Below are positions 1-64,000 of a stretch of 64,000 nt of DNA, piece after piece. The position numbers and the translations under genes were made by a program. Numbering within the stretch: the first letter of the stretch is position 1; each line of letters begins with the position of its first letter. Source of the stretch: Podarcis erhardii (Eukaryota); the NCBI GenBank assembly GCA_964252035.1, contig OZ176205.1; one strand, given 5' to 3'. The notes below the pieces were generated by a model. It ran no database searches. It was not told where the DNA came from and worked only from the letters and a program-made list of their open reading frames with translations.

Positions 1-88
1 TCGGACTACCAAGCAAAACTATCAAATCTACTCCAAGATCCTGCCTACAAACCTATAAAAACAGATCCCACCACCTACCTGGAAAAAA

Positions 89-2101
89 ACCACCAAATCC
101 AAAATAAAAGCCTCTCCTATCAGTGAAGAAATCCAGCTAAGAATCATCCCCAGAGAAAAATCATCCAGATGCCCCAAACTCTACGGCCTCCCCAAGATAC
201 ACAAAGAAGGAACACCACTCAGACCAATAGTCAGCTCCATAGGCTCACCTCTACAAAATCTCGCTAAATTTCTCGCCAAGCAACTTCAGCCCTATGCAGA
301 ATCCATCTCTTCACACGTACCAAACTCCTTCCAGTTCATAGAAACAATAAAGAAGCAAAACCTACATCCTAATGACCTACTTGTGAGCTTCGATGTTGTA
401 TCTCTCTTCACACAAGTGCCCATTAATGAAGCCTTGACAGCTATTCAAAACAAATACAATCCCCCCGAATACATCTTGGACCTGACCAACCACTGCCTAA
501 CCAACACGTACTTCATCCACAATGGACAAAGATACAAACAGATAGAAGGAGCACCTATGGGATCACCCCTCTCACCGGTCATCGCAAACCTGTACATGGA
601 ACACTTTGAAACCAATGCTTTAGACAAGTCAGAACACAAACCCAAACTTTGGCTCAGATATGTTGACGACACCTTTGTAATTTGGCCACACGGGAAAGAA
701 AAACTGGATAGCTTCCTCACACATCTCAACAACTTACACCCCAAAATACAATTCACTATGGAAATAGAAGCCAACAACCAACTTCCCTTCCTTGACGTCC
801 TAATCTACAAAAAACCTGATGGCTCCCTAGGACACACTATCTACCGGAAAAAAACACACACCAACCGCTACTTACATGCACAATCACACCACCACCCTGC
901 ACAAATAAACTCCGTAGCCAAGACTCTCATCTCCAGAACCAAACGCCTGGCTGACAAAGACCACTTGACAACTGAGTTACAGAATCTCTCAAACGTGTTA
1001 ATTGCCAATGGATACCAGCAAAACAGGATTACGAAGCTAATCCAAAAGGAAACACCCCCCAAAAACCAAGACACAGAAGAAAACAATGGCATGGCCCTCC
1101 TTCCTTATATCAAGGGCACTACAGATAAAATTAGCAAAATCCTCCATAAACACAATATCAAAACAGCCTTTTGCACCAACCAAAAAATAGCCAATATCCT
1201 CAGAAACCCCAAGGATAAAATCCAGTTGGAAAACCAAGGGATCTATGAAATACCCTGCAAAGTCTGCCCAGCCACGTACATTGGACAAACAAACAGACGA
1301 ATAAATGCACGTATCGCAGAACACAAGAATGCCGTCAAAAAAGAAGAAAAAACTTCCTCTCTTTTCCAACACATGAAAGAAACAGGACACGAAATTAATT
1401 TTGCAGATTCCAAATTGCTCTTTAACACGGAACATCACCACAAGAGAATAATCATGGAAGCCATCGAGATAGAGAAACACCCTCACAACATGAACAAGCG
1501 TGACGACACATCCCGCTTGCCAGACATCTGGAAATTAGCCCTCCCCACAAAAACTGACACCAGATCCAGAGGCACACAGAACGCCAACACCAATCAACCA
1601 CACCAGACCCAAACCCAGACCCTCTCCACAGATGAATTACAGACACCATCCAGTAGCCAATCCATGGTGGCACCTCCGGATGCTGCACCCCCCTGCAATC
1701 CCTACACAGATCTGGCTGACACAAGCCACAAAACCACAGCTCGCCCCTATACACGAAGCCAAGCCAGAGCACAACTAAGTACAGTACAGCCATCTTCTCA
1801 GGAAAACTCTTCACAAAGTTCAAGAGGTCAAGACACAAAGACTTTAACAACTAATCCACACCTAATGACCCACCTAAGTGGTACTCAGGATATCACTCAA
1901 GAAATCACTCAAGATATCTCTCAAGTAATTAAGGAACAAAAGAAGAAAAGGCACACTAGCCTGGGAACTTCCTCTCTGCCCAGAACATTGGAGGCTATAC
2001 ACCACACCCCCTCTACAGTATTTATAGGAACTCAAACACTGAGATCCTGCTCTGTTCCAGTAACAAGAAGCCGAAAGCACCAGCCTGAAGATGACGAGTG
2101 A
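89..2101 (+). CDS. PLE polyprotein (reverse transcriptase + GIY-YIG endonuclease + ~185-aa S/T/Q/P-rich extension); partial, one frameshift just upstream
   Basis: The listed ORF 383..2101 extends upstream without a stop to the A7 run. RT and GIY-YIG catalytic motifs are intact. Confidence 0.85.
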   Translation, partial: TTKSKIKASPISEEIQLRIIPREKSSRCPKLYGLPKIHKEGTPLRPIVSSIGSPLQNLAKFLAKQLQPYAESISSHVPNSFQFIETIKKQNLHPNDLLVSFDVVSLFTQVPINEALTAIQNKYNPPEYILDLTNHCLTNTYFIHNGQRYKQIEGAPMGSPLSPVIANLYMEHFETNALDKSEHKPKLWLRYVDDTFVIWPHGKEKLDSFLTHLNNLHPKIQFTMEIEANNQLPFLDVLIYKKPDGSLGHTIYRKKTHTNRYLHAQSHHHPAQINSVAKTLISRTKRLADKDHLTTELQNLSNVLIANGYQQNRITKLIQKETPPKNQDTEENNGMALLPYIKGTTDKISKILHKHNIKTAFCTNQKIANILRNPKDKIQLENQGIYEIPCKVCPATYIGQTNRRINARIAEHKNAVKKEEKTSSLFQHMKETGHEINFADSKLLFNTEHHHKRIIMEAIEIEKHPHNMNKRDDTSRLPDIWKLALPTKTDTRSRGTQNANTNQPHQTQTQTLSTDELQTPSSSQSMVAPPDAAPPCNPYTDLADTSHKTTARPYTRSQARAQLSTVQPSSQENSSQSSRGQDTKTLTTNPHLMTHLSGTQDITQEITQDISQVIKEQKKKRHTSLGTSSLPRTLEAIHHTPSTVFIGTQTLRSCSVPVTRSRKHQPEDDE

Positions 2102-2138
2102 GACCTCGTCGAAACGTCGCCTAGACACCCCAGCTTTT
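2073..2138 (+). ncRNA. Minimal type I hammerhead ribozyme motif in the PLE 3' pseudo-LTR
   Basis: Core CUGAAGA 2085-2091, extra U 2092, helix II GACGAG(2093-98)/CUCGUC(2105-10) with loop UGAGAC, GAAA 2111-14, palindromic ACGU 2114-17, cleavage triplet GUC 2116-18. Proximal helix I is only 2 bp; a distal pairing GAAAGC(2073-78)/GCUUUU(2133-38) is possible. Confidence 0.8.
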
Positions 2139-2172
2139 ACACGGGAAGACACCCGAGGACACCAAAACCTGC

Positions 2173-2196
2173 ATATATATATATATATATATATAT
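2173..2196. repeat. (AT)12 microsatellite at the PLE 3' terminus
   Basis: Read directly; GC(AT)12GC is self-complementary. Confidence 0.95.
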
Positions 2197-2568
2197 GCGC
2201 CTTTTTTTGCTTTTTAAAACCACACCCTTTGCCACCCTTATTTCTATATTGTGAGGGTCAGGTGGTGGTTCCCGATTAAACACATAGAACTGCAGCCACT
2301 ACAGCTAGACCGGTCCAGACTGTCAGCTGCTGATTGACTGTGAACCTTCATCACTGCAGGTACGTTTCATAAAAAGTCCAGCTGACCGACTTGTTTCGCA
2401 GCTGATAAAGACATAGGAAGTACCACAGAAAGAGGTGTCGACCCTGCTTGGAGCTGGTTGATTTTGAATGCCAAAGTTTGACCCACGTTTGAGGATGACG
2501 CTACATGTTAACACAGGCTAGATCTCCCAAAGTTTTTATTTTCACTTAAAAGCAGTTGCAGGAGGAAA

Positions 2569-2768
2569 GGACTGAGTGGACCAAAGCTCAGTGGCAGAGC
2601 ACCTGTTTTGTCTTCAAAAAGTCTGAGATTTAATCTCTGCCATCTTCCGCCCTGGTAGGATTGGGAAAGATCCCTGTCTGAAACTCTGGAGAGCTTTTGC
2701 CCATCAGTATAAATACTACTGATTTAGATGAACCAATAGTCTGCCGTGGTGTAGGGCAGCTTCCTATG
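2569..2768 (+). mobile_element. Degenerate tRNA-head squamate SINE
   Basis: A-box-like AGCTCAGTGG and tail ACCAATAGTCTG..AGGCAGCTTCCTATG; shares head and tail with the copy at ~31930-32105. Confidence 0.55.
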
Positions 2769-5700
2769 ATGAGAGCAGGAGGGACTTAGCCCTTTCCAGT
2801 AACACCATTTCCCGCTATCTGAATGTCTCCCCTCACTCCTTAGGCTGCTATTTGCCTTGCAGGGAATCTACATAGGTTCAAAAGTGGCAAATAGCAACTG
2901 GGGGTGGGATTTAGATCAGGAAAACGGCACTGGGGAAAATGTTCACCTCTCTTCCCCCACTCCACTGCTCTCATGCAGTTCAGACCACCACCACCCCATA
3001 CCCTGCAGCTGTTTTTTTAGCACTGCAAAACACTGAGAGAGCTTATCTCCTCCTACATAATGTGTGCAGTTTGACCCTAAGCAGGAAATGTGGATTGGAC
3101 AACCGCTGATAAGTCAGGATTCTTTATCGCATGGGTCATGTTAATAATAATAAATCTGGCCTCTAGCACGGTTTGCACTGATAGATCCTGAAGCTTAGAG
3201 ACGTGAGATTCTAAAAATAACAAGTCTACTTCACCCCCTTCTTTCTGAGCCTTCCTTAACCTTGCACACCCTTGGTTAAGACAGAAATCTATTCTTGCCT
3301 CACCTCGGGCCTTGTGAAAAATAGCATTACTGTCATATGCATATAAATGGCTTTCTTTGCTGCTGTGTTTCATGCTGTAAAGTATTTGTTTTCACAACTG
3401 GCATCACTTTTAGCAACAAAAATGAGGCTATGAGCTTGCAGCCATTGCATCACCCAGCAGCTACATTTTAAAGTCCCACTGATTTCAGTGGAAGAGATTT
3501 GTAATGGAAGATATTTTAAGCACACGCTTACCATTCCTGGTGAACTAAATGAGACTTTAACTGAGCAATCCTATACACCATTTTGGGGGGCAGGGAGATG
3601 CTGCTGCTACACCTACACAAACAGTTGTGAAAGCCCACTCTTGCCCAGTTCAGGAGCAGCTGAGACAACACAAAGTCCTATCATAACCAACACTTCAACA
3701 CGGTGATATAAGCTGGGAGGTTGGCAGGCTGGAGAGGGTTTCATGGTTTTTGGGTGTTTTTCCTGCCTTGCATAAGCGGAAGTGTTTTCTATTACCACAA
3801 AACTGCCATTGAATTCAACCTAATATTATACGTGCACAGTCCAGCTCAATCTGATCCAGACTGTATTTTAACATAGTCATTACCAGAGGCCTTGGTCACT
3901 TCACATGCATATTTTTCCAGTGAGCTACTCTAACAATCCCAGCAACTCAGGTTTCTTTTGTGCCAACCTCGGTGCAACATGGGATCTGTCTTGCTGTGCT
4001 GAAATCAACAGCAACTTCTCCATGGAGCTTTCCTTTGGGGGACATCACTGATGATTCCACTCAGACCCTCAATGAACCACTCTCCAATACAGAGGGTGCT
4101 GACCGGGTTGCCAGCTGGCCAGATAAAACAGCTTTGCTTGCTCATGTGCTTTCGACAGCCACTTGATCTGCAGAAATCAGCAGGGAAGGCTTTCATTGGG
4201 AGAAAGAAATCAATAGTACCTGCTGCTATCTGCACATCAAACTGCTCTCAAAGGAGGGACGGGGAACCTGTGGCCCTGTGGATGTTGTTGGACTCCAACT
4301 TCCTTCAGCCCCAGCCATCATAGTTACCAGTATTGCCGAGGGTTGGTGGGAGTTGGGCCATAGGTGGCCCGTCCCTGTGTTAGGGAGACAGCAGCCCATC
4401 AAAGAAGCTGGCAAACTTAAAAGATGAATCTTGGGGATCTGTGATTCCAATTATGAAATTGTCATCTACTGAGCCCTCTGCATCCCTGTTGTTGGCCAAT
4501 GCCTGGGTCATCGTCATATTACCAAAACTGAGAATTTTGTTTAACATCTAAGCACCGGCTGTGATCAGAACAACAAACAGTGGTGCAAAACACTACTGCT
4601 GCTTGATTGTCTGCCAGCAATGCACTCAGTTAACCTGCCTCCCTTCTTATCCTTGTTGACAAGATTAATATCGGGCATTTTGTCTGAAATGGAGCCTCAG
4701 TTCAGGCCCATTTATCCTCTTTCCCATTAGCAAGACATTCTCTGAGCTCTTTATCAGGAGCTGGCAGATGGGGGCTGTATTTATCATGCCTGCCCAGAAA
4801 CTCAGTCAGCTTTGGGCGAAATAGCAGAGCCTGTCAGATTCAGCCTAACTACAGGTGTGCTCGGTTTCTCCTCCTAGAAAAGTAAAATGCACACACATGC
4901 AAAAAAGAAAAGAAAATCCCATAGTGGTACTTGAGCCAACCAAGCACCCAAAGTCAAACATTTGGTGAGTAGGCTGAACAAATGATCAGTGGGAGCAAGC
5001 AACTGGCACTGAGCCTGATTTGGGGTGGGGTGTTAGGCTCTTCCCAACGCAGCAAGCATAGGGCTGGCAACACCCCTTGCGCAGTGGTTCCCAAGCACCC
5101 AACATCCCCCCTATCAACCATGTGATGTCATAATCACACCATGCAGCTGACGGATGAGTTGTTAACCTGTCCTGCTCGAAGCCAAACAGTTCCCCCATCT
5201 CTTTGTAAGAGGGTAGGACAGTGGGCCTGAACCCCAGTTCTACATATATATAACTTCGCTTACACTAAAGCACAGTATTCATCATCTTAATTTGCCCGGT
5301 AGTGTCTATACATATAAATTAACATGTGAATGTTATTTTTTAAAAAATGTGTCTTGGGCCTGTGCCCCAAGTCCTTTAAGTAGCTTCTAGCAATGTCCCT
5401 GGAGCCAGGGTCCCATCCTTGGAATGAAGAGGAGCCCAAGGCTGTGCATGCAGCAGAGTGAGATGGCAGAGTAGACTGTGCAGCATGAATGCAGAATGTC
5501 CTCCAATTGCCCCTCTTCTGTCTGGGTAGCTGCCTTTTCCGATCCCTTCTTTGGTGGAAATCCCATGGCCCTATCATCTCAATTTTTAGGAAGCAACTAA
5601 CTACATTCCCTCCCCACTTCTTACTTATTTAGGAATACAGCAGCTGATGCCCAACATAGGCATCACATATCAAACACCTACACAAGTTAGATAAATATAT

Positions 5701-8700
5701 ATATGCATACAGCCCTGCGTTGTTATTATTTTTACACCCAATAACTTAATGATGCCAAAAATGATACCTTTTGAAACAAATAAACTGGCATGCAATGTAT
5801 TCTTTTAAAGGTACTTGCTGATTTCCCCACCCGCACCCCAAACTTTCCTCCCCTGAGCGTGCATCTCTGTGTGTGTACATATAATTTATGGAGCTGAATG
5901 TGCAGCTGGCTTTTTTTTCTGACTCACCAAAAGAGAGGTGGGGCAGGGAGCTGTATGCTATTTGGAATAGAAGGATACAGCACAGCTCCTGCTTTGTCTC
6001 TGCCTGTGTCTACATGTGAAGAGCAGTAAGGAAACTGATAGGAATGAAACATGTTGTTGGAGGGGTAGACTACTCCTGCAAAGGGAGGCTCTGTTGATAG
6101 GCTTATGCTGCAAGGAAAGAGATGTGAGAGCTCTCTCTCTCTGTGGGGGGGGGGGTATGCCAGTTATGCACACACACATGCACAGGAAACAGCTGTAAAT
6201 AAATAAATGAATGGGTGAGAGTCTTGCATGGAGTCCATAGGCTTCCCATGAAAAGGATTTGAGTGCTGTTGTTGAAGCAATGTCTCCAGGGAGACAAACT
6301 TCCATTAATACTGCCTATGTACAACACATATGCACTGCTGTCTCTGCAATGTCAATCTGCACTTTGCAGCGGAGAACTGTGGTTGTCCTGCATTTGGAGA
6401 GACAACAGAATCAACTTCATCCATTCCATTCACAAAGGGCAATCTTCCGCAGTGAACTATGTACCGAACCAAGGTCAGACTTGAATGGTCACAGCCACAA
6501 GATGTCACTGTTGCCTTACCTGTGTGCATCCACTTGGGCTTGAAGCACAATTACCTGCTTAGTGGGCTTCATCCTATGCCACTCCAGGGCCATTTTGAAG
6601 TAGAATTTGGAACCAGGTGGGCAGGCCCATTGGGACACCTTAGCATTCAAAAACAGCTGTCTTCCCAAGCTATAGTAATTCTGAATTGGGCTTTATTCAA
6701 CCCACACTAAAGGAAAGAGCAGTTTACATTTGTCATTGAAAACAGCCTCTCTGAAGTGATTGCTCGCCAGCCAAGCCAACCATATCTTTCAGATGTACAG
6801 CTTATAAGTATTGAGGCTGTCACATTGTGAGTTTCCCACACTGTCCATTGTAGCCACGATGACAAATCTTTTGCATCATCCTTTAGAAAACAGAACTGAC
6901 TTGTGTTAGCTTGATATTGATGGCATGGATTATTATTTTTAAACTTACTCCCTAATGGAAAGCACTAATGAGTCCTTGCTTTGAAACATTAATATGTTTT
7001 AAATTAATAATCTCTTACCGCAATGGATTGCACAATTGCTTTCATTTCATTTTCAAATGACCTAAGGCAGGGGTGGAAACCTGTGGGCCATTTATTACCC
7101 CCCCTCCCCCAGTACTTTTTTTACCTCCAAGATTCCCAACCGCAAATGACTTCCTCCAAAGAATTCTAGAAACTGTAGTTTACACCTCACAGAGCTACAA
7201 TTCGCAGCACCCTTGAACTATGGTTCCCAGGACTCTTTTGGTGAGGAAGGTGCTTCAAATTATTGCTACCATAAAAAAAAAATGTTGCCAACAAAAGGTC
7301 AAAGGGGCAGGAGACCTCTAAGGTGCCCTGAAGATAATTTCTGGGTTAAGACAGTGAGCCCCACAAAAAACTCTGGGGCACACTTTGGAGCAATCTGATA
7401 CAGGTGTAAAAAGAGTACTCTTAAAACTCCAGTGCACATGTACGTGTCTACCTTCAACGTGACTTTTCTCATTTGTAAGCACCCAATGGGGCTGTGTTGG
7501 GTAATGCCTTAAGTGCCTGGAGTGTGTGCACCATTAATGCCAAGTACCATTCAGTCGAGTAGCATTTCAGATTGCTTGATGCATTCACCTGAAGATGTGT
7601 TCATGTCACTTGATGAGGAGTACGGTATCTCTCCATCTTGAGGTTTGGCATTTTCTCTTGATTTGCTTTGCCGGGGCCTGAAATTGATTACCTCAGCTAA
7701 ACCCACATACATCGCAGTACATAATGTGCAAGGTTTTGAACTCCTTTGATCGGAGATTATGTTTTATATCAACCAATATAAAATGGAGCTGCTTTGTTTA
7801 TGCTGAACAAATACGAAAACATAGGGATAAGCCCGGAGAGCATACCCAGATCATAGCGAAAACTAGTAAGGGGAGCTAGAATGATATCAGGCATTTGCTA
7901 AGGAATACAAGTGGGGAGGAGATACCTAGAGTTGGGGTTACAAGGCTCTGGGAAATCACAAAACAGTGGGGAAACAGTGGCAATTTTCAGGCTTTGCTTC
8001 TGTTTTGTATTTTGCATTGTAACAGATTTTTTCTGCGTGTGACCTACAGAAAATGAATTGACTTGACATCTGCTTAATCAGATTGCATTAAGTAGAAGTA
8101 TTTGACTTTAAGCCAATTTACCCATTCCACGGGAGCTGTAAATATCTGAAAACTTGTGGGCACTCTGAGATGTTCTTATAAGAGGTAGAAACCCCACCAC
8201 ACAGTTGAACAGTTGTAAAAGTTAGAACCATGGCTGCTCTCCCTATAGCCAGGCAATCCCCAATCCTAAATCTGTTATTTAACTACAGGAGGGAATGACA
8301 AGGGAAAGGTTCTAGAATATTTCAGAGAGTGCTCTTCCACATATGAGCTCCCTCACCTATTAAGATGATCAGGAAAGCTCCCCTGCCCCCGTGTATCCTA
8401 TGCTCAACAGGACTGCTGTGGAATGGAGCAGGGCCTTCTCAGTAGTGGCCCTGAGGCTTTTGAATTGTCTCCAAATTCACCTCCATAAATAATAAAGGAG
8501 TCGTGCATCTGTTCAGGCCTTTGGTAGCTAGGAGGAGAGGAGTGAGTCTGCTGTTTTTGACATTTCAGTCAAAATGGACTGGGTTGGTTTTTCAACTTCC
8601 ATTCATAAAGGTCAGCCCACAGTGCTGCCCCCACATATTGACATCTTCTCAGTTGGGTAATAGCCAGAAGCACAAAACAATCACTGCAGCATTTGCTGCT

Positions 8701-9050
8701 TCATTTGTGGTACTGTTAGGTTAGAGCCTTCAGCTGCTTCACTGCAGTTGCTTGCCCAGTCTGAGCATAACCCTCCATGCCCTCTGGAAATTAAAGATTA
8801 GCTCAGTTTCCTTTCAGGCCGCTCACTTCCAACACTGGTTTTGTTAGGGGACTGAGGTACAGTGTGTTATGGCTAGTGATGAAGAAGTTTTCAGTTCTCC
8901 CATGTTCTTCTAGATGCAGAACCGAACTCAAGAAAATAGGAGGCCTTGCAGGGCCCAGACCGTGAGCAAGGGAACAAGTTGTTAGTATTATCAGCAACCT
9001 TTAAGAACATGTGAAGCAGGTCTGTTTGTTGGACATGAATTTACTGGGAG

Positions 9051-10178
9051 TCATGTACTTTCAAAATCTGAGATAGGCGAGGATGATGGGAACACAACAT
9101 TTTCAATAACAGGCTGCTCTTCTAGCTCAAAAAGGGGTGGCAAAATAGCCCCACCTGGCTCTTCCTCTGGATTGGGAGGAGTTAGAAACATGACACCTTC
9201 TTGGTCAGGATTCTCAAAAGTGAGAGAAGGCAACAGGGGAGAGGCATCTTTTTCAGCATTCTCAAAAGTGGGAGAAGGCAACAGGGGAGAGTCATCTTTT
9301 TCAGCATTCTCCAAAGTGGGAGAAGGCAAGAGGGGAGAGTCATCTTTTTCAGGATTCTCCAAAGTGATAGAAGGCAACAGGGGAGAGTCATCTTTTGGGG
9401 AGTCCGGAACAGAAAGGACTGTGACTTCTTTTTCCTGCTTGGTCTCGCCATCGCCTTTAGGAAAAGAATCCTGTTTCTTCTTCCTTCTACGACGGAAGTA
9501 CCAGCAGCAGCTGCACAGAGACAGGGAATCTTTATTACCATAAGGCATGTGGATCTTAGTAGGCACCCCTCCCATACAGCTCTGGTTGCCCAGAACCCCA
9601 CGAGCAAAATACAGGAAGGGACACATATAAGGAATATGGAAGCCAGATGCATAGGAAAGTGGTAACATCCCCCTTGCCCAAGAACTCTGTTGGGTTAGGG
9701 CAGGGGTAGGCAACCTAAGGCTCAATCGCCTTCTCATGGACAGTCTGGGAATCAGCATGTTTTTACATGAGTAGAATGTGTCCTTTTATTTTAAATGCAT
9801 ATCTGGGTTATTAGTGGGGCCTGCCTGGTGTTTTTATATGAGTGGAATGTGTGCTTTTATTTAAAATGCATCTCTGGGTTATTTGTGGGGCATAGGAATT
9901 CATTCATTATTATTTTTTTCAAAATATAGTCCGGCCAACCACATGGTCTGAGGGACGGTGGACCGGCCCAAGGCTGAAAAAGGTTGCTGACCCCTGGGTT
10001 AGGGTATGCTGGTTGGGGTATCCTGGCCAGGATCAGGTGGTGGTTACTGAAAAGTGATAATAATCAAATTGTAGAAGGCATGTGGGGAAACTATGCAAGG
10101 GGGCTGTATTCAGAGGAAGGGCAAAGGTGGAATGAAAGCAATACCTGTTTGGTGCACTCTAGTCCCAGAAGCCAGGAA

Positions 10179-10220
<42 letters not shown>

Positions 10221-13200
10221 TTATACCCCGCCCATCTGGATAGGTTTCCCCAGCCACTCTGGGCGGCTTCCAACAAAACACTAAAATACAATAACCTATT
10301 AAATATTAAAAGCTTCCCTAAACAGGGCTTCAGACATCTTCTAAAAGTTTGGTAGTTGCACTGCACTGGTGGTGCAGAAATATGATCCTGTAGTGGAGGC
10401 ATTCCCTGGGCACCCCCACCCCCAATTATCTGTGATAACTGGTTGCACAGCCACTGTCATTTCTCAGGATCTCTTGGGACACTGCCCTAACTTAATGACC
10501 AGCCACACATCTCTTCGGCCCACCAAATTTTACAGAAGCGGGCTTAGACAGGAAAGAAGAAAACCCAGAACTCACAGCACAATGATACAGAGGCAAGTAA
10601 GCAGCAGGACGAGAAAGATCACCAACAGAGCAGGAAATCCATGTGTTGGAGGGACTGTGTGGAAAAAGACACAGATCACTCAAGAGTGCCAGTTCTCCTC
10701 AGCACCCAGAGCCAAGCTGCCTATCCAGCAGTAGCACCTGCCTCTATTAAGTTAAACAGGATGACAGGTTAAGTATCACAGTGGAAAGAAAGGCCAAAGG
10801 GAAATAGGCAGCCAGTATAAACAAACACTGTTTGGACCAAATTCACACATGCGCAGAACTGTTCCCTCACTAGATGCTCGTATATATGGTTGCAGTCTAA
10901 AAGCGCTGTTTCTTAGGTACCTAAGAACACAAGAAAAGCCTTGCTAGATCAGGCCAAAGGACCACCTCCTTCAGCATCTTGTTCTCACTGAGGTCTGCAG
11001 GAAGCCTGCAAGCAGGACATGAGTGCAACAGCCAGTAGTGGAGGTGGAACATAGCCATCTGAAGATAAATCTGTCTTTGGATTTAACATACAGGATTGAG
11101 GGGCCATTAAGTATACAGAGCATCACCTTAGGGAAGATGGATAATTAACACGATCACAGGAGGTGAAATTTAACTCTCCTGTTGTGAGTCTGAGTCGTCT
11201 GGTAAGAATTTACTTCTACATCACTCTGTCTGTTACCCAGGTGAGGGGCCACCTTTTAAATAAAACACAGAACCAAGGAAACTAATTCAAGTCCAGCATC
11301 CAGGACTGAAGTAAATCCCTCCTCTGGAGCTAGTATTTCCATTGGGAAGAAATTCTCCATTGCAGCAAATCTTCCCAACTTCAGAGGAGGGATTTTTCTC
11401 AGGACTGTGGCAAGGAAAGAGTTAAAATCCCCTCCCCCTTCACCCCCTACAATCATGATACTTATCAGCCCCAGCCACACAGTTGATGCTATGTGCATTT
11501 TTTTAAAACCTTGAACATATTTTATGTTGTGTCTAGCTTGATTCTCAGTATGCTAAGTCCAAGAACCTGTGCTGGAAAATCCAGAGAGGTCTCTCAGGAA
11601 GCCCTTCCTCATGTCACCCACCTGATACATACCTTCTGGGCTCATGCATTCCGCAGCTGTTCTGGCAGCAGGATGCAAGGTTGACCCGTTGTGGTAGCAC
11701 TGAATGCACACAGTTGCCCCATAGCGCAGGCTGTATGATCCGTTTGGGCAGGGAACACAATTTCCAGCTGCAGCCACACTATATGTTCCAGGAGGGCACA
11801 CGGCTGTCAAGCAAAATGGCAGATAAAGGCATGGAGGGGGGAGCGAAAGGAGCAGAGCCTGAAATATAGACAGCACACAGGTTTCACTCCTCCATCAGCT
11901 AAGCTGGGGCTTAGGGAGAGAGGGGTTTCAAAGCTGGCCGCATACCGTGTGAGCCCTACCCAAGGGGCATTGTTTTTCAATTCTGCTCCTCAAAGGAGTT
12001 GTGGAGATGGTGTCTCTTCCTGGAGTCAAGGGAGTCATGCTTAGCGCAATGTGCTAAACAGGTGGACAAAATAGCTCTGAATGGATGGAATTGCAGATCG
12101 GATCCAAGGGCTGTGTACACACCATGCATTTAAAGCATGTGACTTCCCCCAAAAATATATTGGGAACTGTAGTTTGTTAAGGGTGCTGAGAAATATAGCT
12201 CCATAAGGGGTGAAAACTAAAGTGTACACAGCCCAAGGGCACCTGGCAGAGCTACAGTGAAACCCTAGAGCAGTGTTTCCCAACCTTGGGTCTCCAGCTG
12301 TTTTCGGACAACAGTTCCCATCATCCCTGACCACCGGTCTTGCTAGCTAGGGATGATGGGAGTTGTAGTCCAAAAACAGCTGGAGACCCAAGGTTGTGAA
12401 ACACTGCTCTAGAGGAAGGGAAGGTAGAAAGAAGAGAGCCATGACAAACCCAGTGCTCTCCAGATGTTTTGGGGCTGGTGGGAGTTGTGTTCCAAAACAT
12501 CTGGAAGGCACTGGGTTTGCAAAGGCTGGGGTGACAGCTAAGAACAAATGTGGCAAGAGGCTTCCCAGTGGTGTAAACAAACACTGCAGTCTATGGGACC
12601 AGAGGCAGCGTCTGAGGAGGGATGAGGCAGCAGCTCATGGATCACCTGCTCCACTCACTACAGCAGTCGGGACAGCGTGCCTGTAGCTCCGGGGTCTGTC
12701 CAAAACCGTCCAGGCATGTTCCACCCTCCAGGAAGTTGACAAAGGTGTTGACAAAGGAAGTGCGGGAGGTGGGCGCCTCTCCCAAGGGGAAACGTTTGTT
12801 GTTCTCCATGAATATGGTTATTGCTTCCTCGGCCTGTAGGGAGATGCATAGGGTGGTTCAAGAGTGAGGGAAGGAAGACTGGGAGGTCTGCTTTTTGTTA
12901 TTGATCTTTTTTTCTGAAAAAGGAAGGAAAACAGGAGTGCAGGGAAAACAGAGAAGGATAAGAATCTGGTGACAGGGTCATCACAAGAGTGAGTGAACAA
13001 AATGTGGCAATTCCATAGTAAATGCCTAGAATGCAAGCACCCATCCTTTCTTTGAAATATGCATAACCATGAGGTTCTTGCTTTTATTGCCTCAAAGTAA
13101 ATAACCCCAGCCATTCCATGTGCAGCGATGCACAATAACCTTGTTCCAGAAGATAAAAGACATGGTTGCCCTTTGCAGCTCAACAACATATGTAGGTACA

Positions 13201-16200
13201 AAACCCCAGCAAACTGATTTCCTGGTAGGGTAGAGATGAGGTTTGGTGACGTACCTGCTGCAGATTGCTCAAGACAGCTCCATTATAACAATCAAATTCC
13301 AGTGCATCAGCCTTGGGGGAGCAGAACTTATCCCAGTCCTTCCCAAAAGGAGATACTAGAAAACAATGACAAATATGTTACAGTCCCTTTGCCAATAGGC
13401 TCGCTCTTCCATCAGTGCACACAGAGTCCAAACCCTCATTCCAGGATATGGCAAAATAGATCCACTATATGGTGCTTGCATGAATGCAGTTAATTACCAT
13501 ATTTTTTGCCCTATAGGACGCACCGGCCCATAGGACGCACCTAGTTTTCAGGGGGGAGAAATCAAGTAAAAAAATATGACCCCCCCCCCGCAGCTCTGGG
13601 AGCAATGGACAGGCTGCACGCAGCCTGTGCGCTACTCCAAGACCTTCTCCCTGCTTTTGTGGGAGGTGGCGGAATTCCCCCACCTCCCGCAAAAGCCCAC
13701 AGGAGCCCAGCGTGACTCCTGCGGGCTTTTCGACCAGGAGGGAGAAGGGACTGAAACGGCCAATCAGTCCCTTCTCCCTCCTCGAGGAAAAGCCCCCAAG
13801 AGTGGCGCACTTTTTAAAGGGTGCGCAGCTCCTGCGGGCTTTTCTAGGAGGTGGGGGAATTCCCCCCCTCGTAGAAAAGCCAGCAGAAGCCGCGGAGCCC
13901 CTTTAAAGAGTGTGCAGCTTTTGCAGGAGGTGGGGGAATTCCCCCATCTGCCGCAAAAGCCCGCAGGAGGGTTGGAGAGTAGCGGGAAGGCGTCGCACAC
14001 CTTCCTGCTGCCCCCCATCCTCTGGGGCTGACGATGGGGGAAGCACTGCTTTCCCCACCGCCAGCCTCGAAGCCGGGTTGGAGAGTAGCGGGAAGGCGTC
14101 GCCCCATCCTCAAAGAGCAGACTCTCCTGGCTTCAGTGGAAGCAACGCGAAGCCTCCGGAGCGCAGGCTTCGGAGGCTTCGCGTTGCTATCGCTGAAGCC
14201 AAGGAGCCTGCATTCGCCCCATAAGACGCACACACATTTCCCCTTAATTTTTGGAGGGGAAAAAGTGTGTCTTATAGGGCGAAAAATACGGTATGTTAAT
14301 TCAACTTAGCGCAACCCTCCAGAGCATGATACATATCCATTGCCACCCTTGCTGCTTAAGAAATGTTCCTCCAGCCAATCCAAGGCAATGTACCTTTACC
14401 CCAAATCTGTCTGTTCTCTGCAAAGACACACACTGAGGCTACACTTACTTCTGCTGTTTTCAGTAGGCAGTCCTAGCTGGTGAAATCCTGCCTTTCTGCA
14501 CGAGCCTCTCCTGCTCCAAACTTCACTTCCTCCCCAAACTGTGACTGAACCCAGTCATCCTGACTTCCTCTGCCATCCTCTAGAAACACCCTGAATTTCT
14601 TGGCTCTGACCTTCAAGCTCTACCTGGAAGTTGAACTCATCCAAGGGTTTCTCCATGGTGGGGAAGCAGCTGATGGCCCCAAGCAGAAGTTCACAGTGGA
14701 GGTGGTGCACCACCTCGCTCAGATGCTCTCGCAGGGTCTTCAGGAACCCGTGCGTCAATTCCTCATCGCAAGAGTTGCACTGAAAAAGCAATAGGACGTG
14801 CAGCTCTGCACGTATGTGGTAGCCTGGGAAAAGAGGCAGAGGAAGGGGAATCTGGAAGGCAGCTTCTCCTACAAAAACAGGAGCTCAAAACATGGCAAAA
14901 GTCACATCTTCCACATCATGTCCACCATGAAGAAGTTCAAGAGGACGGAAAGAAATTGTAAACACTTAAGAAAGACAGTAGATCCTCAGGAGAACAGAGA
15001 GAAACTACCTATGTTTGGCCACAGGGTCTGGCCACAGGCCAAAACTTCTCCCACATTTCTTCCAATATATGCCCCCCCCCACTATCTTCCTCCTGGTTCC
15101 AGCCAATCACCCATCTCATCAAATAGTTCAGTCCCCTTTGTTTCACTATCCTTCAAGACATCTGGAATCCACTCACCCACCACTGTGTGATAGAAAGTTT
15201 TAGTATGGAGTTGGCCATCCATGGTGTAGGAAACTGTGCAGGTATACAGTCCACTGTCATCAGTATGAAAATCATGCAGAGTCAGGGAAGCATCACCACT
15301 GAGGGGATGGGTTCCTGAAAGTAGAGGGCAGAATCAGCCTAAGAAGAACAATGTTCTGTTACAACCAGCTTAGGCACCAATACTGAGGTCAAGAGAAACC
15401 CCCTTTTAATACTTCTATAGCTTCATGTGGCTCTCGGCTCATTGGTACATGGATGCATCAAGAGAGTCTAATTATTTTCTGCTGCCCTTATGCCATGAAT
15501 GCCCATACAAAATACCTTTCTTGAATCCCAACATTCTACACCGTATTATCTTATTATAGGAACCATGCACTGGGTAGCTTAGATTGGCAGGTACAGTTAG
15601 TCAATATTTTGTGACATGCTGATACTATTTTACAACCAAGTTTTGGGTTTGGAAAAGCAAGTTGTCTCATAGCTTGCTTCAGTCATAACTTTTAAGTAAC
15701 AGAAACCTTAAAAAGCTGAGCTCTGGGTCAATTTCACTTCCAGTAGTTCTGATGTTTTTGCCAATATGCCTGTTGTGAAGAATAATCTGTTGAACTCTCC
15801 AGACTTTAATTTGGGCAGGCAGTTTCAGGTCAACTTGGTTTCACATCTGGGAAGTTTAACAGATGCATCAATATATTTGCAAGTTACCTTTTCATACATT
15901 TCCAATCCTCACCTCAAGCAGTGATTGAACTGGTATAAGAGGTAAAGATGGGCTCCTTAATGAAATCCACAGGGCCCAATCCCCACTCACTCCAATTTTA
16001 GCCACATAATGGGCTCTCTGTAGCAGTCATTAGGGGGAGGAGTGACACAACATGGGCTCTTGCCCAAGGCACAAGGACAGAGGGCACAGGCAAGACTAAA
16101 CTAATTCTCAACATAAAATGCTTGGAAAATATTATCTTGGGTGCTAAAGTTCAAATCAGTCTGAGGTGCAAAAAAATATCTGTTGCTGATCATTCTAGAA

Positions 16201-18144
16201 AAAATATTGGCATCCCTGGGACACCAACAGGTGCCTTTTCCCAAGTAATCCATCCTCTTCTTTCCCTCACACATCTGTCCCTGACATCTACTGAGAGATC
16301 CTAGAGTCCCAAGGAATAAGGCCTAACCTTCATTTTCCAGGCTCCAGTTGTAGGTGGGATTCATACCAATCACAACATCCATCTCTGGAGACTTGCAGGG
16401 GATAGTAATTTCCTTGGCACCAATGTGGACAAAGATGGTGTCTGAAAAAATAGGTAGGTATAGTGGTTAGCGTGTCTGACTAGAACCAGGAAGACCCGGG
16501 TTCAAATCCCCCCTTGGCCATGAAGTTCCCTAAATGAGCCAGCCACTACCTCTCAGCCTAATCTACCTCATAGGGTTGCCATGAAGATAAAATGGAAGGT
16601 GGAAGAGCTGTGTACTCTGGTTTGGGCTTTTTGGAGGAAAGACAGGGTTTAAATTTAGTAAATAATGAATAAATCAGAAGAATCAATTTGGCATTGGTGA
16701 CAGGGCAATGAGAAAACAAGGTTCTTGGTTGGGCTTTGTGTTAATGGGCACAAATCATCTAATGATCATCTATCGCTTGGCTAGCTCAGGTGGCCATAGC
16801 GCAGTGCCAAGGCCATGGATTCTAGGCACAGATCAGATCGCCAGTGAAGATGAATGAAACAAGGCCACAGTGGATTGAGCTGATTGTCTCCATTTATTGC
16901 TTGCTTATTTTACTTAGTGCAGTGTCAGCTAAATGGAACTGATCTTTATTACATTCTCACCCATCTCTCCAGCTGTCTTTCTAACACGTGCCAGTCCTGC
17001 AGAAGTTCCATTGTCAGACAAGTCAAGGTGAAGTCCACAGCCTGAAAAGGAGCACAGACTTCAGCATGATGCCTCCTTTGGAAAGTATTATTACAGACTT
17101 GTCTGCTGTATCTGTGTGTTCATAAAGCAGCAGTTCCCAGCATCACAGTACATTGTGCGGTCTGAAACCCACCCCAGAGCTCCCATGTTTTGACCAGGGA
17201 GAGTCGGAAGTTAAATTGGGATATACTGGCAAATCCCCGGATGACAGAGTATTTCCACAACAGCAAGTAAAACTGATATATATCTGCCATTACCGACTTT
17301 GTAGAAATCACTTATCTCTCAGCCTCAGTGCTCCTCACCTGGAAGGTAAGCAGCAATCTTATCACCATACCCAAGAGGAAGCCCTAGTAAATTCAACAGG
17401 ACTTCCTTCTGAGTACACATAGGATTGCATTATTGGCTGCCGCTGGCCAGTTTTAGAGTTCTGTGTTAAAATCCCTAAACTGCAGTAACTTAGATATTGA
17501 ATTATTAATTATATATTTATTTTTTGATGTACTTATTGTTACAATACATTTTCATTTGTGTATGTAGTTTATTCCAGTGTATGGTTTGTGGGGTGAGCCA
17601 GGTAATTCTGCCTGCTGACCACCCTTTTCCATGGAGTGCCAATCCTGTTCCCACCGCCACCTTTGTACAATGTGGCTCTGTACTGTCCACCCACCCCGGC
17701 CAGGATCTTGCTCCTGACACCATTTGGTAGACCTCAGGATGTGATAGCAATATACAAAGTCGGTTTCAGAAGTCTCAAATTGAACTTCACTCCAGCTCTC
17801 TAGCTCCATACAAGGAGCCATTTCGGTCCAGAATATTGTGTTTTTGAGCTGCCTGCGAGGCGATTCCATCCGTTTTTGTGGGCAGATTCGAATGTTAATT
17901 GAATTAATAAACTCGTATAACAGGCAGGCGTTTAGGAGACCGTGCCCTTGGCTCTTGTCACAGGCGACTGCAGCTCTGATGTGCTACCACCACATCCTCG
18001 AGGAGACACCCGGCTGCAGCCGAGCCCCTCGATAGCACCCTTCTCCGTACCGGGCCCATCGCACAGCAATAGGACTAGGATCCCCAAAGCGACGCCGGCC
18101 GACCAGCAAGACATGTAGCCAGACTTAAGGGCGATCTGTCCCAT
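9051..18144 (-). CDS. ZPBP/Sp38-family paralog, predicted type I membrane protein, 541 aa. Exons (-): 18144-18051, 17041-16961, 16441-16328, 15314-15177, 14823-14611, 13355-13255, 12833-12659, 11803-11633, 10654-10576, 9510-9051
   Basis: All 9 introns are GT-AG and the phases chain without stops (1626 nt). Signal peptide AGVALGILVLLLC; Ig domain IPC..YNW..LTLHDFHTDDSGLYTC; LREHLSEVVHHLHCELLLGAISC, VSPFGKDW and CLDGFG..CPDCCTVCPPGTYS align with recalled ZPBP1/2 segments; complete GCC2/GCC3-type Cys repeat; TM ALLVIFLVLLLTCLCIIVL followed by CCWYFRRRRKKK. The terminal exon is less certain than the rest. Confidence 0.85.
9205..9396 (-). repeat. Coding minisatellite, 4 x 48 bp (16-aa unit KD[DA]SPLLPS[IPL]T[LF]EN[AP][ED])
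   Basis: Units 9205-9252, 9253-9300, 9301-9348 and 9349-9396, in frame in the last exon of the ZPBP-like gene. Confidence 0.95.
9701..9996 (+). mobile_element. Non-autonomous hAT MITE with 8-bp TSD GGTTAGGG
   Basis: TIRs CAGGGGTAGGCAACCT / AGGTTGCTGACCCCTG (14/16 match). TSD at 9693-9700 and 9997-10004. Related to the copy at ~38290-38495. Confidence 0.9.
10179..10357 (-). mobile_element. 3' fragment of a squamate L2-type LINE with (ATT)14 tail
   Basis: Minus strand reads ..GAAGCCGCCCAGAGTGGCTGGGGAAACC..GGGCGGGGTATAAATTATTATT..; (AAT)14 at 10179-10220. Confidence 0.7.
12271..12406. mobile_element. Palindromic hAT MITE
   Basis: Long TIR CAGTGTTTCCCAACCTTGGGTCTCCAGCTG / CAGCTGGAGACCCAAGGTTGTGAAACACTG; 8-bp TSD CCCTAGAG / CTCTAGAG. 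Confidence 0.85.
13497..14291 (+). mobile_element. Non-autonomous Tc1/mariner-superfamily (Tc2-like) element, ~795 bp, GC-rich with internal palindromes
   Basis: TIRs CCATATTTTTTGCCCTATAGGACGCAC / GTGTGTCTTATAGGGCGAAAAATACGG with TA on both sides. Same family as 58006-58449, which is in the opposite orientation. Confidence 0.85.
16455..16675 (+). mobile_element. tRNA-derived CORE-type (MIR-like) SINE
   Basis: A box TAGTGGTTAG, B box GGTTCAAATCC, CORE-like CTCTCAGCCTAATCTACCTCATAGGGTTG, A/T-rich tail AAATAATGAATAAAT. Confidence 0.75.
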
Positions 18145-18585
18145 TCTAGAGCCCCCCGTGAGAACGGAGGGGTCTCCGGAATCCCTGCAAGAGCCATGCG
18201 GTTGCTACGCAACCTAGAGCTCCTTCGTGACGTCGAGGCGTTCTAGAACCCATCTCCGCCACCGTCCCAGCGGAAGACGCTGCTAAGGTTGCGTACGCCT
18301 CTGATAGTATTTGGTCCTCCGCAGCCCCCGTCCGCGCGTTTTTATACGTCATCCGATTGCGACAACCTGGAAGCAACGGTTTTTCGCAAACTAGGCGGCG
18401 TTGTGTTTGAGGTGAGGACTACCGGAAGGTAACGAGCAGCGTTGTGTCGCCTTAGAAGCCAGGAACGGGTGGCTAGAGGTGAGGCGCTAAAGAGAATAGG
18501 TGCTGGGCGGGTGGCAGTTGACACCGCTGGGCGTGTTTTCTCCTCTTAGGCTCTTAGCTTTTTCTTGTTTTCTCTTCTCAGCGCC
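18145..18585. promoter_or_regulatory. CpG-island bidirectional promoter ZPBP-like/SNAPC2
   Basis: CpG-rich. X-box-like palindrome GTTGCTACGCAAC 18201-13; CRE-like TGACGTCG 18228-35; minus-strand TATAAAAA 18346-39 overlapping a CRE half-site; ETS-like ACCGGAAG 18421-28 next to a donor (GTAACG 18429) for a probable non-coding SNAPC2 exon. Confidence 0.7.
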
Positions 18586-21213
18586 ATGAAGCCGCCTTCC
18601 AGGCAGCGTTCAGCCCCTGCTCGCTACAGGACGGCCCCCACGAGCCAGGCTTGGACGGACCCAGAAAAGCGACGCCTTCTTCGCGCCTTGAGAGCTCACG
18701 GCCAGGGTCCGCTGCGGCCCGAGCTGTTGAAGAAGTACCTGCCTTCGAGGGATGAAGAAGAGGTGGGTTGAGGCGTGGCCACGTGGTGGAGGGCAGGATT
18801 CGAACTTGGCCGGGCTGTGAGCTTCCTAACAATCCCACGAGTTGGCGGACTGATGGCCAGCATGCAGGGTTTGGAGACGAGGACTCCATCTCTGGTCAGC
18901 CAGGAGAGCTAGGTGGCCTTGGCAGATAAATTGTAAGAGAGGACTTGGGAGGATGAATTGGAAGAGACCTATGCTCCTTTTTTTAATCCTTCTACACACA
19001 TTCATACTGGCAAATCCTAGTTAAAGGGGAGTAATTGCAAACTTTCTGCCTTGAAGAAATACTCAGTTTTTATGTCTTCAGAAAGTAGGATACTGTCTTT
19101 CCCAAAACATTCAACGTACGTCCCCTAACATGTGCTGCTCTTGCAGATCATGGCATTTGTGGAGCACCTGAAAGAGCGTGTGGCAAAGGAAGCAGTCAAG
19201 GAACAATATCAGTATCGCCAGCGTAAACAGAAGGATGCTCCTATTCCAGCACCTATTGAGGTATGAGAGTTTTAAAAGTGTAGGTAATGTGATATGGCAC
19301 AACATAAGCTAAGGGCTATTCACACAACTGACACTTCCTTTTTTTTTAGATATGGACAGAGTTAGCTGAGAAATTGACGGGTCCCCTTGAGGATGCTGTG
19401 GCAACTGCTTTTTCCCAGGTAACCTTTTCCATGATCTTAATAAGATAGATATTGTTCTTGGTGTAGTAATTTAAGATATCTGTATGTCTCCATCTGACAA
19501 AACGTCTCTGAAATACATGGCTCTGTCCTGGTTCTCTTGGTTCTTGTATAACTTTTCAGACAGATTTAATGCTGGGAAATGTATTTGGTTTACTAGAGAA
19601 TCCCTGACTGCTTGGCATACAAAGTCCATACTTGATTGTGACTTTTTCTCTACTCATTAGGTTTGGACAATTGCATCTACTGAGCCACTCACCTTGCTCC
19701 ATTCCGTGCCTCCAAAGTCAGTGGTGATAAAGAATTCTCAATGTTCATCCCAAAATCTTCATAGTGAGAGTAGGAAATCCAACGAAGAATCTCATGAACC
19801 AACTGTATCATCAGATGTAGAGGAAATAGCCCCTGCAGAAAACAGTGGGTTCCATGTGGACTTTGAAAAGATCTACAAGTACCTTTCTGTGATCTCACGT
19901 GGCTGTAAGGCACCTGAACTCCCACCAGGTGGTAAGTCGGCGTTTGTGTTGGACCAAGATGAATTTAAATAACAGGCAGCTACTGGAAGAAATGTTTCTG
20001 CACTGGAATGTGACTCCAGGTAACCAAGACATCTATTACAGCATGCCTACTGTATTCTTGGTGCCAGGCAAAAACATTTCTCCTTATGGAAGCTGCCTTA
20101 TTGAATTTTATTTGCAATCATTCCATCCCTTCCTTTTTATTCTGTTGCTTTTTCTTTATTGTGCCATTTTTGTCATCTGCTGTGGAGTTCTATTTCAGCT
20201 GAAGGGCTGGACACTAAATCTTAAAAATGCTTCCCAGAAATGGAGCATCCCCTAGGACTGGAAACACTATGTGTCCTGCCAAAAACTGTACTCCTTCTGC
20301 CAAAACTTCCAACATATTTAGTGCTACTAAAAGCAACAACCACCTTGCTGGGCATAGTTGGGTAACCTTTGAGGTTACTGTTATGGATGATGGGTGGGAT
20401 TTGGGGGACTAAGGAAAACATTTCAGAAGGGAATTGTTTGTTATGTTTCTCCCCACAATTTATATTTTCACATATAAATTTCATATTTATATGTGAAAAT
20501 ATGAGTGGCCCGTGAGCGTGGAGACAGGGAGAGTTTTCCTAGGTGAGAGGAAGCAGCAACTTGTCATATAATGTAAAACAGATAAAAGGTTCTCATCAGA
20601 TTTCCAGTTTTTAAAATAAAACTTCTTATATAGAAAGTTATCCTTAACGTCTAAGACATAATTTTTAAAAATCTAAAATAGCTTAGCTGTTAATGTGAGA
20701 AAATTTACTACATTTGTTACACATGTTGGAGGCAGGGTGAAGTTTCAGAATCTGTAACTGGGAGAACAGGAGATAAAAAAATCCTACCTATGTTTCTGCC
20801 AAAGTGAGTGTAGCCACTCTCCTCATACATTTTGCTTGCTTTCTGCAGAGTCAGCTGTGGTCCTAGATTTGCTACTGTCACTGCCAGAAGAGCTGGGCTT
20901 TCTGGACTTTAAGAAGCTGAAGAGTCACATGCACAAATGTTACACAGAGTTGAACACCCACTACACGGGTGAAAGAAGCAGAATGAAAGAGGGCAACCAG
21001 CCTGTAAACAATAATGGGGAGCTATTTCCGCATGTGCAGCCAGCTACTAGTGGCTTACCAGAACAGGAGGAGAGTAGTAGTTCTACCACCACTTCCAAAG
21101 ATGATGCAACTTCTGCCTCTGCCATGGACTGGAAGACTCTGGGTATCTGCCCTTTGAATCCATTCTTGTTTCCTTTAGCTATCCTTGCACGTAAAGAAGA
21201 AAGCTTTGGCTGA
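18586..21213 (+). CDS. SNAPC2: snRNA-activating protein complex subunit 2 (SNAP45), 331 aa. Exons: 18586-18762, 19147-19260, 19350-19418, 19661-19931, 20849-21213
   Basis: MKPPSRQRSAPARY.., PIPAPIE/IWTELAEKLTG, TIASTEPLTLLHSVPPK, VDFEKIYKYLS, ESAVVLDLLLSLPEEL and C-terminal GICPLNPFLFPL match recalled SNAPC2. GT-AG phases are consistent (996 nt). Confidence 0.93.
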
Positions 21214-22435
21214 GGGAAGTGGATTCTGTGCTGCCCAGTAATGAACTATGTCCTCTCATAACATGTGAGGGAAGACTAAACAAGCTTGCTGAGCTTTCCT
21301 TAGCCATGATCCCCCTCATCGTAGCATGAGGGTTAAGCAGCCTGACCTGCTCTTTTACACCTTGGCTCATGAGTATGATACTTGTTTTGTATTAATATTA
21401 TATGTACACTGAAGTCTGGTCTTACTACTCCACGACAGCTGCTAGATCTTATTTGGCCAGTTGCTATGAAGCAGCTCAGAGATGGCCTTGAGTGTTAATC
21501 TTGACCTTGGTCTTCTACAGATCATTGCGGTTAGTAAAATAAGTGATGTTGGATATCATTCCTGAGTCACAGAATAGTCAAATTATTTTGTAATAACCGT
21601 TTTTTTAAAAAAAAATATGGACCTGAAAAATATCAGTTGCAAAGCTGTAATAATCTCATATTACTTGCCAAGTGCCTTTTGCCTTCTACCTGTAACATGC
21701 TCTCCAGGGGTTACCTTCAATACGTTTTGAGGAGCTATAGAAGCCATGAAGGCTTTAACTGAAATAAACTAGGCAAAGTTAACTTATAACATGCTTAGGA
21801 ATGTTACTGTTAAGCAATGCTTGATGATGTAGTAGATCTTCTTGGAAGAAATGCCCCCCATCTACCACTAATACAATACTGAACTGTTACAGTTGTAGGC
21901 ACTGAAGAATGCAAAGATGAAGTTACTATGTTATAGCATAGAAGCATAAATGCTACAACAGCCTGTGTCAAAACGTAAACCCTCCATGTAGCATTAGTAC
22001 TTATTTTATTAAGGAGATATTAGTATGGATATACTTGGACTCATAACAGCTCATAGCAGCATTTGCCATAAACTGGTGGGACTGGGGAAAGAAAGCATAC
22101 TTTGTAACATAACTAGCACCTTAAGTAAATATTACTTCAAACATAGATTAAATGCACTTCTCAAAATCTGAATTTTAACTGAACCATGTTAACTTGGGAA
22201 GGAGTTCCTAGCTCCTAAATTGGCAACATGCATATATAGTTTAACAAATTACTACAGTTTAGCATCTTTGCTTTATTTATTTTATTTGAAGAGGCCTCCT
22301 GTAGAGAATGTAAGTAACAGGCAAGTCCTAGAAGACTAGTGTGCCATCTTTGTAAACTCAGACTCTTGGCATGTCGTACACGCATTATGTGCTGCACTGA
22401 GAGCAGCAATTTCATTCACTTTTATGTCCTTTAAA

Positions 22436-22455
22436 AATAAAGTGCATTCTTTATT
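22436..22455. terminator. Opposed poly(A) signals AATAAA(+) 22436-41 and AATAAA(-) 22455-50
   Basis: AATAAAG-TGCATT-CTTTATT. The minus-strand hexamer is the first canonical one after the PIF1 stop. Confidence 0.5.
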
Positions 22456-22787
22456 ATTCAGTGTGTCAAACTCTTGCCATAGGTACAATACTGTCAATGC
22501 TGATGTTTGCATTAAAAGACTTCTTGAAGGTGTGATAGCAGAACATCTTATTACCGTCCTAATAACAGATTTTGGTTAAAAAATTGACTTATTTTCATCT
22601 CTTGAACTATGATAGCCTGTGGAAAATGTTTCCAGGATGTTGTTCTACTGCTAGAAAACAGAATGATCCTGGAAGTATCAGGAGCTGCAGTGCAGAAAAT
22701 CCACGAGCTGATTCTCCATGGAAGAAGTTTCCCACTTAGTGGTGTAGATTCAATAAAAGTACAAGGAGCAATAAAAATATGTAAAGT

Positions 22788-25700
22788 TCAGGCAGCTTCT
22801 TCATTTTCTTTATTGCCTTGAATAGAGGAGTGCAGCAAAGCCTAAAGAACAAAAGTAACAAATTATACACAGCAACTCACACTTTGTATGATTCCCCCAG
22901 GGGTGGAGGAAGGTGTCGCCACTGAGGGGGGTGACAAAATGCAGGGTGGCACTCAACACGGGGCCTGCAGCGCACCTGAGCCATGTGTCTCTCCTGGGAG
23001 TGACACAATGGCTTGGGCGCCCACAGGCTCCACACTGCCCCAAACAGTCCGCCTGCCACCTCTCCCTCAGCTGTAGGGCGGCTGAGTGGGAGGAGGCAGG
23101 CAGACTCCTCAGAGGCCCCACAGAGCGTCCTGCCCCGGCTTGGGTGGCCCCACCCCTGGGCACAGGGCATGTGTGCCTCCTCAGGCACCCAATCAGCTTG
23201 CTCCGCCACTGATCCCCCGGGCGGGGGGGGATTTCTGCCATATGGAAGGAAGGGGCAAGGATTCACTATGACCTTCCGCTACTTTTTTCTTTAATAAAGT
23301 ATGGGCTTGTAACAGTATATTTTTCTTTGAAGAGGGAAATGTAGGGAAGATACATTTTGCAATTAGGGCTGCAGACAGATAATCGCTCAAGAACATTGTG
23401 TCTTTTTCAGGGTTACAGAGGAATGGTGGCCAGATATCCCTAATTCACAATGCCATTAGTCACCTGTGGCCCTTGTTCCAGGCTCCTATATTGCCGTTCC
23501 TTTCTCCCACCCTCCTCTCTTTGCAGTTTATACAACACAAAATCAGAATGTCTACGTTGCAGGTGGCTATGGTAGCCTAGTGGCAGATTATCACTTTACC
23601 TGGCTTAGAAATTTTTCTCTCTTCAAGTGCTTGTAGAACTGCAACACATATGGATTGGCTCTCACTACCTTGGGATCAAAATCCAGAACACGAAGACCTG
23701 CAAGGCTACGTGCTCGAGAAAGTGCTACATAAGCCTGGCCAAATTCAAAAACACGAGCCAAGGAAATCTCAACGCAGTCCAGAGACATACCCTAGGAAAA
23801 GAGAAAAAGTCAGGAAGCAGATACTCCCTAGTTATTCTGATAAGTATGTGCACCCCCAGTACAGTAAAGTACCTATATATTTTATGTATGATGCTTGATT
23901 CCGCAAAATGGGTACCAGGCAAATAGGAAGAATTAACACTGCTGAACAACATTTCCACAGTTCCCTCACCCTTTATATTTTTGTTTGCAGGGTGGTGTGA
24001 TTTTCCAGTGTTTCTAGAATAGCCACATGTTGCAAGGAAAACAGCTTGTGTTTGATTGGTGTACAAGATTGGTCTGCCTAGATTCCACTGACTTTTAATT
24101 AATCGGGGGGGGGGGGCACAAGACACATGAGCAGATTCTTACAGATCCCCCATAGATGTGGGGCCCAACTGGTAACATCCCAGAACCATAGTAACTTGGG
24201 TGGGAGCTTTAGTACAGATAAACCTAGATAAACAAGTTCCTTACAGATGTCCCATTATGGACCATTTTTACAGTCTTGAGTTCTTGTACAGAATATCACA
24301 CAATGTATCACTAACCTGGCTCTTGTGGATGGAAATGGCCCAGGCAAGTTTCAGCGGCAGCTGCTGGCGACTCAGATAAATTCCTGCTGGTCCCTTTAAA
24401 ACCCATCGTTCCAACCCAACAACATTAGTGACACCACACAGAAATCTCACTTTCGGTAGCCCTGTAGAAAGAGAGCCGAGTCAGAACTTTGATCTCCTAT
24501 GCCCAGGAGTAAGGGGCGGGTAACCTCCCAAATATCAATTGTCTTTAAGGAGATATTGCAAGGCAGCCTAGAACTCATCCACTTGAGTTATTGTAAATGG
24601 GACACCGGTAGAATAGCAGCTCATGTACAAAATACTGGATGGCAAAGACCAGAAACTGTGTCTCAAAAAATCCTCCACCTCTGGCACAGTGCAGAGGCAC
24701 CTACCAAAGTTTCATTGTGAATCTAGAAGAGCAGTTCAGACACAGTCTAAAGAACACCCAGTCATGGGTGATAAGTGCATCTGTCAGAAACTAACCTTTT
24801 CCTTCTGTTTCAAATCCAATCACAACTCCACGAGCCCCATTCACAAGACCCTGGGACACATCAAGATTCTTAGTAAGCATCACCTAGTGAAAGAATGTAA
24901 AAATTACTGATGAAGAAAAACAGCTTTCACCTATCCAGTCAGTTGACTTTATTGTACATAGTCAGCATTAACAGTAGAGTCTCAAGAACTGCCACTGAAA
25001 ACAAACAAGAATGTCCCCACCCTGTTCCTCGGGTAGGGAATGCCTCATACTTGTTTGGATGTTATTCACTGTATACACTTTTATCCTGCTTTTCAAGAAG
25101 GCAGCACACAAGGTAGATAACCAAACAAACAGTGAAATATTAAATACATATATATGAGACCGGGGGGGAAACAGTAATCCGTCTAATAAAGTGAATAATG
25201 TGTTGGAAATGGTAACTGGCCTCAGTTAAACTTTAATGTTACAATACAATCTCAGTTAAACAGCATCACAGATTTGCCACCCATATTTAACAGCTGGGTG
25301 CAGCTCTTAAAAGACAAGGACTGTGGCATTTGGCATGGCCTGACTTCCCAGTTTTAATATTTAAAAGTTATCAAAAGCAGTGCACAACCAACTCAAAGAA
25401 AGCAAATGGAAGCCACTAGGGTCCATAAGAGTATCATTTCACTCAGCTGATACTCTAGGTTCTGTCAAGTGACAATCTGTCCAACCTAGCCATGGCAGTG
25501 GTTGTAACAATTCCTGAGAAGCTATAATCAGTGCTGGCCAGCCATGCATTTGTAAGAGAGAAATCAGTACTGTATTAATAGAATGCAAGGAGTAACTGAA
25601 TTGCTCAGCAGGCAAAATACTGAGCACATATAAATAGCTTGCAGATGTGTCCAAGCCTATAGCTCTGACATTCCAAGCTACAGTCAACAATTACCTGTAA

Positions 25701-28700
25701 GTGCCACCATGACTCCCTCAAATGAACTATATAATAGATATTTGTTATAGAAACCATTCATTTTACGATTACTCTGCTTGCCTGCTCCTGTAAGATCCAG
25801 CCAGCATTTGCCTGTAACTCTTTATGCTGTCATATTCTGCATCAAGAGGACTCCAGTATCCTGGGGTTGGGGACCCCTTTTGTGAGACCCCATGGGAAAG
25901 GTGGAGAATACAGGACTGTGGCGCTAGTGTGAGAAGTAGATAACATAAAAACCTTCCCCCCCCCCAAAAAAAAAGCAAAATTCCATTGCCTACTAAAGAA
26001 CCACCTCTCGCTTGGGCAATGCTCACCTGGGCACCTTGCTTAAGTTCAATGTTGCTGCTTACTGGACACTGTGCATCAAGAGTTTTCACCAGTACAGGGT
26101 CACTATCCACTGCCTTGAAGGACCTTCGTTCTCCTAGAAAAGATGTGAAAAACTTGCATCCCTCCTACCTGATGTGTTTTGAAAGGGTTTCTTCCCAATA
26201 GCTCAGCTGCATGTAGGGGGCTCTGTTTCATCCTTCCACAGCCCCAGGTGTTGTGAGCTCCAAGTATTAGGGCTCTGCCCACTATTCTGAAAGCATAATT
26301 CTGTAAACTTCCAGAATTCCAGACAATACGTATCATAATATGTTTCCCATTTCTGCAGATATCAGCAACAGAAGAAAATATTATAAAATAAATAAATGTG
26401 TCCTTGTATTCACCTATCAAAAAGCAGTGGCAAGAATATCAGGACTGGAAAACCTAATTGTTGGTGTCAGTGGGATGTATTGCCTAATTTTATAATGGTC
26501 TCATGTTGTTTTATTCAGAAAGAAGAGGGGCAGGGCAAGTTCCCAAGTGTTGGTTCCCAGCTCTTAGCTGAAAGTCAGTCTCTAAAAGGAAAGGGCTACT
26601 TGTCACAGTTGGAGTCATTGCAGCATTCTCACCAGGCAACTCATCCAGCCTTTTAGCATTTGTGAGCTCCACATCATCCTTGTGCGTGCACAACCGGGTA
26701 GCCAAGATTCCATCTTTCTCCACCCGATGGGTAGCTGTTAGAGTTAGCTGTCTGGTAACCTCCTCTGTGCATCTGAATGGGGACAATTAAAATTAAGAAG
26801 ACATTTGTATCTGATGAGAAACATTGAAGACCAAGAAGAACTATCAAGCTTGCTACTGTGCCCATTCAAATTACTTTCCATGAGAACACGAGGCCGTAAC
26901 CAGAACCAAAACATGGAGATCAACTCTGTGCATCGCTAGTATGTGAGCGAGGATGCTTGCAGGTGAAGGAATACCCCAGCAAACACAGTACCTCTAAATT
27001 CCCCATTCCTCCAAACCCAGTGTCTCCCAGCATTTCTCCATGGTTCCTCAAAGAGTACTTGACCCAAATTTCAAACAGTGCAATGAGTTTAAAGGAAGTA
27101 TTGGAGCAGGCCAGCCAACTTGACAGAAGCAGCTATATCAGCATTCAAATGTTTGGTGATGTCTCTCTAGACATAGGACTTCCACCCCAAGAGATTAGAA
27201 TCTCCCCAGCCAGATATTCTGCTGGGGGACGATGGCATCTCACCTGCCCAGGCGGACAGTATGCAGAAGAGAAATGAAGTCCCTGTCAGTCTGCCTCCGC
27301 ACCTCTGTCAGCTCCATGTTCAGATGGATACACTTGCGCCAGCTCTTTGCCTGTGAAGGAAACCCTTTGATCAAACTATAGCTCAGCCTGTGACAAGAGC
27401 ATGCAGTGACAAAGAGCAACAGCAGCACACCTGGAAACAGAACCTGGGCTGCTCGGAGGATTTGCTGACAGGAGGCAGCTGCAAGAAGTCTCCACATACA
27501 ATGAGTTGGATTCCTCCAAATGGATCCTCACATTTCCTGACCGCTCTACCAAAAGAGAATGGAGACACCTTCAGGGAGCTGATTTTATTCTGGTCCAAGA
27601 GAAAAGAAATGCAATACCCTAGACCAAGGATGGGAAGCCTGTGGCCCTCCAGGTGTTGTTCTACTGCAGTTCCCATGATGCCTGGCTGTTGGTCATGCTG
27701 CTTGGGACTGATGGGAATTGTAATCCAACTGCATCTGGAAGATTCCCTGTTCCTGTTTCCCTTGCAACACTTACACATGCTCTGCATATGCTAAGACAGA
27801 GTAACAAATATAATTCAGTTCTGCTACTCTCTGTGGCTGCAACCCCCCCTTCTAGGACCACATTATACTTAAGGAGTCATTTTAAAACTATTGTGCATGG
27901 ACAGGAGCATGGGAAACAGACAGGACTGAAGCACAGAGATTGCAATGCTGACTGGTGGCTCTGGGTGGGCACTGGCCACAGCGTTACCAAAACTAGATGT
28001 GGGACTGAAGAGAATACATGGGCAAAGCTGTGAGTGTGAGACTGTTTGCTGCAGAATTGCATCAAGTGCCTGCTTAGGCAGAACTTTAAAACAACTATGC
28101 AGTGTTTTGTCTTCTGCCCTATTAATACCCTCTCCAAAGCCATGTACACACAGGATTAATGCAAGTGCAGCAATATCCCCCAAAAGGAAGGTTCCACCCA
28201 CCTAGCTACTGCCTCCAGTTTATCAAAGAAATCCCCCTCCACCATAGAGATTTCATCTATGATCAGATGGCGGCTGTTCAGCCATTGCTGCCGAATTCCG
28301 GGTCTCTGAGCCAGCTCAATGCACTGATGTAGGGAGGCCTTTCCGGACCCAATACCTATCAAAGGAGAGGGGAAAGAGTATGTCAGCAGTAACCCACCAC
28401 TAGGCCCTTTTCCGCTTCCCTCCTTTCCCAGGATCCCAGTTACCTGCAAAGGCATGGAGAGTAGTGCCACCAATCTGACATGCTGCCACCCCTGTGCTGG
28501 CTGTGGCGTAAGTGCTGTTTGGAGGCAGCGAGGCGATGATCTTTTTCAGCAGGTAGGATTTTCCAGTCCCTACAGAGAGAGCCCTTGTATTTAGAGGCAC
28601 ACAATCTAAATTTTAGTTTTACAATTACTCCAGCACCATTCATACTTCCCTTCAAAGCAGAACTATTTAAATGGCAAGAGGGTAGCGCTGTGGGTAAAAC

Positions 28701-30854
28701 CTCAGCGCCTAGGACTTGCCGATCGCATGGTCAGCGGTTCGAATCCCCGCGGCGGGGTGCGCTCCTGTCGTTCGGTCCCAGCTCCTGCCCACCTAGCAGT
28801 TTGAAAGCACTCTTAAGTGCAAGTAGATAAATAGGTACCGCTTTACAGCGGGAAGGTAAACGGCGTTTCCGCGTGCTGCGCTGGTGCTGGCTCGCCAGAG
28901 CAGCTTCGTCACGCTGGCCACGTGACCCGGAAGTGTCTCCGGACAGCGCTGGCCCCCGGCCTCTTAAGCGAGATGGGCGCACAACCCCAGAGTTGGACAC
29001 GACTGGCCCGTGCGGGCAGGGGTACCTTTACCTTTTACAGAGAGAGCCCTTGTATTTAGAGGCACACAATCTAATTTTTAGTTTTACAATTATTCCAGCA
29101 CCATTCATACTTCCCTTCAAAGCAGAACTATTTAAATGGCAAGAGGTAGATGCAAAACTTGATCAGTTTTAGAAGTGACACCTAGATTGTAAATCAAAGT
29201 CAACTCAATGGTACCTGCCTCTCATAAATCTCCACCTGCCCCATGCCACTACCCCAAAAAAGAGAGACTTCAGAATCACCAACTTTACATACCTTAAATT
29301 CCAAGTTTGTTCAATCCTGGAAGGAATGTGAGATTCCCACCATAGTAGATGACGCCACTACCACCTCTAACCTGCAAACACATAGACCCTCCTTGACCCT
29401 CTTCTCTCACCAGCACTGCCTGTGAAGAAAACATTCTTCCCACTCAGCACTGCATTCAACACCATTGACTGTTCCTGGGAGAGTTTTGCTCGGGAGCACA
29501 TGGACCAAGTCTTCTTCACCTGCTGCTTTTCAGCCACCTGAAAAGAGCACAGAAATCTGCCTTATGCTGTGTCAGACCAGTGGCTCATCTTGTTCAGTAC
29601 TGTATCCACTGACTGGGAGCAGCTTCAGACAGGGGTGTTTTTTAGCCCCACCTGGAGATTATGTGGGTTGAACCTGGGACATTCTGCCTGCATAATAGAA
29701 CTTAACACATCCCCCAAAAGGCAAACTCTTCTGAATCCAAAGTGCTCATGAGAATTTTCCTCCCATCTCTCTTGATTACAGCAGCCAGAGAGGAAAATGC
29801 CTCTCTTATCCAGAGGGATAGTTCTTTGAATTTCAATTGGACCAAAAAAGTCTTACGTTCAAATAAAAGAATAATTTGACCTTGCCCATACTACTTTGGA
29901 GGTTCTGCTCAGGTATCTGCCAGTAAGACCAGTATGCATTGGAGAAAGGGCCTACTCTGTGGTGGCCTCAGTTATGGAACTTGCTAAGTGAGTTTCTGAA
30001 GTGCTTAAGGAGTGCATGAATCTGTCACTTTGCATAACCACAACTTCAGCATCTGGGATTAGCAGGTGAGCAGGTCCACTTCTCAGGAACTAGCCACCAC
30101 TCTCATGCCAAGTATGGGGAACCTCCGGGTATCCTTGGACTCCAACTCCCAGCAATCCCAGCTAGCACTGACAGGCCAGGGGTGATGGGGGTTGGAGTCC
30201 AACAATACCTGGACGGCCAGAGATCCTTTTGTTATGGGCAGATTCAACTCCCAGCTAGATCATGCTTTCCGGCAGAAGCCGCCTCACCTGTTTCCCTTCG
30301 ATGGACTCACTCCGGATCCGCTTCCGAGACGCGCAGCGTAAGGACTGACCTTTCCGCGGGGTGCTTGTCACGTCAGTCAGAGCCTGCCGGGCGCTCGCCT
30401 GCTGCAAGTCGCGAGTCTGCACCGGGCTCACCGTGTCGAACGTCCGCGGCAGGCTGGCGAGAAGCCGCGTTCGCTCGGCCACAGGCTTGGTCCCCCTCTG
30501 GGCGGCTGCGTGCTTGATGCGCAGCGTGTGGACGAAGCGGCGCAGCCGATCCGGAGGACAATTAGAGAGCAGCAGCTGCACGTGATTGTGGTTTGCACCG
30601 AGCTGCACCGAGCTCTTCCCCTCCTTCACGAAGCGTGTGAATAGCCGCACTTCACCCCGCCGCAAGGGGAAGTTCTGGGGGCGCCCCGGACCGCTGGCGC
30701 TGGCCACTTGCAGCACCAGCTCCTGGAACTCGTCCCGGCCCAGCGTGACCCAAGCATCGCGGAGAAGTACACGATTCGGGGCTGCTGCAGCACCCAGGTG
30801 CTCGATCGCTACGGTGCAGCGAACCCGACCGTCCGCTTCGGAGCCTGGTTGCAT
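22788..30854 (-). CDS. PIF1: ATP-dependent DNA helicase PIF1, 640 aa. Exons (-): 30854-30288, 29537-29411, 28569-28444, 28355-28202, 27545-27431, 27350-27244, 26772-26633, 26133-26027, 24883-24796, 24461-24316, 23791-23600, 22841-22788
   Basis: PINT-like N-terminus ([28 protein letters not shown]), Walker [73 protein letters not shown]. All introns GT-AG; 1923 nt in frame. Confidence 0.98.
22898..23211. mobile_element. GC-rich MITE (probable hAT) in the last PIF1 intron
   Basis: Imperfect TIRs CAGGGGTGGAGGAAG / CTTGCTCCGCCACTG. Similar termini at 53914-54067. Confidence 0.6.
28682..29035 (+). mobile_element. Sauria SINE, near full length, flanked by 111-bp direct repeats (28571-28681 and 29036-29146)
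   Basis: A-box GGTAGCGCTGTGG, B-box GGTTCGAATCC 28736-46, internal AAGTGCAAGTAGATAAATAGGTACC, BovB-like tail CCCCAGAGTTGGACACGACTGG, terminal CCTTTACCTTT. CpGs are retained. Confidence 0.93.
30113..30220. mobile_element. Degenerate palindromic hAT MITE
   Basis: GGACTCCAACTCCCAGC..GGGGGTTGGAGTCC inverted pair; same type as 12271-12406. Confidence 0.55.
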
Positions 30855-30899
30855 TCCGTCCGACTGATAACGAGGAGGCAACGCAGAAGTTGAGACCAG

Positions 30900-31272
30900 C
30901 TAAAATGTCTGTACTGAAAAGATGCCGTATTCTTGCTGCCTTTCGCTTTCGCGTTGATTTCGGCAGCCACTTATTTCTCCCATGTGCCTAAGTACGGTAA
31001 CTCTTCCAGCCGTGCCTTAGCTTCTGCCGCAAGCAGATTCAAACCTTTAACGGGGGTCGCAGCAGCCAATCAGCGCTGCGGGAGATTTAACTCCTCGGCC
31101 AATGAAATAGAGAAGGGGCGCGGTCAGAATCCCGGCGTAACTTTCGGCTGCGACGTTCCGCTCGGTTGCTAGGATACGAAAAGGTGGGGAAACGCCGCCC
31201 GCAACATACACAAAGGGCATTTCGGGGCGCTCCGGGCACGTTCTAAATAGTCTCCCACCCGGTTAGCGGCAG
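30900..31272. promoter_or_regulatory. CpG-island bidirectional promoter PIF1/CFAP144
   Basis: CHR TTTGAA on the minus strand (31043-38); CCAAT boxes 31066-70 and 31099-103, 33 bp apart; RFX X-box GTTGCTAGGATAC 31165-77. Confidence 0.75.
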
Positions 31273-34200
31273 ATGGCAGGAGCCGCGCGGGTCCCAAAGG
31301 AACCATTGGACCCAGTAAGCCAGAACAAGATCTTCTGTGAGACGGTCCGGAAGGAGCTACGATGCCAGCGCCTGCAGACGGAATACGCGATGAACCCCCT
31401 GATGACGGGTACGGGGGTACCGGGGGGAGGGGAGAGACTTCTCCCCTTCTCATGGGCAGACGGAGCTTCCCAGTTAGGTCTATGGGAGTCCCCTGGCTCT
31501 TGACTCCAGCTGGCTCTAGTTTCCCCCCTTTCCACAAATGAACCGTGTTTGGGTGCTGGTTGTCATAAGTTTCTAGAAGGTCAAGTCACTTGCTGCAAAC
31601 TAAAATATAAAAAAAAACACCAACCACCACCAGAGGGGTTTGTGGCACTTTAAAGAGTGTGATCCACAGGTTTCTGACCCACACACACATCTGTGTAAAG
31701 GAGGGAAATTTGTAGGTTGGAAACAAGTAGCAAAGGAATGCAAAAGCAGTACTGTATTGGCAGTTGAATTGGAGCTTAAAGGTATGCAGACTGACCCTCA
31801 CAGCAGCAGCAATTTGTGATATCACATAAAGTGCACTTTAAATGCCCAAGCAGAAATATGAGCTGCAATATGAGCTGTTAGATCTCCATAGGATCAGGGG
31901 CGTTTAAGAGGTGCAACAACTAAAGGAGAGGGGCTGTAGCTCAGTGCCTTAAGAAGGTCTCAGGTTCAATTCCCAGCATCTCTAGAGGTGAGGCTGGGAG
32001 AAAATCCTGACTGAAATCCTGGAGCTGTTGCCAGCTGGTGTGGACAATACTGTGTTACATGGACCAATAGTTTGACTTGGTATAAGGCAGCTTCCTGAAT
32101 TCCTAAACCACATTCTCAGTGCCAAACTGAATCAGGAGGGATTCATAGAATAGAGCCATTTGTTGGTAATATCTTTGCAGTTCTCTGTGTGCGTGGATTT
32201 GCAGTCCTAAAACTCAGTCAATAAGACTGAGCCGTTTCATAAACACGTCAAAAAAGTGTTGTTACAATATCCATACTAAGGATATGTTCACATTACTACT
32301 TTCTCCCCATCCAGGGCACCCACTTCTTTTTGAAGCCGCATTCACACGATGTTAGCCACAATCCATACTGATCTTGTACTTTGACAAATACTATTGTTTG
32401 ATGCATTTCCTAGCCCCTCTCCCAAATTAGCTGTAATCTGGCTATTAAATGTGAACATTTGAGACAGCTATCTCACATGCCCAGATGAGCACACTTATAC
32501 AGATGACAGCTTCATGAATAGGAGTTGGAAGGTGGGGATTGCAGGGGCAAGAAATCGAAAAGATGTCACATGTGGGGAGACAACCCCGCCCTATCTCTGA
32601 TGTGAACACCACCATGCAAATGCAGCTTTAAACACAGCAGCAGGGGCAATGGCCTTGCTGCATTTTAAGCCACTAACATAAACATACCCCAACAGGCCTA
32701 CTCCTCTGGAAACTGACATATTACACAAATCTCTCTAATAGTTTTGATCCCAGGGGCCAGTCTTTTCCTCTAAAATGATGCACTGGCTTTGTAGTGTCTC
32801 CCATGCCTATCTGTGGGACCCCCAAAAGTTATGCAACAGTTGTCCCCCAAATATCCTTGTGGTTCTTTGAAAACCTGCATTTAAGAAAAAGGCCTAAATT
32901 CCTGCCAAAGACGGGTGGTGTGGGGAAAGAAGAATGATAAATTTCTAAGCTTTGTTAGTTTTCCTCTGCCCTTGCTTAAGGTTATCTAGTGATTAATTTG
33001 CCTTATTTTGCTTTTACCTTTAGTTTACACCATAACTCGAAAGCCTACCTCTTGGCATGATAACTTAGAGGAACCTGCAGATGGTAAGCACATGCTTTTA
33101 AACAGTTACATTTAAGTTAGTGAAACAGAGAGGAGTCATTTATGAAATGTTTTCCAGCATGGATCAAAGAAGGCAAAGTATGTAGCACCATACTGAAGTT
33201 TAAACGTCAAACTTCACTCTCTTTCTCCCTCTGTAAACCAAAAAGCATTATACTATATAATCTGCAATGGAATGTGGCAAGAGACAGCAGATAGCTCCAA
33301 TTTTTGTATTTCTTGTTTTTGGGATCGATCTTTTATTGGATCAATTCCTTTCCAAGTATGTTGGAGTGTTGAAACTTTCAAGTTAAGAAAAAAGTCACTG
33401 CCATTATGTTTATTTCTTAATAATGATATATTTTTGCAAATATTTAAAAGCACAAGCTTCAATATTCAAAGCAACAAACCCCAACTTACCTAGCCACACA
33501 GTGATACTATCAAATTTCACTTCCAACTTAATATTATGTCACTAGATTAGTTCCCATTTCATCTGTTTAATTCTTTACCTTTCTAAGGGTTCTGAGAGAC
33601 CTAAATGGTGCTTGTTATGTTGAAATGCCTTTATCCAGGATATTGGTTTCAGGATGGACACTGGTTTGTGGCCTTTTTGTAACTTGAATTCTTGCCAGCA
33701 AATACTGTTGTAATATAGTTAAGCCTTTTGGAACAACAATGAAGTTAGCTTAAGGCCAGTGACAGCTAACCTTTTTGGAAGGGTAAAATGTAGAGCAGCC
33801 AAGAGGACGTGTCTTTGGGAATTGAGGTTTTCTGCAACCTCTATTAAATTATACAAAATACTGTAGTCATCCAATTTTACCAGAACAATGCAGGCCTCCT
33901 GTGTGCCTTAGAGAAGATGTGAACTTCTCTGAAGATCTTTTCCAAGCTTCATTCTCCTGTCATGCATCTACAGAGCGAGAGCATGGCAGCATAGGCATTA
34001 GCATGCAGTTGCTATACTCTGTGCAGAAGAGCAGTGCCTGGAAATCTAGAATTAGGGCCAGGGTACAAGACTTACTGGAAATACAGTGGTACCTCTGGTT
34101 AAGTACTTAATTCATTCCGGAGGTCTGTTCTTAACCTGAAACTGTTCTTAACCTGAAGCACCACTTTAGCTAATGGGGCCTCCTGCTGCTGCCGCGCCGC

Positions 34201-35569
34201 TGGAGCACAATTTCTGTTCTCATCCTGAAGCAAAGTTCTTAACCCGAGGTACTATTTCTGGGTTAGCGGAGTCTGTAACCTGAAGCGTATGTAATCCGAG
34301 GTACCACTGTATTAGGAAACAAGATGATAAGCAAATGCCACTTTCATTATGTAATTTAGGCCCGAGTGAAAATAAGAGAAACAAGACAAAGCCATAACAC
34401 AAGCTAAGAGTGTGTTCTTCAGAAGGATTTAGTACCTGCTATCCCAGCCTTCACAAAGTGCATGCCCTCCAGCTGTTTTGAATGACAACTCTTCATCAGC
34501 TCCAACCAGGACAATTGTACTGGCCGGGGCTGATGGAAGTTGTGGTCCCAAGCATCTATAGGGCACCAGGTTGCCAAAGGGTGGGCTATCCTATTCTATG
34601 ACCTTGTCATTAAATACAACGAAAATTCAATTGCATTTTTACTAGGTTTGCCAGTGTTTTTAGATATTTGACACACACAGAACGAAAGATACCAAGTTTT
34701 TTTGCAATGCTGCTCACAGAACAGGCAAAGCAGCTGTCCTTCCTCATTCACAGCAGGAACCAAAAGCATGTTCAACTCCTCTAACATTTTTTGAGGGGGT
34801 AGGTGGTGGGTATTATTGGTATATAATTAATTTTGTTGTATCATTTTGTTGTAAGCCAGCTTGAGAGAATTGACCATGAAAGGCAGCATATGCATTGTGA
34901 AATAAATGAAGTATGTAAAAACTTCAGGTGCAAGCTAATAAGTTATGCAAGCAGAACAAACATTGAAATTGATACTGTATAAGCATTTAACAGAGCACCG
35001 TAGCATCATCACATCTAAAAATTTCAGTGCAATCTAAGTGCCTTGCACCCAGTCTACACTAAGCAAGTCTCATTGCCAATGCTTTAACCCTATAGCTAAG
35101 TTCCTGAAACTAATTCATCATGCTGCACTTGAACCAAACAAGAAATACACAGAACCACAAACAGAAAGCCAAGAAATCGGCTGGTTTTCCACACCTTTGG
35201 TAAGTGGGTTTTTAAGGAGCTTCTGGGGAAGTGTATGTAGTTGTCTGGCATTTTAAGAATCCAGACTTTACAGGAAAATAATTTTAAGCTGTTATAGCTA
35301 TGGAGAAAGCTTTGAAAGTTTGTAAGGAGTACCTGGTTGGCTATCAGAATCTAGACATTTCACCAAATGGGGAGATAATTTGGGGAAAATATTCAAATCC
35401 TAGCTCCTCCCTTACGCCAAATGTTCTTATACTATGGTAATATTCTCCTTCACAGATCAGTGTAAACCGGAATGACAACAGGCTATACTTCCCAAGTCGG
35501 AGCACTGAAATCACCAGATATATGGCAGCTATGTGGCGCCTGAAGGGGATGACAAAAGATAAGCGATAA
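31273..35569 (+). CDS. CFAP144: Cilia- and flagella-associated protein 144 (FAM183A), 137 aa. Exons: 31273-31408, 33024-33083, 35096-35199, 35456-35569
   Basis: [57 protein letters not shown] and EITRY match recalled FAM183A. GT-AG, 414 nt in frame. Adjacent to EBNA1BP2, as in human. Confidence 0.95.
31930..32105 (+). mobile_element. tRNA-head squamate SINE
   Basis: GGGGCTGTAGCTCAGTG, B-box GGTTCAATTCC, tail GGTATAAGGCAGCTTCCT; related to 2569-2768. Confidence 0.65.
34084..34309. mobile_element. Tigger/pogo-type MITE
   Basis: TIRs CAGTGGTACCTC.GGTTA / TAATCCGAGGTACCACTG with TA TSDs. Confidence 0.85.
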
Positions 35570-35731
35570 AGGAACACAGCATTGCAGGACTTTAAGGGAA
35601 GGACTGTAGACATAAATTTAGGCTTCCAGACTTCCATGGTCTCCATCTTTTAATTATTGCAAAGCATAAGACAGAGGCCTGACACAGGGTGCAAGGCAGT
35701 GGGTATAGGAAAGTCCTGTGTTATGTGAACG

Positions 35732-35748
35732 TTTAATATTACAATAAA
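35732..35748. terminator. Opposed poly(A) signals ATTAAA(-) 35737-32 and AATAAA(+) 35743-48
   Basis: TTTAAT-ATTAC-AATAAA between the CFAP144 and EBNA1BP2 stop codons. Confidence 0.5.
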
Positions 35749-36392
35749 CCTGCCCTGAAACTGCCTGCTATTCTTTCTGCCACCATATTCATTTTGTACA
35801 AGTCATCAGTTTTTATAGTGGGTGGATAGGACAATCTGTTTCTCAACCAGAAGTTGTGGTATGAGCAGCAACAGTAGTTCATGTGATTGTTTGCTGGTAA
35901 ACCACCAGCTTCTGCTGTTGAATGGAAGAGGAGGACCCAATGCCCTTAGCAAAGAAAGTCATAAAGTGGCAGAAATACAAAAGCTATTGCTTCGTACTCT
36001 GCATGCACCACTGCTGGGTGACAAGGAGGAGCACACAGGATGATGTTATGTATGAGGTACCAAAAAAATTGAAGGATTTAGTGAGACCCTGTGCAAACCA
36101 GAAAGGATCTCTCCCAACCTGACACAGATGATCAAGCTATCAAAACTTTTAAATTCACAATCTTGCACAAGGAGGATCAAGAAAGACCAAATCAGTATGA
36201 AATATAGGCAACCAGAAGCTTCTGCTTGTTATTTATGTATGAGAAGGGCATACACCCAGTGTCAGGCAGTACCACTTGCTGACTCTGAATGGCAATCTGA
36301 ATGGCTATGTTGTCCAGGTCAGCATCACTTCACGCCAACGTTCCGTAGGGAATCACACTTCACAAAGAAGGAAAGGTCACCCATTTTACTCA

Positions 36393-39300
36393 TTATCGGG
36401 AACGGTTCTTCATTTTCTGCCTCACCTTCTTGCCAGGCCTCTTCTAAAATGAGATACAAGTTGAATGTTATCATTTTACTACCTTAGCTATACTGTACAA
36501 GGGAAAGGGTGACAGCAGGGAGGGAGAGGGGGAGCTGTGTACCACAATGGGCTGTTTCACATGTAATGGCAAGCCAAGCCTTGTGGGTTGCTTTTCTGGG
36601 TCCAGGCGCAAGGCAGAGTGACTGAACAGTCCTGCTTGTTGCTCATTCACAGAATGCCATTGTTACTGTGGCTTAATGTGAGGTGTGAACCAGCTCAGCG
36701 AATGCTCCACTAGCAGCCAGATTACAGCAAGATTTTCCCAGTTGGCAGCTGTTTGCTAATTTTTATTTATGCCAGCAGAAGACACCCTGATAAATTTTAA
36801 TCATTTAATTTATGCACTTACAAATTTAATGAATTCATACCCTGCCTTACAAAGTTCACTAAAAAAGAAGATAGCAATATATAAAGCAATGTAAGTAAAA
36901 CTCAAACACACACCCACAATATGAACAGCAGCCATAAATAAATACTAAGAGCTCACTCTAAACCATAAGAAGTGTAGCCTGATTAAAATCCCTCCAAATT
37001 ATATGAATGCATTGGTAAATTACTATAAGCCACTTCTGTCCATTAACATTAAATGTCTAAATAAAAACAATTCATGGCAGGTACTCACACTGGCACCCTT
37101 TTTCCCTGCTTTCCCAGGACCCTTGTGGTGGGCCACACTAGCACGGAAGTTGGATGTATCATTGTGACTTTCTCGAGTGTTCCATTTTGACCCTTTCTTC
37201 TTGCCACCAAAACCAAACTTCTGATTCTTGTAGCGTCGTTTGGCACTTGGTCTGAAAGAAAAACAACCAGCTAATTATGGCTGGGTACTTAGCCATCTTT
37301 CTACCCAAAAACTGGCCGGCTCCTCAGCACACATTTTTATCTTTCTCTCCCTGCCCTCAAAAGGAATTATTCCAACTTCAGTACACCGTTATTTTAAGGA
37401 GCACCCCACACCCCCTCCTGACACTTCACAACCCGCTTCCCACTTTGCCAGACACCTAACGGCAAAGACTACTCATTCAGCATCAAACAGAAACACTGGA
37501 AGCCAGTAGTCAGTTTGCTTTTTCTGTGTACCCAAACAGCAGCAGTTCTAAGGCTGTAGGTCTCAGACAGTTCAATCTTACTAGCTCTGAGAGCATCAGT
37601 CTTAGGTGTTAGGTATGAAAGAAGTTAAATTTTTATCTTGGGCTCCAGTGCTGTCGGTGTGATGGCAGTGAGATCAACTTGGGATCCAACTGGCCAGCTC
37701 AGCCCCTCCCCACCTCCAAAACACCGTTTTGTCACCAGCAGGCACCTCACTGACAACACTTGTGCACATGCATTTGCAAATGAAAGGGGCAGTGCCACAT
37801 CAATGGAATGACATGCCACTCAGCTGCCATCAGGAGGCTGCTTTAGCTGAGAGAGCTGGGCAGAGGGACACCTTTGGCCAATCCAACCCAATCGCTGCCG
37901 CCTCGCTCCCCCTCCAGTGCTCTGCTAATGAATCAACTTTTGTTATTAGAAGAACTTAGAACTTAAACATGAAACAAAACAAAACTGATCCAATAAAAGA
38001 CTTATTCATGGTAAAGCAAAAGAAATGCAAGTTTTAGTAGACATCCCGGCACTTCACAGGCCTTACCCTTTATTTTTATGCTGGCCTCCAGCCCCCGCCT
38101 TCTTTCCCTGAGTTGCTGGTGCTTTTTCACCTTCCAAGAAGTCCAGCTTGTCCGAAAGACCTGAATAAAAGACAGAATAAATGAGCTGCATGCCAAGCCA
38201 GAAAAGAAACTCCAGGACAAACACTGCAGGAAGGCTTGCTTTGTCACCCAAAGAGGTATATCTATGCACAGGAATATTGTGCAGCATTTAGAACTAAGGC
38301 CCGGGGGCCGGATCCAGCCCAATTGCCTTCTAAATCCAGCCCGCGGACGGTCTGGGAATCAGCATGTTTTTACAGGAGTAAAATGCATCTCTGGGTTATT
38401 TGTGGGGCATAGATATTCGTTCATTTTCCCCCCTCAAAATATAGGTCTGAGGGACAGTGGACCGGCCCCCTGCCAAAAAAGTTTGCTGACCCCTGATTTA
38501 GACTCTCAAGTACTAGATTATAATTTCTATATTTTCTATGCAGCAGTGGCTGGAGGTATCAACAAGCTTTCCCACAAACCAAGTTCTTGCAACATGGACT
38601 ACACATAAGCCTTCCTTTAGGTATTCTACTTGCATGCAAAAGCAACACAGCAACAGCAGAGCTCTGAATCATGCAGGGAGCTTCCACAACCCAGGAAGCT
38701 CTCTGCTTCAGAAGTGTGCCCTCCCAAGTTGTGGAGGGACTGTGATGGAGCTGAGCATACTTAGCCCCTCTCTCATGTTGCTTTTACATGCAAGTGGAAT
38801 GCCTGAAGAGGGATACAATTTTCTACTGCTGTAGTAAGGGTTGGGGGAGGGAGTAGTGAAGGATAACGTGGGAGTGGAGTGCCTCACCTTTCTGGTATTT
38901 CTTGATTGCATTCAGCATTGTGGATTTCTCCTTCTGCCTCTTCTGCAGCACCTCAGTTTGGACCTACCAACAAGAAATAAAAAGTGAGGCTTTCCTTCCA
39001 CAGTACCCCAGTCCTTTCCAAAATGCTCCCTTTTTTGCACACACATGTATCCTTCCCACACCCTAGGAGTCCTGTTCATGATATTTCTAGATACTTATGC
39101 CAAAGGATTCCAATGCTGAGACTGCCAATCAAAACAATGGGTGTGTCTTTCCCGCTTCCTCCATTCCAAGGGGGCTTCTATGTTTTTGTCACCATTTTTC
39201 TCACCTTTTTGCCGTATTTTCTCAGGGCACGGAGCTGTTTGGCTCTTTCAGACTTTTCCATTGCTTCTTGTTTACTCTTCAGCTTATGCCGAATCTAATT

Positions 39301-42300
39301 GAGAGAGAGCAACCAAAGTGCTTTTTATGCAGATGAAAGCAGGTTCCCTGAATTTGTGACTATGGAAATCTGCTTGTTTGTGGCAATGATGCTCTTTTTA
39401 ATTTCAGAAATGAAAAGCAAACAGCTCAGTGTGCTGCACTCCTAAACATGAATTTTGACAATTGCTTCAACTGTTTAGGACTACTCAAACTCTATAACTG
39501 TTGGGCAAAAGTTGCTGTCTTTCTCCAGCAAGGTCACACAAGACAAGAAAAAGCATCATGCCAGAAACTCATAACCCACCATTATTTGTTGGATACATAA
39601 TGACCAAAGAGAGAGGTAAGAGCAGATGCACAAGTTCACTATTAATGCCTCAAAATGCATCCATGGCCTTAGATGGATCATTCTGTTAATACAGAAAAAA
39701 TGACAGTTCTCTAAAGAGCTTGATAAGGATGTATTGCTGCCAAAGAATTGCTACAGAATCCAAGGCTAATTCTTTATTCTGAAGGCCCAAGACAATATGC
39801 AGCAGGGATGGGAACCTCTGACCCAAAGGCTTAACTAGGCCTGACACAGGTTCCAACTGAGTCTGCAAGACCTGTTTCCCTAAACTACACACATTTGCCC
39901 CATACCCAATGTTGTATGTGATAGCAGCATTATGTTCCACACAAAATCAATCTTCATTATAGTCCCTCTTTCTTAAGAGTTCAGTACAAACTGAAAATGC
40001 TCACAAGCAAGCTTTTTATGGCCTTTTATTAACAAATTTTTAATTAACAATTCATGATCTGTAGCATTATGCACTGAGAAGAACTTTGCTAGAGCTCTTT
40101 TTCTCCATTAGCTGATGCATTACAATCAGGCACCATCAAAATACCTGACCCAATGAGCCACAATTTTGTATATGAGCAGCAACATATCTATTATAGCAGC
40201 CAGATGAGAAAAGAAGAGGAACCATGCACCTTACCTTCTGCATCTGCTGATCAGATTTTGCCATCTCTGCAAAATAGTCATCAGGCCGCCTTGTAGGGAT
40301 TTTGAACTTATGCAGCCGAGGCAAAGCTTCTAAAACAGATGCTTGGGCTTGACGATAGCTGGAAACACAGGATAATGTATTAAGATGTTATATGCAAGCA
40401 GCCATTGGACCATTAGTAAATTGTTACTTTTTCCATTGGACAATAAAAAACTCTTGAACTACTAACATATTGTTCCATTGTGCATATGGCTGAAAAAAGC
40501 TAAAAGCTCAACACACCAGGCTGATAAGAAGCAGCTCTACTTCCTACACACAGACTTACAAGCTCATCTCTCTCTTGAAGTCATCCTCAGGGTCAACATC
40601 ATCTTTGTCAAGTGTTTGACTAGAAGCTGCATTTGTGGCACTTGTTTCCAAATGAGAGGTAACATCAAGCCTTTCAATCCAGGCCAGGTGTTTCTGGAAT
40701 TCAGACAAGCACTGCTTCAATCCATCCTAGAAAAGAGCATATTAATTGTGTATTAAATGCAACGCAAAATCTACACGATAACTAACATGCCAACCATGTT
40801 AGAATCTCTCCAACCCAAACAGACCATGTCCTGATACTCCCACCCCAAAAAGATGCATTGTCTTCTGCTCACTATCAAAACAGATGCCAGAGGTTTTTGA
40901 GCCTCAAACTCCTCCTAGTGCTTCAGTCTTAACAATGACAACACAAACAGAGGCCAATACAGAATTTCTTCTATAAATTTGAAAGAAACTGAATAACTTA
41001 AGGGATTTTATCAGCCTGCAGAACATGGTACCACTCTTATTTTGATAGAGTGTAGTCAAATAAGTGTCAACTTTTTTTCTTGTCCCACCTCCAACATGTC
41101 TTGATGGTCCAAATAAGTAAAGCATCAAGTTACCATGTAAGTGGTGGATGATGCCCTATCTAAAAGATGAGACTCATCAAGCATGCAGATAAATAAGCCC
41201 AAGCCATTCCAAAAATTGAAAAGGACTGTAGATGCCAGGAATTCAGTTTAAAGGTTTAGTTCAGCAGATAGACTGAACTGAGTGGCTGAACAATTTTATT
41301 CTGGCTAAATGGTATACCCATCCAAATGAAGCTCAATCTGCCCACACAAATTAATCCCACAAAGGTCATGTTCGTACAGCACTCACCACGTTGTTGAAAG
41401 CTTTCGGCTGTCCCTCTAGCACAACGTTTAGGCCTGGCTTGATTGAACCTTTAGAAAATGCGTCTTGGAGCTATATGGAAGAAAAGTTATAAAATCAGCA
41501 GCATCCCAGATTGCTGAAACAGAAGGAAGTTAGCTCACCCACCCCAAACCCTTAATAATAAAAACCTTGGAAAACGTAAGAAACAAAGCACACAGGAGCA
41601 CAAGTGAGAGGAAACCTAAAATTAAGCGCTCAAATTGCAAGTGATTAGACAAAGCAGCTCTCTATCTGCCCTATGTAAGCATGCTTTGCTTTCGATGCTG
41701 AATTGACACTGTACTATGACGTGCTACTGTGAACAGGTATTGGTGGCTAGGAGTGTGAGTCGGTAAGCTACTAACTCAAATTTCACTCTAGTCATAAACC
41801 AACTAGGCAAGCTGCTATTCTTTCCACCTCAGCTGCTTACTTACAATATGAACAATAATATAGGGCTATTACTTAAAACACCAAAAAATGTATGTGATGT
41901 ATGATGAACCCATGAAATGGGTTGTGGAAGCTCCCTACACAATTCACTATGGAGAGACGTTCAGTGTTGCCTGGTGTTACACCATCACATGAGCAGCTCT
42001 AGCTAACAAGGACTAGCCCTGCTGTCTCTGTGTTGCTTCTACATGCAAGTAAAGATATTTATATAGGGAAATGCCCTATATAAATTTTATTTTTAAGGTA
42101 TTGCTATTATATAAATATAGTCCTGCTTACAACCTTTGTAAGAAATGAAGTGTAGCCCTCCACGGCAGGCTACAGAGAAATGAGCTAAACATCACCAGCC
42201 ATAACAAACATCCTGCCCACACTCCAGCGCAGCATGATCACAGCACTAAACTTACCTCTCGGTCAGTGACAAGAGACTCTTCCGAATCCGATGAAGAGAA

Positions 42301-42327
42301 GCCCTCCTCCATCTCTACGTGAGGCAT
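36393..42327 (-). CDS. EBNA1BP2: rRNA-processing protein EBP2, 306 aa. Exons (-): 42327-42256, 41470-41387, 40726-40560, 40358-40235, 39294-39205, 38963-38888, 38160-38067, 37251-37089, 36443-36393
   Basis: ESLVTDRE/LQDAFS, DPEDDFKREMSFYRQAQA, RRPDDYFAEMAKSDQQMQK, KQLRALRKYGKKVQ, KNQKFGFGGKKKGSKWNT, KRPGK. All introns GT-AG; 921 nt in frame. Confidence 0.98.
38290..38495 (+). mobile_element. hAT MITE fragment, same family as 9701-9996
   Basis: Shared GGTCTGGGAATCAGCATGTTTTTAC..ATGCATCTCTGGGTTATTTGTGGGGC..GGTCTGAGGGAC..GCTGACCCCTG. Confidence 0.8.
41947..42008 (+). repeat. 62-bp dispersed direct repeat, copy A (copy B at 49861-49922)
   Basis: 60/62 identity by direct alignment. Confidence 0.9.
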
Positions 42328-42599
42328 TGCACACTGTGCTTTGGGGCGCCTCGAATCCACCGAGCTACACGAAGAACGGGGGGGGGGGGACACAGAAAGT
42401 GCGCTCCACCTTCAATTTCTCCACTGGAGAGATTGGTATTGCTTCCCCGCCTCCCCGCGGCCAGGCTGGTAAAAGACGGAGAAACGGCAAACATTTAAAT
42501 TCCGGGAATGCTTCACCTGTTGAACTTCCACCTGCCGCCCCAAAACATTCCTAACGTTGCATTAAGCCGAACCTGGGGCTTCTTCCCTGCCTAGAAACC

Positions 42600-43150
42600 G
42601 CCTCGCGTTTTATAATCCTGCTCGGAAGGAGCCCCCGCTGTATTCAATAGCGCTTACTCCCACGTAAACCATACATACTACTATAGACTTGGTCTTACCA
42701 CGACTCCTCTTCTGGCGGCCCCTTCCACGACTCCAGCCAGACGCTGGTTCAGAAACCACGCGGAACGGCACAAAGCTACTTCCGGTTTCCGTGTATTTCC
42801 TCTTCCGGTTAGAGTTCCCCACCTCCCCCGCCCGCTCGCCGTGCGACCAGGACGCCGTCTCCATAGCAACCAGCCTCGACTTCCTTTTTTCTGCTCTTTT
42901 TACCTTAAGGCCAGAGAGAGAGAGAGAGAGAGAAGCAGAGAGACAGTTGAGCTGAGCGGGACCCCAAAGGGGAGAGAGGTCTGGGTAGTTAGGGAAGAGC
43001 AAGACCCGGGACGAGCAAGCAAAACGACTTGGCGGGGCGGGGCCCCCTCCCTGGGCGCCTGCTGGGGAAGGAGCACGACAACCCCACCTGGGAAATCTTC
43101 CTAACGCTTTTTTCTCTTTTTCCAGCAAAGTTTGCTGACTCTCAGGCGCC
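42600..43150. promoter_or_regulatory. CpG-island bidirectional promoter EBNA1BP2/CFAP57
   Basis: Tandem ETS/GABP sites ACTTCCGG 42778-85 and TCTTCCGG 42801-08; RFX X-box GTCTCCATAGCAAC 42857-70; (AG)10 at 42913-32; GC box GGGGCGGGG near 43033. Confidence 0.75.
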
Positions 43151-46100
43151 ATGTCGGTGATTGTGGCGCAAGCCCTCCATATCTTTGGCTTCCAGTCTCG
43201 GGTGGCAAATAATATTTGCTTCTTCGATGAACAGATCATAGTGTACCCTGCGGGGAATAGCTGTGTGAAATATCACATTGAGCAGAAATGGCAGAAGTTC
43301 ATCCCAGGTAAATCAGCTTCCTCCTCTTCCTCCTCCCCACCCCGCTCTCCCATGTCCCTTCACTGCCAAGGCTGAAATTTAGGAAAGGAAGCTGGAAGGT
43401 GCAGCCACCCTCCTGAAATATCAGTCTTCTAAATAGGCAAGGCCTCGTCTGCATTCCTAGCTGCCGACCCTTCCCTTTCAGATTTTAGACATGATACTTG
43501 TGCTATTTCTTACTAATAAAGTAGCCACCTGGGTTTAAATAGTTGCAGTGTTAAAGATTCAGGCTCGGAACCATAGCTGTCAACTTTCAGATTTGAAAAT
43601 AAGGGATCAGCAGACTCACCTGTCCTGGGGACAGTCTATGGGATATCTAACAATCCGGGATAGCAGCGGGAAGTGGCGCTGGAATAAGGGAATTTCCCGC
43701 AAAAAAAAGGGAAGGTATGCTCAGAACCCACATATCACATTAAAGTTGGTTTCCAAAAAAATAATTACAGTATTTGTTTTTATATGCTTTCACAACAATG
43801 TTGTTGACACTGGTAGGAAACTTCATGCTTCATGGTTTCCAAAAAATAATTACAGTATTTGTTTTTATATGCTTTCACAACAATGTCGTTGACACTTGGT
43901 TGCAAAGTGGCTTCTGCCCATTGTTATGTTCTGTCTAGATTTAGGTGAAATATAAACATTTTCGCTTCTTGCTTATGCTGTTTTAAAATGCAACTTCCCA
44001 TTAGGTGTATATTTTAGAGATGGTTATGTTCAAGCATTGCTGAACAATTCATCTGAGTATCCTTGGAATGTTTTTGTATAAACTGCTTAGATATTGATTA
44101 TATTAAGTGGTATTAAAATGTCATAAATAAACAAAACAGATGTTCAGGAAACTATGGTTTAGCATCCTGTGAATCAACCTGAGTGAAGTTTTTAAGCAGA
44201 GGTTGAATGGCCACCTGTCATGTGATTCCTTCATTGCAGGGGGTTGGACTAGATGACCCTTGAGGTTCCTTCCAACTCTATGATTCTATGATTCCATGGG
44301 CCTTGCTCTTGCATGCTTCTCTCTCCTTTAGGGTGGCTGTGTTGAGGAGATTGGAAGTGCTAGCCTATGTTACCAGTTACCTGACATTTAATTATTGTTT
44401 ATTGAAACAAGCCAAGTTTGTAAACCAATATTTGAAGCTTGGCTTGTTTTAGTAAAAGAGCAAAGTGACCGCAATCCCCTCTCTGAGAACCTGCATGGTC
44501 ACAGATTCATGCTAATACATAGATTCAACTATGCTAATACATAGTTTGGCTTAATGTTATGTGTGAACTGAGCCAGTGTCTCTACAACAAGGAAATTATT
44601 GGGATTTCAATTTCCTGGATTATCATCTCTATAATCATCTCAGTAATATGTAGTTATTTCCTGAAGTCTTTGAAAAAAGGTGAAGCCCACATGGGCAACC
44701 TTGATATTAGACTTGGCTCCTGAAAATGTAATGTTCCTACATGAAGCTCACATAAGCTTTTTCTCTGTGCTTTATAGGCTCAGAAAAGAGCCAAGGGATG
44801 CTAGCACTGGCAATTAGTCCAAATCGACGCTATCTCGCTATTTCAGAGATACTGCAGGATAAACCTACCATCACAATCTATGAACTGTCATCTGTCCCAT
44901 GCAAGAAGCGGAAGATCTTGAACAGTTTTGATTTTGCGGTCCAAGAATTTATTAGTGTAGCTTTTTCCCCTGATTCCAAATATCTAGTGGCGCAGACAGG
45001 ACCTCCTGAATCAAACCTTGCCTACTGGATGTGGGAAAAGCAAAGAACAATGGCAATTATCAAGGTTGATGTCCAGAACAATCCTCTTTATCAGGTAACA
45101 TAGAAGAGAAGCACCACATGCATCAGTATAGTACTTGGGTACATGAGGTAATTATCGCCACTTGTCATTGCCTCAAAGAGAAAGACTCTGCCTCCACCAT
45201 TGGAGACTTCAGTGAGAAAAGTTGCCATATGGAGATAGACTCAGTGTGAAATCTCAGATCTTTTGTTCACATTCACATATTTACATATACGTCTGAGACA
45301 CAGAACTTGCATGATTGAATGGGTATATAAGCATTGCAGATCCGCAACTATACTTTTGTCTTTTTCTTGACCCTGGTGGTTAAGGTGTATGGAGTGTTAG
45401 GGGAGGGGTAGTTCTTCTGGTGGAGAACATATTGTGCTCCTTCTGAGGTAGTTTGTCTACCTTTGGTCCCAAGAAAGGGGTCCTGTTTGGGCAGCCCAGG
45501 ACCTCCATACACACTGTCCAGGCTTGTGCCCTAGGGAGGTCACTTCGGTGCTGTTAACACAGAAGTTTGACTTCACCCCTGGAGGCGCACTCCATTGTCT
45601 CTTGTCTCAACAAGTGGTTGAGAATTGTACTGCAGTGTAACATCCTTATTTATTTCACAAACTATGTGTCCTAAACGTGGCTCCTAGCTGGAGTCAGTTT
45701 TCTTATTTAGGTTGCTTAGGCAGAACTCTGCAGTTACAAAGAAGGACGGGACAAATTCCCTACTCTATTCCTTGTTTTATCATGGAGGCCTTTTTTTCTG
45801 AAGTATTATGTTTAAATATTTATGATTTTTGTTCCTGTTTGTTTCCTTTATTTTTACACATTTTATATTGTAACACTCTGGTGACCTTTGCTCTTAATTT
45901 TTTTAATCAATTGTTCATGTTGCTCATCAAGTAATCATTTATTTTATATTGTTTTCCTTTCCAGGTGAGCTTCAATCCACAGGATAACACCCAAGTCTGT
46001 GTTACAGGATATGGCATTTTTAAGCTATTTAGATACACAGAAGGAACCTTAAAACAGACCAACTTCTTGCGAGGGGAACCTCAAAACTACCTGTCTCATG

Positions 46101-49100
46101 CCTGGCTTTCTGAAGAGAAGGTGGTTGTGGGCACTGACACAGGCAAGATCTACCTATTTGACTCCGGTGATCTTCGCTGGGAGACAAGTATTGAGCGCAA
46201 AGAGATAGTCTCTGAAGTAGATAAGGAGGAACCACAACAGGATTCAGAGAGGTGAGACTGCCTTCAAACTATTGACACTGGAGTGGTCAATGTGCTCCAG
46301 CAGATAATGTGTTTTACTATGATCTACAAATGGTATCATGGTCATGACTGTATTGCCTCTCTGAGAAAAGTTATTGCCTCTGAGGCAGCCCTCAGGCTTG
46401 AAAAGGTTGTCCACCCATTTTATACACACTTTCCAGAATGTGAGTCCCATTGAACTCAGTGGGACTTAACTTCTGCATAGACATGCACTGGATTGTACCG
46501 TTTGTCCCACTGTCATATGGAAACTGTTTTGTCTCACTGTCAAATGGGACTAATCATGATCTGCCACATTTGTTGGAGGATGAATAACTGAAATTCATAA
46601 GATATCGTTTAAAAGCTTGTGTAAAGTGCTAATTAAATTCAAGAAGCATGCTTAGGATTGGAGTGTTAGGCTTTGTATACATTACTGGCTTAAAATGTAG
46701 CAAGGTCATTGCTCCTCTGCTGCATGTTGAATTGCATAGGCATGCCCTTGTACACCTCAGTACAGTTGAATATGTTTCCAAGTCACATGCTGTCTGCCCA
46801 CATTAGTGGGCAGAGTGGGGCATGGTGCATTCATGGGTGCATTCAATCCAGATTGACACTGGATTGAGGCAAGAAACATGAAAACACAGTATTTCACAAA
46901 CAACTACAGGACAGGTGTGGATTGTGGCTAACATTGCATGGACATGGCTTCAGAAACCAGTAGTGAGAGTGCACTGAATGCAGAGTAAATGTGAGTGTGT
47001 GCACAGCTTTAGTATCTTCCCTAAACCCTTCAGTATGTTGAGTTCGAAATGTTATACCAAGTTCAATGAGACTTATGTCCTAATATATGTGTACAAAATT
47101 TCAAATAGGGGAAACTTTATGTTGATACTAGGACTATGTGGCATCTCTGAAATGAAAAAACAAATTTAAAATGAACAACAATCATTTTTTTACGCCTCAT
47201 GCAACTGACATTTGGAACTTGTTAGACTTCTCTGTTTGCTGCTGATTGATTGATGAATTTCTTTTTACAGCCTTATTGAGTTTCCTGCTCACAATTCCCC
47301 TGAGATTTCCACTGAGGTGGTTTGTGAAACTGAAGCACAGCAGCAAGCATTTTTACCTCGGGTCTCTGCTATTGCTGCATATTCCAAGGGATTTGCTTGT
47401 TCAGCTGGTCCCGGGATTGTTCTACTGTTTGAAAAGTCAGATGAGAAGGAAGGTTACAGAGAAAGCCGAGAGATACGGGTAGGTAAGATGTCTGAGACAT
47501 GGAATGCTTGATTTATTGCATAGCTCACCAACAATATAAATGTTGGAGGCAAAAGGAGGAGATTCAGCAGAACTAGAACCCACACTGCGCCAGGCACCAC
47601 TCAACCCCCAGCCGCAGGCAGGAGACAAACTCATAATGAGGCATTTGCTAATCCCCAACCAACAGACTCAATGAGGTCCAAGGTGGCTAAATGACAAACC
47701 CTACCCTGTGGTGCATCACAAGTCTTGCATACAGGAGGTCTCAGGTTCAGGCTTTGGATATGATATTGTGAGGACTGCTGGAGAAAGTCCTCACACACCT
47801 ACAGGTGCCAAAGGCAATCAGGGGAAGCATTCACATTCCAGTTGGCTGCTCTCTCACACCCAGGTTGCTGTTTGCATCTTGCAGCCACTAACATCCCACC
47901 TTGCTGTACTTGTTCCCTGCTCTGCTTGTTTAATTGATTGCCAGTTCTGCAGGTTATTGCCACAGCAGACCTTGTTATTTGCCCACCCTATACCATCTGA
48001 ATTATCATTGTAGCAGTAGTGAGCTTGTGAGCTGCAAGGAGCCTGCCCCCACCCTTCACTGGAGCTCATAGATGGAAGAGAATGTTGCTGAGTCATAGTA
48101 GCAAAAATGGAGTACATGGTTCCAGCGAAACAGCCCATTCTCCATCCCCAGCTCCAGCCCCCTCCAACCTACAGAGGGTTCTGATGAGCTAAGAAAGAGC
48201 ATTGAATAAGAGATTGTGTTGACTGTAATCTTCATTAGCCCTTATGAATCATGGGGTGGGGAGATCCCTGCAGCAGCTGCAGTGATGAGATCATCAGGAT
48301 GACGCTAGGTGGCAGCAGTGAGGTTGGGAGAGCTCCATGGTGGAAATACCCTTGTAGGTGTACACCTATCTGCAGGGCCAATGGCACCAACCCAATGCTT
48401 CCCCAACCTCACCACCATCACTTCATCCTGCTGCTGCTGGGAGGACATCGCTGCCCCACTATTTCTTCTGCTTCACTGCCCAGGCTGATGGTGAGAGCTG
48501 TTCAGCAGTGGAACAGGCCCCCACAAGAGGTCTCCTTCCTTGGACGTTTTTAAGCAGGGGTTGGATGGCCATCTGTCATGGATGCTTTAGCAGAGATTCT
48601 TGCATTGCAGGGGGTTGGACTAGATGACCCTTTGGTCTCTTCCAACTCTAAGATTCTATGATCCCTCAAAACACAAGGGCTGAAGAGCGTTTGACAATGT
48701 AAGGTAGGGGTGGATATTATGTTCGGTTCAAAACTTTCTTTTATATCCCCTATTTTACCAGCATAACATTGTGAACATAGGGGTCAGAATTGGGGTTAAG
48801 GCAATTTAGGTTATGGACTAAACCCTCTCTGCCCTGGAACTGCCCATTTTTGGTCCATGTGCCATTTTGGCTCTGTGCTTTTAAAGGTGAAAATCTTTAT
48901 TAAGGTAATCTTGCTGCCATTGTTTGTGGAATATTATCTATTACTCTGCTGCAAAACCGGACTAGAAAGTATGTATCTAGGAAAGTGGTTAACTAAGCAG
49001 CTTTATTTCATAGATTCCACAAGACCAGTGCAGCAATGATCCAAACCAGTCGGACAAACAGGATGTTGTGTGTATTGCCTTCAGTCCTGCAGAGGAAACA

Positions 49101-52100
49101 CTTCTGATCAGCACAACTAAGAATCAGCTCTATCTCCTCTCCATATCAGCAGCTGAGATAAGCAAGGTGAGTTCATTAAGAGCACTGTGTTCTGAGCAAC
49201 GACTCGGAAATGTGGTGTTCAAAGTAATTTTATATTCTTGTGCTGCAAAGAACAGAACGAAAACAAGAAACCAAGACGGTCTGGTAATATGACTGCATCA
49301 AATCAATTACTCAGCAACCCTAAAAAAAAGTGTTGAAAGGAGAACCAGCAACATAAAGAATACTCTCAGTTGCACAGTTCTTCACCAGTCATGATATCAC
49401 CACTGAATAACTCCTACAGCAACTTCACACTGAAAGCACCAATAACCATGCAGCAATATCATGACCACACAACTCACAGCACTTAGGCCTTTCATTGGTA
49501 TTTCCATCCGGACCATAGCCAGTATCAATTTATGGATATAGAGAGTGGCAGCCTTTCCTGTTGCAACCTCCTTTGCCCTGGTGCATAGACGTGTTGGTGC
49601 AATCGTCATCAAAACAATTCAAAATGTCATGTTCTCCTGCGAGACAGCAAGGACACATTTCAGCTATCTTAAATACCTCTTGCGGAAAATCTCCCCAAGA
49701 TTTGTAAGGTCTGTTCTCCAGTCAAATTTCCAGTAGTGGCTGTTTCTGTTTGGACCTCTTCAGAGTACTTCACTGGTGTACTTCTCTACAAATGCCCTAT
49801 TTGTCACTACACTTTCCAGTGCTTTGATAAATTTAGTACATATCAAATGCCTCCTTTTTGCTATGGAGAGAAGTTCAGTGTTGCCTGGTGTTACACCATC
49901 ACGTGAGCAGCTCTAGCTAACATGTTTGTGATATTTCACTAGGGGGAGACAGCTCACTTTGAATACCTGAACCACCCAATACATTCTGCTTCCATTACTG
50001 GCTTGGATACCTGCATTCGCAAGCCCCTCGTTGCTACCTGTTCACTGGACAAATCTGTCCGCATCTGGAATTATGAAAACAAGTAAGGGGACATGATCTG
50101 TTGCACAGCCTTTTGATTTGTACTCGGACGATGAATTGTACTCAGACCATGAGTGAGTGGCAATTCACTACAGAGCCCCAGGCAATCATCAGGGCAAGTG
50201 TCAGTCCTATTCTGATAAATAGAAACTGCTTATATTTACTCAGAGAACAAAATAATATTAAGAGAGGGTGGTTGCTCTAGAAATCAGTTGATAGGCAATG
50301 TTCAGATACATAATTGTACTTCTTCATGGGACTCCTGTGTATGTAATAGAAGCATAACCCTAGTTCTAAATCCAGAAAAATTCTTTAAAAATCTGGAGCT
50401 ATCAAAATTAGAAAGCCTATTTCTTTTATCAACTTTAGGTTTTAAAAATGGCAATTTTATTGTTATTTCTGGTTATAAATTGATTCTCATGTGATGCTGA
50501 ATTAATTTGGTTGCCTGACAGTATGAACTGCCTGTCATGTGAAAAATTATTTTTGCTGCCCTGATGTATGCATTGAAAGGGACTGGTATATCTATAACGC
50601 TGTCAAGTTGTCTTTGTTCCCCTTTGTTCACTGTTGCCCAGCATTTGACCTTCTTGGGGGAACTGTGACCAAAAATAGCTCTAGGTACAACTTAGTTGCA
50701 CAGAAGCGTGGTCTGTGCTTTGATTGCAATGGTTGCTCTTGCTGCAGCACACTGGACCTGTACAAGGAATACCAAGAAGAGGCATATGCACTTTCCCTTC
50801 ACCCTAGTGGACTGTATGTGTTGGTTGGTTTTGCTGACAAACTCCGACTTATGAATCTGCTTATTGATGACATCCGAACTTTCAAGGACTTCACTGTACG
50901 AGGGTGCAGAGAGGTGAGCAGTGCAGGGGAAGGAACTGGTGGAGGAGCTTGAATGGGGAACACCAGATTGGGAGGTGGCACAGGCATTTTATGACTAGTA
51001 AGTTGTGTTACCACGTTTGCTTGGAACAGGTCTCTCCCTACACATCGACAGACTATTTTTCTGTGTTCAGGAAATAACCCATACCAGAACACAATTTCTG
51101 GGGGAGATTTTGCTCAAAAATGCTAGAGGAATTTCCCCACATTCTGCTGGAATACAGAGTAGGGTGTGATTCCAGAAGGGTGATTTCCAGGTACATACAA
51201 AAAGACTATTGCCTTCTTCCTATGGAATAAGGAGAGTCTTCGAGTTAGGTAGAGTTTAGGATACTTCTTGTACAGGCACCTGAAGTCTCAGGGTTCTCTG
51301 TTGCGAATCAATTAGGCTAGGATTTGAAGGAAGATTCAACATTTAAGCATTTCAGAAGGTCTTATGCCAGTATAGAGTGGTACCTCCAGTTACGAATGGG
51401 ATCCGTCCCGGAGGCCCGGCTGTATCCTGAAATCTTTGTAGCCAGAGGCTACCTTCTGCACACGCGGCACGATTGAGCGCTTCTGCACACACACGGTGTG
51501 CAGAGCACTTCTGCGCATGCACGCGCGGCGAAACCTGGAAGTATACATTTCCGGGTTTGCCGGGTTCGCAACCCTAAAGTTACGTTACCCAAAGGTATAC
51601 GTCCACTGTATAGTGTGTGGACACTCCCTTTTCCATTTCAGTAGAGTTCAGTGGGACCCTCAAGTAACTTTGTCCTAGTTTGGTAGGTCCTTAATAGCTC
51701 ACTTTCCCAGACAAAATCTGGAGCCAAAGGAGGAGCACAAAATAGCAGAATACCACTCTCTGACAACAGATGCATCTGGTTGTGAAGAAGGATGATTAGA
51801 GGCTGTTTTCTGCATGGCCTCCAAATTATGGATATCTGGTACCTTCACAAAGAGGTTACCTATGTGAAGTCTCATTGCTTCATGCTGTCTCCTGCTTCTG
51901 TCTACAGTGTGCCTTCAGTACAGGAGGTCATCTGTTTGCAGCAGTAAATGGAAATGTGATTCACATTTATTCTGCCATAAGTTTTGAAAACATCATTAAC
52001 TTGAAAGGACACAATGGGAAGGTCAGTAAGTGATGCCTACAATACAAGTAAAATAGTACATTAAACTGAATATATTTGAAATGCCAAAAGAACAGGATTT

Positions 52101-55100
52101 CTCAAGAAGCTGGTTTTGAGGCTCTGCCTATGATTGAATTCTTTTTTTTTATTACAAAGGCACTAGAAACTAAAGAATAGGAGTGAAGGATTAAAAATAC
52201 TCCAAGGTGCTCCTGAGTATAGTTCTCTGGCAGTGCAGATATAATTTGGATCACTTTTTACGAACAGTGGAATCAGCTTTCTCCTCTGTTATGTGCAATA
52301 GCTTAGGTTAAAAGAAAGCCAGCATTTTTACAGTACTTTGTAATCCTATACACACATAGCTGGGAGTAAGTCCAGCTGAACTCAGTGGGACTTACTACTG
52401 ATTTTAATAGGAATGTGCTTAAATTTCTCTTGCTGAAATAGTAGGGCTTAAAAGTACTTTTGTTTGTCTGGGCTCGGCTTATCAAGAAAACAGATATATT
52501 ATTTAATGTTTGTTTACTGAATTGCCAACAACCTGTTAGATGACTGTGGAGACGACATTCCCTCCAACCTCCCTTGCTGTAATTGGCCTCCCAAATATCA
52601 GTGCAAAAAAGACTTGAAATACCCTGAATTTAAGAACTTTGACCCAATGAATTTTAAGGAGCAAGTGGATTCCTCTGGAACTGTCATCAGCCCTGCTTTG
52701 ATGCCCTAGTGATCACAAATAGGTAAATTCCAAGCTTATGAAATGTTTTGAGATAGCTCCATAAGTTCCACCCATGATTACCTACAGCAGTTCAGTGCCC
52801 TCTTATCTCACCATTTTGTGCTCGTGAGTCCAATTTATAGCGAAAGAAGCTGAAGCTTTGCTAAGGAAAGCAAGGGAACTATCTGGGATGGAATGAGATA
52901 AGACTTATTAGCGATAAGGGAAAAGGTTAAACAGAATAAAGCAAGTTTGTAAACAGCTACTCTTATGTGATGAGAATTGCCTCCAGGCAACTAGGCAGAT
53001 AATTTATTATAATTTGGGAGAGTTTCATAAATAATTTTATAATTGACTCCAGTATTTATAAACATTTTTAAGTTACTACAATATACACGAGAGCAAGGTG
53101 AATGTGAAAATGAAGCAAATACCTTTTTAACTGCGTTATTAGAAATATGTATGGGTTCAAAAACTACAGAGCATGTTTTTTGTTATTCACTTTTTATTGA
53201 TTTGTCAAAAAAGGCATAGAACTTTGAGCAGGGGAGGACAAAACCTGAGGAGCAACAAGGACAGATGGTAATCTGCAGGCCTTTCCTTGCCACTGGCTAT
53301 TAGCTATGATGTGTTTGGAGACCAAATGTGTGAGCTGTTATAACTCGGAATTCAGTTCATGAACATAATTCCTGACCCTCTTAGCCTGACCTGCTGGATT
53401 ATAATGGGAATCTTTATCTTAACTGCTTACAGGTAAACTGTGAGCACAAAGGACACAGGGTGAAAAGGGGCTGTGTTCTGTGAGTTTCTTATGTAAAAGG
53501 TTTGATGCAATGACACCAGGTAAACAGGCAGAGTACCAAGCAGCAACCTGTCTCTTGTGCCTAAGTAAGGATTGCCTGAGCATTTTATATATATTCTCAC
53601 TCGCCCCTCCAGGTACGCGCAGTGGCGTGGAGCATGGATGACTATAAACTGGTCTCCTGTGGCACAGATGGGGCAGTATATGAATGGAACCTCCAGAATG
53701 GCAAGAGAGAATCCGAGTGTGTGCTCAAGTCCTGCAGCTACAATGGAGTGGCAATATCACCTGATGCAAAAGTCATATTTGCTGTTGGATCTGATCATAG
53801 CATCAAGGAGATCTGTGATTCTGCGGTGAGCTCATGTGCAGACACTTATGGAGCTGATCAAAGTGCAGCAAACAATGCAGAAGAAAGTGAAGCTGTGAAC
53901 CCAGTGCTGTAGCCAGTGGCGGAGCTTCATACTCCGGCAACAGGGGGCGGAGAGCAGGCGGGGGCGGGGTGCCCAGCTCGGGCGGGGGGGCAGCCGCAAT
54001 GGCACCCTACTGGGATTGCACTGCCAGGGCGGTGCGCTCCCCCCGCACTCCTCTTCCTCCGCCAGTGGCTGTGACTTGCAGTCCCATCCCCCCCTCCAGC
54101 TTTTAACAACAGTGGTTGCCTATCCCATGTAGTGATAGTTGTGTTCATAGTTTCCTTCTTCTTCTCTATAAGAGTATAGCCATCTATGGAATCTATACCT
54201 TGCCTTGGTTGCCAAAAATTGTGGGTTTTTTCCCAGTTACGAAGTTGAGAGGGAAATTCATGACTCTTGAGGCGTTGAGAGGATAATAGGACATTCACAG
54301 TAGAGAGAACAAATGATGGATTTGTGTACCCTCTGCCACTTTCCAGTGCAAATTTAATACTTGCTGAGTGACTTGCTAAAAGCATGTTGGGTGTCCTTTC
54401 TTTCAGATACTGCGAGAAGTGCCCACTTTTGAAGTTGCCTACACTTTCATAGTGGTATCTCATTCTGGACGCATGGTGTTCGCCGGAACCTCTGCAGGGA
54501 CCATTCGGTCCATGAAATACCCACTACCTGTGCACAAGGAATACAATGAATACCAAGCCCATGCTGGTCCAGTCACCAAGGTAAAGGCCAAGTCAGTCTC
54601 CAGGTCAACTTGATTGCCATAGCCTTTATTTATCCCTTCTTTTTCTGAGTCTGCAGCAACAAATAATGAAAGGAGGTACACCTTATATCACGCAATGAGC
54701 CACAAATGGGCATATCTAAATATGATATATTTATTGTGTATCAAAGTAGCTTAATAAGAATGACAATAGACAACAGAGTCTCTAATCACAGTAATGGGGA
54801 AAATAATGAGAATGAGTTCTACCTAAACAGTACACCCATCAGCCTCATTCTCTTCCAAGCTGAGTGTATGTAGCTGGGAGAGTGTAGGGGAAATCTCTCT
54901 GGGTTGCTAACTTCTCAGATGCTGGAGTGCAACATTTACAACATTGTTGCTGTACAGTACTATTTTTAAAATGTTATTTCATCCAGAAGGCTTGTTTATC
55001 ACTTATACTTTCACCATAGGTTCCAGTAATGTTGGGAGCAAGGGCGTGAGGGTGACTGTGCTTCTTGGTGTCATGTTTAAAATCAGTCTACTACTGTGCC

Positions 55101-58100
55101 TCATTAAAAAGATAAGACTGAGATTGATAATGAGAGCGAATGGAAAAGCCACTGAAAACAAGGACAAGTTGTTAATTAAATGGATTCTGAGGAATGGACA
55201 ACAGCCTGACAAATGGCAAGGGGAATGCTTGGAGCATAATGGGGAAAGTGGAGAAGAAGAGAAGAGATATCACTAGAGGCAAAGAGATGGATATATTTTA
55301 AAAATAATTGATCCTTATTATTCCAACCGGAGCATCTTCTTCTGATTCTGCCAATTGCCCTTTCTTTTCTCTGACTCTCCAGTTGTGTTTTATTGGAGTT
55401 CAGTATGCCTTTTTTTCTCCACAGATGTCCATAACAGCTGATGATCAGTTCCTACTAACATCTGCAGAGGATGGCTGTATATTTATCTGGAAAGTTTATG
55501 ACAAAGAAGGGCGGGGGTTGAAAAGGGAGAGAGATGTGCCATACTCTGATGAAGTATTGATCACTAGAACAGACATGGAAGAGAAGGTCAGTACGGATGA
55601 GTTTTGAAGTGGGAAGAGAACACATCAGAAGACGTTGTATCAACTAACCCAAATGCGCTTTATCTCCATGGGGGCAGCACTTACCCAGTACATATCATGG
55701 CCCTAGTAGAGAGATGACAGCAGGTTTGAATTAGCCTTATAATACAAGAATCAAACATTGTACACTTAAAATGTAGCTCATGAGCTACATTGCTCCCTGT
55801 CCTGAAACCTACTTCACATGTTATAGGAAATGCATATATATGGCCAGATACAATATATGCTGTCTTTATATATGATAGTTTTTCAGATAAACGTGAAGGG
55901 CAGGATTCACCTGGCACCCATCAGTGGAAGCCCTGTGCAAGGACTTTTGCTTGCACAGTAGGGCTTCTTCCCCCACCTGCTTGACATGGGCTTGGTGGGG
56001 GTTGGGAGAACCCCCAGAATAGCATTCGGGGGAAGAGAGGGGGCATTGTTCTGCCTGGCATGCTAGAATGCTTGCACTAATGGAACGATTTGAAGGCCAC
56101 CATTTTGAATTCCACCTGAAATGCCTTGTGTGTATCCATGACAAATTTAACATATGAAACAGCCCTAAAATATAGATCTGGCAAGATACTATGTACAGTA
56201 GATTTTTATTTAATTATTTAATCTGAATGTTTTGTCACCAATTTTTTTTTCTTATGATTCCTTACCCTGCAGACTCAGATAATGTTAGAACTAAAAACAC
56301 GTGTAGAGGAACTGAAGATGGAAAATGAGTACCAGCTGCGCCTCAAGGACATGAATTATAATGAAAAGATTAAAGAACTAACTGAGAAATTCATCCAGGA
56401 AATGGAATCACTGAAAACCAAAAACCAGGTGAGGGTCCAGCAATAACTACAACTCTCAGCATTATTGTGTCTTCTTTTTCCCATCATGCAGTCACCTGAG
56501 GGATTTGAAGGTTGGTATGCCTAGTTTCAGGTGTAATTCTCATCTCTATGTATTTCAGGTTTTGAAAGCAGATAAAGAAAAGCAGGAAGCACAGCACCAG
56601 GAACAAGTTGCAGAACTAACAGAGAAGCAGGCAAGAGAGGTGCAAGACCTAGGTTAGGAGGACTTTAAGTCACACTTTCCTGCAGAAAAAGGGCTTCAGT
56701 CCCTATGGTGAAAGATGAAGAAAGAAAAGTTTTCCCATGCTGAGTGTTTGTCGGTCACGGCAAAGGCGCAACTTAGAGGACTGAGTACACAGGCATATTG
56801 ACAATAATTTGTTTGAATGTAACTGGAATTAACTCATCATTTTAATTATAATTATATCTCCCTGCCAATAAAGGCAGGAAGAAATGAGCAAACCTAATAA
56901 AGAAGAACATAAAGGGGCAATAGATAAGCAGGGCATAGTAAGGTAGGTAACTTTCTGAAAACTGGGGATACCTTTTTAAAGCATCTTATCTCTGCAAGCC
57001 ACCAAGAAACAAGGTTTTACTGCACACTTCTTCCATGGCCATCAGTATATTACTGTCATTGCAAATCCACCACAAGTGGAGTAGTCTGTATCATCTTAGC
57101 ATCTGCACAGCATTATGCACATCACATCATTCCCACTTTTAGGGGGATGGCATACAGAAGTTAATCCCCCAGTATTTTCTTTTGTGCCTAAAGAGCCAGA
57201 ACTACTGAGTATGGAGTTCTGATGTAGATGCACCTGTAAAGAGTGTGCAAATGGGGCTACAAAGCTAGTGATTGAGGAATAGTATGAGCTAGAGGAGAGA
57301 GATGTGAGCAGGCACCAAGATGTGGGTCTAAAACGGCTCCCTAAGACTAAGGATAACGGAGAGGACAAGACATACCTTACTCTGTAATACATCCCCCCCC
57401 CCCACACACATTAATTTGTTTTTTACTCTGTCTTTGGGTCAGAATCTGGCAATAACCAGAAGCTTCTGCTGGAGTTTGAGAAGTACCAGGAGCTTCAGAT
57501 GAAATCCCAACGCATGCAGGAGGACTATGAGAAGCAGCTTCATGAAATGGAAGAGCACAAAAACCAGGCGCTGGAGGAGCTGACAGAATATTATGAGGCA
57601 AAGCTGCTTGAGAAAACCACTCAGCTGGAAGAGGTATGAGCTGTGATGGTTTCATTTTTATTTATTTTTAAGGATGGGCACAGTTCTACTATGCTTGAAG
57701 TTACTACTGATTCAGCCCTTCATCGCTCTTCTGACTTCCACTAGCTGTGCTCTGAAGTTGAGCTCTGATCTGTGTACACTTTTGTCCTTGCCCCTCCTGA
57801 TTAGGCAACCATCACCCATCCCAAACACAGATCTTTACAGTCTTCTTCTTCCCTGAGTGCCACATGTTAGTGCGTTTAACTTACAGTTCTCTCAGATAAA
57901 ACCCCTAGGGAGGTTGACCTGTTTCTGGCTTAGATAGGATTGCCATATTTCAAAAAGTAAAAGTAAACCACGCCAACAAAAAGTCTCTGTATGACAACAT
58001 TCATACCGTATTTTTTGCTCTATAAAACACACTTTCCCCCTCCTAAAAAGTAAGGGGAAAGCGTCTTATGGAGCGAATGCAGGCGGGAAGCTCTGCTCAG

Positions 58101-61100
58101 TGTTCCCTTTAAAGAGCCGTGTGGAGCGTCGGGGCTCTTCGGGTTGCCCTTCTCCCTCCTTGAGGAAAAGCCCCCAAGAGCCACACACACACTCCGTGCG
58201 CTCTTTAAAGGGAGTGCTTCTCTTGGGGGAGCCTTAGCCGTGCACAGCCTCTCCTGGGCAGGGGATGAAGGCCAGGAGAGGCTACGCACGGCTATCCCAT
58301 AAGCCAGGACAGCAAGTGGGATCACTGCGCAGTGATCCTGCTTGTTGTCCTGGCTTCTGGGATTCAGATTTTTTTTTTTTCATATTTTCTTCTTCCAAAA
58401 ACTAGGTGCGTCTTATGGTCTGGTGCGTCCTGTAGAGCGAAAAATACGGAACTTAAAACAAAAGGAACACTATTCTTTAATCATTGTCCAGAAGCTTGTA
58501 TATTGAAGCTTGTATATGGCAGGTTATTTATTGGATTTATATACTGCCCTATACCTGGAGGTCTCAGGCCGGTTCACAGAAAAGATCAACATAAAAACCA
58601 CAAAATATATAATCAAAATAAAAACAACATTCCAATAACACTACCCCCCCCCCCAAAAAAGAGCCACTCTACTGGAGAGGGATCCTACTAAGCAATTTCA
58701 CAACTACAGAGATTCTAGTTTAAAGTACTCTTCAAGTAGATTATGCTCAACCCTTTTCACCTGTCCTTTCTGGCTGAAGTCAATGACAGCTCCAAACTCT
58801 CATTTTTTCATCCTTATTGTACTCAGAGTGACATAAGTAGCTGGATGTTTCTATCATTCACCTTTCCATACATATACTTTTTTATATCCAGACTTGCCCA
58901 CCTGTCAGAGTTCACCTGCAAGGTTGGTGGAGGTAAAAATTTGGTGCACTGGTCAGATCCACTTACCCACCACTAATTTATGAACTGGGTCATTCAGTGC
59001 TTTTGTAACATGTAATTAAGCCCCCAGCACTGTAACATCATGTTGCTGCATTGTCATCCCCGGAGAGCTTGTGTCAATCTGCCTCATCTCCAAACTAGAC
59101 CAGGGTCTTGCCTCCCAGGCAATCATTTCAGTCTGGTCCCTTAACAGCGTGGCTCCTTTAACTCCTCCTTTTTACTTTTCTCCTTTCTAACTTTCAGGCT
59201 CAAGATGAATCAAGAACTCAGCTCCGAGAATTTGAGGAAACTAAGAAACAAATTGAAGAAGATGAGGATCGAGAAATCCAGGACATAAAAATTAAGTATG
59301 AGAGGCGACTTCGTGAGGAAAGAGAATCAAATTTGCGGCTAAAAGGGGAGACAGGAATCATGAGGAAGAAGGTATGCTCGCCTGTTTCAGGGTATCAGAC
59401 TTCTGGTTTGTGATCATTTATTTCAAGATGTATATACCACTTTCTCTGGCAACAAAATGACAATGAAATAGATAATAAGAGTAGATTAAAATTATAAAAA
59501 GCAACACAAATTTTAATACCCAACTGTCTATTGAACCAGTGTCACAGAAATGTCAACAAAAATCTATTTTATATCTAAAGTAAAATTATTTCCTAAAATG
59601 CAAGGTTTTATCTAAAGGCTGGAATGCTAGCAAAGGGCCAAATTAAATGTTATGTTAATCGTACAAATGGCCCTTGCATGCTTGTTTTCTTTAATTGTCA
59701 GATGATTGACAGGTGGGTCATCCCACCCACCTGTCCAACTCCCTTATGCAGTGCTTCCCAATATCCAGCTGCCTATTAGGTGTTTGGGAAGTTCTGTGTA
59801 AAGTTATTGGCATGCTCAGCATTTTCCAGGCACCCAGTATAGGGTTGGCAAAGCTCCTTTCTTCAAGGATCAGCTGTTTGACTGAGTTTCCCATTAGAGA
59901 TTTGGTTGCACAGCCAATCCTACAGGTTTGAACTCACTGTCCATCAGTTGATGGGGCATGATCAATTCTGCTTCCTGAAGGCATCAGCTGTATGGAGATG
60001 CCCACCATGTAGCTTTCACTGATTCTTGTCAGCAATTCTCATGGAACTGTTGCTGGGTGAGACACTGGCTTCAGACTGAAAGGTACCTTATGAATTTTTC
60101 TCTAGTTCAACAGTCTGCAGAAAGAGATTGAAGAGCGCTGCAGTGACATTGAGGCAATGAAGGTGGAGCAGCAAAAGTTGCAAGGAATCATTAAAGCCTT
60201 AGAGAAGGACATCCAGGGGCTGAAGAGAGAGATTCAAGAAAGAGATGAGACCATTCAAGACAAGGTGAGGTGCTTGGATCAATGCTCCTTTTCCACCCCT
60301 TTACCCGCAGCTGGATTTTGCTGTCCAAATCTACAAAGGCTCTGACCCACTAAGCAGTGCCTCTCTGTGTCTGCCTCCCAGTCTGAAGGATGGAGCTTAG
60401 AATTCATTATCCCTTCTCTGATATTTCTGACACTTTTGCTTTTTCTTCCTCATATGCCACCGTCCCACACACTGTCTCTTGACTCCACTGATGTAGGGCT
60501 GAAGTTGTAAGAGATCTCTCTGTATCTTTAGACACCGCTCACCTCATGTCTCTATTTTATTTGTCCCAGGAGAAGCGAATTTACGATCTAAAGAAAAAAA
60601 ACCAGGAACTGGAGAAGTTCAAATTTGTACTAGATTATAAAATAAAGGAGTTGAAGAAGCAAATAGAGCCGCGTGAGAATGATATCAAAGCTATGAAGGA
60701 GCAGATCCAGGAGGTGAGAAGCAGATTAGGCAGCCCACTCCCAGCCCTGAAGCTGGGCCAGCTTGAAGACCATAGCAGGCCACAGGCCTCCTTTAAAACC
60801 TCTTCTCTTCTCATGCATCTGTGCAGATGGAAGGAGAGCTGGAACGTTTCCACAAGCAGAACACACAACTGGAACTGAACATATCAGAGCTACGGCTAAA
60901 ACTGAAAGCCACAGACCGGGAGATGCACAAAGAGATGCAAAAGGTGTGTCAAATGGCAGCTGAAAAAAGTGGTACACCAAATTATAACCGGTCCTTCTTT
61001 AGGGTGTCATATACAGACTAAGATGAGCTCTAAAGTTTCCTTCCATCTTTATGATTTTATAATGGTAATTGAAAATTTCTTTCACTGAATCTAGTGTTTA

Positions 61101-63476
61101 AATTTCACATTAAAGCAAGGTAATGTCAAATGTGTTGGGGCTGCTCTAATATAATAATTTAATAGGTGACTCCGCACGTGCCTGTCCATGACTTGATGAC
61201 TTGCATATGTAAAACAACAATTTCATTTCAGGCTTTCACATTATTTTGTATCTCCTAAAACTAAATGCTCTGCTTTTTCCTGAAGACAACTTGTACATTC
61301 AGCTGTCGGTTAGCAAGCTATGTAGAGCTGAAAATTCAAGTGATGAATAAGTATTGTGGGATTTGAAATGTTTAACAGGGTCCATCCTACCACTGTCCCA
61401 ATAGGTTGGGTACCCTCTGGCCAATATTTGTCCCACAGACAATTAGTGAGGTGTAATTTGATCCAGAGCAAGGAAGCCTCACCAATAGGCAATGTATTCT
61501 GCTGCATCAAGCTTTGGTGTTCCTCTGACTGCAGGAACGAGACATGGAAGCACTTGTCAAGCGATTTAAAACAGATCTTCACAACTGTGTAGGCCTCATC
61601 CAGGAACCCAAGAAATTGAAGGAGAGCATCCGGGATATCTATGAAAAGTATGTGCAGAAGGCAGATATGGTAAGTGAAAGTTCTTCTCTCTCAGCAGCAG
61701 ATAACCACCATACTTCCTTTGAGCTCACTTCATTTGCTCCATCAGGTGGAAATTGTTGGCGTTGACACAGACTTGCATCAAGAGTACACACGGCAGCGAG
61801 AGCATCTTGAGCGCAACCTGGCAACACTGAAAAAGAAGGTGATAAAAGAAAGCGAGGTACATCGTGCAGACTATGTGCGCATCATGCAGGTACTAGCACT
61901 GTGAGGGGAAGTGGGCAGGTCCACTCTTCTAAATCGCTATAAGAAAAAAATTCTATTTGCTCCAGGTCCAGAAATTTCAGTTTAAATAATGAATTTCAAA
62001 TGTGGATTTGAAAAGTACTGTCGGTGGGATTCACCTAACGAGTCCCATCAGCAGAAGCCCTGCACAAGAACTTCTACTGGCACAACTGGGCTTTCCCATG
62101 TGCCCCCCTAAATTGGCTCTGTAGAGCTCAGGAGAACCCCTGTTTTGTTTTAATAGATAGGCAATGCTTACCTGGCAAATATGGAGAACACAAGAGGCAT
62201 CCCCCATTCCTTTATACCCCAAAGCATCTGCTTTGTTTAGCTCTTGGTCTTGTTCTGCATATCAGTATACTTTTCCACAATGTCAGCAATCTCTTTTTGG
62301 TGTATAGACAGTAAATTTCCTATCACCTTAGCTATGCTACATCTTGTTTCTGTAGGAAAATGTGAGCCTCATCAAGGAAATAAATGAGCTGCGGAGAGAA
62401 CTGAAGGTCACCCGTACTCAAGTTCTTGACCTCCAGTCAACCTTGGGGCTCCTTATGAAACGCAAGAAGCAACCAGCACAATCCCTAGGTAACCAAGTTG
62501 TTATTCAGCTCACTTTCCCCTTCTGTTCTTTCCTAGAATATGTTTCCATTTCTTTCCTTTTGGCCCCTTTTCCCTAGAACAGGGGTGGGCAACTGTTTTG
62601 TTCCCAAGAGCGACATGCAGCTGTTGGTGGTGCTGTATTGCCAGTGGGAGGGGTTGATCAAAAGTTGGCTGGCATGTGTAAGTCTCTCATGTTCTACACT
62701 CATTTGGTATTTTGTATTATCTAAAAAATTATGTTCTGCTGTTATTGTAGATGCTGATCCAATTAAAAAACGCACCTTACATACTTTATAGTCATATTGC
62801 TCTGGGATTAACACAGTAACAGTTGCCTTTGCAAAACAACTGGTTGTAAGCAAAGCAAAAGCCTAAGTGTTCCAACTCCCATTCAATTTCAGTTCTACTT
62901 TTCTGCAAAGAGGATTGAACAAGATGCTGTTAGTGAGCCCCCACTCCCTAAGTTAGCGTGCCACCTCCTAGAGAGAGGTAGAGAGGATGAAAACATGCAG
63001 AGGTTCTTTAGCTCCTCTCACTGCTTCCTTACTGCTTAGAGAGGGGGCAGGTGAACACGCAGTGTCCAGGAGTGTCGTGAAGTGTCCAGGAACTGTCAGT
63101 GGGCCTTGTTCTTTGCTGTAGACCTTGGAAATTGCCCAGTAATTCCAACCCCTGTTTTCCTTTTGTCCTTTCTGTTGTGTTCATGGCTATCTCTCATCCT
63201 GGCTCATCTCTTTGGGGTATTTTCTACAGTTACCAACCAAGCAATGTGATTTTTCCATTTCCTCCAGCTCCCTCCCCTGAACGGCACACTCCAACCATCC
63301 TACGGTTGAATCCAGAGGAGGAAACGGAGAGGATCATTGAAATGCAGCGGTTGGAAATCAAGTACCTCCAAGATCAAATGCAAGGGCAGGAAAAAGCTCT
63401 TGCGGTTCGGCCTACATCAGGTTCGAAACTTCCCATGCTAGAACTGGACAGAAGCAGCCGTGAACAATCACAATGA
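43151..63476 (+). CDS. CFAP57: Cilia- and flagella-associated protein 57 (WDR65), 1248 aa. Exons: 43151-43307, 44778-45094, 45965-46251, 47271-47478, 49014-49166, 49943-50082, 50748-50913, 51908-52021, 53613-53825, 54407-54580, 55425-55586, 56273-56428, 56559-56652, 57443-57633, 59198-59371, 60106-60264, 60570-60713, 60827-60943, 61535-61669, 61746-61889, 62356-62488, 63268-63476
   Basis: [13 protein letters not shown].. N-terminal WD40 repeats ([45 protein letters not shown]), then a long coiled coil ([54 protein letters not shown]). 21 GT-AG introns; 3747 nt in frame. Head-to-head with EBNA1BP2, as in human. Confidence 0.97.
43747..43896 (+). repeat. ~65-bp direct duplication with a 21-nt spacer in CFAP57 intron 1
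   Basis: 43747-43811 vs 43833-43896; they differ by one A in a run and one T/C. Confidence 0.9.
44190..44295 (+). mobile_element. CR1 LINE 3' end
   Basis: GGGGGTTGGACTAGATGACC..CCTTCCAACTCTATGATTCTATGATTC, an (ATTCTATG)n tail. Confidence 0.8.
48545..48663 (+). mobile_element. CR1 LINE 3' end
   Basis: GGGGGTTGGACTAGATGACC..TTCCAACTCTAAGATTCTATGAT. Confidence 0.8.
49861..49922 (+). repeat. 62-bp dispersed direct repeat, copy B, containing the probable branch point of CFAP57 intron 5
   Basis: 60/62 identical to 41947-42008; CTAAC lies ~20 nt upstream of the exon 6 acceptor (49942). Confidence 0.9.
51374..51608. mobile_element. Diverged Tigger/pogo-type MITE
   Basis: AGTGGTACCTC start and ..CCACTGTA end resemble the TIRs of 34084-34309. 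Confidence 0.6.
53914..54067. mobile_element. GC-rich hAT-type MITE
   Basis: TIRs CAGTGGCGGAG / CTCCGCCAGTG; imperfect 8-bp TSD GCTGTAGC / GCTGTGAC. Confidence 0.65.
58006..58449 (-). mobile_element. Tc2-like non-autonomous element, same family as 13497-14291
   Basis: TIRs CCGTATTTTTTGCTCTATA / TGTAGAGCGAAAAATACGG; shared internal GAGGAAAAGCCCCCAAGAG and CCCTTTAAAGAG. Confidence 0.8.
58515..58640 (-). mobile_element. L2-type LINE 3' fragment
   Basis: Minus strand ..GTGAACCGGCCTGAGACC..AGGGCAGTATATAAATCCAATAAAT, a typical squamate L2-like 3' end. Confidence 0.55.
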
Positions 63477-64000
63477 CACGTGCAGAAGGCATCCAAACTT
63501 AGCTAATCTTCTCTGCATCTCTAGAGCAAGGACCCCTTTGGGTTCTTTGTTTTTGTTTTAGCACCTCTGATTCTGGATAGGGAAAGGAAACAATAAACAG
63601 GTCAGACCAGATTTGTCTGCCTCTTGCTAATACGTTACAAGTCTCCAAACAGGAGAAACAAGTGAAAAAACATGCAGAGCACCAGGGAAAAAGCTGGCTG
63701 CTCATAGGTGAGGCCATATCTCTACCACACAGCATAGCTCTGTTTCAACTCAAAGCAAAAATCCTGTTGGAGACAGGACCCTTGTGCCTAGCACTGATGC
63801 AAGAAAGTCTCGACTCTACACATTCTCTGTCCTCTGAGCTAGTCTGGGAAATAAACGATTGCCTGCATCTTTCCCCATTGGCAGCCAAACTTTGATTGAT
63901 GAACCTGAGACCTGTTGGTACACTCTGTGGCAGATCCGTTGCTCTGTTCTGAGTTGCTTTTCCAGCTATTTGCAGAACAGTAAGTCTGTGCATGGCTGAC

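What the first reader, a model, noticed from the sequence alone, without database searches (positions are those of the whole stretch)
9051..18144. Membrane-anchored zona-pellucida-binding-protein (ZPBP/Sp38) paralog, invisible in the ORF track
Seen: ten exons splice in phase into 541 aa. The order is signal peptide, Ig domain (DDSGLYTC), ZPBP-like helical/Cys region, CPDCC-TVCPPGTYS, a complete GCC2/GCC3 (ephrin-receptor-like) Cys repeat, a 19-aa TM, CCWYFRRRRKKK and a ~150-aa acidic Pro-rich tail. Known: mammalian ZPBP1 and ZPBP2 are soluble acrosomal-matrix proteins with no TM, and their C-terminus stops partway through this Cys repeat. Inference: this is a third, membrane-tethered family member, possibly with the ancestral architecture. 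It could act as an acrosomal-membrane anchor or gamete-recognition receptor in reptiles. It is not among the genes I recall at the human CFAP144-EBNA1BP2-CFAP57 locus, so mammalian loss is possible.
Basis: partly seen in the sequence, partly recalled or inferred. Interest (0 to 1): 0.82.

Follow-up and report, generated by a model that had tools for sequence, protein, structure and literature searches.

The report
Membrane-anchored third ZPBP-family gene
This lizard gene is real and encodes a membrane-anchored relative of the sperm acrosome proteins ZPBP1 and ZPBP2; it is found in lizards, snakes, turtles, crocodilians and birds, genome pipelines already predict it under misleading "ZPBP2-like" names, and I found no study of it.

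Summary
Ten minus-strand exons (18144 to 9051), all with AG/GT borders, splice in phase into 541 aa. The product is 96.7% identical end to end to NCBI's model LOC128415914 isoform X1 of Podarcis raffonei, which uses the same ten exons.

The order is: signal peptide, Ig domain, a ferredoxin/SEA-like alpha/beta domain, a Cys-rich EGF_Sp38_C/Ephrin_rec_like repeat, one TM helix, and a 145-aa acidic tail carrying four DxxxLL motifs.

- **Constraint:** dN/dS against P. raffonei is 0.33. Exons are 96-99% identical, introns about 94-95%.
- **Range:** single-copy orthologues with TM and tail occur in squamates, a turtle, alligator and many birds, and the gene tree follows the species tree.
- **Family:** fold search puts ZPBP1 and ZPBP2 first (E 1e-14 to 1e-16, 16-22% identity).
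- **Third gene:** chicken has separate Swiss-Prot ZPBP1 and ZPBP2, so this is a third family member.

Not shown: testis or acrosome expression, mammalian loss, and an ancestral TM form. No tree with canonical ZPBP1/2 could be built. The gene is already in databases under automatic names, so novelty is moderate.

The parts
18051..18144 (-). Exon 1: start codon and signal peptide (aa 1-32; hydrophobic core aa 10-28)
   Evidence: 98.9% identical to exon 1 of the P. raffonei model
16961..17041 (-). Exon 2: variable linker carrying an NGT sequon (aa 32-59)
   Evidence: In phase. Present in all Podarcis models. Poorly conserved outside squamates
16328..16441 (-). Exon 3: first half of the Ig domain (aa 59-97; Cys74)
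   Evidence: invariant P73, C74, W91
15177..15314 (-). Exon 4: second half of the Ig domain (aa 97-143; the DDSGLYTC motif, Cys122)
   Evidence: V-set 29.4 bits, Sp38 N-terminal Ig domain 19.9 bits
14611..14823 (-). Exon 5: first part of the middle alpha/beta domain (aa 143-214)
   Evidence: 100% identical to Podarcis muralis and P. lilfordi models. AlphaFold pLDDT about 90
13255..13355 (-). Exon 6: middle domain, continued (aa 214-247)
   Evidence: invariant W, D, C, C, Y
12659..12833 (-). Exon 7: end of the middle domain and start of the Cys-rich domain (aa 248-306; CPDCC)
   Evidence: EGF_Sp38_C begins here in the orthologue
11633..11803 (-). Exon 8: Cys-rich Ephrin_rec_like (GCC2/GCC3) repeat (aa 306-363)
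   Evidence: PF07699 at 40.5 bits, matching model positions 1-48 of 48
10576..10654 (-). Exon 9: transmembrane helix (aa 363-389). It is 79 nt long, so skipping it shifts the reading frame
   Evidence: Kyte-Doolittle 3.48. AlphaFold helix 369-404. Predicted isoforms that skip it:
9051..9510 (-). Exon 10: juxtamembrane CCWYFRRRRKKK, acidic Pro-rich cytoplasmic tail, and stop codon
9205..9396 (-). A 48-bp x 4 coding minisatellite encoding four DxxxLL motifs (DDSPLL three times, DASPLL once)
   Evidence: P. raffonei has five copies
18145..18585 (.). A 441-bp CpG-island spacer shared head-to-head with SNAPC2, whose ATG is at 18586 on the + strand
   Evidence: GC 0.57, CpG observed/expected 1.03.

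Best explanation
This is the lacertid orthologue of a single-copy gene found across Sauropsida. It encodes a type I membrane protein of the ZPBP/Sp38 family and is a third family member beside the soluble ZPBP1 and ZPBP2.

Shown:
- The ectodomain has the ZPBP layout: an Ig domain, a ferredoxin/SEA-like alpha/beta domain, and a Cys-rich EGF_Sp38_C/Ephrin_rec_like repeat with 16 invariant Cys.
- Two further exons add one TM helix with flanking Cys and a basic stop-transfer run, and then an acidic Pro-rich tail.
- The gene is under purifying selection.

Inferred, at about 0.4: the protein is made in spermatids and sorted from the Golgi to the acrosome through its tail motifs. There it would hold a ZPBP-type module on the acrosomal membrane, for matrix assembly or for binding the egg coat. 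Skipping the 79-nt TM exon may also yield a soluble form like canonical ZPBP.
For: - **Gene model:**. It is identical in exon use to NCBI model P0047 and 96.7% identical in protein.
- **Constraint:** dN/dS is 0.33 overall and 0.04 in the middle domain. Exons 1-9 are 96-99% identical to P. raffonei (exon 10 apart from one extra repeat copy), against about 94-95% for introns.
- **Domains:**. EGF_Sp38_C matches in 45 of 45 members and Ephrin_rec_like in 44 of 45.
- **Fold:** the eight best Swiss-Prot AlphaFold matches are ZPBP1 or ZPBP2 of mouse, human, pig, rat and chicken, at E 2e-16 to 8e-14 and covering query residues 1-359. The next matches are at 1e-6. The protein language-model look-up gave 0.95 to a ZPBP1 cluster and 0.93 to a ZPBP2 cluster.
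- **Third gene:** chicken has Q6PVW7 (ZPBP2, 352 aa) and Q6Q2W4 (ZPBP1), each 18-19% identical to the lizard protein. It also has P0094 (488 aa, with TM), which is about 37% identical. PMC7647744 also reports that ZPBP1 and ZPBP2 coexist in birds.
- **Orthology:** the 23-taxon gene tree follows the species tree with 16 of 20 forks strongly supported. The separate TM exon and tail exon are conserved in guineafowl.
- **Membrane topology:**
Against: - No expression or localisation data could be reached, so the sperm role rests only on what the paralogues do.
- The promoter is a CpG island shared with the housekeeping gene SNAPC2. That fits broad expression at least as well as testis-specific expression.
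- The Sp38 N-terminal Ig profile is below Pfam's cut-off in lizards (16.6 bits against 23.1).
- No tree with canonical ZPBP1/2 was built, so 'third clade' rests on coexistence in chicken and on equal, low identity to both.
- The DxxxLL repeats are not conserved in agamids, snakes or birds.
Confidence: 0.78

Rival explanations
1. It is simply the sauropsid orthologue of ZPBP2 (or ZPBP1), as its database names say, and it kept or gained TM and tail exons.
For: Automatic names include 'zona pellucida-binding protein 2' (duck), 'ZPBP2 protein, partial' (many birds) and 'zona pellucida-binding protein 1 isoform X1' (Pogona).
Against: Chicken has separate Swiss-Prot ZPBP2 (352 aa) and ZPBP1, each only 18-19% identical to the lizard protein, like the mammalian ones. 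The names flip between '1-like' and '2-like' for the same gene. Pfam Sp38 scores are near or below the cut-off. The locus here is SNAPC2-PIF1-CFAP57. From memory, mammalian ZPBP2 lies in the IKZF3-ORMDL3 neighbourhood.
Confidence: 0.07
2. It is a ZPBP-fold cell-surface protein with a job outside gametes, such as an adhesion or immune-type receptor. On this reading only the fold is shared with the acrosomal proteins.
For: The CpG-island bidirectional promoter is shared with SNAPC2. The Ig + SEA-like + Cys-rich + TM layout resembles membrane-proximal modules of mucins, TROP2 and adhesion GPCRs. Fast sequence change fits immune genes as well as reproductive ones. The split from ZPBP1/2 is ancient.
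Against: Both characterised family members are spermatid acrosomal proteins (PMC7827414). No signalling motif such as ITIM, ITAM or a death domain was noticed in the tail, which has no Yxx-hydrophobic motif.
Confidence: 0.3
3. The main product is soluble. The TM exon would usually be skipped, giving a ZPBP-like secreted protein, and the membrane form would be minor.
For: TM-exon-skipped isoforms are predicted independently in Podarcis muralis, P. raffonei and Pogona. In the window the shifted frame stays open for 108 codons.
Against: The TM helix, the juxtamembrane Cys and basic run, and the C-terminal tail motif are conserved from lizards to alligator and birds. dN/dS of the TM and tail is 0.39 in the membrane-form frame. 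The frameshifted tails differ in length and sequence between genera.
Confidence: 0.12
4. It is a decaying gene or a chance in-phase exon chain.
For: None found.
Against: The reading frame is intact. Exons are conserved above introns, dN/dS is 0.33, and orthologues occur across sauropsids.
Confidence: 0.01

Closest known systems
ZPBP1 (sp38/IAM38) and ZPBP2, the acrosomal zona pellucida-binding proteins (Pfam PF07354 + PF20626)
   Same: The ectodomain has the same order of parts: signal peptide, Ig domain, alpha/beta middle domain, and a Cys-rich C-terminal EGF-like repeat. These are the best fold matches over the whole ectodomain, and EGF_Sp38_C is above its cut-off.
   Different: This protein adds a TM exon and a tail exon of about 150 aa. 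Identity to ZPBP1 and ZPBP2 is only 16-22%. It is a separate gene in chicken. No mammalian member was found. Its expression and location are unknown.
Automatic database entries for the same gene: LOC128415914 (Podarcis raffonei), LOC114599148 (P. muralis), LOC100564912 (Anolis carolinensis), chicken A0A8V0ZRT0, and the bird entries called 'ZPBP2 protein, partial'
   Same: These are orthologues with the same exons and domains.
   Different: Nothing differs biologically. They are uncharacterised and inconsistently named (ZPBP1-like, ZPBP2-like, ZPBP2, uncharacterized).
Membrane-proximal SEA/ferredoxin-like plus EGF-type modules of type I membrane proteins (MUC13/16/17, Gpr126 SEA, TROP2)
   Same: A beta-alpha-beta-beta-alpha-beta domain is followed by a Cys-rich repeat, a TM segment and a tail. 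VIA Z-scores are 8.4 (6v55), 7.0 (7pee) and 6.9 (1ivz). The language-model neighbours of residues 145-410 are SEA-bearing mucins, at scores of 0.77-0.78, which is weak.
   Different: There is no Pfam SEA match and no GSVVV-type cleavage motif was seen. Z-scores of this size are common for ferredoxin-like folds, so this is a resemblance and not membership.
Thyroglobulin type 2 (GCC2/GCC3) repeat region
   Same: It is the best solved-structure match (7n4y, E 1.7e-7, TM-score by query 0.44). There is also a sequence match of the Cys repeat.
   Different: Only the repeat and a neighbouring alpha/beta element are shared. The protein is unrelated overall.

Membership tests
ZPBP/Sp38 family | C-terminal EGF-like Sp38 domain (PF20626) at or above the gathering score of 24 bits | tested here: met
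   P0047, which is 96.7% identical to the window protein, scores 27.6 bits. Pogona scores 30.0. All 45 family members match at E up to 1. The window's exon 8 alone gives 15.8 bits because the domain spans exons 7 and 8.
ZPBP/Sp38 family | N-terminal Sp38 Ig domain (PF07354) at or above 23.1 bits | tested here: inconclusive
   Lizard P0047 scores 16.6 bits and the window's exon 4 alone 19.9 bits, both below the cut-off. Turtle scores 23.0. The bird P0012 scores 28.7, and most bird orthologues carry a precomputed PF07354 hit.
ZPBP/Sp38 family | Whole-ectodomain fold like ZPBP1/ZPBP2 | tested here: met
   Foldseek against Swiss-Prot AlphaFold models: ranks 1-8 are all ZPBP1 or ZPBP2, at E 2.3e-16 to 7.8e-14, aligned over query residues 1-359. 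The next hits are at 1e-6. TM-scores are low (0.23-0.32) because the multi-domain model has mean pLDDT 62.
Canonical ZPBP1 or ZPBP2 (orthology) | Groups inside the ZPBP1 or ZPBP2 clade, and the product is soluble, 320-350 aa, with no TM | tested here: not met
   A TM helix and tail are present. Chicken has separate ZPBP1 and ZPBP2 entries. A formal tree was not possible because canonical sequences could not be fetched.
Canonical ZPBP1 or ZPBP2 (function) | Spermatid-specific expression and an acrosomal matrix or inner-acrosomal-membrane location | not testable with these tools
   No expression data could be reached. Literature searches for the gene's names and LOC ids found nothing.
Ephrin_rec_like / GCC2_GCC3 repeat (PF07699) | A full-length profile match above 23.1 bits | tested here: met
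   Exon 8 alone scores 40.5 bits and matches model positions 1-48 of 48.
Immunoglobulin superfamily | An Ig profile match with the Cys...W...DxGxYxC core | tested here: met
   V-set scores 29.4 bits on exon 4 (cut-off 26). C74, W91 and C122 are invariant across 12 species.
Type I single-pass membrane protein | N-terminal signal sequence, one hydrophobic helix of about 20 aa, and positive charges on the cytoplasmic side | tested here: met
   Kyte-Doolittle peaks lie at aa 10-28 and aa 372-390 (3.48). RRRRKKK follows the second peak. AlphaFold predicts a helix at 369-404. No dedicated signal-peptide or TM predictor was available.
SEA domain | A Pfam SEA match and the ferredoxin-like fold | tested here: inconclusive
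   The fold topology is shared (Z 6.9-8.4 to SEA domains). There was no Pfam SEA hit at E up to 1.

The most novel reading that the evidence does not exclude
The membrane-anchored form may be the ancestral state of the ZPBP family. It would predate jawed vertebrates, and soluble ZPBP1/2 would have arisen by losing the TM and tail exons. Sauropsid sperm would then still carry a transmembrane egg-coat-binding or acrosome-organising receptor that mammals lost.

The leads come from AlphaFold-cluster hits whose alignment extends through the TM helix or whose length leaves room for one (A0A4W3JR19, A0A803THP3, R7T448). The tool masked the organisms. From memory of the accession ranges they are elephant shark, Anolis and an annelid.
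Probability: 0.2. Interest if true: 0.65.

Novelty: new variant of a known kind. Interest (0 to 1): 0.42.

Why it matters
ZPBP1 and ZPBP2 are textbook acrosomal proteins. Loss of ZPBP1 makes mice infertile through improper acrosome compaction (PMC7827414).

A third, membrane-anchored member kept under selection across sauropsids gives bird and reptile fertilisation biology a concrete candidate to test. It could tie a ZPBP module to the acrosomal membrane or expose it to the perivitelline layer.

There is also a practical point. Many bird entries called 'ZPBP2' are this gene and not the orthologue of mammalian ZPBP2. Studies that report fast evolution or selection on 'ZPBP2' in birds and tortoises (PMC6993853; bioRxiv 10.1101/2024.06.06.597788) may concern either paralogue.

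The finding is not a new kind of system, and the gene model itself already sits in public annotations.

Tried and rejected
- **Tree with canonical ZPBP1/2.** All three word-index searches (the last at E up to 10) returned only this clade. No canonical sequence could be fetched, so no tree was built.
- **Solved structures.** The PDB holds no ZPBP.
- **Metagenome scan for further relatives.** 148 pattern matches, none confirmed.
- **Literature.** Nothing turned up for 'ZPBP2-like', 'ZPBPL' or the LOC ids. Lin et al. 2007 (PMC2099232) is not held.
- **Synteny in birds and turtle.** The duck and turtle proteins are not on record. The guineafowl locus shows no called neighbour and no SNAPC2 within 10 kb.
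- **RNA evidence from Logan-assembly fragments.** They read through introns, so they are genomic DNA.
- **Pseudogene or chance exon chain.** Rejected on dN/dS and conservation.
- **SEA-domain membership.** Not claimed, because only a generic ferredoxin-like resemblance was found.
- **Whole spliced window protein.** It could not be passed to Pfam or the structure tools, since no reference exists for a spliced sequence. The 96.7%-identical P0047 served as proxy.
Full report
**1. The observation**

I read the minus strand from 18200 to 9000 and fixed the exon borders by script. The ten exons are 18144-18051, 17041-16961, 16441-16328, 15314-15177, 14823-14611, 13355-13255, 12833-12659, 11803-11633, 10654-10576 and 9510-9051. 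Each has a canonical AG acceptor and GT donor. They sum to 1626 nt and translate without a stop into 541 aa.

- The Kyte-Doolittle profile has two peaks: the signal-peptide core at aa 10-28, and aa 372-390 (mean 3.48), which is followed by RRRRKKK.
- The tail is 145 aa, with net charge -19 and 24 Pro.
- It holds four DxxxLL motifs encoded by a 48-bp x 4 minisatellite at 9205-9396.
- Two exons do show up in a plain ORF list, so the gene is not fully invisible there.

**2. Is the gene model real?**

An exhaustive HMMER search with exon 5 (70 aa) against 1.84 billion representatives found 13 proteins. The informative ones are predicted proteins of Podarcis, vipers, Pogona, alligator and birds.

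P0047 (LOC128415914 isoform X1, Podarcis raffonei, 557 aa) is 96.7% identical to the window's 541 aa from end to end. The only length difference is one extra 16-aa tail repeat. I fetched its locus as L002. All ten window exons map one to one, and the mapped L002 exons translate exactly to P0047.

Exons 1-9 are 96-99% identical between the two species (exon 10 apart from one extra repeat copy), while the surrounding gene region is about 94-95% identical.

| Region | dN/dS |
|---|---|
| Whole coding sequence (17 synonymous, 19 non-synonymous changes; dS 0.046) | 0.33 |
| Middle domain | 0.04 |
| TM and tail | 0.39 |

These values come from Nei-Gojobori counting. The gene is therefore functional and constrained.

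**3. What the protein is**

- **Pfam on single exons.** Exon 4 matches V-set (29.4 bits) and Sp38 (19.9 bits). Exon 8 matches Ephrin_rec_like (40.5 bits, full length) and EGF_Sp38_C (15.8 bits).
- **Pfam on the whole orthologue P0047.** Ephrin_rec_like scores 34.1 bits and EGF_Sp38_C 27.6 bits (cut-off 24). The Sp38 N-terminal Ig domain scores only 16.6 bits (cut-off 23.1). Bird orthologues pass that cut-off.
- **Family-wide.** All 45 aligned members match EGF_Sp38_C.
- **Whole-ectodomain model.** An AlphaFold model of residues 1-405 of P0047 has mean pLDDT 62. It shows an Ig sandwich, a beta-alpha-beta-beta-alpha-beta domain, a poorly resolved Cys-rich part and a long helix at 369-404.
- **Fold search, Swiss-Prot.** Ranks 1-8 are ZPBP1 or ZPBP2 of mouse, human, rat, pig and chicken, at E 2.3e-16 to 7.8e-14 and 16-22% identity, aligned over query residues 1-359. 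The next hits are IL-1 receptor-type Ig proteins at 1e-6.
- **Language-model look-up.** It gave 0.95 to a ZPBP1 cluster and 0.93 to a ZPBP2 cluster.
- **Second model.** A deeper model of residues 145-365 has pLDDT 78.7. Its middle domain is ferredoxin-like.
- **Solved-structure matches.** The best are ribosomal protein S6-type folds and, among extracellular proteins, the Gpr126 SEA domain (Z 8.4), TROP2 (7.0) and MUC16 SEA (6.9). Foldseek's top PDB hit is thyroglobulin around its GCC2/GCC3 repeats (E 1.7e-7). I treat these as resemblances only.

**4. A third gene, not ZPBP1 or ZPBP2**

The Swiss-Prot hits include chicken ZPBP2 (Q6PVW7, 352 aa) and chicken ZPBP1 (Q6Q2W4, a fragment). Each is 18-19% identical to the lizard protein, the same as the mammalian ones.

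Chicken also has P0094 (A0A8V0ZRT0, 488 aa, with TM and tail), which is about 37% identical to the lizard protein. Chicken therefore carries three family genes. PMC7647744 likewise states that ZPBP1 and ZPBP2 coexist in birds.

All the canonical proteins end where the alignment reaches query residues 354-368. That is at the end of the Cys repeat and just before the TM.

I could not fetch canonical sequences, so no joint tree exists. This is the main gap.

**5. Range and orthology**

Members with a TM segment and tail occur in lacertids, an amphisbaenian, iguanians, agamids, snakes, a turtle, alligator, and palaeognath and neognath birds. A 23-sequence maximum-likelihood tree follows the species tree, with 16 of 20 forks strongly supported. 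Branches are long: the two root branches separating lepidosaurs from archelosaurs (turtle, alligator and birds) sum to about 1.35 changes per site. The guineafowl locus keeps a separate small TM exon and a tail exon.

No mammalian, amphibian or fish protein appeared in any search, including the exhaustive one. That search still found birds at 38-44% identity. Absence from mammals is therefore likely but not proven. For amphibians and fish the test was too weak.

AlphaFold-cluster hits point to more distant relatives whose alignment extends through the TM helix or whose length leaves room for one (A0A4W3JR19 at 24% identity, A0A803THP3 at 23%, R7T448 at 19%). The tool masked their organisms. 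My reading of them as elephant shark, Anolis and an annelid rests on memory of accession ranges and is only a lead.

**6. Surroundings**

The start codon at 18144 lies 441 bp from the SNAPC2 start codon at 18586 on the other strand. The spacer is a CpG island (GC 0.57-0.59, CpG observed/expected 0.8-1.0). P. raffonei has the same SNAPC2 and PIF1 neighbours. A WD40 beta-propeller gene that I read as CFAP57 lies further on.

A shared CpG-island promoter does not point to testis-only expression.

**7. Alternative products**

NCBI models in Podarcis muralis, P. raffonei and Pogona include isoforms that skip the 79-nt TM exon and so shift the frame of the last exon. In the window the same skip gives a 471-aa product without a TM segment, ending at 9184-9182. 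Such a form would resemble canonical ZPBP in layout. I could not check the RNA support.

**8. Mechanism**

Shown:
- It is a constrained type I membrane protein with a ZPBP-type ectodomain.
- It has 16 invariant Cys in the ectodomain.
- It has Cys residues beside the TM and an acidic tail.

Inferred from the paralogues, which are spermatid acrosomal proteins whose loss disturbs acrosome compaction and which bind the egg coat (PMC7827414): the protein may anchor a ZPBP module to the acrosomal membrane, with the tail motifs directing Golgi-to-acrosome sorting. I put this at about 0.4. A role outside gametes is the main rival, at about 0.3.

**9. Novelty**

The gene is already predicted in many genomes under inconsistent automatic names. 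I found no paper on it. The membrane-anchored architecture is a new variant of a known family rather than a new kind of system.

The naming problem has practical weight, because 'ZPBP2' in bird and tortoise evolutionary studies may refer to either paralogue.

Noticed in passing
window 10576-10654 and 9182-9510 (- strand): Skipping the 79-nt TM exon leaves the shifted frame of exon 10 open for 108 codons, giving a 471-aa product without a TM segment. The same skip is a predicted isoform in Podarcis muralis, P. raffonei and Pogona.
   Followed up: partly
window 18145-18900: The gene sits head-to-head with SNAPC2 (ATG at 18586, + strand), 441 bp away in a CpG island (GC 0.57-0.59, CpG observed/expected 0.8-1.0). 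P. raffonei (L002) has the same pairing. No SNAPC2 was found within 10 kb in guineafowl (L001).
   Followed up: partly
window 9205-9396: The 48-bp coding minisatellite has 4 copies here and 5 in P. raffonei, so the number of DxxxLL tail motifs varies between close species.
   Followed up: partly
bird proteins P0060-P0099: [quoted passage not shown] They are not the orthologue of chicken Swiss-Prot ZPBP2 (Q6PVW7).
   Followed up: partly
AlphaFold cluster hits: A0A803THP3 (430 aa, 23% identity) aligns from residue 85 through the TM helix to 404. It may be a further TM-bearing family member in a squamate. The organism was masked and the sequence could not be fetched.
   Followed up: no
window 18195-18197 (- strand): An out-of-frame upstream ATG lies 53 nt before the main start. 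It opens a short upstream ORF that overlaps the main start codon.
   Followed up: no
window 383-2101 (+ strand): A 572-aa ORF carries reverse-transcriptase and GIY-YIG domains, which is typical of a Penelope-like retroelement.
   Followed up: partly
window 26000-31000 (- strand): PIF1 helicase exons lie here, with an N-terminal exon that matches the LRR1-type PH domain profile (PF25344). The P. raffonei locus shows the same domain set in its 640-aa PIF1 model.
   Followed up: partly
window 8001-9050 (- strand): No AATAAA or ATTAAA occurs within about 1 kb downstream of the stop codon. The 3' UTR may be long or may use a variant signal.
   Followed up: no
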